Of a DNA stretch of 64,000 nt, positions 1 through 64,000 are shown piece after piece. The translations under genes and the position numbers were made by a program. The notes beneath the pieces are model-generated. The model searched no databases and was not told where the DNA came from. It worked only from the letters and a program-made list of their open reading frames with translations. How positions within the stretch are numbered: the first letter of the stretch is position 1; each line of letters begins with the position of its first letter. Where the stretch lies: the IMG/VR virus record IMGVR_UViG_3300031787_007614, positions 248,001-312,000 of that record; one strand, 5' to 3'.

Positions 1-3000
1 ACCAGTAACAATATTACCGCCAGTTACATTACCTTGCGCACTTACTGTGCCGCCTGCTGTGACATTGGTTGTTGCACTAACAATACTGCCGTTGACATTG
101 CCACCAGTTACATTACCTGTTGCACTTACTTCACCAGCTGTTGTGATATTGCCGCCAGTGACATTACCAGTTGCTGTTACCAAACCAACTGTGCGTAAAT
201 TGCCACCAGTTACGTTGCCAGTGATTGCAGCCAAACCACCAGTGACCAAATTGCCACCTGACACATTGGCTGTGGCTGTTACTCCACCGCTAACTGTTAA
301 GTTGCCGCCATCAATGTTGCCTGTAGCACTAAGTCCAGCACCTTGTACCAAAGTGGTAGCAACCACATTACCACCTGCAACGTTGGCAGTAGAAACAATG
401 TTGCCTGTGGCTGTGATCAATCCACCTGTGACAATGTTGCCACCAATCACGTTGCCAGTAGCTGATATTGCTGTTGTGGCAGAAATCAATGCACCTTGCA
501 GATTACCACCAAAAATGTTGCCTGTGGCTGTGATTGTGCCACCTGTCAGCAAGTTGCCACCGTCAATGTTGCCTGTGGCTGAAACTAACCCTGCTGTGCG
601 TAGATTTCCACTATCAACGTTACCAGTTACACTCAAGCTAGGTAAAGTACCAATTGCAGTGGCAACCACGCCAGTTAACAAACTACCATTACCAGCATAG
701 TAGCCGGCACTGATGTTGCCTGTGGTTGTGACGTTAGAAGTAGAGTTCAATGCACTCTGAACATTACCACTCAAACTCAATCCTGCGGCATTCAAATTAC
801 CGCCTGTGATGTTGCCAGTTGCCAGGATCAAACCTGCAGTTGATACATTTCCACCAACTACGTTGCCTGTGGCTGACAAAATACCACCAGTGATGTTGCC
901 ACCAGTGATGTTGCCAGTTGCACTTACTATGCCCGCTGTGGTTAAATTTCCAGTGGCTGTGTTAGCAGTTACATTCAGTCCAGATGCACTGATTGTTCCT
1001 GTGGTGTCAATATTTCCGCCGGTGATATTGCCAGTTGCTACAATCAAACCAGTTGCACTAATTGCTCCGCCAGTAAGAATATTACCACCAGTGATATTGG
1101 CTGTTGCGCTAACTGTGGTTGCTGTTAAGATACCAGTACCAACATTGCCACCAGTGATGTTGCCTGTGGCACTAACTTGTCCAACAGTTCTAACATTACC
1201 ACCTGTGACATTGCCTGCGGCACTGATCAATCCTGCTGTGGTCACGTTGCCGGCTGCTATGGTAGCAGTAGAAGTTACAGATGCTGCTGCCAATGCACCA
1301 ACCACAAATGTACCGTAGCTGTTGACTGTGACAATTTCGTTAGCAATGCTTACGTTGCTGGCTGCAATCAAATTGCCTGTGGAGTTTTGATAACCAATAA
1401 ACGCTGAATTCTCAGCAGTGGTATAATACCACATTTGTTCGCCACGATCTTTGTTATCGTTGACTGTAAGAGGTGTGTTGTTGGCACCACGGCCTAATCC
1501 AATAATTGGATCTTGAACATTTAAGTCTGTGATGTTAATGTAGATAACATTGCCATCAACAGTCAAGTCACCACCCACAACTGCATTACCAGTGATGTTA
1601 AGTGTGGCGCCGTTGACTGTTCCAACTGTGATTAAATTACCGCCAATGACGTTGGCTGCGGCACTGATCAATCCACCTGTGACCAAATTGCCACCAGTTA
1701 CATTGCCTGTAGCAGTTACTATACCACCTGTGAGCAAATTGCCACCTGTGATATTGGCCAGTGCACTGATGTTACCACCGGTGATGCCTGGTCCAACTAT
1801 GATATTTTCAGCAATAACAGTGTTTGTGCTAGTGATATTTCCAGCTGTTCCAATATTGCCGCCAGTGATATTACCAGTTGCTGAAACTGTATTAGTAGAC
1901 AACAACACACCCGAAACTGCAATATTGCCGCCGGTGATGTTACCAGTGCCTGTTACTATACCAGTGCCAAAATATACATTACCATTGAACGCCGCGCCAT
2001 TAACATTGCCGCCTGTGCTGATTTGAGTACCAACTCCGCCGCCCAATATGTTACCGCCGGTGATGTTGCCAGTTGCAGAAATCAATCCAGCAGTGGTAAT
2101 ATTGCCGCCAGTGACATTGGCAGTTGCAATGATATTACTACCGCTTAATATATTACCTGTGGCACTTATGATGCTACCAGCAACAATGTTGCCAGTACCT
2201 GGGCCATTAGTAACTGTTAAATTACCAACTTGTGCATCACCATTACCAAGTAATTTGAATGTGCCAAACAAAATGTTGCCACCGGTGATGTTGCCCACGG
2301 CACTAACTTGTTCCAATGCATTCAAGTTGCCAGTTACAGTATTGCCAGTTACACTCACACTTGGCAGTGTACCAATGCTGGTGGCCACAACGCCAGTTAA
2401 CAGAGCACCATTGCCTAACACGTATCCACCGCTGATGTTGGCAGTGGTTGTGATATTTGCCGCGCTGGTCAATGCACTTACAACATTGCCACTTAGACTC
2501 AAGCCGGTAGCATTCAAATTGCCGCCAGTGATGTTGCCAGTTGCAGAAATCAATCCAGCAGTTAATAAATTACCACCAGTTACGTTACCTGTAATATTGG
2601 CTGTAGTAGAAACTACCAATGCAGCTATGTTACCAGTTCCAATAGTTACCAAATTGCCACCGGTTACATTACCAGTAGCACTGATCAGTCCAGTTACAAA
2701 CGCACCAGTATTGGCAAACACTGCCACATTGGCAATACCACCAACAGAAATGTTGGCGTTACCACCAGTGACACCAATATTGGCTTCTGTAGTACCGTTA
2801 GCAATCTTTGTAGGAGTACCGGCTGCAATGCCTGACAGCAATGCACCGTTACCCAAAATGTAATTACCAGCTACGTTACCTGATGCGCTGACATTGCCAA
2901 CTGTGGTCAAATTGCCACCGCTGACATTGCCTGTTGCAACAACAACACCAGTTGCACTCAATGTTGTTGCTGTGATAACGTTGGCACCAGTAATGTTGCC

Positions 3001-6000
3001 GCCAGCGCCTGTGGTAACAATGTTGCCACCTGTGACGTTACCAGTTGCAGAAACTACGCCAGCAGTCAACAAATTGCCACCAGTTACGTTACCAGTTACA
3101 ATTGCAGTGCCGCTTGTGACTATGCTTGCTACGTTGGCCGTACCAGCTGTTACCAAATTACCACCAGTTACGTTGGCAGTTACTGATACTGTGGTACCTG
3201 TGTGAGTGGTTGCGTTGACATTGGCGCCACCTAAGATATTGCCACCAGTGATGTTGCCAGTTACCGAGACTGTAGTACCTGTGTGAGTGGTTGCATTAAC
3301 GTTAGCACCACCTAAGATATTGCCACCAGTGATGTTGCCAGTAGCACTTACTTGTCCTGCTGTGGTTAGATTGCCACCAGTCACGTTGGCAGTTACTGAT
3401 ACTGTAGTACCTGTGTGGGTAGTTGCGTTGACATTAGCACCACCTAAAATATTACCACCAGTGATGTTGCCAACAGCACTAAATGCGCCAGACGCTGTGA
3501 CTATACCTGTACCATTTGGTGCCAACGCAATGTTGCCGTTGCTACCTGTAATAATTGTTAAAGCACCAGTGTCTACAATATTGCCAGCAATATTCAAGTT
3601 ACCACCAGTAATGTTACCAGTAGCACTTATTTGACCTGCTGTAGTTAGATTGCCACCTGACACGTTGGCAGTTACACTGACTGTGGTACCTGTGTGAGTT
3701 GTGGCGTTAACGTTAGCGCCACCCATGATGTTGCCACCAGTTACATTGCCTGTAGCACTTACTTCGCCAGCTGTGGTCAAATTACCACCTGACACGTTGG
3801 CTGTAGCAACAACTTGTCCTGCTGTGGTCAAATTACCACCTGACACATTGCCTGTAGCACTGATCAAGCCAGTAACATATTCGCCAGTTGCAGCATATAC
3901 CGCCACATTGGCAGTTCCGCCAACCCCAACTGCTACGTTGCCACCTGAGCTTACAATAGAAACATTTGATGTTCCGCTGACAATTTGTGTGGGTGTACCT
4001 GTTGCAACGCCTGTCAACAATGCACCATTACCAACAAAGTAATTGCCAGTCACGTTGCCTGTGGCACTGACTTGACCAACTGTGGTCACGTTGCCAGCTA
4101 TCACATTTCCTTGTGCAGATACAACTCCCAACACAGTCATTGTGTTGGAGTCTGTGTTATATGTAAATCCTGCTACTGCGCCAGCATTGCCATTGGCGTT
4201 GTAAAGCACTTGTGTGTTTGAACCAGGAACAGTTAAGTTACCAGTAATGTTGCCGGCAAAGTTACCCACAAAGTAACCTGTAGTGATAATATTACCTGCG
4301 GCACTTACTGTACCTTGAGTGCGTATGTTTGCGCCGTCAATGTTGCCTGTAGCAGTGATCAATCCTGCTGTGGTCAAGTTTCCACCAGTTACGTTGGCAG
4401 TTACTGATACTGTAGTACCTGTGTGAGTGGTTGCATTAACATTAGCACCACCTAAGATATTACCACCGGTGATGTTACCAGTTGCACTAATCAGACCACC
4501 TGTGGTCAAGTTTCCACCTGACACATTGGCTGCTGAAGTAATATTGCCTGTTGCGCTTACTTGTCCTGCTGTGGTTAAATTGCCACCTGACACATTAGCA
4601 GTAGCAACCACTTGGCCGCCTGTGTTTACATTCCCACCTGTGATGTTGCCCGAAGCACTGATTACTGTGCCAGTTACGCTTTGAGTTGTATTAATGTTGT
4701 TAGCAATAACGTTGCCAGCAACGCTGACCAAACCAGTTGAAACTAAATTTCCGCCACTGACATTGGCAGTTGTGATAATATTAGCAGTTTCAGTACCACT
4801 GGCCAAGTATGTTGAAACATCTGAGTTGGCATATCCTGCTGGCAAGCCAGTCAACGCACTGCCATTACCTAAAATGTATCCGCCACTGATGTTGGCTGTG
4901 GTTGTTATATTTGCCGCAGACACTAATGCACTGACAACGTTGCCACTTAGGCTCAAGCCTGTGGCATTCAAGTTACCACCAGTGACGTTACCAGTAGCTG
5001 TAACCTGCCCTGCTGTGCGTAGATTACCGCCATCTATGTTGCCAGTGACTGAAACATTGCCCACGGTCAATAGGTTATCATCAGTCCGGTAGGTGAGATC
5101 CACATCCGCCCGTGCTATCTGAGCTGTGGTGCGATTCTCTACAAACGTAGGGTAGTAAATGGTTGTTAGGCCGTTTGTGTCTGTTACATCAACAGTTACG
5201 GAATTGACCCCTGTGAGTTGTGAGCCATTACCTAAAATGTAGTTGCCTGAAATGTTAGCAGTAGTTGTAATATTGGCTGCTGAAACTAACGCACTAACAA
5301 CGTTACCACTCAAGCTCAATCCTGTGGCATTTAAATTACCACCTGACACATTGCCAGTTGCTGATATCAGTCCAACAGTGCGTAAGTTGCCACCATCAAT
5401 ATTGGCAGTTACACTCAATGATCCGAGTGTACCAACACTTGTGATATTAGGTTGTGCGGCTGTGCTCAATGTACCGGCAACATTGCCGCCACTGATGTTG
5501 GCAGTGGTTGTTATGTTGCCTGTTCCGCTAATAACATTTGACCCTAACGCGGCCAATAATGTTGTAACATTTGAATCTGCATAGCTGGCAGGTAAACCGG
5601 TCAGTTGACTACCATTACCAATAAAGTAGTTTGCTGTTACGTTACCAGCAACACTCATTCCTGTTGAGGCAAAAGTATAAACGTTGGTCACGCCACCAAT
5701 GTTACCAACCACGTTGCCGTTGGCCACAGGAATATTAAATTCTGTTGTGCCGTTTGAAAGTTTGCTTGCTGATCCAACATTTGAGCTGGCAGTAACGCCA
5801 GTAAGTCCAGCACCGTTACCAATGAAAATACCGTTGACAACTTGTATGTTGCCGTTGGCAAGTAGTGCGCCAATGTTGCCCGAGTAGGTTGGCAAATATG
5901 CCTGAACATTAGCGTTTGAATATGTTGCTGGCAAGCCAGTCAGTTGACTACCATTACCTAATATATAACTGCCGGTGATGTTGCCTGAAGTACTAACTGT

Positions 6001-6870
6001 GGCAGCAGTTACTGCTCCACTCACTCCAACGTTGCCGCCACCTAGGTTACCAGTGTAGGTTGGCAGGTATGCAGCAACGTTTGAATTGCCGTATGTTGCA
6101 GGCAAGCCAGTCAGTTGGCTACCATTACCAAACACATATCCAGCAGTGATGTTACCAGTAGTTGATATTGGGTTGGTGCCTAGTGCAGCCAAATTAGCCA
6201 CAACATTGGCATTGCCGTATGTTGCAGGCAAGCCAGTCAGTTGTGAACCATTACCTAAAACATAAGTGCCCTGAACATTGCCAGTAGTGATAATGTTGCT
6301 AGTGTCTGCGCCACTGGCAAGATAAGATGCCACATTGGCATTGCCATAACTTGTGAGCGTACCGCCACCGCTGATTACAGTTTGTTGACCACTTTCGTTG
6401 GTCATTATAACAGCAGTTGAGTTGGCACTGATTGTGGCATTGCCTAGGAAAATAGTGCTGTTGGAAAGATAAAGATCGTTGAACTGTGCTGTTGGGCTGC
6501 CAAGGCTGTAGGTTAGATTGGCAGCAGGAAGAATATTGGCTTTGACTGTGACTGTGTTGGTTCCAACCACAACCACATTACCGGTGCCAGCAATACCAAC
6601 AGTGACATTGCCGCCTGAACTTACAACAGCAACGTTAGATGTTCCACTTTCAATAGCAGTTGAATTGCCGGTGGCAAGCCCAGTTAACTGTGAACCGTTA
6701 CCAATAAAATACGTACCGTAAACATTGCCACTAGCAACAATGTTATTGGCAGCAGTGATACTGCCTACACCCAAAATATCATTGTTGGTCAACAGCAAAT
6801 TATCGCCACTGGCCAGCTCTTGAATCTGTGCGCTACCTGTGTTTACTACTAACGGAATCTTGTTTGCCAT
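1..6870 (-). CDS. Giant Gly/Asn/Thr-rich repeat fibre protein, >2290 aa, 3' end outside window (not in ORF track)
   Basis: ATG at 6870 gives MANKIPLVVNTGSAQIQELASGDNLLLTNNDI. The frame is still open at position 1 (…GNVTGGNIVTG), and the track lists no stop-terminated ORF from this start. It has dozens of GN(V/I)TGGN(L/I) and F(L/I)GNGSQLTG repeats, which also occur in the fibre at 60928. Confidence 0.9.
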   Translation of the reverse strand, partial: MANKIPLVVNTGSAQIQELASGDNLLLTNNDILGVGSITAANNIVASGNVYGTYFIGNGSQLTGLATGNSTAIESGTSNVAVVSSGGNVTVGIAGTGNVVVVGTNTVTVKANILPAANLTYSLGSPTAQFNDLYLSNSTIFLGNATISANSTAVIMTNESGQQTVISGGGTLTSYGNANVASYLASGADTSNIITTGNVQGTYVLGNGSQLTGLPATYGNANVVANLAALGTNPISTTGNITAGYVFGNGSQLTGLPATYGNSNVAAYLPTYTGNLGGGNVGVSGAVTAATVSTSGNITGSYILGNGSQLTGLPATYSNANVQAYLPTYSGNIGALLANGNIQVVNGIFIGNGAGLTGVTASSNVGSASKLSNGTTEFNIPVANGNVVGNIGGVTNVYTFASTGMSVAGNVTANYFIGNGSQLTGLPASYADSNVTTLLAALGSNVISGTGNITTTANISGGNVAGTLSTAAQPNITSVGTLGSLSVTANIDGGNLRTVGLISATGNVSGGNLNATGLSLSGNVVSALVSAANITTTANISGNYILGNGSQLTGVNSVTVDVTDTNGLTTIYYPTFVENRTTAQIARADVDLTYRTDDNLLTVGNVSVTGNIDGGNLRTAGQVTATGNVTGGNLNATGLSLSGNVVSALVSAANITTTANISGGYILGNGSALTGLPAGYANSDVSTYLASGTETANIITTANVSGGNLVSTGLVSVAGNVIANNINTTQSVTGTVISASGNITGGNVNTGGQVVATANVSGGNLTTAGQVSATGNITSAANVSGGNLTTGGLISATGNITGGNILGGANVNATTHTGTTVSVTANVTGGNLTTAGLITATGNIDGANIRTQGTVSAAGNIITTGYFVGNFAGNITGNLTVPGSNTQVLYNANGNAGAVAGFTYNTDSNTMTVLGVVSAQGNVIAGNVTTVGQVSATGNVTGNYFVGNGALLTGVATGTPTQIVSGTSNVSIVSSGGNVAVGVGGTANVAVYAATGEYVTGLISATGNVSGGNLTTAGQVVATANVSGGNLTTAGEVSATGNVTGGNIMGGANVNATTHTGTTVSVTANVSGGNLTTAGQISATGNITGGNLNIAGNIVDTGALTIITGSNGNIALAPNGTGIVTASGAFSAVGNITGGNILGGANVNATTHTGTTVSVTANVTGGNLTTAGQVSATGNITGGNILGGANVNATTHTGTTVSVTGNITGGNILGGANVNATTHTGTTVSVTANVTGGNLVTAGTANVASIVTSGTAIVTGNVTGGNLLTAGVVSATGNVTGGNIVTTGAGGNITGANVITATTLSATGVVVATGNVSGGNLTTVGNVSASGNVAGNYILGNGALLSGIAAGTPTKIANGTTEANIGVTGGNANISVGGIANVAVFANTGAFVTGLISATGNVTGGNLVTIGTGNIAALVVSTTANITGNVTGGNLLTAGLISATGNITGGNLNATGLSLSGNVVSALTSAANITTTANISGGYVLGNGALLTGVVATSIGTLPSVSVTGNTVTGNLNALEQVSAVGNITGGNILFGTFKLLGNGDAQVGNLTVTNGPGTGNIVAGSIISATGNILSGSNIIATANVTGGNITTAGLISATGNITGGNILGGGVGTQISTGGNVNGAAFNGNVYFGTGIVTGTGNITGGNIAVSGVLLSTNTVSATGNITGGNIGTAGNITSTNTVIAENIIVGPGITGGNISALANITGGNLLTGGIVTATGNVTGGNLVTGGLISAAANVIGGNLITVGTVNGATLNITGNAVVGGDLTVDGNVIYINITDLNVQDPIIGLGRGANNTPLTVNDNKDRGEQMWYYTTAENSAFIGYQNSTGNLIAASNVSIANEIVTVNSYGTFVVGALAAASVTSTATIAAGNVTTAGLISAAGNVTGGNVRTVGQVSATGNITGGNVGTGILTATTVSATANITGGNILTGGAISATGLIVATGNITGGNIDTTGTISASGLNVTANTATGNLTTAGIVSATGNITGGNITGGILSATGNVVGGNVSTAGLILATGNITGGNLNAAGLSLSGNVQSALNSTSNVTTTGNISAGYYAGNGSLLTGVVATAIGTLPSLSVTGNVDSGNLRTAGLVSATGNIDGGNLLTGGTITATGNIFGGNLQGALISATTAISATGNVIGGNIVTGGLITATGNIVSTANVAGGNVVATTLVQGAGLSATGNIDGGNLTVSGGVTATANVSGGNLVTGGLAAITGNVTGGNLRTVGLVTATGNVTGGNITTAGEVSATGNVTGGNVNGSIVSATTNVTAGGTVSAQGNVTGGNIVTG
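3159..3730 (-). repeat. Near-identical intragenic repeats of the fibre (unit GNITGGNILGGANVNATTHTGTTVSVT), further copy at ~4381-4480
   Basis: The DNA block gtacctgtgtgagtggttgc…ccacctaagatatt recurs near 3195, 3274, 3407, 3686 and 4415, mostly with synonymous differences. Confidence 0.8.
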
Positions 6871-6892
6871 TATCTTAATCCAATTTTATCAT

Positions 6893-7594
6893 TTATGTGG
6901 TATACACAACCACGTTGCCGGTGCGAGTCAAAACATTAAAACTGTTGTTACTGGACAATGGTACGGATACCGGAGTGGTTCTAGTGCCCACAGTTAGTGT
7001 TCTAGTAAAAACAGTGTTACCAATGTAAATATTGCCAGTGGCATTGATATTGCCGCCAGTAACGTTGCCCGAAGCACTGACCAAGCCAGTGCTGAAAATA
7101 TTTGCAGCTTGTAGGTTGCCGCTGAGAGTGAGGCCGTTGTTGTAAAACACAGCCACATTGCCAGTTCCGCCAATGCCAATTGTGACATTACCACCTGAAC
7201 TGCGAACAGCTACATTTGATGTGCCGTTAGCAATGGCTGTGCCGTTGCCAGATCCACCAGCAATACCTGTAAGCAGGCTGCCGTTGCCCACAAAATACGA
7301 AGCATAAACTGTGTCAATTCGTTTGGTTGGCGATCCTATGTCATACACAGCATCAATTGAAGGCATGATGGAACTATTGGCCTGAATGTTTCCAATACCA
7401 TTGGCAGCCAGCACCAAATTGGAATTAAGACCGTTGACAGAAATTACATTGTTGGCAATAACAACATTGCTGCCAACAGGACCTGCGGCATAAATTTCTG
7501 TAAAATTGTCATTTACAGCATCGAATGCATCACGCAACGGCTCGCCCGTGCCATCATTGGCCGCGGCGCCGGTGTCAATTATTTGTTGTGCCAT
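6893..7594 (-). CDS. Virion protein with T4 gp9/gp10-like N-terminal domain plus short fibre repeats
   Basis: The N-terminus IDTGAAANDGTGEPLRDAFDAVNDNFTEIY matches the gp9/gp10 'DGTGD.LR....N.NF.E.Y' motif. GNGSLLTG and GNVTGGN repeats follow. Confidence 0.7.
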   Translation of the reverse strand: MAQQIIDTGAAANDGTGEPLRDAFDAVNDNFTEIYAAGPVGSNVVIANNVISVNGLNSNLVLAANGIGNIQANSSIMPSIDAVYDIGSPTKRIDTVYASYFVGNGSLLTGIAGGSGNGTAIANGTSNVAVRSSGGNVTIGIGGTGNVAVFYNNGLTLSGNLQAANIFSTGLVSASGNVTGGNINATGNIYIGNTVFTRTLTVGTRTTPVSVPLSSNNSFNVLTRTGNVVVYTT

Positions 7595-7644
7595 AGGTTT
7601 ACAGGATCCTCTGGTGTATTTACCATAAGACCCAGTTTACCGTT

Positions 7645-9159
7645 TTAGGCAACTTTGGTGAAAGTAAGGTAAGAACCTGTTTTAGCGGTTATTATACCGG
7701 TGGAATTTTGCAATCTCAAGGTCACTGCGGTATCTACTGTGTTGAAGAAAGTACCCGAAATTCTCAGTGTTCTAGCAACGGTGCCGGTGCTGGCATAAGT
7801 GGTTGCCACGTCATCACTTGTGGTTTTTGTAGCTGTGGCAAATGCAGACGTACCAGTGGTTTGAGTTTCTGTAGTGAAGTTACAGGTGCCTGATGAAAAA
7901 TTAACGCTTGGAGAAATGGTCATTGATCCGTCTGGGACCAGTGTAACATAACTCACAAAAGAATATCGATTGTTAGCAGCGGCTGTAAATGTCAATGTTC
8001 CAATGTTGGCCGGGGTAGCTGAAGAAATTGGAGCATCGCTAGATTGCACAACAAAATTTGGTACTCCAATACCGTTACCAGTCAGCAGGGTTCCAATACT
8101 GACGTTGGCGCCAGAAACATTTGATGTGATAACTGCGTTTCCAGCATTGACATTGGCTGTCAAGCTGGCTGTGGTACCAATAAACACGTTGCCGCTGGTA
8201 ATGTTACCAGTTGATGTGATAACACCTTGGCTGACCAAATTACCACCTGTAACGTTGCCAGTTGTGCTGATGCCGCCGGCTCCTGCGCCAATTGCACCAA
8301 CACTGATCAAATTGCCGCCGGTGATGTTACCTGTAGCTGTTATCAATCCAGCTGTGGCCACATTACCACCAGTTACATTGCCCGTGGCTGTTACCAACCC
8401 GGCTGTGCTTAGATTGCCGCCATCTATGTTGCCAACTATGGTCAATGTGCTGGATCCGTACATGGTGCCACTAACTGCAAATGTGTGCAATGGTGCAGTG
8501 TTGGCAATACCAACGTTGCCAGATGCTCCAATGATAGCAATACGAGTGGCTGCTGTGGTGTTGGCTGTTTGAATTAAAATATTGGCATTGCCAAGAGAGT
8601 CGGAGTACACAGCTCTGATGGCAGCGGTAACTCTAGATCCTGGTGCTGCATCAGATGTAAACCATTCAATTGCTCCAATGTTGGCACCAACTGTGGTAAT
8701 AGCAGTATTTGCATCAGAAAAACGCAGAATTCTGTCTGTAGTTGCACCTGAAGTATAACTTAAAATAATATTGCTTGATGCAACAATATTTCCACCACTG
8801 ACATTGCCTGTTGCTGAAATCAATCCAGCAGTTAATACGTTACCGCCTGTGACATTGCCAGTCACAGATTCTGTTCCTGTGATAACCACACCAGTGGTTG
8901 ACCAAACTGCCACATTGGACACACCACCTACTGAAATTACTGCATTGCCACTGGCAGTGGGAATAGCAATACTGGTGGTTCCGTTAAAGATATTATCGCC
9001 AGAAATATTACCTGTGAGTGCGGCATTGCCAGTCACTGAAAGGTTACCGTTGATCACAACCGTGGCTGCATTGGCTGTCAAGCCTTCAAAAGTTACTGTG
9101 TCGGTATTTCCTACGGATTGGAATACCAAATTGCCTGCGACACGATTGTAGGTAGTCAT
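7645..9159 (-). CDS. Fibre-like structural protein with GNVTGGN repeats
   Basis: 504-aa ORF with the same repeat family as the giant fibre, preceded by CATAAATA and an AAGGA SD. Confidence 0.75.
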   Translation of the reverse strand: MTTYNRVAGNLVFQSVGNTDTVTFEGLTANAATVVINGNLSVTGNAALTGNISGDNIFNGTTSIAIPTASGNAVISVGGVSNVAVWSTTGVVITGTESVTGNVTGGNVLTAGLISATGNVSGGNIVASSNIILSYTSGATTDRILRFSDANTAITTVGANIGAIEWFTSDAAPGSRVTAAIRAVYSDSLGNANILIQTANTTAATRIAIIGASGNVGIANTAPLHTFAVSGTMYGSSTLTIVGNIDGGNLSTAGLVTATGNVTGGNVATAGLITATGNITGGNLISVGAIGAGAGGISTTGNVTGGNLVSQGVITSTGNITSGNVFIGTTASLTANVNAGNAVITSNVSGANVSIGTLLTGNGIGVPNFVVQSSDAPISSATPANIGTLTFTAAANNRYSFVSYVTLVPDGSMTISPSVNFSSGTCNFTTETQTTGTSAFATATKTTSDDVATTYASTGTVARTLRISGTFFNTVDTAVTLRLQNSTGIITAKTGSYLTFTKVA

Positions 9160-9747
9160 TTAAAGATCCTTTGTGTTATTTATGCGGTTTTGAAAGTCTT
9201 CCATTTGCATGGCAGCTAGATTTTTAATGCCCCGTAACTCAGCAATTGCCGCTGTGGTTTTGCCCATTACCCGGAAAAATCCAACGTCTGGAAAGTCCTT
9301 GCACACTCTTTGCAGTTGTTTGACCCAATTTCCTGTGTAAGTTGGGCGGGCAGAGCTTTTTTTATAGAACTCAGTGTCTGCGTACACATTGTTAAATCGG
9401 TCCCCGGCTGTGGGACCCATATCAAATCCAATGAGATACACTGCACGATTTTGATCTATAGCCGCAAGAGCCACTGCAATGGGTCCTGAACTGAATCCAA
9501 AATAATCATCCGGGACTCTATGTGCTCCTAGTCCCGGTATGGGTTTTCGAGTGTACATCCTGTGTTCACTGGCATATCCACTGTGTTGAATGGATTCGCT
9601 AATGGGCTTGTCTGTGCTGACCAAAACCGTGGGTGCAAATTCTCGATACAATGCATTACATCCATAGATTGGACCAAGCTCTTTGAGAGTTTGCAAATTC
9701 AATTCTAACCGACTGACACCATTGCCTAATACAAAACCAAAACTCAT
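9160..9747 (-). CDS. Maf/DUF115 (MptE-like, sialyltransferase-like fold) putative glycosyltransferase
   Basis: Motifs VLGNGxSR, GCNALYR, LVSTD, SSGPIA and VYLIGFD occur in the order typical of Maf/DUF115 and GT29/GT42-like proteins. Confidence 0.6.
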   Translation of the reverse strand: MSFGFVLGNGVSRLELNLQTLKELGPIYGCNALYREFAPTVLVSTDKPISESIQHSGYASEHRMYTRKPIPGLGAHRVPDDYFGFSSGPIAVALAAIDQNRAVYLIGFDMGPTAGDRFNNVYADTEFYKKSSARPTYTGNWVKQLQRVCKDFPDVGFFRVMGKTTAAIAELRGIKNLAAMQMEDFQNRINNTKDL

Positions 9748-9779
9748 AAAAAATCCTCCTAGTAGTTATCTAGGAGGAT
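9748..9779 (-). terminator. 10-bp hairpin plus U-run; terminator of the 261-aa gene that also sequesters the SD of the Maf-like gene
   Basis: The minus strand reads ATCCTCCTAG-ATAACTA-CTAGGAGGAT-TTTTT-ATG. Confidence 0.75.
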
Positions 9780-9795
9780 CCAGGGGTTAAATCAA

Positions 9796-10581
9796 TTAAG
9801 AAGTAACGTTGTCAACAATGGCCAAGTCAAGCAGATTTTGTTGTCCGCTTTGTACTGTGCCTGAGTTTGCTGCACCAGTGGTACCTGATTTGATAACTGT
9901 ACCTTCGTCTGTAAAGAAGTTGGTTGCATAACGCTTGTCAGCCACAACGCTGGCAGGGTCATAGTTTGCGCCGCCAGTCCAATCCAACAAGAACTTGTTG
10001 GTCAATTTGGAGATAGTAGTAGCAGTAGAATCAGTAACTGTAAATGTGATAGCCATCAATCCAGCTGCTGGAGTAGTGTCATCGGCCAGTACACAAACAC
10101 CCACTGAGAATGCTGCGCCGTTGCCAGATCCACCAACAGAAGTTGCTGTGAAAATTGTGCCTAATCCAAAGTTACTAGGAGCACCGGCTGCGGTCCAGTT
10201 AGTTGTTGTTCCAACAACACTAATTTGATATGCTTGCCCAACTACAAAACTGCCGTCGTTAACGCCATTGGCATCACCAACTAGGTATTTGTGTGAACCT
10301 TTTTGACGGATAATATATCCATTAGCAACGCCAATACCGCTGCCGTCAGGGGCTGCAATGTTCACAATTACGTCAATTCTAGGATTGGTTGCCGAAGGCG
10401 TATCAGTGGGGGCTGCACCACCCACCACGCCAAGATATTCAGTAGCACTGAGTGTGTCGCCTGTGTTGGTCACAGGGGCAGTTAATGATCCAAAATTTGG
10501 AAAGCCAATGTCAACGCTAACGGCTGCGCCGCCGTTGCCTGAACCAGTGCTTGTTTTTTGTATTTTAAGAGGACGTCCCAT
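9796..10581 (-). CDS. Putative virion structural protein (MGRPL N-terminus)
   Basis: 261-aa Gly/Thr-rich ORF with a strong SD (AAGGAGA), an upstream TAAATA and its own terminator. Confidence 0.6.
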   Translation of the reverse strand: MGRPLKIQKTSTGSGNGGAAVSVDIGFPNFGSLTAPVTNTGDTLSATEYLGVVGGAAPTDTPSATNPRIDVIVNIAAPDGSGIGVANGYIIRQKGSHKYLVGDANGVNDGSFVVGQAYQISVVGTTTNWTAAGAPSNFGLGTIFTATSVGGSGNGAAFSVGVCVLADDTTPAAGLMAITFTVTDSTATTISKLTNKFLLDWTGGANYDPASVVADKRYATNFFTDEGTVIKSGTTGAANSGTVQSGQQNLLDLAIVDNVTS

Positions 10582-10608
10582 TTTTGTTTCTCCTTACAGA
10601 AGTCCGAT

Positions 10609-10663
10609 GCGAGTTCTAGTCGCTACGCGGCGGGTTAAACCGCATAAAACACCGTATTGTGTT
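10609..10663 (-). promoter_or_regulatory. Structured 5' leader (three adjacent hairpins) of the MGRPL gene
   Basis: Stems AACAC/GTGTT, TATGCGG/CCGCGTA and GCGA-CTAGAAC-TCGC lie between TAAATA (10670-10675) and the SD. Confidence 0.45.
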
Positions 10664-10690
10664 GACAAGTATTTATGGAAATGTTAGAAT
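10662..10690 (+). promoter_or_regulatory. sigma70-type promoter for the TPR-glycosyltransferase
   Basis: TTGACA-17 nt-TAGAAT with an extended TG. A second, late-type TAAATA lies at 10707-10712, 5 nt before the ATG. Confidence 0.65.
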
Positions 10691-10717
10691 GTAGTCATAT
10701 AGCCATTAAATAGTACC

Positions 10718-11869
10718 ATGGAAACTGATTTTTTAATTTCACAAGGCAACCAACATCGAGCTGACCGACAATACGGTGAAGCCCTGCAATGTTATGCATT
10801 GGCATTTGCCAAAGACATGGATTCAGCAGCGGCATTCAACAACTACGGCAATGTCATGCGAGAAATTGGACATCCTCAACGAGCCATACCGTTCTTGCAA
10901 CATGCTGTTCTCTTGGATCCAAATAACGTAACTGCTAGATTCAATTTGGCAGTGGCACTGTTGTTGATGGGCGACTACACCAATGGATGGCCAGCTTATG
11001 AAGCCAGATGGCAATACGAACATCTTGCTGGCACTGAACCCAAACACCAACAGCCTCGCTGGCGTGGCGAAGATCTCAAAGACAAAACTATTCTTGTGGT
11101 AGGCGAACAAGGCCACGGAGACAACATTCAGTTTTGCAGATTCTTGTACAACTTGCATGTGGCTGGAGCAAAAATCAAGCTTCAGGTTACCGACGGATTG
11201 ATTCCTTTGTTGCAATCTAGCGACGTCATTCAGCAGTTGGGAACATACACTGACGACATGGGTGAGTTTGATTATTGGATTCCTATCATGAGCATCCCTG
11301 GCATACTTGGAGTAACGTTGGAAAATTTGCCCAGGCCAGTGAACTATCTCAACGTAGATCAAGGCCGTCAGCAAGAGTGGTTGCAGATACTGGGTCCTAA
11401 AACCCGCATGCGTGTGGGTTTTTGTTGGAGTGGGCGCAGAGATTCTTGGCTTAATCAACACAAGAGTGTGCCGTTCCCTGTAATGCTGGACATGATCAAA
11501 TCTAATCCTCAATACGAATGGATCAATTTGCAAGTTGACGCCGATCCTGAAGAAGAAGAAGCAGCCTTGCTTGAAGCAGGAGTGCAGGCCTATCCTGGCA
11601 GCGTTAAAAGTTTTGTAGACACTGCGGCATTAATTATGGCCATGGACGTTGTTATTGGCGTAGACACTGCTGTGTCACACTTGAGTGGCGCATTAGGTCG
11701 GCCCACATGGATAATGCTACAAAAATTCAGCACAGACTGGCGTTGGTTGTTGAATCAAGATTCTAGTCCTTGGTATTCAACTGCTAGACTTTTTAGACAA
11801 GAAAACTTTGATGACTGGACAGCAGTTACCAAAAAAGTCAGCCAATATCTAGGGTGGATGAAAGTTTAA
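10718..11869 (+). CDS. TPR-repeat GT-B (GT9-like) glycosyltransferase
   Basis: N-terminal TPR helices (AFNNYGNVMRE, ARFNLAVALL) are followed by EQGHGDNIQFCRF, VGFCWSG, DTAALI…VDTAVSHLSGALGRP, DWRW and SPWY…LFRQ. Confidence 0.85.
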   Translation: METDFLISQGNQHRADRQYGEALQCYALAFAKDMDSAAAFNNYGNVMREIGHPQRAIPFLQHAVLLDPNNVTARFNLAVALLLMGDYTNGWPAYEARWQYEHLAGTEPKHQQPRWRGEDLKDKTILVVGEQGHGDNIQFCRFLYNLHVAGAKIKLQVTDGLIPLLQSSDVIQQLGTYTDDMGEFDYWIPIMSIPGILGVTLENLPRPVNYLNVDQGRQQEWLQILGPKTRMRVGFCWSGRRDSWLNQHKSVPFPVMLDMIKSNPQYEWINLQVDADPEEEEAALLEAGVQAYPGSVKSFVDTAALIMAMDVVIGVDTAVSHLSGALGRPTWIMLQKFSTDWRWLLNQDSSPWYSTARLFRQENFDDWTAVTKKVSQYLGWMKV

Positions 11870-12132
11870 TTTAGATCTTGCCAGGCGCCAACTACGCCAT
11901 TATATCCACGAAATTTACCTGTGTTAATGTTGTAGTAAATCAAGCCTGCTACACCTGCAGGATCAGCTACCAATCCTAATAACTGCATAGTACTGGAAGT
12001 AGTTTTGCCAACCGCACTGACATTGCCTACATTTATAATGTCGTTATTACTTAAATTAAGATTGTCACCAACTGCTATTTCTTCAATTTGACTGCTCGCT
12101 GAGTTGACAACCAGCGGAATTCGATTAGCCAT
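11866..12132 (-). CDS. Small virion (mini-fibre/decoration) protein, N-terminal paralogue of the giant fibre
   Basis: 26 of the first 40 aa are identical to the giant fibre start. It has a C-terminal GLIYYN…FRGYNG…W motif and GATAAATA 4 nt before the ATG. Confidence 0.7.
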   Translation of the reverse strand: MANRIPLVVNSASSQIEEIAVGDNLNLSNNDIINVGNVSAVGKTTSSTMQLLGLVADPAGVAGLIYYNINTGKFRGYNGVVGAWQDLN

Positions 12133-12151
12133 GAATTATTTATCAGAGGAC

Positions 12152-12177
12152 AAAAAAGCACCCCTCGGGTGCTTTTT
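12152..12177. terminator. Rho-independent terminator downstream of major capsid gene
   Basis: AAAAAGCACCC-CTC-GGGTGCTTTTT, with A/T runs on both sides. Confidence 0.85.
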
Positions 12178-12209
12178 CGTTCCTTCCCATCCCTGGGTTG
12201 GTTCTCTGA

Positions 12210-13406
12210 TTAGGAGAATGACAAGTTAGATACTGCGATCTCACCCACATAGTCACCGGCGTTACCGAATGACGATGCAGTGTTGGTCAACTCAATGTAA
12301 CCATAACGTGTCATGAATGACACCACTGGTTCAAAGGTTGATGGATCCAACACAACACCACTGCTCATCAACGGAATGTATGGGCAGTAGAATGCAGGAG
12401 CGTCAGCTTCTGAAGAGCCTTTGTAGCCAACCAGAACTGGAGTTGTATCGCTGGCATAGCTGTCAACGAACACACGCATAGCGCCGTTTAATGTGCCAAC
12501 AAACTTGGTGTTTGTAGGTGCTTCGAAGGTGCCTTCTGTGGTACGAGCAAAAGCTGAAGTTGTTGCTGATTGCAACACTGTCAGAGCAGCTGAACTCACA
12601 ACAGCGTAGTTACCAGCGCCACGACGAGTACGTTGGGCGATCAAGTTAGCAACACGGTTGATCAAAACTGCCAATGCGGCATGTTCGTCACCAACGAATG
12701 TAGCTGTACCTGAAACGGTAGCTTGGTTGTATGTGAACTCAGTGGATGCCAATGAGCGCAAGCTCAAAAGAATCTCTTGGTCGATTTCAGCGGTAATCTC
12801 TTGAGCCAGAGCAGCCATGATTTCTGCTTCAACGTCAATACCATGCATGGCTTGTGCGTCTTGTGCAGATTCAAAAGTCCAGCGAGCTTGCAGCTTGCGG
12901 GTCTTGGCTTCAACAGCTTGTTTCAAGATTTGAACGCTGATTTGCTTACCGCCGGTACCTTCCATGCTGGCTGTTGAGCCGCCGGTGTAGGTAGTAGCTG
13001 TAGCTGTGCCTGCTGGCACAGTAGAGTAAGCAGTTGCAATTGTGAATGGGCTCAATGCTTCTTGACCAGCTGTAACGCTTGTAGCGGCAGCTGAGTTGTC
13101 AGTCAAGCTGTTGGCGTAACGCACACGCAAGGTGTGAATTTGGCCAACTGGGCCTGTCATGGGCTGAACGCCAACCAACTCGTTAGCAATAACGGTAGGC
13201 ATAACACGACGAATCACTGGCAGAATCACACGGTTAAGTGTGGCGATGTTGCCAGAAACAGTACTTCCAGAAGAAGCATTCTCTTTCAAATAGCGACGAG
13301 TATTCTCAAGAATAACTTTCATGCTATTGCGTTTGGTGCCTTGGAGGCCTTCTAACAGGGCCTCTTTGGTCTCATCCCAACGACTTTCTAATAGATCTTG
13401 TGACAT
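12210..13406 (-). CDS. gp23: Major capsid protein (T4 gp23 family)
   Basis: Motifs GVQPMTGPVGQI, VEAKTRKLQARWTFE.AQD..A.HGID.EAE, AFYCPYIPL and FMTRYG. Confidence 0.97.
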   Translation of the reverse strand: MSQDLLESRWDETKEALLEGLQGTKRNSMKVILENTRRYLKENASSGSTVSGNIATLNRVILPVIRRVMPTVIANELVGVQPMTGPVGQIHTLRVRYANSLTDNSAAATSVTAGQEALSPFTIATAYSTVPAGTATATTYTGGSTASMEGTGGKQISVQILKQAVEAKTRKLQARWTFESAQDAQAMHGIDVEAEIMAALAQEITAEIDQEILLSLRSLASTEFTYNQATVSGTATFVGDEHAALAVLINRVANLIAQRTRRGAGNYAVVSSAALTVLQSATTSAFARTTEGTFEAPTNTKFVGTLNGAMRVFVDSYASDTTPVLVGYKGSSEADAPAFYCPYIPLMSSGVVLDPSTFEPVVSFMTRYGYIELTNTASSFGNAGDYVGEIAVSNLSFS

Positions 13407-13425
13407 TTAAGTCTCCTAAAAAATT

Positions 13426-14520
13426 TTAAAGCCCTGCCAGGCGCTTCAAGTCAATCACATTGCTGCGATCTTCCTGGGCGGTCTGCTGGTTCGAAACATT
13501 TTTATCACCAGTAACTGCGGTGACGTTTTCTGTGATCACTTTATGGGCTTTCACGGAACGGTCTTCCAACACTGCTGGTAGATACTTTTCAAAAGCGTTT
13601 TTCAAACGGTTAGTTTGGACGCTTTCGAGCAAATTACGCATGACTTCTTGCTTTTCCTTGTTCAAGGGACGTAGCAATTCATCCAATGAGCTGTCACGCT
13701 CATTAGATTCTTTAATCATACGCAGTTCGCGCTCTTTATTCTCAACCAGGACTTTTGCTTTCATGGTGAGTTTAATTGCCTCAGACAATTTCTTGTCCTT
13801 GTGCGCAATTGTGTTATGCAACTTACGAACTTCGGCTTTCTCATTCAAGTGAGTAGCACCAAATTCGGTAGCATATGCTTCAAAGATACGACGACCAAAA
13901 TTGTTCTCGCGAGCAACTTTGATGTCTTCTTGCAACTGGTTTAATTCAGCCTTAAGATGTTTGCTAACAGCCTGGCTCATTTTGTTGGCACTTTCTTTAA
14001 CAAATCGTGCTTTCAAAGTTTCAAGTTTGTTACGTGCTTCACTAACTAAACGCACTTTGGTTTCCACCAAGTCACGTTTGTCAGCAGCAAATTCTTGAAT
14101 TTCTTTTGCCAATGCATGCACCACGAAGTTCTCAAGTTTTGCAACTCCTTCTGTGTGCATCTTACGGTCTTTGCGCAGTTCAGAAATTTCTTCAGCAAGT
14201 TTAGTAACCAAGAAGCTGTTAAACTTAGTGGCTGACTCTTTCATCTTGTGTTGAAACTTCACACGGTCTTCAGCCAATGCTTGCTTTTCAGTAGCAATGC
14301 TGGCTAATTCTCCTGCGAGACCTTCTGTTACCATCTTATCTAGGGCTTCTACCATCACTGTTTTGTCATGCTCATAGCGTTGTGCAAACTCCTCGCGAAG
14401 TTCTGCACGCACAATCTCACGAGCTTCTGTCAGTTTAGATTCCCAAGCTTCGTTGAGTTCTTTACTAACATCTTCGTTGATTAATCCGCTGTCAAGCAAT
14501 GGTTTAATAGCATCAAACAT
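13426..14520 (-). CDS. gp22: Prohead core scaffolding protein (gp22-like)
   Basis: Helical E/K-rich 364-aa ORF between the protease and MCP genes, with GRRIFEAY. Confidence 0.8.
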   Translation of the reverse strand: MFDAIKPLLDSGLINEDVSKELNEAWESKLTEAREIVRAELREEFAQRYEHDKTVMVEALDKMVTEGLAGELASIATEKQALAEDRVKFQHKMKESATKFNSFLVTKLAEEISELRKDRKMHTEGVAKLENFVVHALAKEIQEFAADKRDLVETKVRLVSEARNKLETLKARFVKESANKMSQAVSKHLKAELNQLQEDIKVARENNFGRRIFEAYATEFGATHLNEKAEVRKLHNTIAHKDKKLSEAIKLTMKAKVLVENKERELRMIKESNERDSSLDELLRPLNKEKQEVMRNLLESVQTNRLKNAFEKYLPAVLEDRSVKAHKVITENVTAVTGDKNVSNQQTAQEDRSNVIDLKRLAGL

Positions 14521-14532
14521 GCCTGGTTCTCC

Positions 14533-15171
14533 TTAGATTTTGAGTTCTCGGATAAGGCGTTTAACCTCACCTGCGAGATACTTCTTCACTTTGTCGTCCT
14601 GACCAGACTCTCTAGCCATCTCTAAGATCTTATGACCGTTTCTCATATTCATGAGACCTTCATAGATTGCTGTAGGATACGCATTAGGAGCACTGGGTTG
14701 GGCAACCACATCTATAGTGACTATTTCAAAGTCACTTACATGTCCGGTTCTGTCATCGACATTACCTGATCCACGACTGCTAACACCCAGCTTCACGCCT
14801 GATGTCAACAGAGTCTTTATCAATTCACCCATTGGGGTTGGCAGAATTTTCAACTTGCCGCAACCGGCATGTCCGTCCATCCACATGCCTTCAACTGTGT
14901 GACACACACGATCTAAATTGATTTTTAAATCATCTGGATGGTCCACTTCACCTAAAACGGAGTTACCGTCACGGATCTGCTCGTTGATAGTTTCTACTGC
15001 TTTGATAATTTCGTGTCGGGGGTAGATACGCTCATTTGCATTGCGCTTGTCGCCTTCAATGCAGATGCCTTTGAGATAGAGATGCTTTTTGCCGCCAACA
15101 TCAGCTTCTTCCAAAACTTGGATGTTGGCCTGGCTAAAAGTAAGATCTTCTCTTAGGTACTTAGATGACAT
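14533..15171 (-). CDS. gp21: Prohead protease (gp21)
   Basis: Motifs NANERIYP, LGEVDHP, TPMG, LGVSSRGSG and DVVAQPSAPNA. Confidence 0.95.
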   Translation of the reverse strand: MSSKYLREDLTFSQANIQVLEEADVGGKKHLYLKGICIEGDKRNANERIYPRHEIIKAVETINEQIRDGNSVLGEVDHPDDLKINLDRVCHTVEGMWMDGHAGCGKLKILPTPMGELIKTLLTSGVKLGVSSRGSGNVDDRTGHVSDFEIVTIDVVAQPSAPNAYPTAIYEGLMNMRNGHKILEMARESGQDDKVKKYLAGEVKRLIRELKI

Positions 15172-15175
15172 CTAA

Positions 15176-16057
15176 TTAACCCTTACGACCGCTTGGTAGT
15201 GGGCTTTTGGTGTTTACACCACTGGCTTGACTCTTTACAGGCGCAGGAGCAGCAGATTTAAATGCTTTCTTTCCAGCGTCTTGAGTGGGAGTTACGCCAA
15301 GTTCTTTTACTGTATTACGATATGCGGCACTGTCATGCACGCCGCCCATGCTGGTGCCAGTGTGTACTGGCTTGCTGGCCATACCAGCTGCACCTGAGTT
15401 AAATGCTACAGGACCTGCTTTGCCGTTGCCTTGTTCAGCGGTAACTGGCTTTGGGGCTGCTTTCATGCTGATGGCTTCCATCATGCCTGGTTCCATTTCG
15501 CCTGTGTCGTCCATTTCAATGGCATCGCCACCTTCTTCGGGACCAAACCCGTCGCCGTCGCCCATGTCACCCATGTCGTCGCCGCCCATCAAGCCTTCAA
15601 ACTCGGCCATCAACTCATCTAGTTTGTCTTCTAGATTCATAACGTCATCTTTGGTTGCTGGCTCATCGCTGCCGCCCATGTCGTCACCGCCCATGTCGTC
15701 ACCGCCCATGTCGTCGCCGCCAAAATCTCCGCCTTCGTCATCATCGCCCATGTCATCATCGCCTTCGGCTTCCATGCTCATGTCTTGTTCTTCGTCAGCT
15801 TCAATTTCGTCAATTAAATCATCGCTAGCATCGCCGCCCATTGCACCTTCGTCGAGTTCTTCGTCGTCAGTTTCTTCGTCGTCGGAATCGTCAGCTTCGT
15901 TTACTTCTGCTTCGTCAAGGTCTTCATCAGCCTCTTCTTGCATTAGATTTTCGTAGATTTCACGGCTTTTGGCCACCACGATGTCATGGAAAAGCTCGCG
16001 AGCTTTTTGGTCTTCGTCGTTGATCACGTATTCAATCAACTGTTCAAATTTGTTCAT
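15176..16057 (-). CDS. Highly acidic prohead core protein (gp67/gp68 position)
   Basis: D/E/G/M-rich 293-aa ORF between the portal and protease genes, with an SD and TAAATA at 16090-16095. Confidence 0.6.
   Translation of the reverse strand: MNKFEQLIEYVINDEDQKARELFHDIVVAKSREIYENLMQEEADEDLDEAEVNEADDSDDEETDDEELDEGAMGGDASDDLIDEIEADEEQDMSMEAEGDDDMGDDDEGGDFGGDDMGGDDMGGDDMGGSDEPATKDDVMNLEDKLDELMAEFEGLMGGDDMGDMGDGDGFGPEEGGDAIEMDDTGEMEPGMMEAISMKAAPKPVTAEQGNGKAGPVAFNSGAAGMASKPVHTGTSMGGVHDSAAYRNTVKELGVTPTQDAGKKAFKSAAPAPVKSQASGVNTKSPLPSGRKG
15671..15721 (-). repeat. 15-bp tandem repeat encoding (GGDDM)x3
   Basis: ccgcccatgtcgtc(a/g) occurs three times in tandem. Confidence 0.85.
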
Positions 16058-16149
16058 AAGGGAAAACTCCTATAGGTAAAGTGTGCTGTTATTTACATAA
16101 CAACCAAAAACTCTGCTGTTTAAGGAGTCAAAATGGCGATAAATGCCAA

Positions 16150-16368
16150 TTAAGCCATTGGGGCTGGGGGAGGTGAGTATTGTTGGCGCACTAGTTTGAG
16201 TTTTTCTTTGTACTCAAATGCACGGACGTCATTCATTTTTCTCAACTTGTTTAGTTGTCTCAAAGTCAAACGAGTTTTGCGCAGATCACCCAGTTGCGGT
16301 TGACTGTTGTCTTGCGATAGATCTTGATAGGCCTCAGGATCTTTTTTGAAAAATTCTTGTAGCAGCAT
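16150..16368 (-). CDS. Small head-module hypothetical protein
   Basis: 72 aa (RKTRLTLRQLNKLRKM), with a perfect TATAAATA 5 nt before the ATG. Confidence 0.75.
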   Translation of the reverse strand: MLLQEFFKKDPEAYQDLSQDNSQPQLGDLRKTRLTLRQLNKLRKMNDVRAFEYKEKLKLVRQQYSPPPAPMA

Positions 16369-16373
16369 GATTA

Positions 16374-16381
16374 TATTTATA
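16374..16381 (-). promoter_or_regulatory. T4-type late promoter TATAAATA (representative of ~15 TAA[A/G/C]TA sites)
   Basis: Exact T4 late consensus overlapping the portal stop codon; a gp55-like sigma factor is encoded in the window. Confidence 0.8.
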
Positions 16382-18137
16382 CTCCGCCAGGTGCAGCCCC
16401 AGGTGCAGCCGCGCCAGGGCCAACCATTTCGCCTGCGCCAGGCTGTTGCATTTGCCCAATTTCTTCGCCAGTGGTAATATCAGTTTCCATGCCGCCAGGC
16501 GTGATACCCACAGAACGTAAGTCAGCACCGCCTGAATTTTGCATTTCAGGGCTATCACGTTCTTCTCGCCAGAGTTCTTCGTTTTCTTTGATTTCGTCTT
16601 CACTCAATCCCAAGAAACGCTGTAGCATAAAACGTTTTGACATGTAAGGCAGTTGCTCCATGGCTGTGAATGCTTGAATTCTTGTGTTGTCTAGTTCGCT
16701 TTGACGATAACTTGCAAAGTTTTGAGGCGGTGAAAACTTCAAATTAAACAGGCTAGAGTCTATGTTAAACCCACGCCATTTCAAAAACATCTTGAATTCG
16801 TCGTCTAATTTTTGTGAAATATGCCCTTGCAAACGCTCACAATACTGGTTGAATCTGTACTCTTGTATAAGAGCTGTGCCTACTTTTCCGTCTGAAAAAG
16901 CACGGTCTGAATCGTCAGGACCAGTGGGCAAATAGCTCGATGGCACACGCAGACCACGGGCCATTTTGTTGTTAAAGTACTTTAAGTCGTCAATTTCGCC
17001 TAGGTTTTGACCGCCTGGCAATGTCTCAACTGAGCTTCCGCGGCCGTCTTGTCCTTGTGGGAAAAAGTAGTCTTCGTTGATTGACAGTGGATTGTAACTG
17101 CTATCCATCATGTTGGCTCCGCCACCTGATACCGTGGGGATTCTACGTTGATGCATTTCGTTTTTAACACGTTCCACAAACGCCATGGCCAAGTGTGATG
17201 GCATGTTGCCTACGTCAATTTTAAAGATTCGTCGTTCAGGAGCACGGCTCACACGATAAATCAAGATTGCATCTTCCAGCAGTTCTTTTTGCTTGAATAC
17301 TTTGTAAATCTGTTCTAGTACACTGCGTCCAAACGGCCAAAATACGTCTAGGCCTTCGTTCAAGCTCATGTGTATCACATGCTTGGCATCTAAACAAGTT
17401 TCGTTCATGGCAGTCATAAAGCGACTGTTGCCCACGCCGCCACCTGACCCACCATTGGGCATGGTGTAGTTGGCAGCGCCAGATACACTGCCTGTCACAG
17501 GATTGGTCATGTAGTCTGTGGTGGTCTTTGCTGCCACAGTCATGTTTTGGAAGTTGGGGTTGATGTCACGGATCACATATTGTTCAGGACGTTTGCCTTC
17601 AGATTCGTTCACAATAACTCTAGCAACTTTGGTCATGTCAACCCAGTACATTTCAAATGTTTCTGGATCACGCACAAACACCTGATCACCATACTTGATG
17701 GTGTTACGGAACAGTTTAAATATGCGCTGATCTAGTTTGTTCAGCTTGACCCACTGTTGCAGTTGTTTTTTAATGATGTCAACTTCGTGGTCTGTGGGTG
17801 TTTCGTTGTATTGAATGTCAAACGGGGTGGCGTTTGACTCGTTGATCTGTGTGGAAAACTCAGCAATAATATCCAAGCAGGCATTGATCTCTGAGTCCAT
17901 GTCCATGTTCTCATACTGATTGTAACGCTCTACTCTGTTGGGATGGCCTGAATAAACTTCGGGCAATCTGCTGGCATAGTTTCGAAAAGTAAAATCATTT
18001 ATCATCGAATCAGAGCCGTCGTTTTTGCCGTAGTTGGACAATCCAAATTGATTTTGTCCAGAAATTGGACTCATCACTCCGGATGTGTCTGCAACTTTGA
18101 AATATTTGCGCCAGCCTTGTTGTTTGGGTTCTGCCAT
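16377..18137 (-). CDS. gp20: Portal vertex protein (gp20)
   Basis: Motifs LLEDAILIYRVSRAPERRIFKIDVGNMP, EDYFFP, GSSVETLPGGQNLGEIDD and LRVPSSYL. Confidence 0.97.
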   Translation of the reverse strand: MAEPKQQGWRKYFKVADTSGVMSPISGQNQFGLSNYGKNDGSDSMINDFTFRNYASRLPEVYSGHPNRVERYNQYENMDMDSEINACLDIIAEFSTQINESNATPFDIQYNETPTDHEVDIIKKQLQQWVKLNKLDQRIFKLFRNTIKYGDQVFVRDPETFEMYWVDMTKVARVIVNESEGKRPEQYVIRDINPNFQNMTVAAKTTTDYMTNPVTGSVSGAANYTMPNGGSGGGVGNSRFMTAMNETCLDAKHVIHMSLNEGLDVFWPFGRSVLEQIYKVFKQKELLEDAILIYRVSRAPERRIFKIDVGNMPSHLAMAFVERVKNEMHQRRIPTVSGGGANMMDSSYNPLSINEDYFFPQGQDGRGSSVETLPGGQNLGEIDDLKYFNNKMARGLRVPSSYLPTGPDDSDRAFSDGKVGTALIQEYRFNQYCERLQGHISQKLDDEFKMFLKWRGFNIDSSLFNLKFSPPQNFASYRQSELDNTRIQAFTAMEQLPYMSKRFMLQRFLGLSEDEIKENEELWREERDSPEMQNSGGADLRSVGITPGGMETDITTGEEIGQMQQPGAGEMVGPGAAAPGAAPGGV

Positions 18138-18153
18138 GGTTGTTTATTTACCG

Positions 18154-21100
18154 TTAGTTTGCACTCACCTGGAGTATCTTCTTGCTGATGTCGTTGGCTT
18201 CACTCTGCTTGGCAATTAGTGCATCAATGCCGGCAATCAGCGCATCTGTTTCTGGGGAAGCGTTTTCTTTGGCTATTTTATTTGCCATTTCTGTTCCCAA
18301 TACTGTCATAGCTTCTTTGAACTCTGCAAACATTAAATCAAATGCTTCTTTCTGATTCACACCGTTTTCGGCCACAATATCATTCAATCGTTGACCTAAT
18401 AGGGGGCCTGCGCCGTCAAACATTTGAGTGCCTATTTTCATAATATTAGTATCAAAATTTGTTGCAATGCCTGAATTTATAATTTCTTTCCAGGTTGCTG
18501 GATCAGTGATGGTTTGTGATGCTTTATCAAAAGCCCCCATGGCTGTTGCAATTTCTTTAACTGCGGCAAGATCAGTACTTACTGCTCCTGTATTGTAACC
18601 CGTATATTGATTGTAGCCCATGACTGATGGGCCAATGCCGCCTTCGGCCATTACATCTTTGAAATCCAGCTTGATCGGAATTGGCTTGGATATATTCAGT
18701 GGAATTTCTTTGCCATCCATGGGAATCACAGCTTCTGGACCTTTTTCACCAATCAACGCCAGTGTGGCTTTGTCCACCATGCCGCCATCACCAAATGCCG
18801 GGATCTGTGCATGGAAGTGGCCACCTGTGGCATTTTTAGTGGCGTTGTGGTACTCATCTATAGCAAGACTGGCTCCTGACTGTTTGAGCCAACTAACAAT
18901 GCTTGCACCTTCTTCTCGTGTGGGCTTTTTGTTCAGCACAAAGTCCATGGCCTGGCCTTTGGTATGCAAGCTATTTGGACTTTTTTCATTGTGGAATTGA
19001 TCGTTAAATCCTGTAAATGCTGAAAATCCAGGCACTAGACTTTGAACATTTTTAGCCAGCTCAATCAGCTTAGGGCTGATTGCCGCGCCTTCAGCTTGTA
19101 CATCACGATTGGGATCAAATTTGAGGCCCATGGACAACAAATTGTTTTCATTGGCAGTTTTCATGCCTTGGCCGCCACCTGGGCTAACACCGCTACCTCC
19201 GCCCATGCCCCCAGCTGGTGGTGCTGCTGGAATTTTTAGGCCAGTGCCTCCACCCATGCCTGGCGCACCGCCTGAACCCGCAGAACCACTTTGTTCAGAT
19301 TGTTCTTGCAGTAGCTCTAAGTTTTCACCCAATATCTGGGTGACACTGTCAAGATATTTTTTGTGAAAATCCACAAACTCTTTTGTGCGTTTGGTGTCTT
19401 GATCAGTGTAACGTTCAATGCGTTGTATGTCTGTCAAAGTATCACGTTGAGCTACAATTACTGATTCTGTTGTTTTTTTGTTTTTATCGTTTAGCTCGTC
19501 AACAGATCTCAGTATTGCTTGATATGTGCTACCAACGTTTTGTGTGGTTCTCAAATTGTTAGTCAGTTCGTCATTGGTGTTAGTAACCACAGTTACAGAA
19601 CTGCCCATCACTTGAGATATCATATCAACACTGACTTGTCCTGAAGATACAGAAGAAGCCATTGACTCAAACATCTTGCTTAGTTTGTCATTGTTTATAA
19701 TTTTTCCTGATTGCTCAGGCACCATGAGCTCTGGACCACGTTCGCCCACAATGTAGGGATTTCGTCTGCTGACAGGTCCGCCAGCGGCACGCCCAGGAGG
19801 AGTTAATGCGGTACCTAATGCATCAGCGCCCATGCCTAAATATTTGCCAAGAACACTACCAAGGGCAGTGGCAATATATGGGCCAATCTTTCCACCTATA
19901 GCGGCTCCAGCCACAGTGCCCGCAGGTCCAAAAAGAGAGCCAACTATTCCACCTGCATAAGTACCAGCTATTTTACCACCCGCCGCACCAGCTAATGCAC
20001 CAACACCAGTTCCAACCATTTCACTGCCGCCAGATCTGTAAAATCCGCCCATGCCGTCTTTTTGTGTGGCTTCTACCACATCAACAGTTTTACCAACAAT
20101 GAATCCTAGTTTTTCGGCAATCCAGTCTGTGAGTTTGACCATTTGTTTCATAAACTTGTCCATCACTGGTTGCAGTTCTTTAAATGCAGTGGCAATAGGT
20201 TCAGTAACTCCGACCAAAGATTTGCTCATGGCAATGGCAGTGCTGATTGATTGCGACACTGTGGTCTCAAATTTTTCATTGGCATTGCGCTGCATTTCAC
20301 GCAGTTCAGCCATGGCCCGAGTGTTGGCATCACCCAGGCCACTCATCTGTTTGTTTTGTTCAACGACAATTTCAGCAGCTATCTTACTGATGTCTTGCTG
20401 GGCAAAAATAGCCAGTTTTTGTCCCTGTGCATAATCAATTGCAAAATCATTCAACAGGCCCAGCTGAGCCGTAAAGTTCAAGTCCTTATTGAATTGGCCA
20501 ATTGAGGTACCAATTTGTTTGACAGCTTGATTGGCATCAATTTGACCTGACTGCAATGCTTCACTTGATTGCATCAACTGACCTTGAGTGCTGATCACGC
20601 CCTTGACAGCAGCATCGCTGGTAAGAGCTCCAGATTGAATGTCTCTAAATGCTTGTCCTAACTCTGGAGCCTGCTTGCTCAACATAAGATTAGCTCTCAT
20701 CAGTTGATCAGCAGCAGCCATTTGTTGAGGATCCTTGGTCGCTCGCATGGCATCCAGCTTGGCACGGAATCTCTGTTCGCTGAGAGCAGATTCCATTTGC
20801 TTTTCAATTTCTTGACGTTGCATGCCTGTGAGCTTGCTGAGGCCGTCCATTTCAACAAGATATTTTCTAGCACCAGTAGCCAGTTCTTGGTTGGTTTTGT
20901 TTTGACTCTGACCAATCAAAGTTTGCAGTCTCAAATAGCCAGCTGTTCCTTCAATCTGATCTTCCAGACTGATACCAGCTGCCTCTAAGCTGACCCGGAA
21001 AGGCTTCATGGCCGCACCAATGTTGGCAAATGCCTGACGTCCTTCAAATGCTGTGCCTTTGAACAAGGCCAATTCTGCGCTGTTGGCTGCTACTGCATTG

Positions 21101-21630
21101 GTGTATACACCCAGCTCTTTCATGCTCAAGCCAAGCTTCTTGGCGTCGCGGAAGATGCCCATCATGCCATCTGAACCAGCCAGGCCAGCTTTGGCCATTT
21201 TGGTATTGGCAGCAAACAAGTTGTCGGCCATGTCGTTGGCCGCCTGAGTCATCTTAATACTAGCGCCAACTGCGGCTGTGCCCAGACCAATTAGAGCTTT
21301 GATCAAGAACCCGCCAGGCACCAAGAAAGTCAACGCAGCACCGGCTGCGGTAACTGCTTTGCTCATGCTGTCAAGTGAACTGTTAAATGCTGCGGCGCCT
21401 TTTTGGCCATCGTACATGGCTTTGCCGGCTGCAAGACCTGCACCTGCTAGGTTTCCCAGCGCACCTGCTGTTAACGCACTGGCCTTGTCAAGTTCTTTTG
21501 CTCGACGGAAACTTCCTGCTGCCAGTGCTGCCTGGGTATCTTCAGTAACTCGCCCAAAATTTCTAAGGTCGTCAGAAACTCGTGCTATGACTTCAGCCAT
21601 TTCTTGTGATGCTTGATTTACGTCCGCCAT
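18154..21630 (-). CDS. Tape-measure-like protein with embedded M15-type Zn peptidase domain
   Basis: 1158 aa, Ala/Gln-rich and helical, with Gly/Ala hydrophobic stretches and two GE(R/K)GPE motifs. It also carries SLHTKGQAMD…HFH (SxHxxGxAxD + HxH). Confidence 0.75.
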   Translation of the reverse strand: MADVNQASQEMAEVIARVSDDLRNFGRVTEDTQAALAAGSFRRAKELDKASALTAGALGNLAGAGLAAGKAMYDGQKGAAAFNSSLDSMSKAVTAAGAALTFLVPGGFLIKALIGLGTAAVGASIKMTQAANDMADNLFAANTKMAKAGLAGSDGMMGIFRDAKKLGLSMKELGVYTNAVAANSAELALFKGTAFEGRQAFANIGAAMKPFRVSLEAAGISLEDQIEGTAGYLRLQTLIGQSQNKTNQELATGARKYLVEMDGLSKLTGMQRQEIEKQMESALSEQRFRAKLDAMRATKDPQQMAAADQLMRANLMLSKQAPELGQAFRDIQSGALTSDAAVKGVISTQGQLMQSSEALQSGQIDANQAVKQIGTSIGQFNKDLNFTAQLGLLNDFAIDYAQGQKLAIFAQQDISKIAAEIVVEQNKQMSGLGDANTRAMAELREMQRNANEKFETTVSQSISTAIAMSKSLVGVTEPIATAFKELQPVMDKFMKQMVKLTDWIAEKLGFIVGKTVDVVEATQKDGMGGFYRSGGSEMVGTGVGALAGAAGGKIAGTYAGGIVGSLFGPAGTVAGAAIGGKIGPYIATALGSVLGKYLGMGADALGTALTPPGRAAGGPVSRRNPYIVGERGPELMVPEQSGKIINNDKLSKMFESMASSVSSGQVSVDMISQVMGSSVTVVTNTNDELTNNLRTTQNVGSTYQAILRSVDELNDKNKKTTESVIVAQRDTLTDIQRIERYTDQDTKRTKEFVDFHKKYLDSVTQILGENLELLQEQSEQSGSAGSGGAPGMGGGTGLKIPAAPPAGGMGGGSGVSPGGGQGMKTANENNLLSMGLKFDPNRDVQAEGAAISPKLIELAKNVQSLVPGFSAFTGFNDQFHNEKSPNSLHTKGQAMDFVLNKKPTREEGASIVSWLKQSGASLAIDEYHNATKNATGGHFHAQIPAFGDGGMVDKATLALIGEKGPEAVIPMDGKEIPLNISKPIPIKLDFKDVMAEGGIGPSVMGYNQYTGYNTGAVSTDLAAVKEIATAMGAFDKASQTITDPATWKEIINSGIATNFDTNIMKIGTQMFDGAGPLLGQRLNDIVAENGVNQKEAFDLMFAEFKEAMTVLGTEMANKIAKENASPETDALIAGIDALIAKQSEANDISKKILQVSAN

Positions 21631-21641
21631 TGAAAAACACC

Positions 21642-21661
21642 TATAAGTAGAAGTATATTTA
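21642..21661. promoter_or_regulatory. Face-to-face late promoters for the divergent tape-measure and chaperone genes
   Basis: TATAAGTA on + (21642-21649) and TAAATA on - (21656-21661) within a 41-nt intergenic gap. Confidence 0.6.
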
Positions 21662-21671
21662 TGGGTACACT

Positions 21672-22517
21672 ATGAACCAAAATCACAATCCACTTAGACA
21701 ATTTTTTAGACAACCAGCAATTTACTTGCGGTTGCCCAGCCAGGGCAAATACTGGCCCGAAGGCAGCTTAGACGTGCCTCAAAACGGTGAGCTGCCTGTT
21801 TATCCCATGACAGCCATTGACGAAATCACCTATCGCACGCCAGATGCGCTGTTTAGCGGGCAAGCTGTGGTCAATGTAATACACAGTTGTGTGCCGTCAA
21901 TTAAGAATGCCTGGCATGCTCCTGTGGCAGATTTGAATTCTATCCTAGTTGCTATTCGTATTGCCAGCTACGGGCATGAGCTTGAAATTGAAACTACATG
22001 TCCTGCTTGCAAACACATTGAGAGTTTTGCGTTAGACTTGCGCAATGCACTGGATCAGTTGACCATGCCGGACTTTTCTGCCACAGTAACTTATGGTGAT
22101 TTGGAAATTTATTTTCATCCCATGAGTTACGAAAAGCAAAATGAAATCAATCTTGAGCAGTTTGAAAATCAACGCATGATGCGCAACATCAGCATGGATA
22201 CTGAGCTCACCGAAGACGAAAAGTTACAAAAACTAGCAGAAGTGATGAAAATACTAACTCAGCTGACCATGCGAGCTCTCAAGTACTCAATTTCAGCAAT
22301 TCGTACACCAAATGCTGTTGTGTCAGAGACTGAGCACATTGATGAATTTTTGCAAAACTGCGATCGTCAAATTTTTGTTGCTGTTAGAGATCACGCAGTT
22401 GACTTGCGCAATCGTACAGAACTGAAACCTGTGCATCTCACTTGCAGTGAATGCAATCACGAACATGATCAAGCACTAAATCTGGATCTTACAAATTTTT
22501 TCGAAGCCGCCTCCTGA
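21672..22517 (+). CDS. T4 gp26-like baseplate hub / tail assembly chaperone
   Basis: Motifs LPSQGKYW, ELPVYPMTAIDE, ILVAIRIASYG, two CxxC pairs and C-terminal LTNFF; adjacent to the tape-measure gene. Confidence 0.75.
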   Translation: MNQNHNPLRQFFRQPAIYLRLPSQGKYWPEGSLDVPQNGELPVYPMTAIDEITYRTPDALFSGQAVVNVIHSCVPSIKNAWHAPVADLNSILVAIRIASYGHELEIETTCPACKHIESFALDLRNALDQLTMPDFSATVTYGDLEIYFHPMSYEKQNEINLEQFENQRMMRNISMDTELTEDEKLQKLAEVMKILTQLTMRALKYSISAIRTPNAVVSETEHIDEFLQNCDRQIFVAVRDHAVDLRNRTELKPVHLTCSECNHEHDQALNLDLTNFFEAAS

Positions 22518-22732
22518 TCCTCCCAGTAGAGGAAATTGGCGAGTACATTGACAGCCTTGATCAGGAGGCCAACGCAATTAGATCAAACAGTTTAAGATTG
22601 GCTTGGTTAATGCGCGGCGGACTCACCTACGATCAGGTGTTGGCACTAAGTTTCACTGAAAGAAAAATGATCAGCAAGATAGCCGAAGAAAACATGGAAA
22701 CCACCAACAAAACTAAACTGCCGTATTTCTAA
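22499..22732 (+). CDS. -1 frame extension (~77 aa, gp51-like), probably reached by frameshift; not in ORF track
   Basis: The -1 frame is open from 22469 to TAA at 22730-22732 and encodes RSRLLILPVEEIGEYIDSLDQE…WLMRGGLTYDQVLALSFTERKMI…KLPYF. The slippery site A AAT TTT TTC is at 22493-22502. Confidence 0.7.
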   Translation, partial: FRSRLLILPVEEIGEYIDSLDQEANAIRSNSLRLAWLMRGGLTYDQVLALSFTERKMISKIAEENMETTNKTKLPYF

Positions 22733-23232
22733 TGGACTTAGATACAGTTAAACAAGATATTGAAAACTGGATTGTGAACTTTGTAGAAGTTCCACATCCT
22801 GCTCTTGGAGGCTGGGCTCCTTGTCCATACGCACGCTCAGCACGCATGAAAAAAAGCTACGATGTACATGTTGGCGTAGATCCTTACTTTGATCTTAAAA
22901 ATCGAGCACGATGGGGCATGGGCGATAAGGAAGTTATTATCTATGCTTACGATCCTGTGGAATGGCCATATGAATTGTTCAGTGACAGTTTGAAAAATGC
23001 CAACAAGGAACATTTGTTACGCAACGATCTACTTGCACTAGAGGATCATCCCGCAGACGTTGAGATGGTGAACGGTGTGTGTATGAATCAAGGCAAGTAT
23101 GCTCTAGCTCTAGTGCAAAGTCTCAGCGACTTAAACAACAAAGCCAAACTTATGGCTGAGAAGGGATTCTATCACAACTGGCCAGAAGAGTATCTTGCGG
23201 GACTGTTTGAACATCGTAAGGATCCAAGATGA
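22732..23232 (+). CDS. DUF1415-like hypothetical protein
   Basis: W..NFVE…PCPYAR N-terminal motif, DHP, and NQGKYALALVQ. Confidence 0.45.
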   Translation: MDLDTVKQDIENWIVNFVEVPHPALGGWAPCPYARSARMKKSYDVHVGVDPYFDLKNRARWGMGDKEVIIYAYDPVEWPYELFSDSLKNANKEHLLRNDLLALEDHPADVEMVNGVCMNQGKYALALVQSLSDLNNKAKLMAEKGFYHNWPEEYLAGLFEHRKDPR

Positions 23233-23663
23233 GCTATCAGTTTGCCAGAATCGATCTCAGCCAGACCAACTACACACCAAATGTAAAGTGGGAGTATTTG
23301 CGTGAGCCCAACATCAAACAGCTAAACTCTATCTACAGAGACTATTGCAAATACAAACATTTTGCAAGTGTGATGCCTATATTTGACTGTCGTTACACAG
23401 ACCCAATGACAGATGTAATAGGATATTACGATCAAAATCGATTGGTTGCATTCAGTTTGATCCGACGCTATGATGATCATAACGCACTGTGCGATCAATT
23501 TGCATGGAACTACAACAATCCTAAACTACGGTTGGGAATTGAAACAATGAAAACAGAGTGTGCTATCTACAAGGAACGAGGATTCCAATACTTGTATCTT
23601 GAGCAAGCACACCTATACAAATCCAACATGGACGGATTTGAAATACTAGGACCACTGGAGTAA
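23229..23663 (+). CDS. Arginyl/leucyl-tRNA-protein transferase C-terminal-like (ATE_C/Bpt, GNAT fold) protein
   Basis: GYYDQNRLVAFS…FAWNY..PKLRLG…E….KERGFQYLYL resembles the ATE_C pattern; no ATE N-terminal domain is visible. Confidence 0.55.
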   Translation: MSYQFARIDLSQTNYTPNVKWEYLREPNIKQLNSIYRDYCKYKHFASVMPIFDCRYTDPMTDVIGYYDQNRLVAFSLIRRYDDHNALCDQFAWNYNNPKLRLGIETMKTECAIYKERGFQYLYLEQAHLYKSNMDGFEILGPLE

Positions 23664-23665
23664 CT

Positions 23666-24001
23666 ATGGATTTATATACAATTTGGGCAGACAAAGAAGG
23701 CGACATCTCAGACTTAGACTGGGTCAACGGAATGAAAAGTTTCTTTGATCATTTGATATCAGAAGACAAGATGGTAGACTATCGTATCACAAGATGCAAG
23801 ATGGGATTCCGTTCAATTGCGGACATGCCTGAATGGATGATTATCATGGAGTTCCGAGACATGGGTCAAATGGACTCGGCTTTCAAACGAGTAGCACCGC
23901 TTGAGGGTGAACTTGAAGTCAAACACAAGTCATTCAATCAATTTGTGTCAGGCAATATTCAACATGCTTTATTTAGAGACTGGCCAGACACATTTGTATG
24001 A
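23666..24001 (+). CDS. DUF6614-like small alpha/beta protein
   Basis: Pattern MDLYTIW…YRITRCKMG…PEWMIIMEF…QMDSAF…ALFRDWPD. Confidence 0.45.
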   Translation: MDLYTIWADKEGDISDLDWVNGMKSFFDHLISEDKMVDYRITRCKMGFRSIADMPEWMIIMEFRDMGQMDSAFKRVAPLEGELEVKHKSFNQFVSGNIQHALFRDWPDTFV

Positions 24002-24522
24002 ACATCCTCGATCATGTACCTGTAGTACCTGATTGGCCCAAACCAGGTATTAACTTTTTTGACGTAACTGGCATTCTTGCCAATCCAGAAGCATTTGATT
24101 ACTGCTGTGGATGGTTAAAGCATCAAGCACATTGGTATAATGCTTCCAGTCTTGTGGCTGTGGAAAGCCGTGGCTTTGTGTTTGCGGCACCTGTAGCAAG
24201 ACAATTAGGACTTCCACTAATCCTAGTACGTAAACGTGGCAAATTGCCCGGCCCCACAATACAACACAGCTATCAAACTGAATACAGCACTGATACCATT
24301 GAAATGCACCCACACGCTCCAGTAGGCGCACATCCATTGATTGTGGATGACTTGCTAGCCACTGGAGGCACTATAATGGCCACAGCAAATCTAATTCGCA
24401 GTCATTGGATTGACACTAAAATTTCTGCTGCTGTGATTATAAACTTGCAGAACTTGCCTGGAGGGACAGCATTGACTCGGCACAATATTATGTGGGAAGG
24501 AATGGTCAATGTTGATGAATGA
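23998..24522 (+). CDS. apt: Adenine phosphoribosyltransferase
   Basis: Motifs PDWPKPGINFFDV, ESRGF, VRKRGKLPG, Y.TEY and the PRPP-binding loop LIVDDLLATGGT. Confidence 0.93.
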   Translation: MNILDHVPVVPDWPKPGINFFDVTGILANPEAFDYCCGWLKHQAHWYNASSLVAVESRGFVFAAPVARQLGLPLILVRKRGKLPGPTIQHSYQTEYSTDTIEMHPHAPVGAHPLIVDDLLATGGTIMATANLIRSHWIDTKISAAVIINLQNLPGGTALTRHNIMWEGMVNVDE

Positions 24523-25051
24523 TATTATTTTAATAGCTATTCGAGCAGAAGCACCAGATCTCAGCCACATGATGAACTTGTTTTACACTGGTGTGGGCAA
24601 GGTTAACGCTGCCATCACTGCCAGTGAAGTTATCACAAAGTATCGTCCCCGGCGTATCATTAACTTTGGCACAGCTGGTGGTATAACAGTCGCACCAGGA
24701 TTCTATCAATGCACTCAGTTTGTGCAAAGAGACATGACTTGTGAAGCATTAGGGTGTACCCCAGGACAAACACCTTTTGAAACTAGCACACACATTGGCA
24801 ACTCTACTGGCTTAACTTGCAGTACTGGTGACAACTTTGTGATGAATCCCATACTACAAATACCAGCAGATGTTGTAGACATGGAAGCCTATGCCATTGC
24901 CAAAGCATGCGAGAAATATGGAGTTGAGTTTGTGTGTTGGAAATACATCAGCGATCAAGCCAACCAACACGCACACAATGATTGGCAACAACAAGTTGCT
25001 CAAGGACAATCACATTATGTCAACAAACTCAAAGAGTTAAACTTATTATAA
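24509..25051 (+). CDS. mtnN: 5'-methylthioadenosine/S-adenosylhomocysteine nucleosidase (PNP_UDP_1 family)
   Basis: Motifs GVGKVNAA, INFGTAG, STGDNFV, VDMEAYAIA and KYISD; the true start may be 24515. Confidence 0.85.
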   Translation: MLMNDIILIAIRAEAPDLSHMMNLFYTGVGKVNAAITASEVITKYRPRRIINFGTAGGITVAPGFYQCTQFVQRDMTCEALGCTPGQTPFETSTHIGNSTGLTCSTGDNFVMNPILQIPADVVDMEAYAIAKACEKYGVEFVCWKYISDQANQHAHNDWQQQVAQGQSHYVNKLKELNLL

Positions 25052-25509
25052 GACTTGCTACGCAAGTCTATTAACTTCGCTTGCGCTCGTTAATTGATTG
25101 ATTTTCAAGAGCGAAGCGATTAAGTATTCATGTAGATAGATCTAGTCAGACGGAACCGTTTTGCGCGGTTCCGCTGTTGTCTTCATGTGAGTATCACTAG
25201 CCAAGACATTGGAAGTAGGTAATTTATTATACACCGTATGCTAAAGGACTCTGTGCTTTTCCTTCCTACCACGATACACATATTTCTACGTGCTCTAAAC
25301 CTCGTTCCTAGTGTTTAGATTTTTATAGCCGGTGTTCTCGTATGCTAACATTCATACTATATCAATGCGTCGGCCCTATTGTTCTAGCCTCAGACTCACT
25401 TCCAATTTTTCAGGATAGTCAGATTTACTGACGGGAGTGCCTCAATATGTCACGTGTCCGGTTATTCCCCGGTTTTTCCACAGCGGTATTACAAACTGGC
25501 CCGCCAACC
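25051..25509. ncRNA. Candidate large structured non-coding RNA (or structured DNA element); minus strand favoured
   Basis: ~460 nt with no ORF >=60 aa in an otherwise gap-free region. It contains at least 7 local stems and a 9-bp long-range complement (25208-25216 / 25398-25406). Confidence 0.5.
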
Positions 25510-25776
25510 TTAAGTGTTAGGTAAAATATAACCTTTTGGAATCCAATTAACAAATTTTCCACCGCAAGTGTTGCAAACTATTTTGCCTGCATGCGGTCCG
25601 GTAGGTTTGTTGACTATTTCCCATTCATGATTTTCGTGTATGCCTAATTGTTGCCTGAGTTTTTTTCGTTGTTCGTGCCATGCTTTATCAAATCCTGTCT
25701 TTGGATTAGTCCAATACGGATCATTCAAAAAGCCAGTGTCGCTTTTGTTAGTTTTACTGTAGTCAAGTTTAGTCAT
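25510..25776 (-). CDS. Small putative Zn-binding protein (H..H, PH, CxxC)
   Basis: HENH…PHAGKIVCNTCGGKFVNW; its start overlaps the GIY-YIG stop. Confidence 0.6.
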   Translation of the reverse strand: MTKLDYSKTNKSDTGFLNDPYWTNPKTGFDKAWHEQRKKLRQQLGIHENHEWEIVNKPTGPHAGKIVCNTCGGKFVNWIPKGYILPNT

Positions 25777-26201
25777 AATTTTCCTACGATGTGTGAGCCA
25801 TGCACACGAACTTGAATATGGCCGTTATAATAATCTGTTGATTCCAATACTTTTCTTGTGAACTGTTCTCTTGCTTCAATGTACGAACATTCTGATTTTG
25901 ATTTACAATAGTAAAGTATTTCTCTGGTAAAGTTTTCGGTGCCTAAAGTGATTACGTCTGCGGTTAATTCTGGGCTTGACCCGTAGTACTCTCTCCAATC
26001 TGAATCAATCTTTGATCGTATCTTCTTCCGCTTCTTTGTGCCGTTCTTTTGTTTGACTATTTTGTATGTTGTTTTGCTAAATTTTGCTAATTTTTTGCCT
26101 ATGTACTTGCGTCCAGATAGATTATTTGTGATTAGATAAACAAAACCTACACATTCTTCGGGCAGAGTCTCAACTGGGGTGTCTTGATGTAGCCATGTCA
26201 T
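25773..26201 (-). CDS. Stand-alone GIY-YIG nuclease-domain protein
   Basis: GFVYLITNNLSGRKYIGKK, YYGSS, FTREIL, E..EQF and YYN; CATAACTA lies upstream. Confidence 0.85.
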   Translation of the reverse strand: MTWLHQDTPVETLPEECVGFVYLITNNLSGRKYIGKKLAKFSKTTYKIVKQKNGTKKRKKIRSKIDSDWREYYGSSPELTADVITLGTENFTREILYYCKSKSECSYIEAREQFTRKVLESTDYYNGHIQVRVHGSHIVGKL

Positions 26202-26234
26202 GTGCGTTTAGTGGGTTTGCCTTTCGTGTTATAG

Positions 26235-26849
26235 TTATGATTTATGATCAAAGTTTACGTAAAAAGTTGCCTCTTCTATCACTGTGTTTGGACCAACAGA
26301 GATAGCGTATGTTATAAAATTGCTAATATCTTTTAAATTAATGCCGTTTCCTGTCCAGGTGGGCCGTCCACGACTTAGTTCTGTGTCCAAGCGATCAGGT
26401 GTGATTAGCGTGGTTCTGAACTGCACCAGATTTTGTTTGAATGACTGGGTGCCCTGCCTGCTGGCATGTGCCAGTGCCGCCTTGGCCACGCGGTACGTTT
26501 CAAATCTAGGCTCAGCAGCAACAATATGATGCTCGCCCACTGATCCAATATTAAAGATGTGCCCACTTTTGCCAGCGTTTTTCCACTTGTCGTATACTGC
26601 CATGTACAAGTTTGTTTGTGCAAAGTTGGCCCAGGCTTCTTGTGGTGGCCCATCAAATGCATTGTTTACAAACACATCATAATTCAAACTTTGTTGAGCA
26701 ATCAATTTGACTGCTTGGTCATCAGTGATATCCAAGTTTGTGGATCTGCTGACACTGTCAGCACCAAACACATCCACTAGGTGTTGCCCCAGTCCTCGGT
26801 TACCGCCTGTAACTAACATTTTCATCTTTTGCTTCCTCCTTGATCCCAA
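26235..26849 (-). CDS. Short-chain dehydrogenase/reductase (start probably 26825)
   Basis: Motifs TGGNRGLG, FVNNA, NIGS and catalytic YRVAK. Confidence 0.9.
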   Translation of the reverse strand: MGSRRKQKMKMLVTGGNRGLGQHLVDVFGADSVSRSTNLDITDDQAVKLIAQQSLNYDVFVNNAFDGPPQEAWANFAQTNLYMAVYDKWKNAGKSGHIFNIGSVGEHHIVAAEPRFETYRVAKAALAHASRQGTQSFKQNLVQFRTTLITPDRLDTELSRGRPTWTGNGINLKDISNFITYAISVGPNTVIEEATFYVNFDHKS

Positions 26850-27910
26850 ACTTTTGTAAATTTTTCACCGCATGTCATAGCACATTCAAACAATCGATCA
26901 CGAGTAAACGATTCAACTAAATCACTCCACATGGGATTTTCAAAAACACCTTCGAGGCTATTGTTATGAATGTTGAGATTATCTAATCCGTAACACAACA
27001 AAAAGTCTCGTACTTGATTGCGACCACCGGGCTGACTTAATGCATTTGCTCCTGGCATTGATCCATCATAAAATCTTGCATCATACAAATTGTGATTGAA
27101 AAAGTTGCATGGTAATACAACACCTTCGGCGTTGATAGCTACTTTGCGTCCTTGCAAGGCATCACATTTGATAGTAGTAGTAGCAAAGTAGTTCTGTTGC
27201 TTTTTTAACTCAGGTAAAAATGTCATACTGCGATTCTTGTACTGTGCATCACTAGGTGGTTCAAGTACATAGTCACTTTTGGCCACTGGCCACACAGGCA
27301 TCTCTTCCAGGGTGGTGTGATTCAAAAATCTACCAGTGTTTCGAATTAGTATGTTAAAAAATTTCATACTGCTGGCCAGTTGTTTGGCCTGCTCAACTTG
27401 GTGCTCGTTGTGTTTGAATACAATATAGTTCCATTGTGCTCGTCCTCCAGCATTTATAAACGCAGCGGCGTTTTCAATAACTTTGTTGTATTTTACATTT
27501 TTTCTATACAAATGTAAAGTATCTTCTAGTCCGTCAATACCAAAGTCAATTTGTCCGTAGCCGTTCATGATACTAGAAACTTCTGCCCAGTAATCAGGAT
27601 CGTGTACTCCGCCATTGGTATGGAAGTATAACCAAAGTGTAGGAGCTTTCTTTCTAAAGTCACGTAGTATGTCTAAAAAGTCTGGATGCATGATGGGATC
27701 GCCATAACTGCCGCAAAAGAATACTTGACGTAATCTACTGCACAATTCTTCAGAGAATGCACGGTCAATTACTTCACGTGATAAGTGTGTTAACGGCATG
27801 TAAGGATTGATACCATGTCCGTTGAGGTTGCGAGGACACTGGGGACAGGCAGCATTACAATAGCTGGTGATCTCTATCTGATACTCGTCAATAGTTTTAT
27901 AATCAAACAT
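26822..27910 (-). CDS. Radical SAM enzyme with C-terminal SPASM/twitch-like Cys domain
   Basis: CNAACPQC, GDP, HTNG, IDGL, G.VLPC and CAMTC. Confidence 0.9.
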   Translation of the reverse strand: MFDYKTIDEYQIEITSYCNAACPQCPRNLNGHGINPYMPLTHLSREVIDRAFSEELCSRLRQVFFCGSYGDPIMHPDFLDILRDFRKKAPTLWLYFHTNGGVHDPDYWAEVSSIMNGYGQIDFGIDGLEDTLHLYRKNVKYNKVIENAAAFINAGGRAQWNYIVFKHNEHQVEQAKQLASSMKFFNILIRNTGRFLNHTTLEEMPVWPVAKSDYVLEPPSDAQYKNRSMTFLPELKKQQNYFATTTIKCDALQGRKVAINAEGVVLPCNFFNHNLYDARFYDGSMPGANALSQPGGRNQVRDFLLCYGLDNLNIHNNSLEGVFENPMWSDLVESFTRDRLFECAMTCGEKFTKVWDQGGSKR

Positions 27911-28397
27911 TTATTTTAAAAAAGTCCAAAGTGTCTTTGAGTATGTCATTGCCACTGCGATCCAGTGTTTGTTCTGGACTCACGCCTGCAGGATTGATTG
28001 TTTTAATAATCCAATTCAATACTGGCGCATCAAAATTCAAAATCCATGTACCGTTGTTGCCCAACCAATGACATGGCGTAATGCACTCCAAACTGTAATC
28101 TGGGTACCAACGTCCTTGATGCGTTAGCATGCAATGTTCATGATGATCTAAATCTACTCCGTCGACCACAATAGATTTTAATTCAATATGACGATCATGT
28201 TCGGCATTCTGATGTTTCCAGGCATGCTTACCAAAGTGTTCTATAGTCAATGTGTGAGTACCTGGCACTAACTCTGTGTTCACAACAATTTGTTTTTTCA
28301 CTGTGTCTTGATACAAGCATTGTTGATCAATAAAAATTTTGACTGTAGGGATACCAAAATAATCATCGTAATCAAACTCAAACAAAAATTCAGACAT
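27903..28397 (-). CDS. Hypothetical beta-rich protein in the radical-SAM cassette
   Basis: 164-aa ORF overlapping both neighbours. Confidence 0.65.
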   Translation of the reverse strand: MSEFLFEFDYDDYFGIPTVKIFIDQQCLYQDTVKKQIVVNTELVPGTHTLTIEHFGKHAWKHQNAEHDRHIELKSIVVDGVDLDHHEHCMLTHQGRWYPDYSLECITPCHWLGNNGTWILNFDAPVLNWIIKTINPAGVSPEQTLDRSGNDILKDTLDFFKINV

Positions 28398-29871
28398 TGG
28401 CCAACTCCGTAAGATATCGATCTTTGATAATACTCAAGTGATCATCACCTTTCCAGATAGTATATCCCAGATCTTCGGCCAACTTGTGCAGTTCAATGCG
28501 TCGACGCACACGTTCTGCATAGTCAAGTTCAGGTGTTGTGGTACAAATCCAATTGATGCCTTTGGCGGTGTCGCCCTTGATTGGAACAATGTTAAATTTT
28601 GCAGGATTATCAAACATAGGTGTTCCTTGTTCTACTGTCAATCCTGTGCCTAAGTTGCATCCAATAATAGTTCCTAGTGCAACATATTTCTGCCAGCGTC
28701 GTAGCAAGTTCTTGGTCTCTTCAAAGTCGGTTTGTGTTTCATTTGGAAACCCTACCAGCAACAACAAGAAGAATTTCATTTTGTACTTGCTGAACTGCTG
28801 TATGTTAAACTCAAGATCTGCGTTTGAAAATCCCTTGTTCATGATGTTTCGCAAACGTTCGCTACCAGTCTCAACTCCAGTTTCAAACATTTCTCCTCCG
28901 GCACGACTTAGCAGTTCAAAATTGTGCTCTTTGAATTGAGTTTCACTTCGCACAATCCAATAACCACTGAATGTAAAGAATCTGTCAGGTAAATTGTTTT
29001 GTTGATAAAACTCAATGATGCAGTTCAAAAATAGTTTAAAATCTTTGACGCTGCCGTTCATCAACGCATCGTTAAAATAAAAGTTACGCACACCATACTG
29101 TTGGTAATAGCCAATCATTTCATTAGCTAGTACCTTTCCGTTTTTGTATCTATATCCTCCAGCATGTGTGGGGATGTCACAAAACGCACAGCTTCTAACA
29201 CATCCACGACTGCTTTCAATTGGCAATACCCCGCCGGGGTAGGCAGTTACATATTGTTCTATTGCAAAGTCACTATAATCTGCGATGTTGTTAGTATCAA
29301 GATCAACATCATTGACCAACACATCACTGTCTAATCCAGGTACATTGCTACCAGTTAAAAAATTGTAAAAACTGTTTTCAGCTTCTCCAGCAATCCAATG
29401 ATCAATTAGTCCTTGATTTTTTAACTTGTGTGCAAAATGCATCTTGGTACTAAAGCTACCGTTTTGTTCATTGATAAGACCTTGTCCGCCTACAATGATT
29501 GTGCCTGTAAAATTTTTACGCAACAATGGAAAAAAGTCAAGACAAAATCGTTGACTTTCCCAACTGAATACACTTACTGCAATGATCTTGCAATCAAAAG
29601 CCATTAATTTTTCAACCCATGCTTGCAACCAACTAGAGTAAGTTGTTTTCTCCTCAGGCAACAGATTTTTGTTCCATTGTATCCAATATTGATCAATGGC
29701 ATTGGCAGTTGACGGATTAGAAGATTTAAAATTTTGATAAAAGTCCAAATTAATATCAAAAACTTTTGAAGTAACGCCCGCACGATTGCAAATTGATTTG
29801 AGTATGCCACAGGCACTTTGAGGCCGAGTGGCACTCAAACGTGGTATACTTAAAATCAAAACATCAGTCAT
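28390..29871 (-). CDS. B12-binding-domain-like radical SAM protein
   Basis: N-terminal IAVSVFSW…IIVGG, then SSRGCVRSCAFCD, GVETGSER and VGFPNET..DF. Confidence 0.85.
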   Translation of the reverse strand: MTDVLILSIPRLSATRPQSACGILKSICNRAGVTSKVFDINLDFYQNFKSSNPSTANAIDQYWIQWNKNLLPEEKTTYSSWLQAWVEKLMAFDCKIIAVSVFSWESQRFCLDFFPLLRKNFTGTIIVGGQGLINEQNGSFSTKMHFAHKLKNQGLIDHWIAGEAENSFYNFLTGSNVPGLDSDVLVNDVDLDTNNIADYSDFAIEQYVTAYPGGVLPIESSRGCVRSCAFCDIPTHAGGYRYKNGKVLANEMIGYYQQYGVRNFYFNDALMNGSVKDFKLFLNCIIEFYQQNNLPDRFFTFSGYWIVRSETQFKEHNFELLSRAGGEMFETGVETGSERLRNIMNKGFSNADLEFNIQQFSKYKMKFFLLLLVGFPNETQTDFEETKNLLRRWQKYVALGTIIGCNLGTGLTVEQGTPMFDNPAKFNIVPIKGDTAKGINWICTTTPELDYAERVRRRIELHKLAEDLGYTIWKGDDHLSIIKDRYLTELANV

Positions 29872-31949
29872 GCCACTTCTATATCTGTGTTGTAGCTGGT
29901 AAAGCCATTCTCTTTGATCACTTTGAGAATGTTTTCAACTCTGCTAGTAAGTTCATCTCTATGACTAACCAGCCAGATTGACTTGTGGCGTTCGCGACTC
30001 ATCTTCTTCAACAGGCCTAGTGCATTTTCCACACCTTGTGTGTCCAACCCGTTGTCAATCATCTCGTCAATAAACAACAAGTTGATGGGCGAGTACAAAC
30101 TTTCCCAAACATCACGGAATGCCCAGCTCATGCTTAAGATCAATCGATTGCGTTCGCCACGACTCAAGTTGTCAAAATCCAGTTCACGACCCAGTTCTTC
30201 AATGCTCACTGTCAAGTCGTTCATGAACTTCACTGTGTGTGGTAAGCCAATTCTATCCAAGTAGTGTGTGAGACGTTGATTCAAATAGCTCAAGTTCTGT
30301 TCAATAATCTTCTTACGCACAAACGAGTCTTTTGAGGTCAAAAGTTTGAGCAAGAAGTCCTGATGGTCTTGCACTCTAGTAAGTTCGTTTAAGTGATCGT
30401 AACTCACAACCTGTAGGGCCTGTTGTTGCATTTCGGTAATTTGTTCTGTATACGGATCGGTCTCTAGTGCTTTGCCATTGATCTGTGTCAGCAGGGTGTT
30501 CATGCGACTGCGATGATCGATTGCCTGTGTTTCGGTATCATAATGTGTGACAGGTTGTGTGCCAACTTCTACAGGTGTGTGTTCTGCTAACTGTTCAGCA
30601 TAGGGATCTGTTTCTGCACGTTTGGCATCAATCTTGTGTTGAATGTTTTCCAACTCACTAGAATGTCGAATAGCTTCTGTTTCTGTTTGGTAGTGTGTTG
30701 TGGGTTTGGCACCCAACTCGCCCAATGCGGTTAACGCATCTGTATTTTCCATCCACTGAGTATTGATAGACAATGCTTGTAGTGCTGCCTCTTGCAAGGC
30801 CTTTTCTTTTGTTGCCAATACTGTTTCGTGATTGGTATCATGGAAGTCTTGCCCGCAAGCATAGCACTTGTGATTTTTTAATTCTTCAATTTCGGCTTTG
30901 AGTTTGTTGATGACCTTTTGTTCTTTGGCCTCGTCTGCTACACATCGAGCAATGTATTTTTCTAAGTCTGTAATGTCTTTGGCTTTTTGAATGTAAGCAG
31001 CCAAATCTGTGTGTGCTTGAAGTTCTGCCAAGATGTCGATATGACTGAGTTTGTTGTAGGTTGATTCTAGCTCACCAATGTCTTTGTGTTGTTTTTGTTT
31101 CCAAGCAGTTTGTCGACCAACAAGAGCAGTATATGCATCTTGTTGTTGTTTTCTTGCAGACCACACAGCTAGATCTTTGTGAGCCAGCAGTTCTAGTTCA
31201 ATATCAATCTTTGCTAGATCGTCATACTGACCAACTAGATAAGCCACGTCACTGTCGTACTTCTTTTGCCAAAGCACTTGCCTACGCTTTAGACTCTCAA
31301 TCTGTTCTTCGATGCGTTTGTTGGCTTCTTGCACAGCACGAATTCTAAACTCTTCAGACTGGATAGCATCTTTGGTTTGTCGGTTGAGTTCTTTGATGCG
31401 GTCCGCACGTTCACTCAACAAGGTAATACCTAACAACTGCTCAATGATTGTGCGCTGGTCATTGGCCTTCAAACTTAGAAACGGTTCTGTGTAGGTGTTC
31501 AGCGCCAGCACATGTTTGAACATGTCATGGCTCATGCCAATAATACGCTCTATGGCGTCTTGTGTCTCTCTTGAATCTCCCTGTGCCTCATCCTCTGCGG
31601 CCTTGTGTTCGTTGTTTACATAGAACTTGAGTACGTTGGGTTTGCGCCCACGTTCAATTTTGTAGTCTGTGCCGTTGATATGAAAGTCTAAGCTGACCAA
31701 CATGTGTTTGGCATTGGTTTTGTTTACTAGATTGTCTTTGCGGATGTTTGACAGTGCTTGGCCATATAATGCATAACTTAGTGCATTGATGATTGTGGTC
31801 TTACCTGTGCCGTTTCTCGATCCATCGCCACCCAAGTCTAAGTTTTCACCCAGCACCAGTGTAAGATCATTGCGGTCAAAGTCAATGGCCTGTGTGGCTG
31901 CGCCTACACTCATGAAGTTTTTAACAGTGAGATTTCGTATTTGTATCAT
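29868..31949 (-). CDS. gp46: Recombination ATPase, gp46/Rad50/SbcC
   Basis: Walker A RNGTGKT, Zn hook CYAC, signature LSRGE, Walker B LFIDE and SH switch. Confidence 0.95.
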   Translation of the reverse strand: MIQIRNLTVKNFMSVGAATQAIDFDRNDLTLVLGENLDLGGDGSRNGTGKTTIINALSYALYGQALSNIRKDNLVNKTNAKHMLVSLDFHINGTDYKIERGRKPNVLKFYVNNEHKAAEDEAQGDSRETQDAIERIIGMSHDMFKHVLALNTYTEPFLSLKANDQRTIIEQLLGITLLSERADRIKELNRQTKDAIQSEEFRIRAVQEANKRIEEQIESLKRRQVLWQKKYDSDVAYLVGQYDDLAKIDIELELLAHKDLAVWSARKQQQDAYTALVGRQTAWKQKQHKDIGELESTYNKLSHIDILAELQAHTDLAAYIQKAKDITDLEKYIARCVADEAKEQKVINKLKAEIEELKNHKCYACGQDFHDTNHETVLATKEKALQEAALQALSINTQWMENTDALTALGELGAKPTTHYQTETEAIRHSSELENIQHKIDAKRAETDPYAEQLAEHTPVEVGTQPVTHYDTETQAIDHRSRMNTLLTQINGKALETDPYTEQITEMQQQALQVVSYDHLNELTRVQDHQDFLLKLLTSKDSFVRKKIIEQNLSYLNQRLTHYLDRIGLPHTVKFMNDLTVSIEELGRELDFDNLSRGERNRLILSMSWAFRDVWESLYSPINLLFIDEMIDNGLDTQGVENALGLLKKMSRERHKSIWLVSHRDELTSRVENILKVIKENGFTSYNTDIEVA

Positions 31950-32962
31950 AAGTTTTGATAAATCTTTAACAGTAACTTGTTGTCGTAGAATTCTGATTCA
32001 ATGTTAGTGAGTTGGTCTGTGACAATTTGATCCACTGACTCAAATTTAATCTCGCCTGGCGCCATATCTGTGTCTACATCTGAGTTTTTGTTTGGAATAA
32101 GCGACATCTCACGTAGGTCGTAGTCTTTCACAAACGTTTCTTTGATGAAGTTGGCTTCTTCATATGAAATCTCAATGTCTAGTCCAACACGCACATGCAT
32201 TTTGGGCTTAAGAAGAGCCGGAGCGTTGTCAATAAGGTTGGCGAGTCCGTATACTCTATACGTCGGTTGAGCAGGCCAAGCATGAAAAACAGGCGCTGCT
32301 CCCCACTCCAATATAGTAAGTCCTCGTTCGTCGTCACCAGCATCTGCATAATTATGAGGGAACGCATTACCGATGTAGGTAATATTCTTTTTAGTCTGTC
32401 GCTTGTGGAAGTGTCCGGTGAATACATGTTCAAAATTCTCAAAGTCTTCTCTGCGCACTTCGCCATGGTCTGGCATCTCTACCATGGCATTCATCAAGTA
32501 GCCGGGCAGTTCAAAGTGTCCAAACATGTACTTGCCAGTTAGTTTAGGAATACGTTTATGGTCATCGCCGCAAAGCCAAGGAGCAATAACGACGTCACCG
32601 CTACTAAACCAATCGTTACATATTTCCACATTGGGGAGATGACGTGCCCACTCCACGCTCTGAATATCACGCTTGTCGCGATAATAAAGATCGTGATTCC
32701 CAGGTATAAAATACACACGGTCAAAATTAGCATTTAGGTGCTCTAATGATCGAAGGCTATAGTTTAGGGTAACAATATTTAGGCTGGCTCGATTGTTGTG
32801 CCAGTCACCCAGAAACATGGCAGTTTCGCACCCTTCCTCTTTGGCCTTAGCAGTGGCCCATTTTACAAAGGCCAAACAATCTTCATTGTGCAGAGTTGAA
32901 TTGCTTTTGAGTCCAAAATGTATGTCAGTGAAGATTGCGGCTTTGCGGAATAGATTAGTCAT
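31946..32962 (-). CDS. gp47: Recombination nuclease, gp47/Mre11/SbcD
   Basis: Metallophosphoesterase motifs DIHFG, GD, GNHD, GH and GHFH. Confidence 0.95.
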   Translation of the reverse strand: MTNLFRKAAIFTDIHFGLKSNSTLHNEDCLAFVKWATAKAKEEGCETAMFLGDWHNNRASLNIVTLNYSLRSLEHLNANFDRVYFIPGNHDLYYRDKRDIQSVEWARHLPNVEICNDWFSSGDVVIAPWLCGDDHKRIPKLTGKYMFGHFELPGYLMNAMVEMPDHGEVRREDFENFEHVFTGHFHKRQTKKNITYIGNAFPHNYADAGDDERGLTILEWGAAPVFHAWPAQPTYRVYGLANLIDNAPALLKPKMHVRVGLDIEISYEEANFIKETFVKDYDLREMSLIPNKNSDVDTDMAPGEIKFESVDQIVTDQLTNIESEFYDNKLLLKIYQNL

Positions 32963-32968
32963 CCTGCT

Positions 32969-32997
32969 AGTATACTACTGATCCAGACTAGATACAA
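32969..32997 (-). promoter_or_regulatory. sigma70-like promoter for gp47, near-leaderless
   Basis: TTGTAT-17 nt-TATACT, 6 nt before the ATG. Confidence 0.5.
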
Positions 32998-33871
32998 CCG
33001 GTCCGGACATGGCAGCCATGCCAGCTTTGCCGGAGTTCTGTCTAGTCCACGATGGGTTCAAGCCGTTCATCTCCAGGATGTCATCTCTGATATTTTGATT
33101 TTTCTTTTCAATGTTAAGAATCCGTGTAAAGCTATTAGTGATAGCAGCGGTATAGTAAGCAAAGGGGTTTTGCGATTTAGATTCGTCAAATTGTAAACCA
33201 ATTTGACTAAGTTGAAGTAGAGCTTGTCCACGCATTTCCTCGTTGTAGGTGTAGCCACGCCAGTTGGAACGAGTGGCATAGCGTTCACACAGTTTCATAA
33301 ACATCATGGCCAGCTTCTTGGTCATGTTGCCGTGATCCTTTGAAAACTCTCCTGTGGCCAAATCGCCACGCCAATGACTCTTGCCCACCAAAAACGGTAC
33401 CTTTTGCTCGTCAAGTCTGTAGTGAAAAAACGGGGGAAAATTCACACGCACATGTGTGGGGTCTAGCACAGGTTCATCTATTAAATCTGCCAGCGGATCT
33501 TCTGACACATCATCCAAATCAAGTATGTCTTCCAGTTTCTTTTTCTTGGCAGCGGCTTTGGTAACTTTTTTGGGTGCCATGGGTATGTGTTCCCAGCAGG
33601 TGATTCTAAACACAAGATCTGTGTTGGGGATCTTCTTTTGATCAATCACTTCACCAGTTTCACGTTTGATACGATCTGCTCGATTTCTGCGAGCTTCAAC
33701 AATGGTGCGCTGATTGATTTTGTCTAGACTGGGCAAAATTATGTCGTATTGGTGATCAATTGCTGGATCACGATAACAACAGTAGGTGTTTTTGCTCAGG
33801 TGTATTTCTTTTAAAATGTCACGATTGTTAAGGTAGTTTACCTTAGGTGCGGGTTTTGCAATTAGTGTCAT
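32975..33871 (-). CDS. gp55: Late-transcription sigma factor (gp55-like)
   Basis: NYLNNRDILKEI, NWRGYTYNEEM, FDESKSQNPFAYYT and RILNIEKK; located upstream of gp47/gp46 as in T4-like phages. Confidence 0.85.
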   Translation of the reverse strand: MTLIAKPAPKVNYLNNRDILKEIHLSKNTYCCYRDPAIDHQYDIILPSLDKINQRTIVEARRNRADRIKRETGEVIDQKKIPNTDLVFRITCWEHIPMAPKKVTKAAAKKKKLEDILDLDDVSEDPLADLIDEPVLDPTHVRVNFPPFFHYRLDEQKVPFLVGKSHWRGDLATGEFSKDHGNMTKKLAMMFMKLCERYATRSNWRGYTYNEEMRGQALLQLSQIGLQFDESKSQNPFAYYTAAITNSFTRILNIEKKNQNIRDDILEMNGLNPSWTRQNSGKAGMAAMSGPVVSSLDQ

Positions 33872-33895
33872 GCAAGGGTCTCCAAGTATGTACTT

Positions 33896-33923
33896 ATTGT
33901 AGCAGATTTACAACACTTGTCAA
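33896..33923 (-). promoter_or_regulatory. sigma70 promoter of the gp55-gp47-gp46 operon
   Basis: TTGACA-16 nt-TACAAT with an extended TG, immediately overlapped by the late-type AATAAGTA. Confidence 0.65.
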
Positions 33924-33978
33924 CCTCTTGTTAAACTATGCCGTTTTTATCAGCAATAAATAAGGTATAGGAACAACA

Positions 33979-35295
33979 ATGGCTACTACAAATTCACCAG
34001 CTGAACAAAATCCTGCAACAGACCCAGAGCTGCCGCAACCGGCTGCCCCAGAAACCATTGAGTCTCGTAATCCAGCACCAGTCGGAGATGAAGGATTAGA
34101 TGCAACCAACGAAGCTGAATTGGCACAGCTACGTGAAGCAGAAGGCGTTGCAGTTTTTGCACCATCACCGGTGTTCGCATCAGGCGATGAAGCAATAGAT
34201 GCAGCCAATGAAGCTGAATTGGCACAGTTACGTGAAGCAGAAGGTCGTGCAATATTTGCACCAGCACCGGCGTCAGCATCAGGCGATGAAGCATTAGATG
34301 CAACCAACGAAGCTGAATTGGCACAGCTACGTGAAGCAGAAGGTCGTGCAATATTTGGACCAGCACCAGTAGCAACTGGCGACGCAGCATTATTGGCAGC
34401 AACCGAAGCTGCAGAATCTGCGCAGGCTGCCAATGTTGATCCCAATGATTTTGAAGCGGCAGCTGGCGCAGCCGCACAATCACAACTGCGTGATCAATTC
34501 ACACTGCAACAGCGATTTAACACATCCTCGCAAGGCGATTGGCGTGTGAGACTGAGATTGGCTCCAGGTGCAAAATATCTCTACAAAGCAGAAGATCCTG
34601 GCATTTTACGCCCATTGGTTCCCACAGATGGAATAATTTTTCCCTACACGCCAACAATATCAACTCAGTACTCAGCCAAGTACGACAGTTACAATCTCAC
34701 ACACTCAAACTATCGTGGATACTTTTATCAAAGCAGTCAAGTTGGTGATATAACTGTTACTGGAACATTCACAGCACAAGACACTGCTGAAGCTGAATAT
34801 TTGCTGGCGGTAATACACTTTTTCCGTTCAGTTACAAAAATGTTTTATGGCAAAGATCCGCAACGTGGCTCACCGCCACCATTGGTTGAGCTGTCTGGAT
34901 TTGGCGAATATCAATTCAACAACCATCCTTGTTTGGTTGCCAGTTTCAATTATACCTTGCCCAATAACGTTGATTACATACAGGTCAAGCCTAACAATCA
35001 AGGCTTAAACATGTCTGAGAGAACACCTAAAGTTTCAAGTTCTCCAGCTTCTACTATTGAAAGTGTGTTACGAAGACTAACAACTTCTCATTTACCAAAA
35101 GGTGCGCAAGGAACGCCAGCAGACTTGGGTGTGGTACGCAACACAGTAAATGGACTGGGCCAAACAACTTATGTTCCTACCAAGATAGAAATATCAGTTG
35201 TGTTGCATCCACTACAAACTCGACAGCAAGTCAGCCAAGGATTCAGTCTAGAAAACTTTGCCAAAGGTAACTTACTCAAAGGAGGATTCTGGTAA
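33979..35295 (+). CDS. Baseplate tube-initiator-like protein (gp48/gp54 or CIS tube type) with repetitive N-terminal extension
   Basis: FPYTPTI, THSNY, TVTGTFTAQ, HFFRSVTKMFYG…PPP and VASFNYTLP..VDYI; first gene of the baseplate cluster. Confidence 0.65.
   Translation: MATTNSPAEQNPATDPELPQPAAPETIESRNPAPVGDEGLDATNEAELAQLREAEGVAVFAPSPVFASGDEAIDAANEAELAQLREAEGRAIFAPAPASASGDEALDATNEAELAQLREAEGRAIFGPAPVATGDAALLAATEAAESAQAANVDPNDFEAAAGAAAQSQLRDQFTLQQRFNTSSQGDWRVRLRLAPGAKYLYKAEDPGILRPLVPTDGIIFPYTPTISTQYSAKYDSYNLTHSNYRGYFYQSSQVGDITVTGTFTAQDTAEAEYLLAVIHFFRSVTKMFYGKDPQRGSPPPLVELSGFGEYQFNNHPCLVASFNYTLPNNVDYIQVKPNNQGLNMSERTPKVSSSPASTIESVLRRLTTSHLPKGAQGTPADLGVVRNTVNGLGQTTYVPTKIEISVVLHPLQTRQQVSQGFSLENFAKGNLLKGGFW
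34084..34377 (+). repeat. 3 x 99-bp tandem repeat (33 aa, GDE..DA.NEAELAQLREAEG.A.F.P.P)
   Basis: Units start at 34084, 34183 and 34282 and are nearly identical in DNA; the third is 96 bp. Confidence 0.9.
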
Positions 35296-35597
35296 TGGCC
35301 ACAAACTACGATGCAACCAGTCCTTACTATCAAACTGGGTACTCGCAATTTTTCTTGGATGTCATGGTCAACAGACCTATTCCCAAAGAAACTGATGATA
35401 TTTTGTTCACTATAAATTTAACCTATCAGTACAGACCCGACATGTTGGCCTATGACTTGTATGGCGTGCCAGGTCTTTGGTGGGTGTTTTATCAACGCAA
35501 TCCAAACACGCTGACAAAACCTCCACTGGATTTTGCTGTAGGAACACAAATTTATCTTCCCAAAGAGTCAACACTAAAATCTACATTGGGGTACTAA
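35295..35597 (+). CDS. Baseplate wedge gp53/LysM-like protein
   Basis: YRPDMLAYDLYG…LWWVF…N…G..IYLP. Confidence 0.8.
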   Translation: MATNYDATSPYYQTGYSQFFLDVMVNRPIPKETDDILFTINLTYQYRPDMLAYDLYGVPGLWWVFYQRNPNTLTKPPLDFAVGTQIYLPKESTLKSTLGY

Positions 35598-35600
35598 CAC

Positions 35601-38309
35601 ATGGCCACAACCGCAGACGTTCCAGTTACTTCCAATGCTGGTGGAGGAGATCAAAATACCAATCCTCCAGTAAAAACACTAATTCAAACACAAGCCACAA
35701 ACGGAGATTCTCGTGGTATTAACATATACACGGAAGATGGCACATTATCAAATTTCAGAAGAAATCCTGAAACAGGAGATTTATATAATGCTGCTGGCCT
35801 GCCTGGCGGCGTTGATTTAAAAACTGAACCAGGTGTTGGCGCCAATGACAACAATCCTGCACCAAGCACAGTCAACACACAGGCCACAGTAAATGCCACA
35901 AGTCCCACTAACGAACTGATCAAGCCGCAGCCTAATGTACTAGATAAGTTTTCAAGCTATACCTATCAAGCATCAGTGTACTTGATGTCTAACGCACAGT
36001 ATGCAGCATATCAACTGTCTGAGAAAAAAACAATTAACGGTTATAATTTGCTGTTTCAAACTGGTGGAGCCCCCAACAACATTGGCGGTCCCCAAGGCCC
36101 CAAGGCTCCCCAACCACTTGCGTTTGAAGCTGGCCGCAATCCGTTTTTTCCTTACGACTACTACATAGATTCAGTAAAAGTCACCAACAAACTGTTTGGC
36201 AAAAATACCATGGCAGCACACTCGGTAACTGATTTAAAGTTCACAGTGATTGAGCCAGCCAATATTACCTTGATAGACAACATTTACAAAGCAGTGCAAG
36301 ACATAGCACCCAAAGGTGCTGCTGGCGCTGTAAATTATGCGGCAGCAATATATCTCATGGTGATTAGATTTTTTGGTTACGATGCAAATGGAAATTTACA
36401 AACAGTTGGTGTGGCAGATCCAGTCTCTGGATTATCAGACTCTAGTTCTTTGATAGAAAAATATATTCCGTTTAGAATCAAAAATATCAACTGGTCTGTG
36501 GCAAACAAACTGGTCAGCTATGATTTTGAATGTGCTCCAATTGGTCAGTTGATTGCGGGTGGTACCAAGAGAGGCACCATCCCTGGCGACATAGAACTCA
36601 CTGGCGCTAGTGTGTCTGACATGCTTAAAGGCCAAGCAGTTTACGGCGAACCTCCTGCTGCTGCCACACCCGGGGCAACAACCACAGCAGACCGAACTCA
36701 AACAGATGGTCGAGGACGTCGGACTGCTTCCAGTGATTCAAGAGTTCCGCCTAAGGCAACTGCTGCGCCCAACAACAAAAAAACCATTCAGCGTGGATTA
36801 ATTGAAGCCATGAATATCGAACAGCAACGATTGGTGTCAACTAACCAGTACACAGTAGCAGATGTATATGAATTGGAATTTGCTAACGGCGCCGAATTGA
36901 TTCAAGATGCCACTGTACAAAAACCAGGAACTCCTGTGAACAAATCTGCTACCGCAGTAAGTGCCCCAGTAACAAGCGATACTTCTGCTGCCAGCCCAGA
37001 TAAGGGTGCCATGGATACCAAAACCAGAAGTTTTGGTATCACAGCCGGCATGCAAATACTGCAAGCAATTGAACTGATTGTGAGAAACTCCAGTTATATT
37101 ACTGATCAAGCAAATTTGATTCTCAACGAAGAAAGCGGCAATCCAGAAGTCAAGCCAGGATCAGAAACGCAAGACTTCAAATGGTTCAACATTTTGATGT
37201 CAGCCACTCCGTTGGAGTATGATGAAAAACGCAACGATTTTGCTTATCGAGTAAAATTTATTATTGTGCCTTACTCACCAGCTGAAATGAAAAGCAGTTA
37301 CTTTCCTGGAGTAAAGTTTCCAGGCTTGGTCAAACGTTACCCTTGGTGGTTTACCGGAGAAAATACAGCGGTGTTAAGCTACACTGCCACTTTCAATAAA
37401 CTGTACATTCAAACATTAACTGGATCCAGTCCAGAAAATTCAGCTCTGGCCAGTATTAGAAAAACACAGGCTACCAGCATGAGAGAAATTCCTTTTATAT
37501 CTGTTCAAAGTCGCAGCACAGAATCTTCTCAAGGAGCAGGCGGCAAAGCCAACGAGCTGGGAGCCAGCGCAGCCGAGTACCTGTACAACCCATCTGACAA
37601 TGCCAGTGCCAAGATAAAAATTCTAGGAGATCCTGCCTGGATACAACAAGGATCTGTTGCTGGAGCATTGGATGCAAGTAAAATTTCATACTCCCCATTT
37701 GCACGAGATGGCACAATAAATTTTGATATCCGTGACGTGCTGTTTGAGTTGGTGTGGCAACGTCCAGAAGACTACAACTTAAACACAGGTCTTGCCGATC
37801 CATATAGCCGTACTGAAAAAATCTACGGTGATCGACAGCCCATTCAAAGTATTGTATACCGAGCAAAAGAAATTGTAAGTAGTTTTAATCAAGGACGATT
37901 TGAACAAGACATTGACGCTACAATTTATTCTGTACCAATCCCACAAAAAACAAACACAGCCACACCTGTGGCCACACCAGAATTTGCCGGACAAACTGAT
38001 GAGTTTGGCGGCGTAGATGAGGCTGTGGCTGCAAACGCCGCAAGAACTGCCGCAGCCACAGTGCGAAAAACCACAGCTACTGGACCAAGAAATGCTCCAA
38101 TACCAAGAGGTGGTCCAGGTGTGGCCAGCGACTCATTTGCGCAAGCCGAGCTGGCTAGATTTAGCAACTACACACCCACCCCCTTTAACCCGTCTGAACC
38201 AGTTGTTAGTAATGGGCAGGTGGTTGGAGCTAATACAAATCAAGGTGCAGCTATAATCTTTAGAAATGCCAACCCTCGTGGCACACAAAGAGGCGCAAGA
38301 GAAACTTAA
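35601..38309 (+). CDS. Baseplate hub protein (gp27/gp44-like)
   Basis: 902 aa between the gp53-like and spike genes, with motifs FTVIEP, KILGDP and S.F..G.FEQ. Confidence 0.55.
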   Translation: MATTADVPVTSNAGGGDQNTNPPVKTLIQTQATNGDSRGINIYTEDGTLSNFRRNPETGDLYNAAGLPGGVDLKTEPGVGANDNNPAPSTVNTQATVNATSPTNELIKPQPNVLDKFSSYTYQASVYLMSNAQYAAYQLSEKKTINGYNLLFQTGGAPNNIGGPQGPKAPQPLAFEAGRNPFFPYDYYIDSVKVTNKLFGKNTMAAHSVTDLKFTVIEPANITLIDNIYKAVQDIAPKGAAGAVNYAAAIYLMVIRFFGYDANGNLQTVGVADPVSGLSDSSSLIEKYIPFRIKNINWSVANKLVSYDFECAPIGQLIAGGTKRGTIPGDIELTGASVSDMLKGQAVYGEPPAAATPGATTTADRTQTDGRGRRTASSDSRVPPKATAAPNNKKTIQRGLIEAMNIEQQRLVSTNQYTVADVYELEFANGAELIQDATVQKPGTPVNKSATAVSAPVTSDTSAASPDKGAMDTKTRSFGITAGMQILQAIELIVRNSSYITDQANLILNEESGNPEVKPGSETQDFKWFNILMSATPLEYDEKRNDFAYRVKFIIVPYSPAEMKSSYFPGVKFPGLVKRYPWWFTGENTAVLSYTATFNKLYIQTLTGSSPENSALASIRKTQATSMREIPFISVQSRSTESSQGAGGKANELGASAAEYLYNPSDNASAKIKILGDPAWIQQGSVAGALDASKISYSPFARDGTINFDIRDVLFELVWQRPEDYNLNTGLADPYSRTEKIYGDRQPIQSIVYRAKEIVSSFNQGRFEQDIDATIYSVPIPQKTNTATPVATPEFAGQTDEFGGVDEAVAANAARTAAATVRKTTATGPRNAPIPRGGPGVASDSFAQAELARFSNYTPTPFNPSEPVVSNGQVVGANTNQGAAIIFRNANPRGTQRGARET

Positions 38310-38317
38310 GGTAGAAT

Positions 38318-39826
38318 ATGGCAGAAGAAATTGAACGCAGTAGAGGAAGACCGTCAAACTACAAACAAGATCGTGGTGGGGTTCCTGCTGAGTACGGTCC
38401 TTATGTTGGTCGAGTAATGAACAACATTGATCCTGCACGACTTGGAAGACTGCAAGTGTTCATTGAAGCATTCAATGCCGGCAGCAACAACCAAGATCAA
38501 AGCAAGTGGACCACAGTAAGTTACATGCCTCCGTTTTATGGAGTGACGCCTCCGGGCAAAACAGCTGACAACGATTCAGGTACCTATCCGGGCAATCCCA
38601 ACAGCTATGGCATGTGGTTTACTCCTCCTGATCTTGGCCTGCAAGTCATGTGTGTTTTTATCAATGGCGATCGTTCACAAGGTTACTACATTGGTGTGTT
38701 GCCAGAAAATGGTCTCACACACATGATACCAGCCATTGGCGCTGAAGCAAACTATGTAACAACCAATGTAAATCAAGAATCATATTTTGCTGAATCACCA
38801 CTGTTGCCAGTAACAGAACTCAACAGCAACAACAACAAACTAGACAACGCTGGAAGATTTTTTGATCAAGCCAAACCAGTGCAAAGCGTAGTTGCAGCGT
38901 CGTTGTTCCAACAAGGATTGGCCAAGGACACCGAACGCGGACCTATTCGCAGTTCAAGTCAACGTGAAAGCCCGTCAGCAGTGTTTGGCATTTCCACACC
39001 TGGAACAGCAATTTACCAGGGTGGACTGAAGCCTGCTGACATACGACAAAAACTCAACTCTGGTGCAGTAAAGCCAGCAGAGCTAGAAGTAATTGGCCGC
39101 ATGGGCGGACATACATTTGTCATGGACGACGGAGACATCAACGGAAGAAATCAACTGTTCCGCCTGCGTAGCGCCAAAGGTCATCAGTTCATGATGAATG
39201 ACTCTAACAATTTTATCTATCTGATTCATGCCAACGGACAAACTTGGATTGAGTTAGGACAAGAAGGTACCATTGATGTCTACAGCACAAACTCAGTAAA
39301 CGTGCGCAGTCAAGGCGATGTTAACATTCATGCTGATCAAGACATCAACATGTACGCTGGGAGAAATTTTAACATCAAAGCCAAAAACAACTTCACAGTT
39401 GAAGCTGGAGTAAATGCATCTATTACCGCACAGGCTGATTTAAAGTTGTACAGCAAAGCCACAATTGGTGTAAAGGCCGACGGGACATTGGCTTTGGAAA
39501 GCGCCAGCGGAAGTTGGGCAGCTGGCAGCAGTTTTGTTGTATCAGCCGGCGGGATTGACTTAAATGGGCCTGCTGCTCCAGCAGTAGATGCACCCAAAGC
39601 ACTGGAAAAAATCTTGCTAGACTCAACCACGTTCAGCACTTCAAAAGGATGGGAAGTTGAAAAAGACAAATTAGAAACTATTGTGCCTAGAGCACCCACA
39701 CACGAACCCTGGCCTTATCACAATGCTGGTGTTGCGTCTGAATTGGACTTTGAAGAAGGCCAGCCTGATCCTCCACCAGGCGCTGAACCTGTTCCAGCTG
39801 GAGTAGAGATTGTGAAAACAGCATGA
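38318..39826 (+). CDS. Baseplate central spike (gp5/VgrG-like)
   Basis: OB-fold GRVMNNIDPARLGRLQV and GMWFTPPDLG..V.C.F..GD, followed by beta-helix repeats (GHTFVMDD, GHQFMMND) and C-terminal PTHEPW. Confidence 0.85.
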   Translation: MAEEIERSRGRPSNYKQDRGGVPAEYGPYVGRVMNNIDPARLGRLQVFIEAFNAGSNNQDQSKWTTVSYMPPFYGVTPPGKTADNDSGTYPGNPNSYGMWFTPPDLGLQVMCVFINGDRSQGYYIGVLPENGLTHMIPAIGAEANYVTTNVNQESYFAESPLLPVTELNSNNNKLDNAGRFFDQAKPVQSVVAASLFQQGLAKDTERGPIRSSSQRESPSAVFGISTPGTAIYQGGLKPADIRQKLNSGAVKPAELEVIGRMGGHTFVMDDGDINGRNQLFRLRSAKGHQFMMNDSNNFIYLIHANGQTWIELGQEGTIDVYSTNSVNVRSQGDVNIHADQDINMYAGRNFNIKAKNNFTVEAGVNASITAQADLKLYSKATIGVKADGTLALESASGSWAAGSSFVVSAGGIDLNGPAAPAVDAPKALEKILLDSTTFSTSKGWEVEKDKLETIVPRAPTHEPWPYHNAGVASELDFEEGQPDPPPGAEPVPAGVEIVKTA

Positions 39827-41313
39827 GTGAATTTAAATTTTCTTTAGATGCGGCTGGAGAAGTATTCACAGTTAAGGCTCCTCCAGGCATGACGTTTGAT
39901 CAGGCCAAAGCTATCTTTGACAAACAAGCAAGTACAGGAAGTCTAACAGGTTTAAAAGTTGGCGATGCGTTGAGTGCAGTCACCCAAGCAACACAAGGAT
40001 TGTCGTCTGCCGCAGCCAGTTTGTCACAAGCTGCCAGTGGTATTGGCGGCACAGTGTCGGGAGCATTGCAAGGTGCATTAAAAAATATTCCTGGCGGTGT
40101 GGCTGGTGCTGCTTCAGGTATTGCTAACAGACTCACTGGTGGCCTTGGTGCACCGGGAATTTTACAAGCAGCTTCAGCATTGCCAAGCAGCATTGCTGGC
40201 GCAGTGAACTCAGGAATAAGTGTAGCTAAACAAACACTTGGCAGCATACAAAGTGCCGCGGCTGGAGCATTGGCTCCAACGGCTGCTATTGGCATACCAG
40301 ATTTTGCCAAGCAAGTGCCGGCATTGGGAGGCATTAGTAATCTATCAGTAAGCGAAGTAACTGCCAGTTTGGCGTCTGCATCTCGATCAATAGGACAAGT
40401 GGCCAATCAAGTTAGCAATTCTATAGGCGTTGGAAAATTTGGGTTTGACGGATCTCAGCTGGAAGCTGCTGGTGTTCTTAAACCTGGCACAGTATCACAA
40501 TTTTTATCCAGTGGCACCAACACATTGACTAGTGTTTTGAAAAGTCCCACGGTGTTTACAGGCAAGGCCGGCATTACCAGCCTAAAAGATTTGTTAGGAT
40601 CATTGCCAAAACAAGAAACCATACAACAAGAATTAATGAGCAATGGGTTAACTGGAGTTCAAGCCCTGGGTATTCCTACAGATAAACTCAGCGTCGGGGC
40701 CTTGGCTGGCACAGCATTAAATGCAGCCAAAAGTATACCCAATACCATGGACTGGGCACAAGGAAAAGCACTGGCCAGTGATGTTAAAACTGCACTAAAT
40801 GAAACAGCACGAAATGCAAGTTTTGCTGTGGATTTTGCAGAGACCAAAGTTGACGATGCAATGAAACAGTTGGCTCTCGGAGAGCCAGTGTTTGACACAG
40901 TAAACAGAGTCACACTAAATGCCGCTGCCATACGGGTAATTGGAAATCCAAAAATACCTCCAGTGGAATATAATAACACACCACCAAAAGTTACAACATC
41001 TGAGCTGGGAATTGAGTTTGGTATTGCTGTTGAACAGACCAATGCTATTCTTGATCAATCTGTTATTACTCTCAGCAAGAGTGATGCAAAACGAGCTAGG
41101 TTAAACAGTTACGGAAAAGACATTGCAGACCTTGAAAGCTATATCAATGACTATAATGCTGTTGATGGAAGATTGCAAGGACTCCTTCGCCAGGCCAAAC
41201 TAGCAAATGATTCGGCCCTTGTGGCCAAAATTGAAAAAGAACAACGACGAATTGCAGAATCAATCAAAGTAACCGAAAGCGCAATTGACGTGCTTAGACA
41301 GAACCTTGCTTGA
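39823..41313 (+). CDS. Hypothetical baseplate-associated protein
   Basis: 496-aa Ala/Gly/Ser-rich ORF with an ATGA overlap to the spike gene. Confidence 0.6.
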   Translation: MSEFKFSLDAAGEVFTVKAPPGMTFDQAKAIFDKQASTGSLTGLKVGDALSAVTQATQGLSSAAASLSQAASGIGGTVSGALQGALKNIPGGVAGAASGIANRLTGGLGAPGILQAASALPSSIAGAVNSGISVAKQTLGSIQSAAAGALAPTAAIGIPDFAKQVPALGGISNLSVSEVTASLASASRSIGQVANQVSNSIGVGKFGFDGSQLEAAGVLKPGTVSQFLSSGTNTLTSVLKSPTVFTGKAGITSLKDLLGSLPKQETIQQELMSNGLTGVQALGIPTDKLSVGALAGTALNAAKSIPNTMDWAQGKALASDVKTALNETARNASFAVDFAETKVDDAMKQLALGEPVFDTVNRVTLNAAAIRVIGNPKIPPVEYNNTPPKVTTSELGIEFGIAVEQTNAILDQSVITLSKSDAKRARLNSYGKDIADLESYINDYNAVDGRLQGLLRQAKLANDSALVAKIEKEQRRIAESIKVTESAIDVLRQNLA

Positions 41314-41330
41314 GCCGATAAATATTAATT

Positions 41331-41705
41331 ATGACCACATTCATTGGCTTCAACACCATAAATCAATATAAAAAATTTACCTTGGTTGACTTTGAGTTAA
41401 TCAAACGAGATCTGCTGAATGCCTTCAACATCCGTCAAGGTGAATTGCCTGGCCGCCCGCAGTACGGCACTGTGATGTGGGACTATGTGTTTGAAAATCA
41501 AATCACTGAACTGCAACGCAATATTGAAACGGAAGTTCAACGTGTGTGCGGCGGCGATCCAAGAATACAAGTTACGCAAATGGCAGTGTTTCCTCAAGAC
41601 AACGGGTTTCTAATACAGTTAGAAATAGCAGTATTGCCAGGAACTGATGCTGAATTTTTAAGTGTGTTCTTTGATAATCAACAACGCAGAGCCAGCTACG
41701 TATAA
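41331..41705 (+). CDS. gp25: Baseplate wedge gp25-like
   Basis: IKRDLLNAFNIRQGELPGRPQYGT..WD..FE and DPR. Confidence 0.88.
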   Translation: MTTFIGFNTINQYKKFTLVDFELIKRDLLNAFNIRQGELPGRPQYGTVMWDYVFENQITELQRNIETEVQRVCGGDPRIQVTQMAVFPQDNGFLIQLEIAVLPGTDAEFLSVFFDNQQRRASYV

Positions 41706-41754
41706 CTGAGCCGTTTTTTCTGGTAATAAATACAAGATCTAAAGGCAAAGAGGC

Positions 41755-44700
41755 ATGGCAAAGACCACAAGACAAACAGCAATATTTGGTGTAGAAGACT
41801 GGAAACAGATCTATCAAACCTATCGTGAAGCTGATTTTCAAAGTTATGACTTTGAAACTCTACGCAAAAGTTTCATTGATTACATACGCCTCTACTACCC
41901 AGAAACTTTCAACGACTACATTGAAAGCTCAGAATTCATTGCGTTACTAGATGTAATTGCATTCATGGGTCAAGCCTTGGCCTTTCGCACGGACCTAAAC
42001 ACCAGAGAAAACTATTTAGACACAGCAGAACGCAGAGATTCAGTTGTGCGCCTGGCTAATCTAGTCAGCTATACTGCCAAACGCAACACCGCGGCCCAGG
42101 GATATCTCAAAGTATTCAATGTTACCACAACTGAAAATGTGATCGATTACAACGGAGTGAACTTGAGCAACGTTACTGTGGACTGGGCAGATCCAACAAA
42201 CCCAGACTGGCAAGAACAATTTACCACTATCATTAATGCCGCGTTAGTAGACAGTCAACGCATTGGTCGTCCAGGCAATAGACAAACCATACTGGGTGTG
42301 CGCACAGATGAATATGCTGTCAATCTTGTGCCAGGATTCTTACCAGTCATTCCGTATAACGCCACAGTGGACGGGATTTCAATGCCGTTTGAAGCAATAA
42401 CTTCAACCAGTGTTGGTCGTGATTACATCTACGAGCCGGCGCCGCAACCAAACACCAGTTTCAATGTGTTGTATCGCAATGACCAACTGGGTTATCAATC
42501 TGCCAATACCGGATACTTTTTTGCATTTAAACAAGGCACGTTACAAAATCAAGACTTCAACTTGGCCGAGCGCATTGCCAACCGCACAGTAAACATCAAC
42601 ATTGAAGGCGTAAACAACGAAGATCGTTGGTTGTTTCAACTTGACAACGTGGGAAGCATCAGCCGTGAATGGCAATACACAGAAAACATCTACGTTGGTG
42701 CTGCTGAACAACTGACTGGCCTACGATCAATCTATTCCACAACCAGCAGAACAAACGATCAACTTACTATGATATTTGGGGATGGAGTGTTTTCAGAAAT
42801 TCCAGTAGGAAATTTCCGTGCCTATGTGCGCAGTTCTAATGGACTGCAATACATTATCAATCCTGAAGAAATGCAAAACGTAGTTTTGCCTATCAGTTAT
42901 ACTGACCGCAACGGCAATTTGCAAACTATCACCTTTACTTGTGGTATTACTCGTCCAGTAAGCAATGCCCAAGCACGCGAGCCAATTGATGAAATCAAAC
43001 AACGTGCGCCTGCTAGGTACTATACACAAAATCGCATGGTCAATGGTGAAGACTACAACTTGTTTCCTTACACACAGTACAATTCAATTATTAAATCTAA
43101 AGCATTGAATCGTGCGTCAATTGGAACCAGTCGATATCTTGACTTGGTTGATAATACCGGCAAGTATTCAAGTACCAACAGCTTTGGCAGCGACGGTGGA
43201 TTGTGGCAACAAAATATTTTACCAACTATTTTGTTCAGTTGGACCAATCGCAATGAAATTGCTGATGTGATTACCAATCAGGTGCAACCACAGTTGACTG
43301 AAAGTACCATGCGGCAGTTTTACTATGGGAATTTTCCAAGAAAGTTAATCAACACTTTAGATATCACTTGCACGGCCACAACAATTACAACCAATGCAAT
43401 TACCTGCGCTACTGCTGCATTTTTTGATTATGCTTATGTTGGCATGCCAATCACATTCTCAGGCACAGTGTTTGGTGGCATTACTGCCGACTTGCCTTAT
43501 TATGTGGTCAGTATAAATTCAGTCAACAGTACATTCACTGTAAGCACCACAGCCGGTGGATCAGCAGTTACATTAAGCTCGGCTACAGGCTCAATGAGTG
43601 CAGTTACTACTTTGAGCACAGGCGGAAGCACCTGGAATCAAAGCACCACCTTGGCCAATGAAACCACTGGTTACTTTAAAAACAGTGCAGGCACACCCAT
43701 TGCAGTAGGTGATGAATCTACAACCAATTTCTTGTACGCTATTGTTGGTAGCCTGGTACGTTTTGTGCCGCCACCGGGTTACTTTTTTGATAAAAACAAC
43801 AAACTGCAATTGGGCATTCCAACCAAAGCAGAAGAGCGTGTGGAAATTTGGGCCAGCCCCATACGAGTAACTGGCGATGGTATGAACTCAGGACTGGGTA
43901 ATCTAATCAATGGGTCAGGGCCAGTCATACTCAATAACTTTGTTCCTACTGGCGCTATTGTAGACACTATTATTCCGTTATTTGTTACAGACTTGCCATT
44001 GTCGATTGAATCTGCAATGAGTGATCAAATTGCATTGTTTCGTAATTTTGGCCTAGGATACGACAATGACGGATCCATTACAGGTACTCCGTACTCTTGG
44101 TATTTGATTCAATCTACCAACCTGAATCAGGACGCTGCCTGGAGTCAAGAGTACGCTGGTAATACTAGTGGTGCCAACTTAGACTCTTCATGGCTGATCC
44201 AGTTTGTGGTTCAAAATCAAAATTACACAATTACATTCCGTGGACTTGCATACAACTTTGGATCAGTGTTGCAAACAAGATTCTTCTTCTACGACGGTGC
44301 GCAAATCTATGACAGCCGCACTGGCACAGTGATCAAAGATTTTATCAATGTGTTAGCAGTCAACACTCAACCAAACTCCAGTGAACCGCTTGAAGGAGAC
44401 ATTTACATGACCATTACTGGTCAACCAGTTGAAAGCGACGGTTATGTGGATGACTTCCAGGTATTAGTAGGATACAGAGACTCAGACAATGATGGTGTGC
44501 CAGACAACCCAGACTTCTTTAGTGAAATAGTAGGACCAGCCGGAACCACAGGACCTTATGTGTTTTTACAACAAACTGTGGACTTTGACAACCTACAGCG
44601 TTATTTGTTGGTTGAAGAAGGCGTGGTAATTTACAGCTACGCCACCCTTGATGATATTGAATTGGTAAAAACTGAATGGTCATCTGGGCAGGTATTCTAT

Positions 44701-45435
44701 GCCTACAGCGAAGATGCATTCTATCAATTGAGCTTGACAGTAACAGGAGTGTTGGAACTCAATGCAGTCACAGGATGGATTGCAAGAACAGGACGACAAA
44801 GTTTGTACTATCAGTACAGACACAACAGTCCATTGACCAGTAGAATTGATCCAGGAACAACCAATATCATTGACTTGTATGTGGTCACTTTGAGTTATTA
44901 TAATGCCTACCAGAACTGGTTGAAAGATACCACCGGTACAGTCACTGAACCTGAACAACCAACCATTGACGATCTAAGTACAGAATATCAACGACTACAA
45001 GATTACAAGATGGTGTCAGACAACATTGTGGTCAACTCAGTCAATTTTAAACCGCTGTTCGGACTCAAGGCCGCAGCAACATTGCGTGCCACTATCAAAG
45101 TGATACGAGCACAAAATTCAACAGCATCAACATCTGAAATCAAAAGCTCAGTACTAGCAGAAATGAACAGTTATTTTTCAATTGACAAATGGAACTTTGG
45201 TGACACATTTTATTTCTCAGAACTTGCTGCCTACCTGCATCGACAACTTGGCACAATCATCAGTTCTGTAGTACTAGTTCCGTTGGATCCACAAAAGAGC
45301 TTTGGTGATTTGTACGAAATTCGTTCTCAACCCAATGAGATTTTTGCCAATGCCGCAACCATTGATAACATTGATGTGATTGAAGCATTGACCAGTACTA
45401 ACCTGCGCACAGCAGCAGGCAGCGGAGTAATTTAA
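41755..45435 (+). CDS. gp6: Baseplate wedge gp6-like (1226 aa)
   Basis: YDFETLR, DYIESS, ENYLDTAERRDSV..LA.LVSY, FGDG.F..IP and E.IDEIK.RAP..Y.TQNRMV..EDY. Confidence 0.88.
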   Translation: MAKTTRQTAIFGVEDWKQIYQTYREADFQSYDFETLRKSFIDYIRLYYPETFNDYIESSEFIALLDVIAFMGQALAFRTDLNTRENYLDTAERRDSVVRLANLVSYTAKRNTAAQGYLKVFNVTTTENVIDYNGVNLSNVTVDWADPTNPDWQEQFTTIINAALVDSQRIGRPGNRQTILGVRTDEYAVNLVPGFLPVIPYNATVDGISMPFEAITSTSVGRDYIYEPAPQPNTSFNVLYRNDQLGYQSANTGYFFAFKQGTLQNQDFNLAERIANRTVNINIEGVNNEDRWLFQLDNVGSISREWQYTENIYVGAAEQLTGLRSIYSTTSRTNDQLTMIFGDGVFSEIPVGNFRAYVRSSNGLQYIINPEEMQNVVLPISYTDRNGNLQTITFTCGITRPVSNAQAREPIDEIKQRAPARYYTQNRMVNGEDYNLFPYTQYNSIIKSKALNRASIGTSRYLDLVDNTGKYSSTNSFGSDGGLWQQNILPTILFSWTNRNEIADVITNQVQPQLTESTMRQFYYGNFPRKLINTLDITCTATTITTNAITCATAAFFDYAYVGMPITFSGTVFGGITADLPYYVVSINSVNSTFTVSTTAGGSAVTLSSATGSMSAVTTLSTGGSTWNQSTTLANETTGYFKNSAGTPIAVGDESTTNFLYAIVGSLVRFVPPPGYFFDKNNKLQLGIPTKAEERVEIWASPIRVTGDGMNSGLGNLINGSGPVILNNFVPTGAIVDTIIPLFVTDLPLSIESAMSDQIALFRNFGLGYDNDGSITGTPYSWYLIQSTNLNQDAAWSQEYAGNTSGANLDSSWLIQFVVQNQNYTITFRGLAYNFGSVLQTRFFFYDGAQIYDSRTGTVIKDFINVLAVNTQPNSSEPLEGDIYMTITGQPVESDGYVDDFQVLVGYRDSDNDGVPDNPDFFSEIVGPAGTTGPYVFLQQTVDFDNLQRYLLVEEGVVIYSYATLDDIELVKTEWSSGQVFYAYSEDAFYQLSLTVTGVLELNAVTGWIARTGRQSLYYQYRHNSPLTSRIDPGTTNIIDLYVVTLSYYNAYQNWLKDTTGTVTEPEQPTIDDLSTEYQRLQDYKMVSDNIVVNSVNFKPLFGLKAAATLRATIKVIRAQNSTASTSEIKSSVLAEMNSYFSIDKWNFGDTFYFSELAAYLHRQLGTIISSVVLVPLDPQKSFGDLYEIRSQPNEIFANAATIDNIDVIEALTSTNLRTAAGSGVI

Positions 45436-48400
45436 TGGCACGAGTACGCTCAGTAGACTTTCTTCCGCAAATTTTTCAAACTGACACTAACAAACAGTTT
45501 TTAGCGGCCACACTTGATCAACTGATTCAAGAACCTAAATTTAAAAAGACACAAGGCTTCATTGGCCGTACAGTCGGCCCGGGTGTAAATCCCAACGACA
45601 AGTATGTGGTAGAACCAACAAAAACACGCAGTGATTATCAACTAGAACCAGGAGTGGTCAGTTTAGATCCTGCTGATACCACAACAATTAAAAATACCAT
45701 TACCTATCCAGGTATGCTTGATGCATTGGAGTTCCAAGGATCACCAACGCAACGACCAGACAGATTGTTTTCAAGTGATTACTATACTTGGGATCCGTTT
45801 ATTAATTTTGATACATTTGTAAACTTCTCTCAGTATTTCTGGTTACCCAATGGACCCAACGCAGTTGACGTTGCGGCCACAGGAGTGCCGGTAACAGACG
45901 ACTTTGAAGTCACAAGAGCCAATGGCGTTTATACATTTTCTGGAATATCCGGCGAGAATCCAACTATTGAAGTGGTGCGTGGCGGCAGCTATACATTCCA
46001 GGTTGCACAAAACTCTACAGAAACTGTAAACTACCGTGTTGGAAATTCTGGTATTTCTGCATATACCATTGACTTCCTCAACAACCCCACACTAACGCTG
46101 GCTCGTGGAAACACCTATGTGTTTAATTTGAACTTGCAAGGCGATTTTCCGTTCTGGATCAAAACTGAACAGACACTAGGATCAGCTAATCCTTATAACG
46201 ATGGTGTCAGTCGCAATGGATCAAACTTTGGCCTTGTGACATTTACTGTGCCAAGAAATGCACCAAACACATTGTACTATGTGAGTGGCACACAAACTAA
46301 CATGCGCGGTACGCTGAACATTGTGGATGGAACACCTGGCACTGGTCCAGGATTTTGGATACAAACAGAGCCAGGTGTGTCTGGCAAAATTCCTACCACA
46401 CCCAACATCAGTTCACGTGACGTGTTTGGTGTAACCAACAATGGTGAAGACCTTGGCACAGTGATTTTCAATGTGCCTACAAAAACAGCTCAGAGTTTTT
46501 ATTACAATTTGCCAGTGTTCAGTCAAAATGTTGATTTGCTCACAGAACTCAAATTTGAACAAATCAACAATCAACCTCTAGACACGTTCATTGAGACCTA
46601 CGGCGGCATTGACGGAATAACCAGTCTCAACAACAGAACTTTAATTTTTACAAATTCAAACACTGATGCTGAAAGTGGTGGGTGGATTCGAACCAGTTTC
46701 TTTGACCCACTAGAAGCAGGGTCTGCCAATAACGGATTGATTGGCAGCTTTGACACTGAACCATTCTCTTACACAGCAGAAATTGCCCCAGAAGATAGAT
46801 ATCAACTTTGGCAAATCAACTACGTAGTAAGTGATGGAATTACCTATCTTAGATTGTCTAGAATAGCTACTATTGACAATTTGAACAAATGGACCATTAG
46901 ATATGGCACTGTGTACAGCAGTACCAACTGGTACAAAGATGCCGCAGGTACGTTTAGACAAATCCCTCTGCTGACAGCTTTGTTAAACACCTTGTACTAT
47001 CAAGATGGCACAGATCCAGAAATTTTTGGTACAATTAAACTGTTGGATGAAACAGAAAGTTCTACTCTGTTCATTGATGACATTTTGGGACAAAAAAATT
47101 ACACCAGCCCTAACGGTGTATCTTTTACCAACGGATTAAAAATAGTATTTCGGGGCGATGTTATTCCAGCAAGCTACAGTAGTGGAACAATATCTTTTGT
47201 TTGCACATCTACCAACGCTGGGTTCAACACAATTAGCACAGCAACCACAGAAGATTTGTATGTTGGTCAACGGGTAGTATTTACTGGCACAGTGATTGGA
47301 GGATTAGTTGCTGGACAATCGTATTACGTTCAGAGTATTGTAAACTCGTTTCAATTTACGGTATCAAGTGTAGTTGACGGCAGTGCTGTGACTCTAACCA
47401 CAGCCACAGCCGACATGAATGCCACCGCTATCAACTATCGTGAATATTATGTGGCTGGCGTAGGTACTGCTATTGAGTTGTTGCCTGTTACAAATTTTGT
47501 CACTCCAGAATCTTATGTAATCAATGACAATGATTCTAGCTTGCCAGTGCCTGAAGAATTGGATTATTTCACAATTGATCGTGCAAGTCAAGACCTTAAT
47601 TCTTGGACACGTTCAAACCGTTGGTTCCACATTGATGTGATCAATGCTACGGCTGCTTATAACAACACTGTGGCCACACTAGACAACAACTATCGTGGCA
47701 AACGTCCAATTATTCAATTTCAACCAGACATTAGACTGTTTAACATGGGTACTCAGGGCAAACAACCTGTGGACATAATTGATCAGTTAGAGACAGATGC
47801 ATTCTCTAACATTCAAGGATCAACTGGATACTCAGTAGACGGATATACTTTTACAAATGGTACCAGAGTTATTTTTGCTGCTGACGAAGATCCAGATGTA
47901 AGAGACAAAATTTATGTAGTAGAATTTATTGTGCCTGACACAGTGCCGCCACTGATTGCACAACCTATTATCAATCTCACACTGGCGTCTGACGGCGAAG
48001 TATTGACTGACCAGTCTACACTGTGCTTGTCAGGTGACACGTTGCAAGGATTAACTTTCTGGTATGACGGAGCTGCTTGGATTGAGGCGCAACAAAAAAC
48101 TGGAGTTCAACAGGCACCGTTGTTTGACGTGTATGACGCTGATCGAGTTAGTTTTGGTAATCAAGCAAAATATCCCAGCTCAGACTTTATTGGTAGCAAA
48201 CTATTCAGTTATGCAATTGGCGACACAAGAATACTTGATACAGTTTTAAAAATTCCATTACAGTATCTCAGTATCTCCAATGTGGGAGATATTGTGTTTG
48301 ACAACAACCTCTACAAAGATACATTTGTATACACCAGAGATAACGTATCAGTAACTGTTGCTATTAGCTCTGGCAGTGCTAGAGAATATGCTGACAGAAC

Positions 48401-51400
48401 AGCATACACAAGATTAATTGGGTGGCAGAATGCAATTACTACTACCCAAATGTATCAACAATTTAAGTTTACTTACAATACTGGAATATTAAAATTGGAT
48501 GTGCCAGTTATTAACCAAACTGGTAATTCTGTACCAGTGGTCAAAGTTTATGTTGGTAGTGTATTCCAAGATCCTACCAAATACACTTACGTTGTAAGTG
48601 GCAACAATACTACCATTACATTACTCAACACTTATGTAGTGGGTGACATTATTGAAGTTTTGGTTTTAAGCGATCAAATTAGCGCCGCGGCCTTTTATCA
48701 AGTGCCATCTAACCTGCAGAACAACCCGCTTAATGCCAACAGCACCAGCTTTACACTAGGAACCATACGTCAAAACTACGAAAGTATTTGCGAAAATTTA
48801 CCAGGCATCCAAGGTGCTATTGCTGGTGCTAACAACACTAGAGACCTTGGCAATATCATTCCTTATGGATTGACTATCCTACAACAAAGTGCTCCAATGA
48901 CTTTGGCTGGATATTTCTTGCGCAGTGAAGAATACAACATCTTCAATGCATTGACCTACAACAGTAGAGAATACACTAAGTTTAAAAGTATCATGCTGGA
49001 AAATGTGACTCAGCAAGAAATCAATTTTCAAACTACTGCTCAAATCTTAGACACTGCTATTGAAGAAATCAATGCTGGTAAAGTAGAAACACAACCATTC
49101 TACTGGTCAGACATGCTGCCATCGGGTGCGGTGTATACTGAAAACACCTACACTGTGAGTTTTATTACGTCTAGTGTGTTTGATACTGTGCAGGTATACA
49201 ATTATACATCTGCAAATTATTTAGGGTTGAACGTATACCTCAATGATCGTTTGCTCACTCGTGATTTAGAATATTCTGTGGCCACAGACGGACCTCGTGT
49301 GACTATTTTGGTCACACTGTCGGTGGGCGATCAAATTGCCATCAGAGAATATACAAGCACTTATGGCAACTTTGTTCCAAACACTCCTACCAAACTTGGT
49401 TTGTACCGTGCTTTTAGACCAAGAATTACAGTTCAACAAACCAGTACAGGCGAACAAACAGTACTGATCGGGCACGATGGATCAGTTACAAAAACATTTG
49501 ATGACATTAGAGATGATGTGTTGTTGGAATTTGAAACTAGAATTTTTAACAATTTAAAATTAGACGGCAATCCTGTTCCTATGGTGGCAGCTGATGTTAT
49601 CCCAGGACAGTTTAGAGACACTGGATTTACCTACAGCGAAGTCAACAATATTTTGTCACAAGATTTTCTTAGCTGGGTGGCCTGGAACAAACTTGACTAC
49701 AACACACAAGACTATCAAGCCAACAATGAGTTTACATGGAACTATAGTGAAGCGCAAAACAAACTCAACAATGATTATTTGTTAGGAGCCTGGCGCGGTA
49801 TCTATCGTTACTTTTACGACACTCAACAACCAGAATACACACCTTGGGAAATGCTGGGACTCAGCATCAAACCAGACTGGTGGGATGACACCTACGGGCC
49901 TGCACCTTACACTGAAGGTAACTTAGTGCTTTGGGACGACATGGAAGCTGGGTATGTCAGAGACCCAGTTGCACCTTATTATCTGCCAAAATATGCAAGA
50001 CCAGGACTGACATCAGTTATTCCCACAGGCGGCGAAGGAGCATTGCTAAGTCCATTTGATTCGGTAGTAGGGACCTGGGATGAAGGACAATTCCGTAAGA
50101 GTTGGAGCATTGGCGACGGTGGCCCAGTTGAAGCTTCATGGTGGAATTCAAGTTCATATCCGTTTGCAGTCATGCGCCTGTTGGCCTTGACACAACCAGC
50201 TAAGTTTTTTGCATTGTTTGCTGATCGTGATTTGTATCGCTACCAAGAAGAATTTGGACAATATCTATATGATGACCGGTACAGACTAGATGCCAATGGT
50301 ATTGAAATATACGGCAATGGTGTGAGCAAAGCCAGTTACATTGACTGGATTGTGGACTACAACAGACAATCAGGAATAGATTCAACTGAAGATTTAACTG
50401 CTGACCTGGCCAATCTTGATGTGCGGTTGTGTTATCGCATGGCCAGCTTCTCAGACAAAAAATACATTAAACTTTACACTGAAAAAAGCAGCCCAGCCAG
50501 CACCAATACCAGCTTTTTGATTCCTGACGAAAGTTACAATTTACTGCTGTACAAAAATCAACCATTTGACCGAGCCAGCTACAGTTCAGTATTGGTTCAA
50601 ACAGTGCCAGGCGGCTATGCAGTATTTGGCTACAGTACCACACAGCCTTATTTTAGCATACTGCAAAGTCAAAGCGGAGGGCAATTGCGCACCATAACTG
50701 TGCTGGACACTAGAATTCAAGTGCCAAAATCTTATACCAATACTGTGGTACAAGTTCCGTATGGATTTATATTTGATACCAAAACAGCAGTAGTTGACTT
50801 TTTGTTGAGTCTGGGCCAATATTTAGAAACTCAAGGTCTTACTTTCACAAACAGAGCCAATGGGTATGAGCTTGACTGGAATCAAATGGCCAATGAATTT
50901 TTGTATTGGGCAGCACAAGGCTGGAGCGATGATGCATTAATTGCATTAAACCCATTGGCATTCCGACTTAGTGTTACTAAGGAACAAGCAGTTGTTGACT
51001 CAATTCAAGCACAAACCAGTGAAAACATTCTACTAGATCAAAATCGTAGAGAGTTGCCTACTCGACAATTGAACATTGTTCGCATTGACAACACATTCAG
51101 TGTTGAGCCTTTAGCTGATCAAACTCTAAGTTTTATCGACATCAAATATACATCTTACGAACACATGATTGTGTTGGACAATGCAAGTGTGTTTGGAGAC
51201 TTGATATACGATCCAGTGACTGGTGCAAGACAAAATCGTTTGAACTTGGTATCCACTACTTCTACCGAATGGAATGGTGCTGTGGACGCACAAGGATTTA
51301 TTCTCAATCAAGACAATGTAGAAGAATGGCAAAATTATAAAATTTACAGCAAAGGTACGATTGTCAAATACAAAGGCACCTATTGGAGCGCCATGGCAAT

Positions 51401-54400
51401 TGTTCAGCCTAGCGAGACATTTGACTATAACGAGTGGGTACAAAGTGATTACTCTCAAATTGAATTGGGAATGTTGCCTAACCTTGCAAACAAAGCCAAT
51501 CAGTTGGCCAACAGTTATGATATTAATGCTGCCAACTTAGAAAGTGATAATGATCTATTGAGCTATGGCCTTATTGGCTTTAGACCTCGGCAGTACATGG
51601 CAGCATTAAATTTAGATGATGTGAGTCAGGTAAACATCTATCGACAGTTCTTGGACTCCAAAGGTACTATCCTAAGTGCAGAATTGTTTAGTCAGGCAGT
51701 GTTAGGAAAAGAAACAGGCGACTATAACATTTATGAAAACTGGGCGGTACAACGTGCAGTATACGGAGCCAACGCCAATCGCAGTTATTTTGAACTGCGA
51801 TTGAATCGTGCGCTGCTAGATGCCAGCCCAAGTTTGGTGCAGGTAATATTGCCTTTGGAATCCAGCAAAGCTGATCAAACTGTTTTGTTGGAAAATGTAT
51901 GGAAAGAAAGTTTTAAACTTACTTCGCCTAACATTCTTCCAACAACAACTGAATTGCCAACAGATACTGCACTTCCATCAGCTGGATATGTAAATCTTGA
52001 CGATGCTGACATTACAGCATTTGACATTGATGATCCTGCTAGCCTCGAAGCCAACATTAATAATATCAACGTAGGTACAAGTATTTGGGTCGCCAAAGTC
52101 AATGACTATGATTGGAACATTTACCGAGCTGAGTCAGTACCAGGTACAATCAGTCATGTATGTGATAATTTGAATAACACCAGCCGTGTGATTTTTACTG
52201 CTGACCACGGACTTGTTGCTGGCAATAGAATTATTATCAGATTTTTTGATACAGAAGTTGATGGTGTATATGATGTGTTGTCTGTTGTTAATTTGAACAC
52301 AATAAACATTGCTTTTAGATTTTTAAGCAATCGAACAGTAGTTAACGGTACTGGCCTAGCGTTTACTTTAAAAACCATGAGAGTAAGTCAAGCCAGCAAT
52401 GTAGACACTCTTCCATATGCCAACAGTTTGCTGTTTGGTGCAAAAGTTTGGGTTGACGACAATGGAGATGGTTTGTGGCAAGTGATTGAAAAACAAAACA
52501 TTTTCAGCGAAGTTACTTCAATTGCACCAGAGTATCTAGATGCCACAGAGGCATATGGATCAAGCGTATCTCAGGCCACTAATAGATTTGCTGCTTTAGT
52601 CGGCAGCCCAAGATATGGATTTCCAACGTCTGCAAATCCAAAAGGCGGCGTTTACACTTATGTAAGAAGCACAAGCGATGTTTACCAGCCAGCTAGTCCT
52701 GTATCAAGCGGCGATGCGCTATTGACTTTGGATATAACTGGAGCAAGAGCGTATGGTACTTCAGTAAAATTTGGCAACAAAGACTGGGCAGTTGCAGGAG
52801 CACCATTGAGCTTGGGATCAGCCAGTCAAACCAATAACGGCTATGCCTGTGTAATCTATCGTGACACTGGATCTTATTTGCCAGACACCAACCCATATTT
52901 TAATTGGCAACTGTTGACCACTCCTGGTAGTGTGAGTGCAGACCAAGGAAGATTTGGCTATTCTGTAGCAATGAGTCTTGACGAACGTTGGATGTACGTT
53001 GGTGCACCTGATGTAAACAAAGTGTATGCTTATGGCCGGGTTGACTGGGAAGATCAGTACTTTAGAACTGTAGGCAACGGATCTACAAAAGTATACTTGA
53101 TCAATGATTACATCACTATAAGTGCAGCCACACAATTGCGTGTCACAGTTGATGGTGAGATTCAAACGTTGAACACAGATTACACAGTAAATGCTGCGTT
53201 GAACACAGTGACATTTGTGTCTGCACCTGTAAGTGGATCTGATATTATCATTCGTCGTATTGCATTGCAAGATCTTGATGGCGCTGATTATTTCAGTGTA
53301 ACAGCCACTGGTGGATCGGGATCAGGAGCCTTGTTCACAGTTAGCAGACGTCGCGGAACTGTCACAGTTGGCGTTCAAGATGGCGGTACAGGTTATACTG
53401 TGGGCAATACATTGACTATTCCTGCTACCAGTTTTGGCGGCGGCACAGTGCCAGCCAATGATATTACATTTACGGTGGGCAGTGTAATAAGTGGTGAAAT
53501 TATCACTATTAGCACACCATCGTACACACCGCCAGCATTGGCAACTGTATTCTCATTAAATGAATATTTCTATCAAGTTGCACTGACAGACAGCACAATA
53601 TACAGTTTTCAAATTGAAGTTGATGGAGTGCTTCAACGACCAAACATTGACTACACATTTAACACTTCAACCAAAGATGTTACCTTCTTGAATTCACCAG
53701 CCAGTGGCACCAGTATTTTGGCTCGAGCCAAAGACTATTGGTTGTATGTTGACACACTCACTGCTGGCGGTCTAGCTGCTGGCGCTCAATTTGGCTACAG
53801 CGTGAGTTGTAGTACTGATGGTCGTCAAGTCATGATTGGTGCGCCGTATGCCACTGCTGATGGAGAAACTGAAGCAGGTGTGGTATATGTGTTTGATCGC
53901 AATGTGCAAAAGTTTATCTGGAACAATGATCCAAGCTCGTCAAGTTTCACGGTGCTAGGTACACCAGTTGCGCCGGTGAGTGTGATTGTAAACAATCAGT
54001 TCTTGACCAATCAAAACTCCACCACACAAGATGCAAGCAATACCTTTACGGTCAATGGATCTACTGTGACTGTGAATCTTGCAAGCAATTTACAATCAGG
54101 TGATATTGTTGAAATTGAAACCAATCAGTTTGAACTGTTGCAAATCGTAACACAAGACGCTGTAGCTGAATTTAGCAACTTTGGGCAGAGTGTTGATCTC
54201 TGCAAATACAATTGCAGTCTATACGTTGGCGAACCGCAAAGCAGCATCCAGATTTACAAAGGTGGTGTGGTTGAACGAAGTCTAAATCAAAGCAGAGTGT
54301 ATGGTGTAATTACTGCGCTGAATGCCAGTCCTGCCCTCACAGCTGGCAATACTTTGCGGGTGAACAATATGGATGTGGCGGTACCAACAGCACCCAACAA

Positions 54401-57400
54401 CACTGTGTCTGGTTTGGCCGCAGCCATTAACGCTGCTGTGCCCAATGTAACAGCCACAGTGACCAGTGGCCTGCTCACACTCAGCGTGACAAATTTTGAT
54501 TCTGCGCCTGCTGGAAACAAACTACAAGTGGCCCCAGGCAGCATAGGAGCAGCATTTGACAGTCTTGGATTTAACACATTTGAATGGACACAAACAATTC
54601 AAAGCCCGTACCCTGTAAAATTTGCTGGGTTTGGCTCCAGTATCAGCGTTGATGATACTGCAACCACTTTGGTAGTAGGTGCTCCTCGTGGAACCATGTA
54701 CTTGATCACAATATTTGATGACTATGTAGAGTTGTTTGATGCAGGTGCAACATCATTCTTTACCACTATAGATCAAAGTGGTGCTGTTTACACATATGAT
54801 TTGTTGAACAGTGCCAACAGTAGCATAACCAATCCAAGCAAGTTTATTTTTGGTAATCAGATTGCCATAACTTCAATTGATTATCTGGATCAGTTGGGAG
54901 TTTCGGTTGACTACACATCTGGAGTGCTTTGGATGGGCGCACCTGGTACAGACTTCGGGGACAGTAGCAGTAGCAATTACGGTCAAGCTCATGTGTGGCA
55001 AAATGCCACACGATCACCAGCTTGGGCTCCAATTAGAATTGAACAACCAGTTGTTGATGTGCGTCTGTTAAACAGCGTTTTCTTGTATGACAGAATATCA
55101 TCGGCCACAACAGAATTTTTAGACTTCTTTAATCCATTGCAAGGCAAGATACTTGGTGCTGCTCGTCAGAACATTGATTACATTGGCGCAGTTGACCCTG
55201 GCAGTTACAATGTAGGACCAGTTGGAGTGCGCGGCACCACCTGGGGCGCAGAACATGTGGGAGAAATTTGGTGGGATATCAGTACAGTAAGATTTATTGA
55301 TCCCAACCAAGACGATATTGTTTACGCCAGCCGACGTTGGGGACAAGTGTTTCCTGGCAGCTCAATTGATGTGTATCAGTGGATTGTGAGTTCTGTTCCA
55401 CCTGCTAACTATGCTGGTCCTGGAACACCTTACAGCATATCTAGTTATACTATCAACACTGTGTTAAGTCGAGATGGCAACTTTAACACTCAATACTTTT
55501 TCTGGGTGCGTGGTATCACTGATGTGGCCACACAGAAAAATAAAACTCTTAGTGCAGCAACTATTTCTCAGTATATTGAAAATCCTCGATCAACTGGCAT
55601 TGCATATCTAGCACCAATTAATTCCAGCACAGTTGCATTATACAATTGTGAAACATTAATTGAAGCTGAAGATACCATACTCCACATTGAATTTGATAAA
55701 GAACTAACCAATGCCAATGTTCACGTGGAATATGAACTGATAGCTCAAGGGCGTGCTGATGGCTTCTTGAGTGATAATCTCTATAGAAAACTACAAGATT
55801 CATTCTGCGGAGTTGACACAGCAGGTAATATAGTGCCAGACATTAATCTGGGGCCAGCTGAACGTTACGGAGTACAATTCCGTCCTCGACAGTCAATGTT
55901 TGTTGATAGATTTGCGGCACTAAAAAATTACATTGTTCGAGCCAATACTGTATTAAAACAGTACACAATAAGTGAAAGCCGTAGCTTTGCTTTGTTAAAC
56001 AGTGCTGAACCTGAACTGCCATCTACAACGATAGTTAATGGAGCAACAGTAATTAACTGGAACAAGCGGATACCTAACTTAGAAATTTTAACTTATAATT
56101 TTGAAGCACCTGGCGGCGACGCCATTGGTTACAAATATCTTGTGGTTAGCGACAGTGACAATCGAGGTCTTTGGACAATTTACACTGTAGAAGAAAATCC
56201 AAACACTGGCAATCCAGAATTGGTATTGAGTCGAGTGCAAAATTATCGCACAACAGACTACTGGAGTTACATTGACTGGTATCGTCCAGGATACAATTCC
56301 AGTATCAAACCTGTGGCAGAAGTTCCAACTTATTCTAGCTTGGCAACAATATCTGTGACCACAGGAGCCAGCGTAAAAGTAACTGCAAATGCACAAGGCA
56401 AATTTGAAATTTATCTAAAAACTGATCTTGGATTTGAGCGTGTGGGACTTGAAGATGGAACTATTGCAATTTCTGCAGAAATCTATGATTATGCTCTTGG
56501 AAGATTTGGATTTGACGTTGAAGTGTTTGATGCACAATACTTTGACCAAGAACCTGTAATTGAAACAAGAAAAATTATCCAAGCTATCAATGAAGAATTG
56601 TTTGTGGATGATTTGGCCATTGAACGAAATCGCAGTTTGACTTTGATGTTTGACTTTATACTCAGCGAGTTTGCTGCTCCTGAATGGCTGGTCAAAACAT
56701 CACTGATTGACGTTGATCACAGAATTCGAGAATTGCTGCCATTCCAGAATTACAGCCGTGACAATCAAGAATTTGTGATTGACTACCTTCAAGAAGTAAA
56801 ACCATATCACGTGCAAGTGCGCGAGTTCAATCTCACGTACTTTGGCAACGACTTGTACCAAGGAGATTTAACAGACTTTGACGTTCCAGCGTTTTATAAC
56901 ACCACATTACCTGTACCACAATATACAAGTCCTATCTTGTTGCCGTACGCACACAGCGCGGCTCAAATTAGTAACACACTAAGTGATACTGAATCAACTG
57001 ATCAAATTTGGACAGAGTGGCCTTACAGTCAGTGGTACAACAATTATCTGTTGAGCGTGGAAACAATTGTTGTTACATTCAACGGAACTGGATACACTAC
57101 TGCACCTCAGGTTACCATAGTAGGAGATGCGGTAACGCCCGCAGAAGCCACTGCTTTGATTAATTCAGCAGGACAAGTAGTAGCAATCAACGTAACCAAT
57201 CCTGGCAGCGGATACCAAGCAACTCCCGCCATAGTGTTTTCAGGTGGTAACGGCACAGGCGCTCAAGCCTATGCCAACATGATTAACAGAAACTCAGCTG
57301 ACTTTGATGCACAAGTTTACAACGTTAACCCTGCGGTAAATTTTGATCAATGGGAAATTGATACCAATAGCAACATACCTCTTACCACGGTGAGAGCATT

Positions 57401-60137
57401 CAAAACAGTAATCAAGTACGACCGTTATCAGTATCAAACATCAGTACAAACTTGGAGTTCTACTGGAATTTACCTCAACGGAACTTTGGTACGTTATGAT
57501 GATCGTGTGTGGAGTGCTGACAGTAGCGACGGAAGTTCAGCTGTGGTTGGCCCTACATTTGATCTTGAAGATTGGGTGGAAGTTGACCCGGGCACATTGA
57601 GTGGTGTAGACCGTACCATGGGCTACTATGTGTCTGGCATTAACTCGCCAGGACTTGAATTGCCTTTGTTGATTGATGGTGTTGACTACCCAGGAGTTCA
57701 AGTGTGGGGTGATTACTTCTTGGGCACAGAAATTGTTGATGCTCAATACGAAAGTGAATTTACAGACATTGAATTAGGGCTACGCAACACAGATGTCAAT
57801 GTAGACGGCGGCGAATTTATTGGGCCTTACGAAGGACATGCGCCAGAAGAATTGGTCAACGGATCAGAGTTTGATACATTGGACATAAGAGTTTATACTC
57901 GACCAGGATCTGACTGGCAAATGGACGGTCATGGATTCCAAATTGGTGTTATCAACTATGTGTACAACCCAGCAACATCTTATATTTTGAGCTGGAGCGG
58001 AGTGGTAGATCATCCAGTGCAAGTACTGGTTAGCAATCAAACGTCAGGGCGTACCATGACATTAGATGTGGATTACTACATCAATTGGGGCAACGAAACT
58101 GTAGAAATTGTTCCTAGCGAAGGATTTGCCACTGATGATGTTGTGAACATTTCAGTATATGAATTAGGTGGCGGCAACCAGTTGTATCGGGACAACTATA
58201 CTGGTGCAGAAATTGGAAATTCAGTGATAATTCCAGTAGACGATGCAGAAATCTACACTGTGGCTATTTTTGTCAACGGCGAATCGTCTGCTGTCCCGTC
58301 TTGGGAACCATACTACGATGCAGATGCCTGGAACATTTTGCAAAGTTATCCAATCAACATGGTGGTTATTAATACCAGTGTTTACTACAGATCAATACAG
58401 GCAGTACCAGAAGGCACTGATATAACTGACACAACGTATTGGGAAGTGTATGTTCCCACATTGTTGACCAAAGTAACTTTGGCCAGTACACCCGGCGATG
58501 CTGACGGTATCGCATTGGTAGCATTTGGAATTCAAACACCAACACAATACTCATGGTCTACTCCACAAGTTCAATATCAAGTGGTTGATGCAACAGTGAT
58601 CAGCACTAGTGGATTTACATTAGATAATTCTGTTGCAGGAACAAATCCTGCCAACATGATTGTAACAGTAAATGGACTGCGCTTGACTCCCCCAGCTGGC
58701 ATTGAGTGGCAGGGAGACGACAGCTCAACCAGTTTTGGCCTGCCACAGAGATTGGGAAGTAGCTTTTTACAATCAACTATTAATGCCATAACAGATATAC
58801 AAGTATACAAAAACAGTGAGTTGCAAGTACAGAGCTTTGGTGCAACAGCTGGTGACTATTCTGTAACCAACTGGGACGGATCTAACACTCCAGGAAGACA
58901 AGTGGTGTTCAATGCTGCGCCAGCGGCTGGTGATACAATTTTAATTTCAGTAAGTACCCTGGCTGATTATAGTCTGGCAGGATCGTTATTGCAACTCAAT
59001 ACAACACCACCATTGGATAGCATAATATCAGTAACCACATTCAATGAAACCACTCAGCAAAGTATTGCCACATTAGTGTTTGTTGGACCAATTGTTGAAG
59101 GTATTACTATTGCAGAACCCTACGACAGCACTGATTTTGATACTGGATCAGTCAGCGGATTGCCAGGATCGTTTGACTACAGCGCAGGTACTGCTATCAG
59201 CAAAAATGATTTTTATCTAGATCGTCCAGGCATTGAAGCAGGCAGACTATGGGTAACATTAGATGGTTATCGTTTGTTTGAAGGTCAAGATTACACTGTG
59301 GTAGACGACTACATAATTTTGGCCAGTGGTGCAATTGGCACATCTCAAATTTTAGCTGTTACAGAATTTACTGAAAGTCTAGTGCCCGAAGCATCCGCAT
59401 TCCGCATATTCCAAGACATGCGTGGAGTTCAAGGAACTTACAGAATTACACCAGCAACCACAACCACGCTAACACAACCTTTGTTGGCTGCTGGCAACAC
59501 AATTCATGTGGCTGATGCAAACGCATGTGCTGAACCCAATTTGCCAGAAGGTATATTTGGTATAATTACCATCGACGGTGAGCGAATCATGTACAGAGAG
59601 CGCAATGTGGGCACACATACCTTGACAGGTCTGCGTCGCGGCACAGCAGGAACAGGTGCAGCCGACCATGAAACTGGCGCAGATGTGTATGACATGAGCC
59701 GCGGCAATTTGTTGGCCGAGCAGTATCAAAACTATGTGGTAAGTGATACCAGTGTTGGCGATGGTTCAACAACAATATTCTATGCCCCAAGTATTGATAT
59801 CAGTGACTTTGGTGATTCCAGCAGCATTTACACAGAAACTATAGAAGTATATGTTGGAGGTGTTCGTCAGTATAACTACAGCGATAGTTCTGTATCAATT
59901 GAGCCCGGGCAATATCGTTGGATTGTAACTGATTTTGAACCGCTAGCAATTGAGTTTATTACTGATTCAAACCCAATTGATCCTATGTTAGCACCTCCTC
60001 CAGGCGTGGAAATAACCATATTGCAACGCCGCGGCTTGGGCTGGTACGGAACCGGAATCAAAGTCAATGACGGTTTGGCCCTGCAAGAAACTGACACACC
60101 GCAGGCAAGGTTCTTGACCGGGCGGAACGGAGCATAA
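45435..60137 (+). CDS. Giant 4900-aa baseplate wedge/structural protein (gp7-position) with FG-GAP-like propeller repeats
   Basis: Continuous ORF coupled to gp6 (TAATG). It has repeated FG.SV…VGAP…G.VYV motifs, EVKPYH and G.GY…P.I.FSGG modules. Confidence 0.85.
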   Translation: MARVRSVDFLPQIFQTDTNKQFLAATLDQLIQEPKFKKTQGFIGRTVGPGVNPNDKYVVEPTKTRSDYQLEPGVVSLDPADTTTIKNTITYPGMLDALEFQGSPTQRPDRLFSSDYYTWDPFINFDTFVNFSQYFWLPNGPNAVDVAATGVPVTDDFEVTRANGVYTFSGISGENPTIEVVRGGSYTFQVAQNSTETVNYRVGNSGISAYTIDFLNNPTLTLARGNTYVFNLNLQGDFPFWIKTEQTLGSANPYNDGVSRNGSNFGLVTFTVPRNAPNTLYYVSGTQTNMRGTLNIVDGTPGTGPGFWIQTEPGVSGKIPTTPNISSRDVFGVTNNGEDLGTVIFNVPTKTAQSFYYNLPVFSQNVDLLTELKFEQINNQPLDTFIETYGGIDGITSLNNRTLIFTNSNTDAESGGWIRTSFFDPLEAGSANNGLIGSFDTEPFSYTAEIAPEDRYQLWQINYVVSDGITYLRLSRIATIDNLNKWTIRYGTVYSSTNWYKDAAGTFRQIPLLTALLNTLYYQDGTDPEIFGTIKLLDETESSTLFIDDILGQKNYTSPNGVSFTNGLKIVFRGDVIPASYSSGTISFVCTSTNAGFNTISTATTEDLYVGQRVVFTGTVIGGLVAGQSYYVQSIVNSFQFTVSSVVDGSAVTLTTATADMNATAINYREYYVAGVGTAIELLPVTNFVTPESYVINDNDSSLPVPEELDYFTIDRASQDLNSWTRSNRWFHIDVINATAAYNNTVATLDNNYRGKRPIIQFQPDIRLFNMGTQGKQPVDIIDQLETDAFSNIQGSTGYSVDGYTFTNGTRVIFAADEDPDVRDKIYVVEFIVPDTVPPLIAQPIINLTLASDGEVLTDQSTLCLSGDTLQGLTFWYDGAAWIEAQQKTGVQQAPLFDVYDADRVSFGNQAKYPSSDFIGSKLFSYAIGDTRILDTVLKIPLQYLSISNVGDIVFDNNLYKDTFVYTRDNVSVTVAISSGSAREYADRTAYTRLIGWQNAITTTQMYQQFKFTYNTGILKLDVPVINQTGNSVPVVKVYVGSVFQDPTKYTYVVSGNNTTITLLNTYVVGDIIEVLVLSDQISAAAFYQVPSNLQNNPLNANSTSFTLGTIRQNYESICENLPGIQGAIAGANNTRDLGNIIPYGLTILQQSAPMTLAGYFLRSEEYNIFNALTYNSREYTKFKSIMLENVTQQEINFQTTAQILDTAIEEINAGKVETQPFYWSDMLPSGAVYTENTYTVSFITSSVFDTVQVYNYTSANYLGLNVYLNDRLLTRDLEYSVATDGPRVTILVTLSVGDQIAIREYTSTYGNFVPNTPTKLGLYRAFRPRITVQQTSTGEQTVLIGHDGSVTKTFDDIRDDVLLEFETRIFNNLKLDGNPVPMVAADVIPGQFRDTGFTYSEVNNILSQDFLSWVAWNKLDYNTQDYQANNEFTWNYSEAQNKLNNDYLLGAWRGIYRYFYDTQQPEYTPWEMLGLSIKPDWWDDTYGPAPYTEGNLVLWDDMEAGYVRDPVAPYYLPKYARPGLTSVIPTGGEGALLSPFDSVVGTWDEGQFRKSWSIGDGGPVEASWWNSSSYPFAVMRLLALTQPAKFFALFADRDLYRYQEEFGQYLYDDRYRLDANGIEIYGNGVSKASYIDWIVDYNRQSGIDSTEDLTADLANLDVRLCYRMASFSDKKYIKLYTEKSSPASTNTSFLIPDESYNLLLYKNQPFDRASYSSVLVQTVPGGYAVFGYSTTQPYFSILQSQSGGQLRTITVLDTRIQVPKSYTNTVVQVPYGFIFDTKTAVVDFLLSLGQYLETQGLTFTNRANGYELDWNQMANEFLYWAAQGWSDDALIALNPLAFRLSVTKEQAVVDSIQAQTSENILLDQNRRELPTRQLNIVRIDNTFSVEPLADQTLSFIDIKYTSYEHMIVLDNASVFGDLIYDPVTGARQNRLNLVSTTSTEWNGAVDAQGFILNQDNVEEWQNYKIYSKGTIVKYKGTYWSAMAIVQPSETFDYNEWVQSDYSQIELGMLPNLANKANQLANSYDINAANLESDNDLLSYGLIGFRPRQYMAALNLDDVSQVNIYRQFLDSKGTILSAELFSQAVLGKETGDYNIYENWAVQRAVYGANANRSYFELRLNRALLDASPSLVQVILPLESSKADQTVLLENVWKESFKLTSPNILPTTTELPTDTALPSAGYVNLDDADITAFDIDDPASLEANINNINVGTSIWVAKVNDYDWNIYRAESVPGTISHVCDNLNNTSRVIFTADHGLVAGNRIIIRFFDTEVDGVYDVLSVVNLNTINIAFRFLSNRTVVNGTGLAFTLKTMRVSQASNVDTLPYANSLLFGAKVWVDDNGDGLWQVIEKQNIFSEVTSIAPEYLDATEAYGSSVSQATNRFAALVGSPRYGFPTSANPKGGVYTYVRSTSDVYQPASPVSSGDALLTLDITGARAYGTSVKFGNKDWAVAGAPLSLGSASQTNNGYACVIYRDTGSYLPDTNPYFNWQLLTTPGSVSADQGRFGYSVAMSLDERWMYVGAPDVNKVYAYGRVDWEDQYFRTVGNGSTKVYLINDYITISAATQLRVTVDGEIQTLNTDYTVNAALNTVTFVSAPVSGSDIIIRRIALQDLDGADYFSVTATGGSGSGALFTVSRRRGTVTVGVQDGGTGYTVGNTLTIPATSFGGGTVPANDITFTVGSVISGEIITISTPSYTPPALATVFSLNEYFYQVALTDSTIYSFQIEVDGVLQRPNIDYTFNTSTKDVTFLNSPASGTSILARAKDYWLYVDTLTAGGLAAGAQFGYSVSCSTDGRQVMIGAPYATADGETEAGVVYVFDRNVQKFIWNNDPSSSSFTVLGTPVAPVSVIVNNQFLTNQNSTTQDASNTFTVNGSTVTVNLASNLQSGDIVEIETNQFELLQIVTQDAVAEFSNFGQSVDLCKYNCSLYVGEPQSSIQIYKGGVVERSLNQSRVYGVITALNASPALTAGNTLRVNNMDVAVPTAPNNTVSGLAAAINAAVPNVTATVTSGLLTLSVTNFDSAPAGNKLQVAPGSIGAAFDSLGFNTFEWTQTIQSPYPVKFAGFGSSISVDDTATTLVVGAPRGTMYLITIFDDYVELFDAGATSFFTTIDQSGAVYTYDLLNSANSSITNPSKFIFGNQIAITSIDYLDQLGVSVDYTSGVLWMGAPGTDFGDSSSSNYGQAHVWQNATRSPAWAPIRIEQPVVDVRLLNSVFLYDRISSATTEFLDFFNPLQGKILGAARQNIDYIGAVDPGSYNVGPVGVRGTTWGAEHVGEIWWDISTVRFIDPNQDDIVYASRRWGQVFPGSSIDVYQWIVSSVPPANYAGPGTPYSISSYTINTVLSRDGNFNTQYFFWVRGITDVATQKNKTLSAATISQYIENPRSTGIAYLAPINSSTVALYNCETLIEAEDTILHIEFDKELTNANVHVEYELIAQGRADGFLSDNLYRKLQDSFCGVDTAGNIVPDINLGPAERYGVQFRPRQSMFVDRFAALKNYIVRANTVLKQYTISESRSFALLNSAEPELPSTTIVNGATVINWNKRIPNLEILTYNFEAPGGDAIGYKYLVVSDSDNRGLWTIYTVEENPNTGNPELVLSRVQNYRTTDYWSYIDWYRPGYNSSIKPVAEVPTYSSLATISVTTGASVKVTANAQGKFEIYLKTDLGFERVGLEDGTIAISAEIYDYALGRFGFDVEVFDAQYFDQEPVIETRKIIQAINEELFVDDLAIERNRSLTLMFDFILSEFAAPEWLVKTSLIDVDHRIRELLPFQNYSRDNQEFVIDYLQEVKPYHVQVREFNLTYFGNDLYQGDLTDFDVPAFYNTTLPVPQYTSPILLPYAHSAAQISNTLSDTESTDQIWTEWPYSQWYNNYLLSVETIVVTFNGTGYTTAPQVTIVGDAVTPAEATALINSAGQVVAINVTNPGSGYQATPAIVFSGGNGTGAQAYANMINRNSADFDAQVYNVNPAVNFDQWEIDTNSNIPLTTVRAFKTVIKYDRYQYQTSVQTWSSTGIYLNGTLVRYDDRVWSADSSDGSSAVVGPTFDLEDWVEVDPGTLSGVDRTMGYYVSGINSPGLELPLLIDGVDYPGVQVWGDYFLGTEIVDAQYESEFTDIELGLRNTDVNVDGGEFIGPYEGHAPEELVNGSEFDTLDIRVYTRPGSDWQMDGHGFQIGVINYVYNPATSYILSWSGVVDHPVQVLVSNQTSGRTMTLDVDYYINWGNETVEIVPSEGFATDDVVNISVYELGGGNQLYRDNYTGAEIGNSVIIPVDDAEIYTVAIFVNGESSAVPSWEPYYDADAWNILQSYPINMVVINTSVYYRSIQAVPEGTDITDTTYWEVYVPTLLTKVTLASTPGDADGIALVAFGIQTPTQYSWSTPQVQYQVVDATVISTSGFTLDNSVAGTNPANMIVTVNGLRLTPPAGIEWQGDDSSTSFGLPQRLGSSFLQSTINAITDIQVYKNSELQVQSFGATAGDYSVTNWDGSNTPGRQVVFNAAPAAGDTILISVSTLADYSLAGSLLQLNTTPPLDSIISVTTFNETTQQSIATLVFVGPIVEGITIAEPYDSTDFDTGSVSGLPGSFDYSAGTAISKNDFYLDRPGIEAGRLWVTLDGYRLFEGQDYTVVDDYIILASGAIGTSQILAVTEFTESLVPEASAFRIFQDMRGVQGTYRITPATTTTLTQPLLAAGNTIHVADANACAEPNLPEGIFGIITIDGERIMYRERNVGTHTLTGLRRGTAGTGAADHETGADVYDMSRGNLLAEQYQNYVVSDTSVGDGSTTIFYAPSIDISDFGDSSSIYTETIEVYVGGVRQYNYSDSSVSIEPGQYRWIVTDFEPLAIEFITDSNPIDPMLAPPPGVEITILQRRGLGWYGTGIKVNDGLALQETDTPQARFLTGRNGA

Positions 60138-60147
60138 ATAATAGACC

Positions 60148-60297
60148 ATGTCAAATACCGAAGTTAATAAACCTCAGAATCCCAAACCCGCTGATCCACA
60201 GCGCCGCCCAAATGAGCAGGGCACTATTTCTGTGCAGGCTCACATGAGGATTTTTGATCCAAAAACCCAAAAAACTTATGTGGAGGGAAGAGCATGA
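60148..60297 (+). CDS. 49-aa small protein (not in ORF track)
   Basis: MSNTEVNKPQ…PNEQGTISVQAHMRIFDPKTQKTYVEGRA; CATAAATA lies 7 nt upstream and the stop overlaps the next gene (ATGA). Confidence 0.7.
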   Translation: MSNTEVNKPQNPKPADPQRRPNEQGTISVQAHMRIFDPKTQKTYVEGRA

Positions 60298-60899
60298 TAG
60301 TACCAGGACTGTGCAAAATTGAAGGATTTGTAAAAATACATGACCCAGTTTCGGGCGAAATTTTACTAGATAAAAAGAACGCAATTCACTACGAAAATAT
60401 ATCCATTGCCATGGCCCAAACACTGAGCAATAGAGGACTGGGTAGAATATACGAAATGGCATTTGGCAACGGCGGCAGCTCTGTAGATCCCACAGGCGTG
60501 ATCACTTACTTGCCCCCAAATACCACAGGACAAAACGCTGATCTTTATAACGAAACATACGCCAAGGTTGTGGACGATAATGATGCAGCAGACACTGACC
60601 CAACCAATAATAAAATGACAGTGCTACACACATCGGGCACAGTGTACACAGATATCTTGGTAACTTGTTTGCTGGACTACGGCGAACCACCAGAACAACA
60701 GGCTTTTGATAATTCTACCAATTTCAATGGTGAATTTGTTTTTGACGAACTGGGACTCAAATCCTGGAATGGATCTGCTGACGATTTAAGATTGATTACA
60801 CATGTGATTTTTCACCCTGTGCAAAAGAGCTTGAACCGTCAAATTCAGATTGACTACACACTGCGGATACAGACGCTGAGCAACATAAACGCTGTATAA
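60294..60899 (+). CDS. Baseplate/tail-fibre attachment protein
   Basis: KNAIH, MAFGNGG, FDELGL and LITHVIFHPVQKS.NR.IQIDYTLRI; position between the wedge and fibre genes. Confidence 0.6.
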   Translation: MIVPGLCKIEGFVKIHDPVSGEILLDKKNAIHYENISIAMAQTLSNRGLGRIYEMAFGNGGSSVDPTGVITYLPPNTTGQNADLYNETYAKVVDDNDAADTDPTNNKMTVLHTSGTVYTDILVTCLLDYGEPPEQQAFDNSTNFNGEFVFDELGLKSWNGSADDLRLITHVIFHPVQKSLNRQIQIDYTLRIQTLSNINAV

Positions 60900-60927
60900 A
60901 TATTCGAACTAGGAACAGGTAACTGAC

Positions 60928-62709
60928 ATGGCATATACAATTACACTAACAGACGGCACAGTTTTTGCAACTATTGCTGATGGTGCAACAAACACCGCAA
61001 GCGCAATGACATTAGTGGGCAAAAACTACGCTGGATACGGTCAATTTTTGGACAATAACTTTGTTCGATTGTTGGAAAATGGATCTAACACTTCGGCGCC
61101 CGCTGCTCCGTTGACCGGACAGTTGTGGTGGGACAAAACCAACAACTTGCTGAAAGTTTACAATGGTTCTGTATTCAAAACTATTAGTGCTGCCACTGCA
61201 AGTTCTAGTGCTCCTGCATCAAACGTCACTGGCGACTTGTGGTATGATACCACTAACCAGCAGCTGAAAGTTTGGACTGGCGCTGCATTTATTGTGGTTG
61301 GCCCAGCATACAGTGCCAGCCAAGGAACGTCAGGTGCAATTCCTGAAACCATTACAGACTCAGTTGGTGGTACAAAATACATTACCAGTTTGTATGTAAA
61401 CAACAACCGTGTGGGTATTGTGTATGATACATCAAGTTTTGTTCCTCAAGCCAGCTTGCAAGCAACATTCCCCACAGTTTATCCTGGCATTACATTAACA
61501 GCTACTAATAGCCCAATTTTTGCTGGTACTGCAAACAATGCCAGCTACCTTAACAGCTTGACCAGTTCACAATTCATGCGCAGTGATACCAATACTTCTA
61601 CCACTGGTATTTTGCGTGTGTTAAACAATTCAGGATTGTTTGTGGGTGCAACCAACGCATTCAGCGTAACACAAAGTTCAAATGATGCACAAATCCGCGG
61701 AGACATTTCAGGCGGCAATTTGATTATTCAAGCCAACGTGGGCGGAACTATCTACAACGTTGCTAGAGCATTAGGAGGCAATGGAACATTTGCAGTGGCC
61801 AATGCTGCCACAGTTGGCACCACACTTGGCGTTACAGGCAACGTCACAGGCGGTAACGTATTAACAGGCGGATTGGTCTCAGCCACAGGCAACGTCACAG
61901 GCGGTAACGTGATTGCAACCACCTTGGTACAAGGTGTCACAGTCAGTGCCAGCGGAAACGTACAAGCTGGCAACTTGCGTACTACTGGCCTGGTGTCGGC
62001 CACTGGTAACATTGATTCAGCTGGTAACATTGCTGGCACTTTCTTCCTTGGTAACGGCAGCCAGCTCACAGGGTTGAGCGCAGCGGTTAGCGTGACCAAG
62101 ATTGTTAACGGATCCACTGAAGCCAACATTGGCGCACCAGGTGGTAACGCCAACATTTCTGTAGGCGGAACAGGAAACGTAGCAGTGTTTACAACTTCTG
62201 GTGCAATTCTTACAGGCCTAACTGTGCCTAGTATTGACAAGTCTGGCACAAACGCTGTAGGCAACATTGGGTCATCTGTGAATTATTTTAACCGTGTGTT
62301 TGCCACAGCTACCACAGCCTTGTACGCTGACGTTGCAGAACGTTTTGAAGCAGACGAGTTACTAGAACCAGGCACTGTGGTTGAACTAGGCGGCACAAAA
62401 GAAATCACTCGAGCACGTAAAGATCTAAGCGAAAATGTGTTTGGTGTGATAAGTACTAGACCAGCTTATACCATGAACGGTGGCGCAGGCGAGGACGATA
62501 CACATCCTCCAGTTGCAATGACTGGGCGTGTACCAGTTCAAGCAATTGGTGTAATACACAAAGGTGATAGATTGGTCAGCGCAGGCAACGGTGTTGCTCG
62601 TGCTGCACAAGCTGGTGAAGCCACAGCCTTCAATGTAATTGGCCGATCACTAGATAACAAACTAGACGCTGGATTGGGTACAATTGAAGCTATTGTGACA
62701 ATAAAATAA
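60928..62709 (+). CDS. Tail fibre with C-terminal intramolecular-chaperone (peptidase G2/S74-like) domain
   Basis: LVGKNYAGYG, GQLWWD and GNVTGGN repeats, then C-terminal YADVAERF…GTVV…GVIS..PAY.MN…VAMTGRVP…KGD.LVS. Confidence 0.8.
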   Translation: MAYTITLTDGTVFATIADGATNTASAMTLVGKNYAGYGQFLDNNFVRLLENGSNTSAPAAPLTGQLWWDKTNNLLKVYNGSVFKTISAATASSSAPASNVTGDLWYDTTNQQLKVWTGAAFIVVGPAYSASQGTSGAIPETITDSVGGTKYITSLYVNNNRVGIVYDTSSFVPQASLQATFPTVYPGITLTATNSPIFAGTANNASYLNSLTSSQFMRSDTNTSTTGILRVLNNSGLFVGATNAFSVTQSSNDAQIRGDISGGNLIIQANVGGTIYNVARALGGNGTFAVANAATVGTTLGVTGNVTGGNVLTGGLVSATGNVTGGNVIATTLVQGVTVSASGNVQAGNLRTTGLVSATGNIDSAGNIAGTFFLGNGSQLTGLSAAVSVTKIVNGSTEANIGAPGGNANISVGGTGNVAVFTTSGAILTGLTVPSIDKSGTNAVGNIGSSVNYFNRVFATATTALYADVAERFEADELLEPGTVVELGGTKEITRARKDLSENVFGVISTRPAYTMNGGAGEDDTHPPVAMTGRVPVQAIGVIHKGDRLVSAGNGVARAAQAGEATAFNVIGRSLDNKLDAGLGTIEAIVTIK

Positions 62710-62721
62710 CGGGATACAAGA

Positions 62722-63672
62722 ATGACATATTCATCAGGCGGCTTAATTCAGGCCACAGATTACAACGGTTTTGTTAGCACCACTGCTGGCGCCAACGTTA
62801 ACGCCACCTGGAACACAACATATGGGCAAACAGCAGTAGGCACAGTGAGTGCTGCTGGCACAGTAACAGCCACACAATGGGCCAGCTTGGTAAACACTAT
62901 CAGCTCGCAGGCCAGCCATCAAGGCACTACAATTACTGCCAGAAGTGCTCCGACCACAGGAACTCTTGTGAGTGTGTTGGCAGCAGTAAACACTGACCTT
63001 ACCAATACCTACAACAATCGATATCAAGCTGTGGCTGTTGGCTCGCAGTTTACTGGCTGGAGTGGTACAAATTCTAAAACAGCAGCCACATCAGGTGCTA
63101 CCTGGACTATTACTTTTACTAATACTGTTACCTTTGCATCATCTGCTGCTGCTCAATATTTTTTCAATGCTGGAGGCTTGGTGAAAATTGACGTGGCCAA
63201 ATCAGCAACAGGACAAACAGGCGATCCAGAATGGAATGACTTGGCCTCAACCCTGTGCGGCGATATTTGGATTTCAGGACTGGCATCAGCTCACTCCATC
63301 GCTGGTACATCATACACTGGTGTAACCAAAATTGGCGGAACTGGTACACCAAATACATTGACCACAGGCAACGGTTGGGATGCCCTAACCGCTGGTGGAG
63401 CTGCCGTGATAGTTTACAAACAATTTGCTGACACAGCACCTTACACTGCAAACTTCATTCAGCACTCGCTTGCTAAAAATGCAGGATCAACTGCATTGAC
63501 TATCACCACGCTTTGGTCAGCATCTGACGGCGACCCAATTTCAGGCGGTACGGCTGCTTCAGGTGCAACACCTGGCACAGCGCCTTGTACCATTGTGACC
63601 TACTATCCACCTAGCACAACATATCTAAGCGCAAGTTGGGGAACCCCTTCAGTCGCCGCAACAACAGCTTAA
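62722..63672 (+). CDS. Thr/Ala/Gly-rich virion structural protein
   Basis: MTYSSGGLIQATDYN, YGQT, V.ATQW and FFNAGG; located in the tail cluster. Confidence 0.65.
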   Translation: MTYSSGGLIQATDYNGFVSTTAGANVNATWNTTYGQTAVGTVSAAGTVTATQWASLVNTISSQASHQGTTITARSAPTTGTLVSVLAAVNTDLTNTYNNRYQAVAVGSQFTGWSGTNSKTAATSGATWTITFTNTVTFASSAAAQYFFNAGGLVKIDVAKSATGQTGDPEWNDLASTLCGDIWISGLASAHSIAGTSYTGVTKIGGTGTPNTLTTGNGWDALTAGGAAVIVYKQFADTAPYTANFIQHSLAKNAGSTALTITTLWSASDGDPISGGTAASGATPGTAPCTIVTYYPPSTTYLSASWGTPSVAATTA

Positions 63673-63676
63673 CCAA

Positions 63677-63710
63677 AAGGGTTGTAAACCCTTGCACTCT
63701 CTGTTATAAT
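63677..63710 (+). promoter_or_regulatory. sigma70-like leaderless promoter with hairpin over the -35
   Basis: TTGTAA-17 nt-TATAAT with an extended TG, 5 nt before ATG 63716; stem AAGGGTT-GTA-AACCCTT. Confidence 0.55.
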
Positions 63711-63715
63711 TCAAT

Positions 63716-64000
63716 ATGGATACTGAAAACTTAATTGCTCATGCACGAGCAAGATTTGATCACGCCACCGCCAAACGTATTCTCCGAGAAAAATACGAAG
63801 CACGGATGATCTTTGCGCACGACGGCGGTATGTGGCGTGCTGGCCCTGAACTCATAAACATCTTGGCCACTGTGCCTCCGGGCAATGCAGTGTTATTGGA
63901 CTTGTATGAAACTCCTGTACAAGTTAGACCCGAAGAATTGCGTGGTATGGCCATGACTCGCTGGCAAGAGCAAATGAATGCTTGGCTTGCAGAACACAAC
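63716..64000 (+). CDS. Hypothetical protein, possibly tail-fibre assembly related; partial, runs off window
   Basis: MDTENLIAHARARFDH…FAHDGGMWRAGPELI…LLDLYETPV, open to the window end. Confidence 0.7.
   Translation, partial: MDTENLIAHARARFDHATAKRILREKYEARMIFAHDGGMWRAGPELINILATVPPGNAVLLDLYETPVQVRPEELRGMAMTRWQEQMNAWLAEHN

What the first reader, a model, noticed from the sequence alone, without database searches (positions are those of the whole stretch)
9160..11869. Two flagellin-glycosyltransferase-like enzymes (Maf-like and TPR-GT-B) embedded among Thr/Ser-rich fibre and capsid genes: candidate virion glycosylation system
Seen: a Maf/DUF115-like ORF and a TPR + GT-B ORF sit between the MCP gene and three very Thr/Ser/Asn-rich fibre genes, each behind a late-type TAA(A/C)TA. 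Known: Maf proteins and the TPR-GT-B protein FlmG are the two bacterial classes that O-glycosylate flagellin Ser/Thr with nonulosonic acids, with TPRs recognising the protein substrate. Inference: the phage may glycosylate its own fibres or capsid using host nucleotide sugars, for shielding, adhesion or host mimicry. It could instead modify host surface structures.
Basis: partly seen in the sequence, partly recalled or inferred. Interest (0 to 1): 0.75.

Follow-up and report, generated by a model that had tools for sequence, protein, structure and literature searches.

The report
Flagellin-type glycosyltransferases in a phage structural module
An uncultured freshwater jumbo phage carries two intact sugar-transferring enzymes of the kinds bacteria use to decorate flagella and adhesins, set between its capsid gene and its fibre genes, so it probably sugar-coats its own particle, though this has not been shown.

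Summary
The interval 9160-11869 contains three genes, not two.

- **p261 (9796-10581, minus strand).**

ORF A belongs to a conserved late cassette: MCP, variable genes, p261, ORF A, fibre. In 56 of 56 related viral loci the MCP gene lies upstream on the same strand. In 38 of 61 loci the fibre ATG abuts the ORF A stop codon. TPR-GT is accessory: it is present in 38 of 56 loci, lies on the opposite strand and has a sigma-70-like promoter.

The "late promoter" before ORF A is the loop of a conserved hairpin, not a promoter.

No nonulosonate pathway was found. The phage does encode an NDP-sugar dehydratase and an aminotransferase.

Virion glycosylation is the best reading (about 0.5) but is unproven. 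This is a new variant of known kinds.

The parts
9160..9747 (-). ORF A, 195 aa. A stand-alone Maf/GT42-type (MptE-like superfamily) nucleotide-sugar transferase domain. Invariant residues are G8 N9 G10 R13 C30 N31 G88 G107 D109 N120.
9751..9781 (-). Conserved RNA hairpin followed by a U-run, between p261 and ORF A. It is terminator- or attenuator-like, and its 3' arm contains ORF A's AGGAGG Shine-Dalgarno sequence.
   Evidence: The fold has a 12-bp stem and z -2.8. The stem is kept by compensatory changes in L002, L003 and L004, while the loop sequence differs.
9796..10581 (-). p261, the 'MGRPLK' protein. It has no known family and is rich in Thr and Gly. It is a conserved upstream neighbour of ORF A, with its own ATAAATA motif, a long conserved 5' leader and a strong SD. 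It is a candidate abundant late (virion) protein and a candidate substrate.
   Evidence: No Pfam, PHROG, NCBIfam or PDB hit. Alignment A6. More than 3,000 metagenomic homologues. Present in 47 of 56 loci. Leader conservation.
10670..10676 (-). ATAAATA, similar to the T4 late promoter TATAAATA. It lies 95 nt upstream of p261.
   Evidence: 9 of the 10 ATAAATA copies in the window lie within 150 nt upstream of a same-strand gene. The motif is invariant in four relatives.
10662..10690 (+). Sigma-70-type promoter-like site, TTGACA-17-TAGAAT with an upstream TG, in front of TPR-GT.
   Evidence: It matches 11 of 12 consensus positions. It is partly conserved in relatives.
10718..11869 (+). TPR-GT, 383 aa. 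Three TPRs (residues 3-99) precede a GT9-like GT-B domain (residues 117-383). Family-wide invariant residues include E130 Q131 G132 G134 D135, D310 and H321.
11866..12132 (-). p88, a small ORF whose N-terminus resembles that of the giant fibre (MANxIPLVVN...). It occupies the variable slot between MCP and TPR-GT.
   Evidence: phrog_6002 virion structural protein, E 4.9e-10. Sequence comparison. The slot holds other genes in relatives: a methyltransferase, or Cpn10 with two other genes.
12210..13406 (-). Major capsid protein (T4 gp23 family). It is the upstream anchor of the cassette.
   Evidence: PF07068, E 6.6e-97. It is upstream and on the same strand as ORF A in 56 of 56 loci.
7645..9159 (-). 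504-aa fibre protein (17.5% T, six GNxxGGN motifs). Its ATG directly follows the ORF A stop codon. An ATAAATA motif lies at 9177-9183, inside the 3' end of ORF A.
   Evidence: The gap is 0 nt in 38 of 61 related loci.
6893..7594 (-). 233-aa fibre or baseplate-connector-like protein.
   Evidence: phrog_677, E 1.1e-8. Composition.
1..6870 (-). Giant repeat fibre, more than 2,290 aa, running off the window. It has 33 GNxxGGN motifs and only 0.7% K+R.

Best explanation
The window is part of a roughly 350-kb uncultured freshwater jumbo phage with T4-type head genes. Its late structural module carries a conserved cassette: MCP, variable genes, p261, ORF A, fibres.

ORF A is a minimal Maf/GT42-type glycosyltransferase domain. 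It is made at a low level by read-through of a hairpin behind the strongly expressed p261 gene. Its translation is coupled to the first fibre gene.

A subclade, including this phage, has added a second enzyme on the opposite strand. This enzyme has three TPRs fused to a GT9-like GT-B domain. It belongs to the same family as FlmG-type flagellin glycosyltransferases and as TPR-GTs encoded beside trimeric autotransporter adhesins.

The most likely mechanism has three steps:
1. In the infected cytoplasm, before assembly, the enzymes O-glycosylate Ser/Thr of phage structural proteins. Candidate substrates are p261, the Thr/Asn/Gly-rich repeat fibres and possibly the MCP.
2. The donors are nucleotide sugars, either host-made or partly phage-made.
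3. The TPRs select the protein substrate.

Shown: the folds, conserved active-site motifs, synteny, and the contexts of relatives. Inferred: that the acceptor is a phage protein, the identity of the sugar, and any benefit such as shielding or adhesion.
For: Enzyme identity:
- ORF A shares G8 N9 G10 S12 C30 N31 Y34 and the SSG and G-x-D motifs with Cst-II.
- These residues are invariant across 68 diverse and 76 clade sequences.
- The WaaC-type VDT..H motif aligns, and EQGxGD is invariant.

Structural linkage:
- MCP is upstream and on the same strand in 56 of 56 loci.
- The fibre ATG abuts the ORF A stop in 38 of 61 loci.
- The cassette persists at 43% ORF A identity.

Context of relatives:
- TPR-GT9 homologues sit beside a Maf and flagellins (L112), beside flagellins in Caulobacteraceae, and beside YadA-type adhesins in about 17 Burkholderiaceae loci.
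- In an unrelated podovirus the homologue lies 0.9 kb after the MCP gene, with FkbM, GalT-like and acyltransferase genes. In a cyanomyovirus it lies among tail-fibre genes.
- GNxxGGN fibres follow in 17 of 25 loci that have TPR-GT, against 2 of 16 that lack it.

Sugar supply: the phage encodes an NDP-sugar 4,6-dehydratase-like enzyme and a DegT aminotransferase.
Against: - No glycan or substrate can be observed with these tools.
- The GT42 catalytic His188 aligns with Thr138, and that position is not conserved in the family. The chemistry of ORF A is therefore uncertain.
- TPR-GT is accessory, lies on the opposite strand and has a sigma-70-like promoter. It may be expressed early and may act on host proteins.
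- NeuB and CMP-sugar synthetase were not found in this genome or in five related partial genomes.
- The link between TPR-GT and the fibre motif is confounded by phylogeny and is not strict.
- p261 is not shown to be a virion protein.
Confidence: 0.5

Rival explanations
1. The enzymes modify host structures rather than the virion. Targets could be lipooligosaccharide, flagellin, pilin or an adhesin that serves as the receptor. The modification would block superinfection or stop progeny from being trapped on debris. The linkage to fibre genes would then reflect co-evolution with the receptor.
For: - GT42 enzymes sialylate LOS, and Maf and FlmG act on flagellin.
- TPR-GT has a sigma-70-type promoter on the opposite strand and is accessory, like a moron.
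Against: - ORF A sits inside the late operon and is translationally coupled to a fibre gene across the whole clade.
- ORF A lacks Maf's flanking domains and any membrane or lid segment.
- TPR-GT homologues recur inside the structural modules of unrelated phages.
- Two relatives of this phage are binned with a Haliscomenobacter MAG. To my knowledge that genus is non-flagellated.
Confidence: 0.2
2. ORF A is not a glycosyltransferase. It is another nucleotide-using enzyme of the MptE-like/pyrophosphokinase fold, or a catalytically altered assembly factor for p261 or the fibre. Only TPR-GT would be a true glycosyltransferase, with a function unrelated to ORF A.
For: - The GT42 catalytic His is not conserved.
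- The window protein itself has no significant Pfam hit.
- ORF A occurs without TPR-GT in 18 of 56 loci.
Against: - The only significant sequence-profile hits in the PDB are sialyltransferases, and the CMP-site motifs match position for position.
- A pterin or thiamine kinase has no evident role in a fibre operon.
Confidence: 0.15
3. The genes are ordinary auxiliary sugar-metabolism genes that alter host cell-envelope polysaccharide. Such genes are common in aquatic phages. Their position near structural genes would be incidental.
For: - Elsewhere on the contig the phage carries dehydratase, aminotransferase and epimerase genes.
- The pelagiphage HTVC008M homologue of ORF A lies between uvsY and uvsW, not among fibre genes.
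Against: - The position is conserved in 56 of 56 loci down to 43% identity, with start-stop coupling to the fibre gene.
- The TPR domain argues for a protein acceptor.
- The sugar genes are 27 kb or more away from the cassette.
Confidence: 0.1

Closest known systems
Maf (motility-associated factor) flagellin glycosyltransferases, e.g. Magnetospirillum Maf, PDB 5mu5
   Different: ORF A is only 195 aa. It lacks the Maf_flag10_N domain and the C-terminal substrate-binding or TPR part. The window protein gets no PF01973 hit of its own. No flagellin or nonulosonate genes are present. It is encoded by a phage.
GT42 sialyltransferases Cst-I and Cst-II (Campylobacter) and the P. multocida enzyme 9c08
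   Same: These are the only significant sequence-profile hits in the PDB. G8 N9 G10 S12 C30 N31 Y34 sit at identical positions, and the SSG and G-x-D motifs are shared. They are the top Foldseek hits.
   Different: The catalytic His188 is not conserved, and the Tyr156/Tyr162 region is not alignable. ORF A has no lid or membrane-association segment. The acceptor in GT42 is LOS, not protein.
FlmG-type flagellin glycosyltransferases (Caulobacter; eLife 2020, PMC7591256)
   Same: The architecture is the same: N-terminal TPR and C-terminal GT-B. The GT domain is homologous to flagellin-adjacent TPR-GTs (probability 100% against L112; 27-30% identity to Caulobacteraceae copies).
   Different: The phage protein has 3 TPRs (about 100 aa), whereas FlmG has a 313-aa TPR domain. 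There is no flagellin or Pse/Leg locus. The true FlmG sequence was not compared directly. The donor is unknown.
GT9 heptosyltransferases (WaaC, WaaF) and the autotransporter heptosyltransferase TibC (PDB 4rap)
   Different: Sequence identity is 14-18%. The phage protein has a fused TPR domain. There is no evidence for ADP-heptose use. TibC's iron-binding dodecamer features were not examined.
Phage-encoded virion glycosylation in mycobacteriophages. This rests on my knowledge of Freeman et al. 2023. The concept is echoed in PMC11256854.
   Same: Glycosyltransferase genes sit next to capsid and tail genes, and the acceptors are presumed to be virion proteins.
   Different: The enzyme families differ. 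The host, the phage type (a jumbo myovirus-like phage with a T4-type head) and the habitat differ. Here nothing has been shown experimentally.

Membership tests
GT42 sialyltransferase (Cst-II type) | Sialyltransferase-type single Rossmann-like (GT-A variant) fold | tested here: met
GT42 sialyltransferase (Cst-II type) | CMP-site motifs: N-terminal GNGxS, C30-N31, S132-G133, D154 | tested here: met
   The profile-to-chain alignment places G8 N9 G10 S12 C30 N31 Y34, S87-G88 and D109 on the Cst-II residues. These residues are invariant in the family.
GT42 sialyltransferase (Cst-II type) | Catalytic general base His188 | tested here: not met
   His188 aligns with Thr138. The column is not conserved in 68 relatives. 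This is a sequence alignment only, not a superposition.
Maf / MAF_flag10 flagellin glycosyltransferase | Central MptE-like (PF01973) glycosyltransferase domain | tested here: met
Maf / MAF_flag10 flagellin glycosyltransferase | Maf N-terminal domain (PF20157) and a C-terminal substrate-binding domain | tested here: not met
   ORF A is 195 aa and a single domain. The bona fide Maf in L112 is 651 aa with PF20157 and PF01973.
Maf / MAF_flag10 flagellin glycosyltransferase | Genomic link to flagellin and to Pse/Leg biosynthesis | tested here: not met
   No NeuB or CTP_transf_3 was found in the contig (63% complete) or in five related partial genomes. The neighbours are capsid and fibre genes.
FlmG-type TPR glycosyltransferase | N-terminal TPR domain and C-terminal GT-B domain | tested here: met
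   The architecture is as described in PMC7591256.
FlmG-type TPR glycosyltransferase | Homology of the GT domain to flagellin-linked TPR-GTs | tested here: met
   hhalign probability 100%, E 3e-46, 34% identity to the L112 protein, which is flanked by a Maf and two flagellins. 36 of 41 Caulobacteraceae genomes have a homologue, and 4 of 6 sampled copies lie 1-4 kb from flagellin genes. The published FlmG sequence itself was not available for comparison.
FlmG-type TPR glycosyltransferase | Acts on flagellin with CMP-Pse or CMP-Leg | not testable with these tools
   No flagellin lies in the phage locus. The donor cannot be inferred from the fold.
GT9 (heptosyltransferase family) | PF01075 match above the gathering score and a GT-B fold closest to GT9 structures | tested here: met
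GT9 (heptosyltransferase family) | Catalytic and binding Asp residues (WaaC Asp13, Asp261) | tested here: inconclusive
   V-D316-T-A-V-S-H321 aligns with WaaC V-D261-T-G-L-S-H266. D135 in the invariant EQGxGD, which follows strand 1, occupies the place of the WaaC MGD13 motif. That placement is by position in the model. I recalled the WaaC residue roles from memory.
GT9 (heptosyltransferase family) | ADP-heptose as donor | not testable with these tools
   FlmG-type relatives use CMP-nonulosonates, so the donor is open.
Phage virion glycosylation system | Glycosyltransferase genes embedded in the structural module and conserved with it | tested here: met
   Analogous placement is seen in two unrelated phages.
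Phage virion glycosylation system | Virion proteins carry glycans that depend on these genes | not testable with these tools
   Needs virions or co-expression together with mass spectrometry.

The most novel reading that the evidence does not exclude
A very abundant, uncultivated clade of freshwater jumbo phages has taken over the bacterial toolkit for cytoplasmic O-glycosylation of filaments. The toolkit consists of a minimal Maf-type enzyme as a core gene and a FlmG/adhesin-type TPR-GT as an add-on. The phages use it to glycosylate their own virion: the small p261 protein and the giant GNxxGGN repeat fibres. The donors are ulosonic, nonulosonic or amino-deoxy sugars drawn from the host and from phage-encoded enzymes. 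The same TPR-GT9 family would then be a general, so far unrecognised class of glycosyltransferases for repetitive fibrous proteins: flagellins, trimeric autotransporter adhesins and phage fibres.
Probability: 0.35. Interest if true: 0.8.

Novelty: new variant of a known kind. Interest (0 to 1): 0.62.

Why it matters
If the enzymes do glycosylate the virion, this would extend phage-encoded virion glycosylation. So far it is shown mainly for actinobacteriophages, and for chloroviruses among viruses of eukaryotes. It would now reach a globally abundant freshwater jumbo-phage clade, and it would use enzyme classes known only from flagellin and adhesin modification.

Each protein has thousands of close homologues in metagenomes. 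The family would supply small, self-contained protein O-glycosyltransferases: a 195-aa Maf-type core and a 383-aa TPR-GT. These could be used to study how such enzymes choose substrates, which the FlmG and Maf literature describes as an open question.

The recurrent pairing of TPR-GT9 genes with YadA-type adhesins in Burkholderiaceae is a separate testable lead. I found no paper on it in the library searched.

Tried and rejected
- **Single-sequence searches of ORF A.** They gave nothing in the PDB and only noise in Pfam and NCBIfam. A 68-sequence profile was needed.
- **hhalign of the ORF A profile against the single Maf of L112.** Weak: probability 1%, only the GNGxS motif aligned. It is uninformative because the template was one sequence.
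- **GT-domain profile against the PDB by sequence.** Only the 29-residue WaaC motif was found, at E 0.47.
- **p261.** No hit in Pfam, PHROGs, NCBIfam, the PDB profile search, cultured phages or Atlas features.
- **Complex prediction of ORF A with p261.** The result was no verdict (score 0.01). It is not evidence either way.
- **Genome searches for a sialic-acid-type pathway (NeuB, CTP_transf_3).** Nothing was found in six partial genomes. All are only 23-63% complete, so absence is not proven.
- **Flagellin and NeuB searches in five bacterial genomes with TPR-GT9 homologues.** Co-location could not be mapped from contig numbers. I replaced this with direct inspection of the loci.
- **Metatranscriptome contigs.** MCP has high word depth, and low-depth fragments match ORF A, p261 and TPR-GT. 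Contigs of related phages pile up on the conserved MCP, and DNA carry-over cannot be excluded. I do not use this as evidence of expression.
- **Literature searches for phage DUF115/Maf or fibre O-glycosylation.** No relevant paper was found.
Full report
**Setting.** The window is the reverse strand of positions 47194-111193 of a 220.5-kb IMG/VR viral contig. CheckV rates the contig 63% complete, which implies a genome of about 350 kb. The head genes are of T4 type: gp23 MCP at 12210-13406, gp21-type protease at 14533-15171 and gp20 portal at 16377-18137. The nearest cultured MCPs belong to jumbo phages such as Vibrio 2.275.O, Sinorhizobium Phosso, PA5oct and Rak2-like phages. They match only over the MCP gene, at 64-68% nucleotide identity. 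Related sequences occur in freshwater, river and estuary samples.

**What lies at 9160-11869.** The interval holds three ORFs, not two.
- ORF A: 9160-9747, minus strand, 195 aa.
- p261: 9796-10581, minus strand, 261 aa, starting MGRPLKIQK.
- TPR-GT: 10718-11869, plus strand, 383 aa.

In the direction of transcription on the minus strand, ORF A is followed by three fibre genes.
- A 504-aa protein at 7645-9159, whose ATG comes directly after the ORF A stop codon.
- A 233-aa protein at 6893-7594.
- A giant protein of more than 2,290 aa at 1-6870.

The fibres are rich in Thr, Asn and Gly and nearly free of Lys and Arg. The giant one carries 33 GNxxGGN motifs. It omits p261 and the opposite orientation of TPR-GT.

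**ORF A.**
- The single sequence finds nothing in Pfam or the PDB.
- The family is large. It has 3,338 close homologues in the 90% clusters and 887 clusters at 50% identity. Most members are stand-alone proteins of about 190 aa.
- A profile of 68 diverse members (A1) has invariant G8 N9 G10 R13 C30 N31 G88 G107 D109 N120.
- The only PDB sequences this profile hits significantly are the GT42 sialyltransferases Cst-I, Cst-II and the P. multocida enzyme, at E 1e-7 to 4e-6. The alignment puts G8 N9 G10 S12 C30 N31 Y34 on the identically numbered Cst-II residues. It puts S87-G88 and D109 on S132-G133 and D154.
- Of the 68 members, 18 hit PF01973 (MptE-like/DUF115) and 14 hit PF06002 (CST-I). A 435-aa relative passes the PF01973 cutoff.
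- The AlphaFold2 model is confident: pLDDT 95.5, pTM 0.92.
- Foldseek ranks the GT42 enzymes first, then the MptE kinase and Maf.

The label 'Maf-like' is thus supported at fold level.

Three caveats apply.
1. ORF A is only the catalytic core. It lacks Maf's N- and C-terminal domains.
2. The GT42 catalytic His188 aligns with Thr138, in a column that is not conserved.
3. Kinases share the fold.

**TPR-GT.**
- Pfam finds TPRs in residues 1-100. It also finds PF01075 (GT9) just above the cutoff, but only over residues 299-330. Language-model features agree, with a score of 0.98.
- The model (pLDDT 93.2) has six TPR helices followed by a two-lobed GT-B domain.
- Foldseek also recovers the TPR + GT-B protein glycosyltransferases SPINDLY and OGT.
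- The motif V-D316-T-x-x-x-H321 aligns with WaaC V-D261-T-x-x-x-H266.
- E130 Q131 G132 G134 D135 are invariant in 46 phage and bacterial sequences.

**Relatives of TPR-GT and their neighbours.** A scan of one genome per prokaryotic species found bacterial proteins 29-42% identical over the whole GT domain. Their contexts are informative.
- In a Rhodospirillales MAG (L112) the homologue is flanked by a full Maf (PF20157 + PF01973) and two flagellin genes. hhalign between the phage GT domain and this protein gives probability 100% and E 3e-46.
- 36 of 41 Caulobacteraceae genomes carry a homologue. In four of six sampled copies of about 600 aa, flagellin genes lie 1-4 kb away. In two, a DegT aminotransferase lies within 1-3 kb. 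FlmG is described as a 596-aa TPR + GT-B protein (PMC7591256). These copies are therefore FlmG-type by architecture and context.
- In about 17 Burkholderiaceae loci the gene directly follows a YadA-type trimeric autotransporter adhesin of about 1,550-1,670 aa.

The family is thus repeatedly paired with genes for filamentous, repetitive surface proteins.

Two unrelated phages place homologues in their structural modules.
- A 44-kb podovirus has, in order, the MCP gene, two small genes, the TPR protein, an endonuclease, an FkbM methyltransferase and a GalT-like protein. An acyltransferase follows a few genes further on.
- A cyanomyovirus has the homologue among its tail-fibre genes.

**Synteny in the phage clade.** I examined 80 viral contigs that carry an ORF A homologue (43-100% identity).
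- The MCP gene is upstream and on the same strand in all 56 loci that contain both genes. The median distance is 2.4 kb.
- A p261 homologue is detectable in 47 of these.
- TPR-GT is present in 38. It is absent from all 10 of the most divergent loci and from several closer ones.
- The next gene starts 0 nt after the ORF A stop codon in 38 of 61 loci.
- Its product is a fibre-like protein with a conserved N-terminus of the type MSTxKRVSGDY.
- The triad of p261-like gene, ORF A and fibre persists even where p261 shrinks to 119-149 aa.

ORF A is therefore a core gene of the structural module, and TPR-GT is an accessory insertion. GNxxGGN fibres lie downstream in 17 of 25 loci with TPR-GT and in 2 of 16 without it. 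Phylogeny confounds this comparison, and there are exceptions in both directions.

**Expression signals.**
- ATAAATA occurs 10 times in the window. Nine copies lie within 150 nt upstream of a same-strand gene. This resembles the T4 late promoter TATAAATA.
- One copy lies 95 nt upstream of p261, ahead of a conserved leader and a strong SD. Another lies inside the 3' end of ORF A, 24 nt before the fibre ATG.
- Between p261 and ORF A there is a 12-bp hairpin followed by Us. I read this as an attenuator that keeps ORF A expression low relative to p261.
- TPR-GT has a near-consensus sigma-70-type promoter. It also has TAAATA 11 nt before its ATG.

**Sugar supply.**
- NeuB and CMP-sugar synthetase were not found in this contig or in five related partial genomes.
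- Outside the window the contig does encode an NDP-hexose 4,6-dehydratase-like enzyme next to a DegT aminotransferase. The aminotransferase's best model is PseC, but the score is far below the cutoff.
- The contig also encodes a GDP-fucose-synthase-like epimerase next to TerL.
- The donor sugars remain unknown.

**Verdict.** The enzyme assignments are sound, and the structural linkage of ORF A is very strong. Glycosylation of phage structural proteins is the best-supported function, at about 0.5. The rivals are modification of host structures (0.2), a non-GT role for ORF A (0.15) and incidental auxiliary metabolism (0.1). No paper in the searched library describes such a system. I class it as a new variant of known kinds, with an interest of 0.62.

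Noticed in passing
L086 and L087 (contigs NZ_JBBAKG010000003.1 and NZ_JBBAKG010000001.1): Two contigs of 148 kb and 183 kb, binned in a Haliscomenobacter sp. MAG, each carry the whole phage cassette: protease, scaffold, MCP, TPR-GT, p261, ORF A, fibre. They are jumbo-phage genomes inside a bacterial bin. This is either a hint that the host is a Saprospiraceae bacterium or a binning error.
   Followed up: partly
L090-L141 (e.g. L092:1051-8852, L093:1034-8867): In about 17 Trinickia, Paraburkholderia and Ralstonia genomes, a 596-676-aa TPR-GT9 gene directly follows a YadA-type trimeric autotransporter adhesin gene. This suggests a dedicated adhesin glycosyltransferase. I found no paper on it.
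   Followed up: partly
window 45435-60137 (+): A single open reading frame of 4,900 aa, preceded by a 1,226-aa ORF whose stop overlaps its start. It lacks the GNxxGGN motifs of the fibres. I did not examine it further.
   Followed up: no
G000:C1:17247-20544 (outside the window; L147:5248-8545): ThyX is followed by an NDP-sugar 4,6-dehydratase-like gene and a DegT-family aminotransferase. Together these would be a phage-encoded route to a 4-amino-4,6-dideoxy sugar nucleotide.
   Followed up: partly
G000:C1:143500-151219 (L148:501-8219): Two radical-SAM/SPASM enzymes, four ORFs without any family and a GDP-fucose-synthase-like epimerase lie in one co-directional block that ends at the large terminase gene. 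A radical-SAM/SPASM gene also sits near the Maf gene in the bacterial locus L112.
   Followed up: no
window 11866-12132 (-), with L002 and L003 for comparison: The slot between MCP and TPR-GT is variable. In this window it holds an 88-aa ORF that copies the N-terminus of the giant fibre. In relatives it holds a 304-aa MTS-family methyltransferase, or 50-, 549- and 241-aa genes plus a Cpn10 co-chaperonin.
   Followed up: partly
window 1-6870, + strand frames: Long antisense ORFs rich in Pro, Val and Leu (up to 271 aa) run opposite the giant fibre gene. They are a by-product of the repetitive GGN/ACN codon pattern and are not genes.
   Followed up: no
window 12256-13225: In four freshwater and river metatranscriptome assemblies, the MCP region has word depths of about 100-470, against 0-22 for all neighbouring genes. 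Many related phages share this conserved gene, so the clade appears abundant and active in such waters.
   Followed up: partly
L146 (Pelagibacter phage HTVC008M 77489-78319): A 276-aa relative of ORF A, annotated as hypothetical, lies between uvsY and uvsW. The match is 34% identical and comes in two pieces around an insertion. The record holds three matching places.
   Followed up: partly

What the first reader, a model, noticed from the sequence alone, without database searches (positions are those of the whole stretch)
22732..29871. Convergent cassettes forming a possible self-contained SAM-chemistry pathway: two radical-SAM enzymes + SDR facing MTAN + APRT + aa-tRNA-transferase-like + two DUFs
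Seen: the plus-strand genes at 22732-25051 are tightly coupled. On the minus strand the B12-like rSAM, hypothetical, rSAM-SPASM and SDR genes are overlapped behind gp46 and look more AT-rich by eye. Known: radical SAM enzymes are inhibited by their by-products 5'-deoxyadenosine and SAH; MTAN hydrolyses both to adenine, and APRT returns adenine to AMP. Inference: the phage carries by-product detoxification and salvage to sustain high SAM flux for an unknown modification (of DNA, virion protein or glycan, or a small molecule). Alternatively, APRT could counter ATP-nucleosidase defences of the Cap17/Detocs type.
Basis: partly seen in the sequence, partly recalled or inferred. Interest (0 to 1): 0.7.

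Follow-up and report, generated by a model that had tools for sequence, protein, structure and literature searches.

The report
Mosaic accessory-gene island in jumbo phage
The genes are real, but they are not one self-contained SAM pathway: they are at least five independently assorting gene modules around a homing endonuclease in a freshwater jumbo T4-like phage, including an adenine-salvage pair and a widespread, uncharacterised radical-SAM/reductase pair.

Summary
In detail: gene calls, overlaps and the AT-rich minus cassette (39.8% GC against 44.3% for the genome) all hold.

Across about 190 related viral loci the region splits into modules that come and go independently, between a baseplate gene and gp46/gp47:
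- a small ORF plus a P422-like protein, an ATE_C-like GNAT and DUF6614, the last three always a trio;
- APRT, seen only together with the nucleosidase;
- a short MTAN-like nucleosidase;
- an 88-aa indel ORF plus a segE homing endonuclease;
- a twitch-type radical SAM plus SDR pair, together in 80 of 80 loci and fused in some;
- a B12-like radical SAM plus a CBM-like 164-aa partner, with a predicted complex.

Of 28 non-redundant intervals with the core rSAM-SDR pair, 22 lack the nucleosidase. The nucleosidase also occurs after nrdAB in Kyanoviridae, beside ClpS in a related jumbo lineage, and at this locus with no rSAM.

Nucleosidase plus APRT is best read as a mobile adenine-salvage pair. The rSAM cassette is a separate redox tailoring unit, probably acting on a carbohydrate-like substrate.

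The complete genome (364 kb) has 16 rSAM matches but no MetK or flavodoxin, so it is not self-contained.

The parts
21672..22517 (+). T4-type baseplate protein. This is the left anchor of the variable island (context only).
   Evidence: PF12322 55.3 bits. It is the conserved flank in all related loci.
22532..22732 (+). Conserved small ORF (58-62 aa in relatives), TAATG-coupled to the next gene. Its start codon in this phage is unclear, because the Met of relatives is replaced here. Candidate starts are TTG at 22598 or ATG at 22610.
   Evidence: Sequence read. Alignment with four relatives gives 14 invariant residues.
22732..23232 (+). A166: DUF6875/DUF1415-fold protein (cytochrome P422-like) with an invariant Cys31-Pro32. 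First member of the A-B-C trio.
   Evidence: Pfam DUF6875 is only 17 bits. The AF2 model has pLDDT 90.9. AFDB hits to DUF6875/DUF1415 proteins have TM 0.5-0.79, and there is no PDB match. P422 heme-thiolate chemistry: bioRxiv 10.64898/2025.12.11.692455.
23229..23663 (+). B144: small GNAT-like protein resembling the C-terminal domain of arginyl/leucyl-tRNA protein transferases.
   Evidence: PF04377 17.5 bits, below the cut-off of 25. Atlas feature hits score 0.98-0.99 to viral clusters that carry ATE_C, one with 3698 members. No homologue in GenBank phages.
23666..24001 (+). DUF6614 protein. It is the most conserved member of the trio, at 84-100% identity across the clade.
   Evidence: PF20319 73.8 bits; conservation.
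23998..24522 (+). Adenine phosphoribosyltransferase (APRT). An optional gene, present only together with the nucleosidase.
   Evidence: NF002636 160 bits, cut-off 125. The PRPP motif VDDLLATGGT is present. Distribution.
24509..25051 (+). Short (180 aa) MTAN-like purine nucleosidase of the PRK05634 type.
   Evidence: PF01048 70.7 bits. NF004168 104.5 bits, below its cut-off of 129, and all MTAN equivalogs are below cut-off. Best PDB hits are MTANs with the ME and SD motifs aligned. E14, E126 and D149 are invariant in 16 homologues.
25052..25509 (.). Convergent intergenic spacer with several hairpins, including a terminator-like stem-loop at 25151-25173.
   Evidence: No Rfam match.
25510..25776 (-). 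h88: 88-aa ORF with a C-terminal CxxC. It is an insertion/deletion polymorphism next to segE.
   Evidence: Absent from relatives at 94% identity. An RNA-library contig joins 25520 to 25789. GC is 37.1%.
25773..26201 (-). segE-type GIY-YIG homing endonuclease. It is the constant hinge between the two cassettes.
   Evidence: PF19835 112.9 bits. Present in nearly all related loci. A 45%-identical copy follows APRT-nucleosidase in Kyanoviridae phage C48C1.
26235..26825 (-). Short-chain dehydrogenase/reductase (196 aa from the ATG at 26825; the ORF runs up to 26849). Obligate partner of the twitch rSAM.
   Evidence: PF00106 28.6 bits, cut-off 26.6. TGGxxGLG, NNAF, Ser95 and Tyr111-x3-Lys115 are invariant. 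Always adjacent to the rSAM. Fused to it in L037, L040, P0121 and P0250.
26822..27910 (-). Radical SAM enzyme with one twitch-like auxiliary-cluster motif. This is the core gene behind gp46 in the clade.
   Evidence: PF04055 44.6 bits. C18/C22/C25 plus C249/C268/C343/C347 are conserved. There are 1954 protein clusters at E<=1e-5, the top ones at 70-94% identity, 460 viral stretches and 807 representatives at E<=1e-30.
27903..28397 (-). h164: beta-sandwich protein with a CBM36/CBM60-like fold plus C-terminal helices. Predicted partner of the B12-like rSAM.
   Evidence: No Pfam hit. Only 6 protein clusters. AF2 pLDDT 84. 2xhh/2xfd E 4e-5 to 2e-4, TM by target 0.70-0.73. AFDB hits are xylan-binding CBM, GH16 and xylanase modules. 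The complex model passes its controls.
28390..29871 (-). B12-like (class-B architecture) radical SAM enzyme. It is an optional insertion, always seen with h164, and is translationally coupled to gp46.
   Evidence: PF04055 46 bits at residues 218-390. NCBIfam PhpK, RiPP C-methyltransferase and B12-rSAM models are all far below cut-off. The profile weakly hits CysS in the N-terminal region (24.9 bits), AprD4 (21.3), OxsB (20.8) and TokK (19.6). C224/C228/C231 are invariant.
29868..32962 (-). gp46 (Rad50-like) and gp47 (Mre11-like) recombination nuclease genes. These form the right anchor (context only).
   Evidence: SMC_N/AAA_23 and Metallophos hits. Conserved flank in all related loci.

Best explanation
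The window comes from a widespread freshwater jumbo T4-like phage. A 364,404-bp record with terminal repeats is identical to the window across this locus. The interval between a baseplate gene and gp46/gp47 is an accessory-gene hotspot hinged on a segE homing endonuclease, and it holds separate modules rather than one pathway.

(1) Shown: a P422-fold protein, an ATE_C-like GNAT and DUF6614 always occur as a trio. Their function is unknown.

(2) Shown: the pairing of a short MTAN-like nucleosidase with APRT. Inferred: the chemistry. The nucleosidase releases adenine from adenosyl compounds (5'-deoxyadenosine, MTA, SAH, possibly adenosine), and APRT converts adenine plus PRPP to AMP. This makes a mobile purine-salvage pair that has landed at several genomic sites, usually next to a segE gene. 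It would clear radical-SAM by-products as a side benefit, but it is not tied to this cassette.

(3) Shown: a twitch-type radical SAM enzyme and an SDR are an obligate two-enzyme unit, translationally coupled to gp46 and fused into one polypeptide in some relatives. Inferred: the radical enzyme abstracts hydrogen from a hydroxylated carbon of a carbohydrate-like substrate. The SDR then reduces the resulting carbonyl or enol with NAD(P)H, giving net deoxygenation or epimerisation, as with AprD4/AprD3.

(4) Shown: a B12-like radical SAM enzyme and a 164-aa protein are co-inherited, and a complex is predicted. Inferred: the carbohydrate-binding-module-like partner presents a glycan or sugar substrate for a further carbon modification such as methylation.
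For: Independence of the modules:
- 36 non-redundant gp46-to-baseplate intervals were compared. 14 have the nucleosidase, and all 8 with APRT are among them. 28 have the core rSAM+SDR pair. 6 have both the nucleosidase and the core pair, 8 have the nucleosidase only, and 22 have the core pair only (gene orders).
- The nucleosidase occurs in other contexts: nrdA-nrdB-APRT-nucleosidase-segE in C48C1 and five IMG/VR loci, and between p267 and ClpS in a related jumbo lineage. This phage has the same block without the nucleosidase.
- About 15 of 18 non-syntenic loci have no rSAM within 10 kb.

Salvage pair:
- APRT passes its equivalog cut-off.
- The nucleosidase's catalytic residues are invariant.

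rSAM-SDR unit:
- The two genes are adjacent in 80 of 80 loci.
- Natural fusions exist: L037, L040, P0121, P0250.
- SDR catalytic motifs are invariant.

Hints that the substrate is a carbohydrate:
- h164 has a CBM36/60-like fold.
- The B12-rSAM:h164 complex scores 0.66 against a best control of 0.00. That mark was reached by 58 of 80 solved complexes and 2 of 110 mismatched pairs. The runs agree in at least 69% of contacts, and partner pLDDT is at least 77. My own alignments were used, so these counts hold only roughly.
- One family member is fused to a WecG/TagA glycosyltransferase and sits next to a GT4 gene.
- The profile hits the nucleoside-sugar enzyme BlsE and the cyclitol enzyme BtrN.
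- AprD4/AprD3 and GenK/GenD1 are precedents (PMC5461906).

Mobility:
- B12-rSAM, h164, segE and h88 are at 37-39% GC against 44.3% for the genome.
- h88 is an indel.
Against: - No substrate is identified for any enzyme, and all specificity claims are inference.
- The nucleosidase is below every NCBIfam cut-off and about 50 aa shorter than MTANs, so activity on 5'-dA, MTA or SAH is unproven.
- Carbohydrate evidence is at fold level (13-19% identity) and rests on a single fusion at 37% identity.
- The rSAM profile does not hit AprD4 and has only weak PDB matches, the best being NifB at 31 bits.
- The complete genome has almost no recognisable glycosyltransferases: one sub-threshold GT2 and no GT1-family (PF00534) match. 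It has no ThyA/dCMP-hydroxymethylase family gene. A phage-made glycan or glucosyl-hmC-type DNA is therefore not evident.
- Loci were ascertained with the nucleosidase and the two rSAMs as queries, keeping the best 80 each time, and most contigs are fragments. The co-occurrence counts are therefore biased and are not genome-wide.
- This phage carries 16 rSAM matches, so a real selective link between by-product removal and rSAM load cannot be excluded.
Confidence: 0.6

Rival explanations
1. The nucleosidase and APRT are retained specifically to remove 5'-deoxyadenosine and SAH made by the phage's many radical SAM enzymes. That keeps those enzymes uninhibited and recycles adenine.
For: - The complete genome has 16 PF04055 matches and the window's own record has 11. 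That is an unusually heavy rSAM load.
- Class-B-type enzymes would yield both SAH and 5'-dA (established biochemistry).
- The MTAN catalytic residues are kept.
- The gene lies 1.8 kb from two rSAM genes in this phage.
Against: - rSAM-rich relatives lack the gene at the syntenic site. Five records with 4-7 rSAM matches each have none in the 67-135 kb held.
- C48C1 has APRT plus the nucleosidase with a single rSAM, placed beside ribonucleotide reductase genes.
- In a related jumbo lineage the gene sits by ClpS with no rSAM nearby.
- No MetK or flavodoxin accompanies it.
Confidence: 0.25
2. APRT, with the nucleosidase, is a counter-defence. It rebuilds AMP from the adenine released by host ATP-nucleosidase effectors of the Cap17/Detocs type.
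For: - The PNP_UDP_1 superfamily includes such effectors, and there is a PADLOC 'PN-superfamily effector' hit of 23.4 bits over residues 120-161.
- The genes are sporadic and mobile, as counter-defence genes often are.
Against: - APRT is never seen without the phage's own adenine-producing nucleosidase. This points to an internal two-step pathway.
- The PADLOC hit covers only the shared catalytic motif.
- APRT would need PRPP and would yield AMP, not ATP.
- No known anti-defence family was matched.
Confidence: 0.05
3. The radical SAM cassette modifies a peptide or protein. This would be RiPP-like or virion-protein maturation (C-methylation, thioether or epimerisation chemistry), not carbohydrate tailoring.
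For: - SPASM/twitch and B12-rSAM families are typical RiPP maturases.
- NCBIfam's second-best hit for the B12-like enzyme is the RiPP C-methyltransferase family (75.5 bits). The twitch rSAM hits maturase families. SkfB appears in the PDB profile hits.
- The phage has few recognisable glycosyltransferases.
Against: - No conserved precursor-like small ORF accompanies the rSAM-SDR pair, which is flanked directly by gp46 and segE in most loci. h88 is an indel.
- No RRE-like domain was found.
- The partner protein has a carbohydrate-binding-module fold.
- There is a glycosyltransferase fusion in the family.
- All NCBIfam scores are far below cut-off.
Confidence: 0.18
4. The rSAM-SDR pair acts on a nucleotide or on DNA. 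This could be a dehydration-reduction of a ribonucleotide, or a base or sugar modification made during replication and recombination.
For: - Translational coupling to gp46/gp47 is conserved across the clade.
- The profile hits nucleotide-using rSAMs: MoaA 26.8 bits, BlsE 29.7 bits, and viperins weakly.
- Homologues sit near thyX in another phage contig.
Against: - No ThyA/hydroxymethylase family gene is present.
- The partner of the neighbouring rSAM is CBM-like.
- All hits are weak and limited to the common rSAM core.
- A class I/II-like nrdA is present, so there is no obvious need for an alternative deoxynucleotide route.
Confidence: 0.18

Closest known systems
Bacterial MTA/SAH nucleosidase (Pfs/MtnN) with adenine phosphoribosyltransferase (Apt)
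   Same: PNP_UDP_1 fold. Equivalents of Glu12, Glu174 and Asp197 are invariant. The APRT is a bona fide equivalog hit. The two genes are adjacent and overlapping, which fits adenine release followed by AMP formation.
   Different: The nucleosidase is 180 aa instead of about 230. It lacks a beta-hairpin and part of the 5'-alkylthio pocket region, and it fails all MTAN equivalog cut-offs. It is phage-borne, mobile and associated with a homing endonuclease.
NCBIfam NF004168 (PRK05634) short 'nucleosidase' of actinobacteria
   Same: This is the best-scoring model (104.5 bits). It has the same length (about 185 aa) and aligns end to end (5-175 against 6-182).
   Different: The score is below the curated cut-off of 129. 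To my knowledge that family itself has no assigned substrate.
AprD4/AprD3 of apramycin biosynthesis (radical SAM diol dehydratase plus NADPH-dependent reductase; PMC5461906)
   Same: A radical SAM enzyme obligatorily paired with an NAD(P)H-type reductase. It is a plausible model for a two-step deoxygenation of a sugar.
   Different: There is no detectable sequence relation between the twitch rSAM profile and AprD4 (6fd2). The substrate is unknown. Here the pair is sometimes fused, and it lies in a phage replication/recombination operon.
Class B cobalamin-dependent radical SAM enzymes (GenK, GenD1, CysS, TokK, OxsB)
   Same: An N-terminal domain of about 200 aa precedes the CxxxCxxC core. There are weak profile hits to CysS, OxsB and TokK, and NCBIfam B12-rSAM families are the top hits.
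   Different: No PF02310 hit, and all scores are far below cut-off. Cobalamin binding is untested. The enzyme has a dedicated CBM-like partner protein, which to my knowledge has not been described for this class.
Twitch/SPASM radical SAM enzymes that act on sugars or nucleoside sugars (BtrN, BlsE)
   Same: A CxxxCxxC core plus four conserved C-terminal cysteines, including a Cx14Gx4C-type motif.
   Different: Only 18-30 bits to these structures. This is a distinct, very large, mostly viral family, and PF13186 is not detected.
T4 segE and hyperplastic regions of T4-like genomes
   Same: A GIY-YIG segE-family gene sits at the junction of variable cassettes between conserved core genes. The neighbouring cargo is AT-rich.
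   Different: The cargo here is metabolic enzymes, and the same endonuclease family accompanies APRT-nucleosidase in another phage family. Homing activity has not been tested.
Cytochrome P422 (former DUF6875) heme-thiolate enzymes (bioRxiv 10.64898/2025.12.11.692455)
   Same: The predicted fold matches DUF6875/DUF1415 models. There is an invariant Cys-Pro as in the RxGxVCP heme-binding motif.
   Different: The rest of the motif and the tryptophan-binding motifs are not recognisable. The protein is only 166 aa. The Pfam score is 17 bits. Heme binding is untested.

Membership tests
MTA/SAH nucleosidase (MtnN/Pfs) | PNP_UDP_1 phosphorylase/nucleosidase fold | tested here: met
   PF01048 70.7 bits, cut-off 25.1. 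The best PDB sequence hits are MTANs.
MTA/SAH nucleosidase (MtnN/Pfs) | Catalytic Glu12, Glu174 and Asp197 (E. coli numbering) | tested here: met
   DMEA and SD align to VEMEA and SD of solved MTANs. E14, E126 and D149 are invariant in 16 family members. The assignment of the N-terminal Glu rests on my own reading of the AIRAE segment.
MTA/SAH nucleosidase (MtnN/Pfs) | Scores above the curated equivalog cut-offs (TIGR01704, NF004079) | tested here: not met
   TIGR01704 55 bits against 73.8. NF004079 77.5 against 169. The best model, NF004168, scores 104.5 against 129.
MTA/SAH nucleosidase (MtnN/Pfs) | Hydrolysis of MTA, SAH and 5'-deoxyadenosine | not testable with these tools
   Needs an enzyme assay.
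Adenine phosphoribosyltransferase | Equivalog score and PRPP-binding motif | tested here: met
   NF002636 160 bits, cut-off 125. VDDLLATGGT is present.
Class B (cobalamin-dependent) radical SAM | CxxxCxxC radical SAM core | tested here: met
   PF04055 46 bits. C224/C228/C231 are invariant.
Class B (cobalamin-dependent) radical SAM | N-terminal cobalamin-binding Rossmann-like domain | tested here: inconclusive
   No PF02310 hit. The profile hits the CysS N-terminal region at 24.9 bits and OxsB at 20.8 bits. There are no conserved N-terminal cysteines, so it is not a methylthiotransferase.
SPASM-domain radical SAM | Seven-cysteine SPASM motif binding two auxiliary clusters (PF13186) | tested here: not met
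   No PF13186 hit. Only four conserved C-terminal cysteines, C249, C268, C343 and C347, which fits a single twitch-like cluster.
Classical SDR | TGxxxGxG, NNAG and Ser-Tyr-Lys catalytic residues | tested here: met
   PF00106 28.6 bits, cut-off 26.6. T6-G7-G8, G11, G13, N54/A56, S95, Y111 and K115 are invariant in 18 sequences.
AprD4/AprD3-type deoxygenation pair | Radical SAM enzyme functionally coupled to an NAD(P)H reductase | tested here: met
   Adjacent in 80 of 80 loci and fused in four independent sequences. This is genetic coupling only.
AprD4/AprD3-type deoxygenation pair | Homology of the radical SAM partner to AprD4 | tested here: not met
   The twitch rSAM profile does not hit 6fd2 at E<=0.1.
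RiPP maturation cassette | Adjacent precursor peptide gene and/or RRE domain | tested here: not met
   No conserved small ORF lies within the rSAM-SDR unit across loci. No RRE-type Pfam hit.
CBM36/CBM60 carbohydrate-binding modules | Beta-sandwich fold | tested here: met
   2xhh and 2xfd with TM by target 0.70-0.73 and probability 1.00. AFDB CBM hits.
CBM36/CBM60 carbohydrate-binding modules | Calcium-dependent sugar binding | not testable with these tools
   Identity is only 13-19% and the ligand residues were not mapped.
Cytochrome P422 (DUF6875) | RxGxVCP heme-binding motif and Pfam membership | tested here: inconclusive
   PF21780 17 bits against a cut-off of 24.5. The fold matches. Only the Cys-Pro of the motif is kept.
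Arginyl/leucyl-tRNA protein transferase (ATE_C) | Pfam PF04377 above the gathering score | tested here: not met
   17.5 bits against 25. Atlas feature similarity points the same way but is not an alignment.

The most novel reading that the evidence does not exclude
The twitch radical SAM-SDR pair sits at a fixed position behind gp46 and is sometimes one polypeptide. It could be the founding unit of a virus-encoded radical biosynthetic system.

Together with the B12-like rSAM:CBM-like heterodimer, it would carry out a previously undescribed deoxygenation, epimerisation or C-methylation of a sugar or nucleotide-sugar during infection. The other roughly 14 rSAM matches of this phage would take part too. 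Those include genes with N-terminal SPASM domains, interleaved with a 10-copy virus-only paralogue family.

The result would be to remodel a host or virion glycan, or to make a small molecule.
Probability: 0.15. Interest if true: 0.8.

Novelty: new variant of a known kind. Interest (0 to 1): 0.5.

Why it matters
The proposed phage-encoded 'SAM by-product detoxification for a private radical pathway' does not hold as a locus-level unit. That warns against reading function from the adjacency of cassettes in phage hotspots.

What remains is still useful.
- **A salvage pair.** A mobile adenine-salvage pair, associated with a homing endonuclease, is spread over at least two phage families.
- **A large uncharacterised enzyme pair.** The radical-SAM/SDR pair comprises about 2000 protein clusters and 460 viral contigs, in abundant freshwater jumbo phages that carry up to 16 radical SAM matches. 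The natural fusion proteins and the predicted rSAM:CBM-like complex give direct handles for biochemistry.

If the substrate is a glycan or nucleotide-sugar, this would be a new kind of viral metabolic reprogramming.

Tried and rejected
- **GenBank phage DNA.** Megablast and blastn of the 7.5-kb region found nothing. tblastn of B144 found nothing. The twitch rSAM gave only 23-28% hits to Campylobacter and Pelagibacter phages.
- **PADLOC.** No defence or counter-defence family beyond motif-level hits.
- **RNA features.** No Rfam match over 22000-30500 and no tRNA in the window.
- **T4 late-promoter motif TATAAATA.** Two matches in the window, at chance level, and none near the cassettes.
- **Single-sequence PDB search of the twitch rSAM.** Only spurious Hsp70 hits. 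The profile search gave only weak core matches.
- **A166 fold against the PDB.** No match.
- **RNA-library contigs from four studies.** They cover APRT, the nucleosidase, the spacer and segE, mostly at 90-99% identity and so from relatives, and barely touch the rSAM cassette. They are assembler contigs and do not show transcription, so I drew no conclusion about expression.
- **rSAM count in the 347-kb NCBI record behind L146.** Not possible, because the record is not held.
- **Literature.** Searches for phage MTAN/APRT with radical SAM found no relevant paper. The 'moraphage' jumbo lineage paper concerns another group.
- **Cyanophage origin.** Considered and set aside. The complete genome has no psbA, although the nearest isolate carrying the nucleosidase is a Kyanoviridae member.
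- **DUF6614 as an anti-Druantia gene.** This comes from a single mention in a preprint and was noted only as a lead.

Full report
**1. What is in the sequence**

The window is the minus strand of bases 47194-111193 of a 220,546-bp IMG/VR virus record. Across this locus it is identical to a 364,404-bp record with direct terminal repeats, rated 100% complete.

The phage is T4-like. A T4 baseplate family gene lies at 21672-22517, and gp46/gp47 homologues lie at 29868-32962. No DNA similarity to any GenBank phage was found. The same genotype occurs almost letter for letter in freshwater and lake metagenomes of at least nine studies.

The minus cassette is 39.8% GC against 44.3% for the genome, and only 0.2% of equally long genome windows are as low.

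- a segE-type GIY-YIG homing endonuclease (25773-26201);
- an 88-aa ORF (25510-25776);
- a 458-bp hairpin-rich spacer;
- a conserved small ORF coupled to the first plus-strand gene.

The SDR most likely starts at the ATG at 26825, which overlaps the rSAM stop.

**2. Comparative anatomy**

Three viral-contig scans used the nucleosidase, the B12-like rSAM and an alignment of the twitch rSAM as queries. A fourth used a nucleosidase alignment. Together they gave about 190 loci.

The backbone is h298-gp47-gp46-[variable]-twitch rSAM-SDR-segE-[variable]-baseplate gene.
- The twitch rSAM and the SDR are adjacent in 80 of 80 loci. They are fused into one ORF of 570-586 aa in L037, L040, P0121 and P0250.
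- The B12-like rSAM and h164 occur as a pair in about half of the loci, inserted between gp46 and the twitch rSAM. They diverge fast, at 36-51% and 25-42% identity. In other loci a different 283-aa rSAM occupies the site.
- A166, B144 and DUF6614 are always a trio, present in most loci and absent from some.
- The nucleosidase is in a minority of loci, and APRT is in fewer still and only together with it.

In 36 non-redundant intervals:
- 14 have the nucleosidase;
- 8 have APRT, all of them with the nucleosidase;
- 28 have the core rSAM-SDR pair;
- 6 have both the nucleosidase and the core pair, 8 have the nucleosidase only, and 22 have the core pair only;
- one interval has APRT plus the nucleosidase and no rSAM.

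The sample is biased by how it was collected, and most contigs are fragments.

**3. The nucleosidase travels**

In Kyanoviridae phage C48C1 and five IMG/VR loci the order is nrdA-nrdB-APRT-nucleosidase-segE. There, APRT is 40% identical to the window's copy, the nucleosidase 57% and segE 45%. C48C1 has a single rSAM match in 156 kb.

In another jumbo lineage the nucleosidase (62-67% identity) lies between a 267-aa gene and ClpS, with no rSAM or APRT within 7 kb. This phage has the same ClpX-Hsp20-ClpS-p267-UGDH block (52-83% identity) without the nucleosidase. The gene has therefore changed position within related phages.

Most other non-syntenic loci have no rSAM within 10 kb, about 15 of 18, judged with HMMs built from this phage's four rSAM families.

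rSAM matches per record:

| Record | Size (kb) | rSAM matches | Nucleosidase |
|---|---|---|---|
| G001 | 364 | 16 | present |
| G002 | 286 | 13 | present |
| G003 | 109 | 5 | present |
| G004 | 123 | 8 | present |
| G005 | 135 | 7 | none found in the held part |
| G006 | 85 | 4 | none found in the held part |
| G007 | 92 | 4 | none found in the held part |
| G008 | 77 | 7 | none found in the held part |
| G009 | 67 | 6 | none found in the held part |

The complete genome has no MetK and no flavodoxin, so SAM supply and reduction depend on the host.

**4. The salvage pair**

APRT passes an equivalog cut-off and has the PRPP motif.

The nucleosidase belongs to a family of 4698 proteins at E<=1e-5, the listed ones being 177-187 aa. 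It matches solved MTANs best and keeps E14, E126 and D149 invariant. However, it is about 50 aa shorter than MTANs and scores below every curated cut-off. Its best model is the uncharacterised short 'nucleosidase' NF004168.

The repeated APRT-then-nucleosidase arrangement, across three divergent APRT lineages, argues for a two-step route from adenosyl compound to adenine to AMP. Which adenosyl compound is used is not known.

**5. The radical SAM cassette**

The twitch rSAM family is very large. It has 1954 clusters at E<=1e-5, with the top ones at 70-94% identity, and 807 representatives at E<=1e-30. It keeps the CxxxCxxC motif plus four C-terminal cysteines. It has only weak relatives among solved structures: NifB, BlsE, MoaA and BtrN.

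Family members are fused to an SDR, a flavodoxin, a WecG/TagA glycosyltransferase (next to a GT4 gene), an AMP-binding enzyme and N-terminal-SPASM rSAMs.

The SDR keeps all catalytic motifs.

h164 was modelled at pLDDT 84. It has a CBM36/60-like beta-sandwich followed by helices.

The complex model of the B12-like rSAM with h164 scores 0.66 against a best control of 0.00.
- That mark was reached by 58 of 80 solved complexes and 2 of 110 mismatched pairs.
- The runs agree in at least 69% of contacts, and partner pLDDT is at least 77.
- My own alignments were used, so these counts hold only roughly.
- The interface joins rSAM residues 394-400 and 452-486 to h164 residues 79-86 and 127-160.

The model supports binding but does not show it.

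The B12-like label rests on architecture and on weak profile hits to CysS, OxsB and TokK. Cobalamin binding is untested.

I infer a sugar-type substrate, by analogy with AprD4/AprD3 and with GenK/GenD1 (PMC5461906). The evidence is thin. The phage has almost no recognisable glycosyltransferases and no ThyA-family gene.

**6. The trio**

A166 was modelled at pLDDT 90.9. It matches no solved structure, but it does match AlphaFold models of DUF6875/DUF1415 proteins. DUF6875 was recently described as the heme-thiolate cytochrome P422 family. A166 keeps only an invariant Cys-Pro of that family's heme-binding motif.

B144 is a sub-threshold ATE_C-like GNAT belonging to a large viral family. DUF6614 is a solid Pfam hit.

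Nothing links the trio to SAM chemistry.

**7. Verdict**

The adenine-salvage logic stands. The self-contained pathway does not, because the cassettes face each other only because both lie in a hotspot hinged on segE.

The novelty lies in the uncharacterised rSAM-SDR unit, the rSAM:CBM-like pair and the exceptional rSAM load of this phage lineage.

Noticed in passing
Outside the window: own record G000:C1:30329-44384 (minus strand), held as L060:329-14384: A cluster of five radical SAM genes whose SPASM/twitch domain is N-terminal (PF13186 at residues about 8-83, before the rSAM core). They are interleaved with members of a 10-copy, virus-only paralogue family (330-460 aa, no Pfam hit). The cluster also holds an AMP-binding enzyme, a GDSL/DUF6071 hydrolase and a TctC-like protein. 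The nearest named Atlas cluster for the paralogue family is Glyco_transf_10 at 0.80, which is chance level. Elsewhere, twitch-rSAM family members are fused to exactly these partner types.
   Followed up: partly
Whole genome (G001 = IMGVR_UViG_3300031787_007614, 364,404 bp): The complete genome has 16 PF04055 matches, and the window's own 220-kb record has 11. Two lie in the window and the others sit in at least four further loci. This is an unusually high radical SAM load for a phage.
   Followed up: partly
window 22532-22732 (+): A conserved small ORF (58-62 aa in relatives) ends in a TAATG overlap with the first cassette gene. In this phage the Met start of relatives is replaced by Leu-Asp-Gln, so the start codon is unclear.
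   Followed up: partly
window 25510-25776 (-): The 88-aa ORF next to segE is an insertion/deletion polymorphism. It is missing in relatives at 94% identity, and one RNA-library contig joins 25520 to 25789 with 22 other letters in between.
   Followed up: partly
L058:9455-9949 (phage C48C1, OQ984149.1): The ORF annotated 'NAD synthetase' directly after the nucleosidase is a segE-like GIY-YIG protein, 45% identical to the window's segE. APRT-nucleosidase-segE therefore recurs as a block in a different phage family.
   Followed up: yes
L037:10158-11870 and L040:10438-12150 (minus strand): In these relatives the twitch rSAM and the SDR form one 570-aa ORF. P0121 (573 aa) and P0250 (586 aa) are further independent fusions.
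   Followed up: yes
window 25052-25509: A 458-bp convergent spacer with several perfect hairpins, one directly after the nucleosidase stop and one terminator-like at 25151-25173. There is no Rfam match.
   Followed up: partly
window 32975-33871 (-) and loci between gp46, gp47 and h298: In relatives, further variable genes are inserted between gp46 and gp47 and between gp47 and the 298-aa gene. These include extra B12-like and N-SPASM rSAMs and a GDSL-like gene. The hotspot therefore extends beyond the finding's coordinates.
   Followed up: no
window 23666-24001 (+): A preprint reports that a phage ORF annotated as DUF6614 had anti-Druantia type I activity (bioRxiv 10.1101/2024.04.14.589459). 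Whether it is related to this gene was not tested.
   Followed up: no

What the first reader, a model, noticed from the sequence alone, without database searches (positions are those of the whole stretch)
23229..23663. Phage-encoded minimal aminoacyl-tRNA-protein transferase-like enzyme in a late operon
Seen: a 144-aa ATE_C-like GNAT domain is coupled to a CPYA-containing upstream protein, downstream of the tail-chaperone late promoter. Known: Bpt and ATE1 add Leu or Arg from aa-tRNA to N-terminal Asp/Glu in the N-degron pathway. Inference: it may tag proteins for host ClpS-ClpAP degradation (for example acidic core fragments released by gp21, or host factors) or aminoacylate another acceptor. 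The upstream DUF may replace the missing N-terminal domain.
Basis: inference. Interest (0 to 1): 0.6.

Follow-up and report, generated by a model that had tools for sequence, protein, structure and literature searches.

The report
Minimal phage ATE-like transferase in arginine module
A very common gene of uncultured freshwater jumbo phages encodes a stripped-down relative of the enzymes that add amino acids from tRNA onto proteins, and its conserved neighbours point to arginine chemistry rather than protein-degradation tagging.

Summary
The 144-aa ORF at 23229-23663 is real and strongly conserved. It is a true but divergent homologue of the catalytic GNAT domain of ATE1/Bpt aminoacyl-tRNA-protein transferases. 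A family profile hits only ATE1 structures (E 4e-10), and the AF2 model has pLDDT 95.

It keeps the ATE1 active-site Lys/Tyr, two ATE1-specific tRNA-contact aromatics and the Arg-binding Glu. It has no acetyl-CoA P-loop. It lacks the whole ATE_N domain, which holds the pocket for acidic N-termini, and the basic tRNA helix.

It is translationally coupled (ATGA overlap in 50 of 52 distinct loci) to a 166-aa DUF6875/DUF1415-like protein and is followed by DUF6614. The best structural match of the 166-aa protein is the haem guanidine N-hydroxylase AglA.

L-arginine amidinotransferase homologues sit directly next to the transferase gene in three lineages. These are a subset of this phage's relatives and two distant long-form lineages.

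ClpS and ClpX exist in this phage but about 125 kb away. Close Clp neighbours occur only in a different subfamily.

Best reading: an Arg-tRNA-dependent transferase in a phage arginine/guanidino-modifying module, acceptor unknown. The N-degron reading remains possible but is less likely. It is a new viral variant of a known enzyme family.

The parts
21630..21659 (+). Candidate promoter region of the + strand block: a sigma-70-like TTGAAA-18-TATATT site, with a late-like TATAAGTA at 21642-21649 inside it
   Evidence: These are consensus matches only; function and timing were not shown.
21672..22517 (+). 281-aa T4-type baseplate hub protein, first gene of the block
   Evidence: PF12322 E 9.6e-15 and phrog_150 'baseplate hub' E 8.8e-18. 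Present in 73 of 80 related loci.
22598..22732 (+). Small conserved ORF (44 aa from TTG here, 62 aa in relatives). Its stop overlaps the ATG of the next gene (TAATG).
   Evidence: Present in 74 of 80 loci.
22732..23232 (+). 166-aa DUF6875/DUF1415-like protein with invariant Cys31 (PCPxAR) and an E104-D105-H106-P107 block. It is the translationally coupled partner, a putative redox or ligand-binding enzyme.
   Evidence: - Weak DUF6875 match in all 22 members scanned.
- AF2 pLDDT 88.
- Atlas fold TM 0.82 to DUF1415/DUF6875 clusters.
- Best solved match is AglA 9ub3: Z 6.6, 149 residues aligned, next best Z 4.0.
- Invariant residues.
- A homologue (38% identity, E 1e-39) lies next to long-form P0167.
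23229..23663 (+). The finding: a 144-aa single-domain ATE_C-family GNAT, the putative aminoacyl-tRNA (probably Arg-tRNA) dependent transferase core
23666..24001 (+). 111-aa DUF6614 protein, the third conserved member of the module (2-5 nt after the transferase gene)
   Evidence: PF20319 E 1.4e-20. Present in 79 of 80 loci at 75-100% identity. No solved relative: best is coprohaem decarboxylase at E 0.2, not significant.
23998..24522 (+). Adenine phosphoribosyltransferase, a variable accessory gene of the block
   Evidence: NF002636 E 3.8e-47, 160 bits, above the 125-bit cutoff. Present in only 12 of 80 loci.
24509..25051 (+). Nucleosidase of the PNP_UDP_1 / MTA-SAH nucleosidase type, a variable accessory gene
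   Evidence: PF01048 E 1.6e-19 and NF004168 E 5.7e-30. Present in 15 of 80 loci.
25151..25173 (+). Terminator-like hairpin (9 pairs, 6 G-C) closing the + strand block
   Evidence: a consensus match only

Best explanation
The gene encodes the bare catalytic GNAT core of an ATE1/Bpt-type aminoacyl-tRNA transferase. It most likely takes an aminoacyl group from charged tRNA and joins it to an amino group of an acceptor, using the conserved Tyr130-Lys131 pair as in ATE1 and FemX. The donor is probably arginine, because the Glu that binds the Arg side chain in ATE1 is kept.

It has lost the ATE_N domain that reads acidic protein N-termini, so its acceptor is probably not the classical Asp/Glu N-terminus. 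It works as part of a conserved phage module with a DUF6875/DUF1415-like protein and DUF6614. The DUF6875-like protein has an invariant Cys and a fold closest to the thiolate-haem guanidine N-hydroxylase AglA. In several lineages the module also includes an L-arginine amidinotransferase homologue.

The module is therefore best read as an arginine/guanidino-group conjugating and tailoring pathway of freshwater jumbo phages. Its product is still unknown and could be a small molecule, a nucleotide, DNA or a protein adduct.

Shown: homology, fold, residue conservation, gene coupling and gene neighbourhoods.
Inferred: tRNA dependence, Arg specificity, the haem chemistry of the partner, and the nature of the acceptor.
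For: 1. ATE-specific homology.
- The profile hits only ATE1 structures (E 3.8e-10).
- Long-form relatives pass the ATE_C cutoff.

2. Fold.
- The model is a complete GNAT domain with pLDDT 95.
- Its top structural neighbours are rich in aa-tRNA transferases: MprF Z 14.9, FemX 14.3, Sba18/Sbb17 13.0.

3. Residue mapping onto klAte1 (PMC9351520).
- Y39=Y173, W93=W260, E110=E277, Y130=Y303, K131=K304.
- Each is conserved in about 90% or more of 28 short and 35 long forms.
- Y173 and W260 are described in that paper as ATE1-specific.

4. No acetyl-CoA motif.
- No [QR]xxGx[GA] in any of 66 family members.

5. Module conservation.
- ATGA coupling to the 166-aa gene in 50 of 52 distinct loci, and DUF6614 lies 2-5 nt downstream.
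- The 166-aa partner is again adjacent, on the opposite strand, to the distant long form P0167 (38% identity, E 1e-39).

6. Arginine link.
- Amidinotransferase homologues (HsvA, AGAT, StrB1, SxtG; E 7e-10 down to 1.6e-39; catalytic Cys, His and Asp invariant) lie directly beside the ATE_C-like gene.
- They do so in 9 of 80 loci of this lineage, on either side of the gene and translationally coupled, and in the P0167 and P0199 lineages.

7. Partner fold.
- Best solved match is AglA, a guanidine N-hydroxylase with an axial Cys.
- The argolaphos cluster pairs such an enzyme with GNAT aa-tRNA ligases.

8. Possible transcription.
- RNA-library contigs from four studies cover the genes and both junctions.
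Against: - No biochemical data exist.
- The basic alpha-3 helix that is essential for tRNA binding in klAte1 is absent. The protein is mildly acidic (pI 6.3), so tRNA binding is unproven.
- The AglA match is structural only (Z 6.6, below the level the tool calls safe). No YqcI/YcgG sequence signal was found.
- Whether Cys31 overlays the AglA haem ligand could not be checked.
- The window's own operon has no amidinotransferase. This phage carries dispersed amidinotransferase paralogues, so some adjacency could reflect a mobile paralogue family.
- All characterised ATE_C-family members act on protein N-termini.
Confidence: 0.45

Rival explanations
1. N-degron writer. The enzyme adds a destabilising or pre-destabilising residue from aa-tRNA to protein N-termini, so that phage ClpS hands them to host ClpAP.
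For: - Every characterised ATE_C-family enzyme (ATE1, Bpt) does this (PMC9351520).
- The phage encodes a bona fide ClpS (79.7 bits) and a full ClpX (534 bits, above the equivalog cutoff).
- Both near-complete relatives also have ClpS.
- In another subfamily of the same superfamily, a ClpA N-domain+D1 homologue lies two genes upstream (L006). A ClpS lies 3.5 kb away in L102.
Against: - The ATE_N acceptor pocket for Asp/Glu N-termini is missing.
- ClpS is about 125 kb from the gene. Clp genes are common in this jumbo-phage group even without the transferase: Atu_ph07 has ClpS, ClpX, ClpA and ClpP, yet no phage record has the transferase.
- The close Clp neighbours occur only in the 'family Y' subfamily, not in the subfamily of the window gene.
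- Five further lineages showed no Clp neighbour.
- An Arg donor would give only a secondary destabilising residue in bacteria.
Confidence: 0.22
2. An ordinary acyl-CoA-dependent GNAT, either an acetyltransferase or another acyltransferase, acting on a protein or small molecule.
For: Structure alone cannot separate the classes. VipF, N-myristoyltransferase and tandem GNATs score about as well as aa-tRNA transferases (Z 13-14.6).
Against: - Sequence profiles match only ATE1/ATE_C.
- The pyrophosphate-binding motif [QR]xxGx[GA] is absent in 66 of 66 members.
- ATE1-specific residues are conserved.
Confidence: 0.07
3. An envelope modifier of the MprF or FemX type, aminoacylating a host lipid or peptidoglycan precursor, for example to block superinfection.
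For: The top structural matches are the MprF/aaPGS catalytic domains and FemX (Z 14.3-14.9).
Against: - There is no sequence-level match to DUF2156 or FemAB families.
- The protein has a single GNAT domain and no membrane segment, whereas those enzymes use tandem GNAT domains.
- The neighbours are not envelope genes.
Confidence: 0.05
4. A non-transferring binder or hydrolase of charged tRNA. It would use the retained donor site to sequester or deacylate a host aa-tRNA, or serve as a substrate-presenting subunit for its partners.
For: - The donor-side residues are retained while acceptor-side elements are lost.
- It has always-coupled partner genes.
Against: The putative catalytic Lys and Tyr are about 95% conserved across very divergent members, which fits catalysis of transfer. 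No direct evidence either way.
Confidence: 0.08

Closest known systems
ATE1 arginyl-tRNA-protein transferase (eukaryotes) and Bpt leucyl-tRNA-protein transferase (bacteria), Pfam ATE_N + ATE_C
   Same: - The catalytic GNAT domain is homologous (profile E 3.8e-10 to klAte1 and yeast ATE1).
- The FxW[DN]Y...P..LG...E...G..Y.Y...YK...GFE motif string is shared.
- Equivalents of K304, Y303, W260, Y173 and E277 are conserved.
- The donor pocket is ATE1-like at Ser/Ser/Glu and Bpt-like (Leu) at the fourth position.
   Different: - It is 144 aa instead of about 235 (Bpt) or about 500 (ATE1).
- It has no ATE_N domain, so no Zn/Fe-S cysteines and no Arg80/Tyr25/Tyr87 acidic-N-terminus pocket.
- It has no basic alpha-3 tRNA helix.
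- It scores below the Pfam cutoff.
- It is phage-encoded and always coupled to DUF6875-like and DUF6614 genes.
GNAT-fold aminoacyl-tRNA-dependent amide ligases of natural-product pathways (argolaphos AlpF/AlpO, Sbb17/Sba18, DhpH-type)
   Same: - GNAT fold; Sba18 and Sbb17 are among the structural matches (Z 13.0).
- The genomic pairing is with a guanidine-hydroxylase-like protein and with arginine-using enzymes. This recalls the argolaphos cluster (YqcI/YcgG enzyme plus GNAT aa-tRNA ligases; PMC8976061).
   Different: - No detectable sequence relationship to those ligases; the sequence affinity is to ATE_C.
- Those enzymes have two GNAT lobes.
- The context is a lytic jumbo phage, not an actinomycete gene cluster.
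AglA and the YqcI/YcgG thiolate-haem guanidine N-hydroxylases (compared with the 166-aa partner)
   Same: - AglA is the only solved structure standing above background (Z 6.6, 149 of 166 residues aligned).
- Both are alpha/beta sandwiches.
- Both have an invariant Cys shortly after helix 1.
- Both have an arginine-related genomic context.
   Different: - No sequence-level match to PF08892.
- The partner is shorter (166 aa against about 245-275 aa).
- Haem binding is untested.
- By sequence and predicted fold it belongs with DUF6875/DUF1415.
L-arginine amidinotransferases (AGAT, StrB1, SxtG, HsvA) (compared with the recurrent neighbour gene)
   Same: - Full-length homology in L118 (StrB1 E 1.6e-39).
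- The C-terminal GG.HC.T.D catalytic-Cys segment is conserved.
- Invariant His, Asp and Cys residues are present.
   Different: - The phage copies are divergent and silent in Pfam.
- They are absent from the window's own operon, although a paralogue lies about 60 kb away in the same genome.
- The acceptor is unknown.

Membership tests
ATE_C / ATE1-Bpt aminoacyl-tRNA-protein transferases | Scores above the Pfam PF04377 gathering cutoff | tested here: not met
   17.5 bits against a cutoff of 25 for the window protein. Long-form relatives score 25.5-35.1 bits and pass.
ATE_C / ATE1-Bpt aminoacyl-tRNA-protein transferases | Profile-level homology to the catalytic domain of solved ATE1 | tested here: met
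   The A3 profile against the PDB returns only ATE1 chains (7wfx, 7wg1, 8e3s, 7tif, 8j6v) at E 3.8e-10 to 7.7e-10.
ATE_C / ATE1-Bpt aminoacyl-tRNA-protein transferases | GNAT fold of the catalytic domain | tested here: met
   AF2 pLDDT 95. The model has beta-alpha-alpha-beta3-alpha-beta-alpha-beta topology. Z is 12-15 to GNAT aa-tRNA transferases.
ATE_C / ATE1-Bpt aminoacyl-tRNA-protein transferases | Active-site Lys304 and Tyr303, and tRNA-contact Trp260 and Tyr173 (klAte1 numbering) | tested here: met
   K131, Y130, W93 and Y39 align to them (with numbering). They are conserved in 24-28 of 28 short forms and 31-35 of 35 long forms.
ATE_C / ATE1-Bpt aminoacyl-tRNA-protein transferases | Donor side-chain pocket (ATE1 Ser255/Ser273/Glu277/Tyr289; Bpt Ala/Ala/Gln/Leu) | tested here: inconclusive
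   The window protein has Cys88/Thr106/Glu110/Leu122. Glu is conserved in 58 of 63 members. This suggests a basic donor such as Arg, but specificity cannot be read from sequence alone.
ATE_C / ATE1-Bpt aminoacyl-tRNA-protein transferases | ATE_N domain with the Cys cluster and the Arg80/Tyr25/Tyr87 pocket for N-terminal Asp/Glu | tested here: not met
   The protein starts at the strand that follows ATE_N. No ATE_N match was found. Long forms have a Cys-less N-terminal extension that the short form lacks.
ATE_C / ATE1-Bpt aminoacyl-tRNA-protein transferases | Basic alpha-3 helix required for tRNA binding in klAte1 | tested here: not met
   The segment is deleted in the short forms in alignment A2. 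Only four positions are 70% or more Lys/Arg family-wide, and pI is 6.3.
ATE_C / ATE1-Bpt aminoacyl-tRNA-protein transferases | aa-tRNA-dependent aminoacyl transfer to a protein N-terminus | not testable with these tools
   This needs an in vitro assay.
Acetyl-CoA-dependent GNAT acetyltransferases | Motif A pyrophosphate-binding loop [QR]xxGx[GA] | tested here: not met
   Absent from all 66 family sequences. The loop reads P-K-L-R-L-G-I-E, as in ATE1 (SLGK).
YqcI/YcgG thiolate-haem guanidine N-hydroxylases (166-aa partner) | Sequence match to PF08892 | tested here: not met
   No hit at E up to 10 in the genome or in 22 family members. There was no PDB sequence hit to AglA either.
YqcI/YcgG thiolate-haem guanidine N-hydroxylases (166-aa partner) | Sandwich fold with an axial Cys ligand | tested here: inconclusive
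   AglA is the top solved match (Z 6.6, rmsd 3.9, 149 residues aligned; next best Z 4.0). Cys31 is invariant, but the residue-level overlay with Cys44 was not obtainable.
DUF6875 / DUF1415 (166-aa partner) | Pfam match and shared predicted fold | tested here: inconclusive
   All 22 members hit DUF6875, but below the cutoff (best E 0.0014). Atlas models of DUF1415/DUF6875 clusters superpose at TM 0.81-0.82, and language-model neighbours agree.
L-arginine amidinotransferases (recurrent neighbour) | Homology including the catalytic Cys-His-Asp residues | tested here: met
   PDB hits to StrB1, SxtG, HsvA and AGAT range from E 1.6e-39 (L118) to 7e-10 (L030). Invariant His, Asp and Cys residues appear in alignment A10.
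ClpS N-degron adaptor (elsewhere in the phage genome) | Scores above the PF02617 cutoff | tested here: met
   79.7-79.8 bits against a cutoff of 23; 103-aa ORF at G000:C1:212391-212702. The substrate-pocket residues were not formally checked.

The most novel reading that the evidence does not exclude
Freshwater jumbo phages run a previously unknown tRNA-dependent arginine pathway. A minimal ATE-like enzyme takes Arg from Arg-tRNA and attaches it to a non-canonical acceptor, such as a nucleotide or DNA base, a polyamine-like amine or a virion or host protein. A thiolate-haem DUF6875 enzyme, DUF6614 and, in some phages, an amidinotransferase then tailor the guanidino group. This would be a new class of viral hypermodification or metabolite synthesis, and the first viral member of the ATE family.
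Probability: 0.18. Interest if true: 0.9.

Novelty: new variant of a known kind. Interest (0 to 1): 0.66.

Why it matters
ATE1/Bpt enzymes are known only from cells, and only as writers of N-degrons. Here a stripped-down catalytic core is fixed in a very abundant group of uncultured freshwater jumbo phages. There are at least 2,900 sequence clusters and at least 594 viral contigs, yet none among 50,697 deposited phage genomes. The core is tied to partner genes of unknown function and to arginine-using enzymes.

If active, it shows that the ATE catalytic domain can work without ATE_N. It would also extend tRNA-dependent, non-ribosomal aminoacylation to viruses. It gives a concrete three- or four-gene system in which the functions of DUF6875/DUF1415 and DUF6614 can be tested directly.

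The related 'family Y' subfamily, which lies next to ClpA- and ClpS-like genes, may separately be a genuine viral N-degron system.

Tried and rejected
- **Complex prediction.** The ATE_C-like protein was folded with the 166-aa partner using matched 22-row alignments. The score was 0.13 against a mark of 0.32, so the tool gives no verdict. This is not evidence for or against binding.
- **Single-sequence and low-diversity searches.** The low-diversity profile A1 found nothing relevant in the PDB. NCBIfam and PHROGs had no family for the 144-aa protein.
- **Cultured phages.**
  - Megablast of the region found nothing.
  - tblastn of the short form and two long forms found nothing.
  - tblastn of DUF6614 also found nothing.
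- **Locus search.** The search for related loci with the broad alignment A3 failed for lack of a conserved stretch. It was repeated with A4.
- **166-aa partner.**
  - Foldseek against the PDB gave no hit at E 0.001 or better.
  - The PDB profile search gave only chance hits.
  - PF08892 and PF07209 were not detected in the genome.
- **Partner families.** hhalign gave no support for homology between 'family Y' and the 166-aa family (probability about 1%).
- **L006 69-aa ORF.** It is not ClpS.
- **Other transferases and Clp parts.** Leu/Phe-transferase (PF03588), ClpP and Clp_N were not found in the 220-kb record.
- **Late promoter.** Exact TATAAATA occurs at chance level.
- **Insertions.** I first took the ~1.1-kb insertions to be homing endonucleases. 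That was rejected, because they encode amidinotransferase homologues.
- **Phage tRNAs.** The record starts in a tRNA cluster (12 genes, including Arg-TCG, two Leu and Phe). This does not discriminate between donors.
- **Not done.** Rfam was not searched.
Full report
**The observation**

An ATG-started ORF of 144 aa occupies 23229-23663 on the + strand. On its own it matches Pfam ATE_C only weakly (E 0.0066, 17.5 bits, cutoff 25). It matches nothing in PHROGs or NCBIfam.

It is nevertheless a real, strongly constrained gene. A word-indexed search returned 2,918 clusters at 90% identity, all unnamed. An IMG/VR scan found at least 594 viral contigs. Twenty close homologues are 81-91% identical, with more than half of the columns invariant.

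**Homology and fold**

An exhaustive HMMER search of 1.8 billion representatives found 136 relatives. They are of two kinds. Short forms have about 144 aa. Long forms have 225-268 aa, and the query aligns to their residues from about 60 to 200.

The long forms pass the ATE_C gathering cutoff (25.5-35.1 bits) and weakly hit NCBIfam arginyltransferase models. They are far below the equivalog cutoffs and have no ATE_N match.

A 66-sequence profile of both kinds (A3) matches only ATE1 arginyltransferase structures in the whole PDB, at E 3.8e-10 to 7.7e-10.

AlphaFold2 on that alignment gives a confident single GNAT domain (pLDDT 95, pTM 0.88). Its structural neighbours are GNAT aa-tRNA transferases: MprF/aaPGS Z 14.9, FemX 14.3, Sba18/Sbb17 13.0, and ATE1 by Foldseek. 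These are mixed with tandem-GNAT acyl-CoA enzymes such as VipF and N-myristoyltransferase. Structure alone therefore does not decide the donor. The sequence profile does point specifically to ATE.

**Residue mapping**

The klAte1 structure paper (PMC9351520) defines the functional residues:
- Lys304 is the active-site residue.
- Tyr303 is essential.
- Trp260 and Tyr173 are ATE1-specific tRNA contacts.
- Ser255, Ser273, Glu277 and Tyr289 form the Arg-binding donor pocket (Ala, Ala, Gln, Leu in Bpt).
- Arg80, Tyr25 and Tyr87 in ATE_N form the pocket for acidic N-termini.
- A basic alpha-3 helix (Lys112-Lys123) is essential for tRNA binding.

The gap-free HMM alignment uses chain numbering equal to native numbering plus 4. 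It maps onto the window protein as follows:

| Window protein | klAte1 |
|---|---|
| W93 | W260 |
| E110 | E277 |
| Y130 | Y303 |
| K131 | K304 |
| Y39 | Y173 |

The donor pocket in the window protein reads Cys88, Thr106, Glu110, Leu122. These residues are conserved in 24-28 of 28 short forms and 31-35 of 35 long forms.

The acetyl-CoA P-loop motif [QR]xxGx[GA] is absent from all 66 sequences.

What is missing is equally clear. The short form begins at the strand that follows ATE_N, so the acceptor pocket and the metal-binding cysteines are gone. The basic helix is deleted too. The protein is mildly acidic, with pI 6.3.

**The local module**

Genes from 22598 to 25051 are tightly packed with TAATG and ATGA overlaps, and a terminator-like hairpin follows at 25151-25173.

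Across 80 related viral loci, five genes appear wherever the flank is long enough:

| Gene | Loci of 80 |
|---|---|
| Baseplate hub (281 aa) | 73 |
| Small ORF | 74 |
| 166-aa protein | 78 |
| ATE_C-like protein | 80 |
| DUF6614 | 79 |
| Adenine phosphoribosyltransferase | 12 |
| Nucleosidase | 15 |

The 4-nt overlap between the 166-aa gene and the ATE_C-like gene is kept in 50 of 52 distinct loci. DUF6614 follows after 2-5 nt.

A 50%-identical short form has the same two neighbours.

**The partners**

*The 166-aa protein.*
- It weakly matches DUF6875 in all 22 members scanned.
- It has language-model and predicted-fold neighbours in DUF1415/DUF6875 clusters.
- It has invariant Cys31 (PCPxAR), Glu104-Asp105-His106-Pro107, Glu111, Asn114 and Asn119.
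- Its AF2 model (pLDDT 88) has no Foldseek match.
- A Foldseek-independent scan of 48,161 chains gives one hit standing above the rest. That hit is AglA (9ub3), with Z 6.6, 149 residues aligned and the next best at Z 4.0.
- AglA is the prototype YqcI/YcgG thiolate-haem enzyme that N-hydroxylates the guanidine of a conjugated arginine. Cys44 is its axial ligand (PMC12866846).
- Its gene cluster also encodes GNAT-type aa-tRNA ligases (PMC8976061).
- There is no sequence-level support for this link, so it remains a lead.

*DUF6614.* It is the most conserved of the three but has no informative relative.

*Amidinotransferases.*
- In 9 of the 80 loci a gap of about 1.1-1.2 kb separates the ATE_C-like gene from one of its neighbours.
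- In the two loci I examined, the gap holds a 376-410-aa ORF, translationally coupled. It lies between the ATE_C-like gene and DUF6614 in L030, and between the 166-aa gene and the ATE_C-like gene in L088.
- This ORF is a homologue of L-arginine amidinotransferases (HsvA E 7e-10; AGAT, StrB1, SxtG about 1e-6). It includes the catalytic-Cys C-terminus.
- The same family lies directly next to the ATE_C-like gene in two distant long-form lineages:
  - L099 (P0167): E 3e-47 to the L030 protein, divergent orientation, and the DUF6875-like partner lies on the other side.
  - L118 (P0199): StrB1 E 1.6e-39, convergent orientation.
- His, Asp and Cys residues are invariant in all five copies aligned.
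- The window's own genome has a paralogue about 60 kb away (AGAT E 3e-16), next to a carbamoyltransferase. This tempers the argument but does not remove it.

**Subfamilies and the Clp question**

The 166-aa partner is found, at 38% identity and on the opposite strand, next to long form P0167. P0167 still has its own N-terminal extension. The partner also occurs at 25-29% identity in four cultured marine phages (five records) that have no ATE_C-like gene, twice beside a 2OG-Fe(II) oxygenase. It is therefore not a stand-in for ATE_N.

Five other long-form lineages (P0213, P0229, P0224, P0236, P0222) instead share an unrelated neighbour of 180-226 aa, which I call 'family Y'. It is in this second subfamily that Clp genes lie close:
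- A ClpA N-domain+D1 homologue (E 2e-99) lies two genes upstream in L006.
- A ClpS lies 3.5 kb away in L102.

The window phage does encode ClpX, ribosomal protein S21, Hsp20 and ClpS in one cluster at G000:C1:210138-212702. Both near-complete relatives also have ClpS.

That cluster is about 125 kb from the transferase gene, which lies at C1:87534-87965. Clp genes are also a known feature of this jumbo-phage group irrespective of the transferase (PMC7824862, PMC6102473). No Clp neighbour was seen in the five lineages looked up last.

**The phage, its habitat and expression**

- The window is part of a 220.5-kb viral record estimated 63% complete. Relatives reach 340-343 kb.
- The portal is about 50% identical to those of Agrobacterium phage Atu_ph07, Sinorhizobium phage Phosso and Pseudomonas phage PA5oct. 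The host is probably a proteobacterium, which is an inference.
- Near-identical DNA occurs in lake and freshwater metagenomes from many studies.
- Contigs from four RNA libraries cover the block, including both junctions of the ATE_C-like gene. As the tool states, this does not prove transcription.
- The promoter claim rests on a one-mismatch late-like motif and an overlapping sigma-70-like site.

**Synthesis**

Shown:
- It is an authentic, abundant, viral, single-domain member of the ATE catalytic superfamily.
- The donor-side catalytic residues are intact.
- It has no acetyl-CoA motif, no ATE_N and no basic helix.
- It has fixed coupling to two proteins of unknown function, and recurrent adjacency to arginine amidinotransferases.

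Inferred:
- It uses aminoacyl-tRNA, probably Arg-tRNA because of Glu110.
- Its acceptor is not the classical acidic N-terminus.
- The module performs arginine/guanidino conjugation and tailoring.

I put this reading at about 0.45 and the N-degron reading at about 0.22. The remainder is shared among an acyl-CoA GNAT, an envelope modifier and a non-transferring aa-tRNA binder.

**Novelty**

I found no paper describing a phage ATE/Bpt-like enzyme in the library searched. No copy exists in 50,697 deposited phage genomes. It is a new viral variant of a known enzyme family, with new partners.

**Limits and compliance**

- No biochemical test was possible.
- The AglA link is structural and modest.
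- Neighbourhood counts are not corrected for relatedness or background.

Noticed in passing
window 22505-22732 (+): The small conserved ORF upstream of the 166-aa gene has no ATG, GTG or TTG before 22598 in this phage. Its frame stays open back past the stop of the baseplate-hub gene (22515-22517), in the -1 frame, and the extra residues align with the 62-aa ORF of relatives. This could be a non-canonical start or a programmed frameshift extension of the hub protein.
   Followed up: partly
window 23998-25051 (+) and 26235-27910 (-): Adenine phosphoribosyltransferase and an MTA/SAH-type nucleosidase are present in only 12-15 of 80 related loci. They lie near a radical-SAM gene and a short-chain dehydrogenase. 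Together they could salvage adenine from 5'-deoxyadenosine made by radical-SAM chemistry.
   Followed up: no
G000:C1:210138-212702 (L010 5139-7703), outside the window: A proteostasis cluster: full-length ClpX (534 bits, above the equivalog cutoff), ribosomal protein S21, a 75-aa ORF, Hsp20 and ClpS. No ClpP or ClpA was found in the 220-kb record.
   Followed up: partly
G000:C1:26468-27496 and 28867-30357 (L113 6468-7496, 8867-10357), outside the window: A second amidinotransferase homologue (AGAT E 3e-16) lies in an overlapping three-gene run, next to a NodU/CmcH-type carbamoyltransferase. A weaker amidinotransferase-like segment lies near C1:218.5 kb.
   Followed up: partly
L006, L093, L102, L114, L115 (long-form loci): An uncharacterised protein of 180-226 aa ('family Y', N-terminus like LN.NIP.F.CF) is always adjacent to a second subfamily of ATE_C-like long forms. 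Two of the five lineages also have a ClpA-like or ClpS gene nearby. This subfamily may be the better candidate for a viral N-degron system.
   Followed up: partly
L096-L098 and L117: A third partner type: an ORF of about 76-101 aa overlaps or abuts the ATE_C-like genes P0206 and P0219 (46% identity between the two). It has no family match.
   Followed up: no
window 25773-26201 (-): A SegE-like GIY-YIG homing endonuclease (PF19835 E 1.4e-32) lies just downstream of the block, in 62 of 80 loci. The region is a hotspot of gene gain and loss.
   Followed up: no
window 45435-60137 (+): A single 4,900-aa ORF follows a 1,226-aa ORF. It is presumably a giant fibre or decoration protein.
   Followed up: no
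window about 1-5600: Near-identical stretches of about 60 nt recur upstream of several short + strand ORFs, for example before 3332, 3725 and 4472. This suggests a repetitive coding region that the simple ORF call fragments.
   Followed up: no
window upstream of 10718 (+), 32975 (-), 15176 (-), 18154 (-), 33979 (+), 41755 (+): Two near-perfect sigma-70-type promoters (TTGACA-17-TAGAAT and TTGACA-17-TACAAT) precede non-structural genes. NATAAATA late-like motifs sit 24-40 nt upstream of several structural genes.
   Followed up: partly
G000:C1:69-3425, outside the window: The viral record begins inside a tRNA cluster. There are 12 tRNA genes in 3.4 kb, including Arg-TCG, Leu-TAG, Leu-CAA and Phe-GAA.
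   Followed up: no
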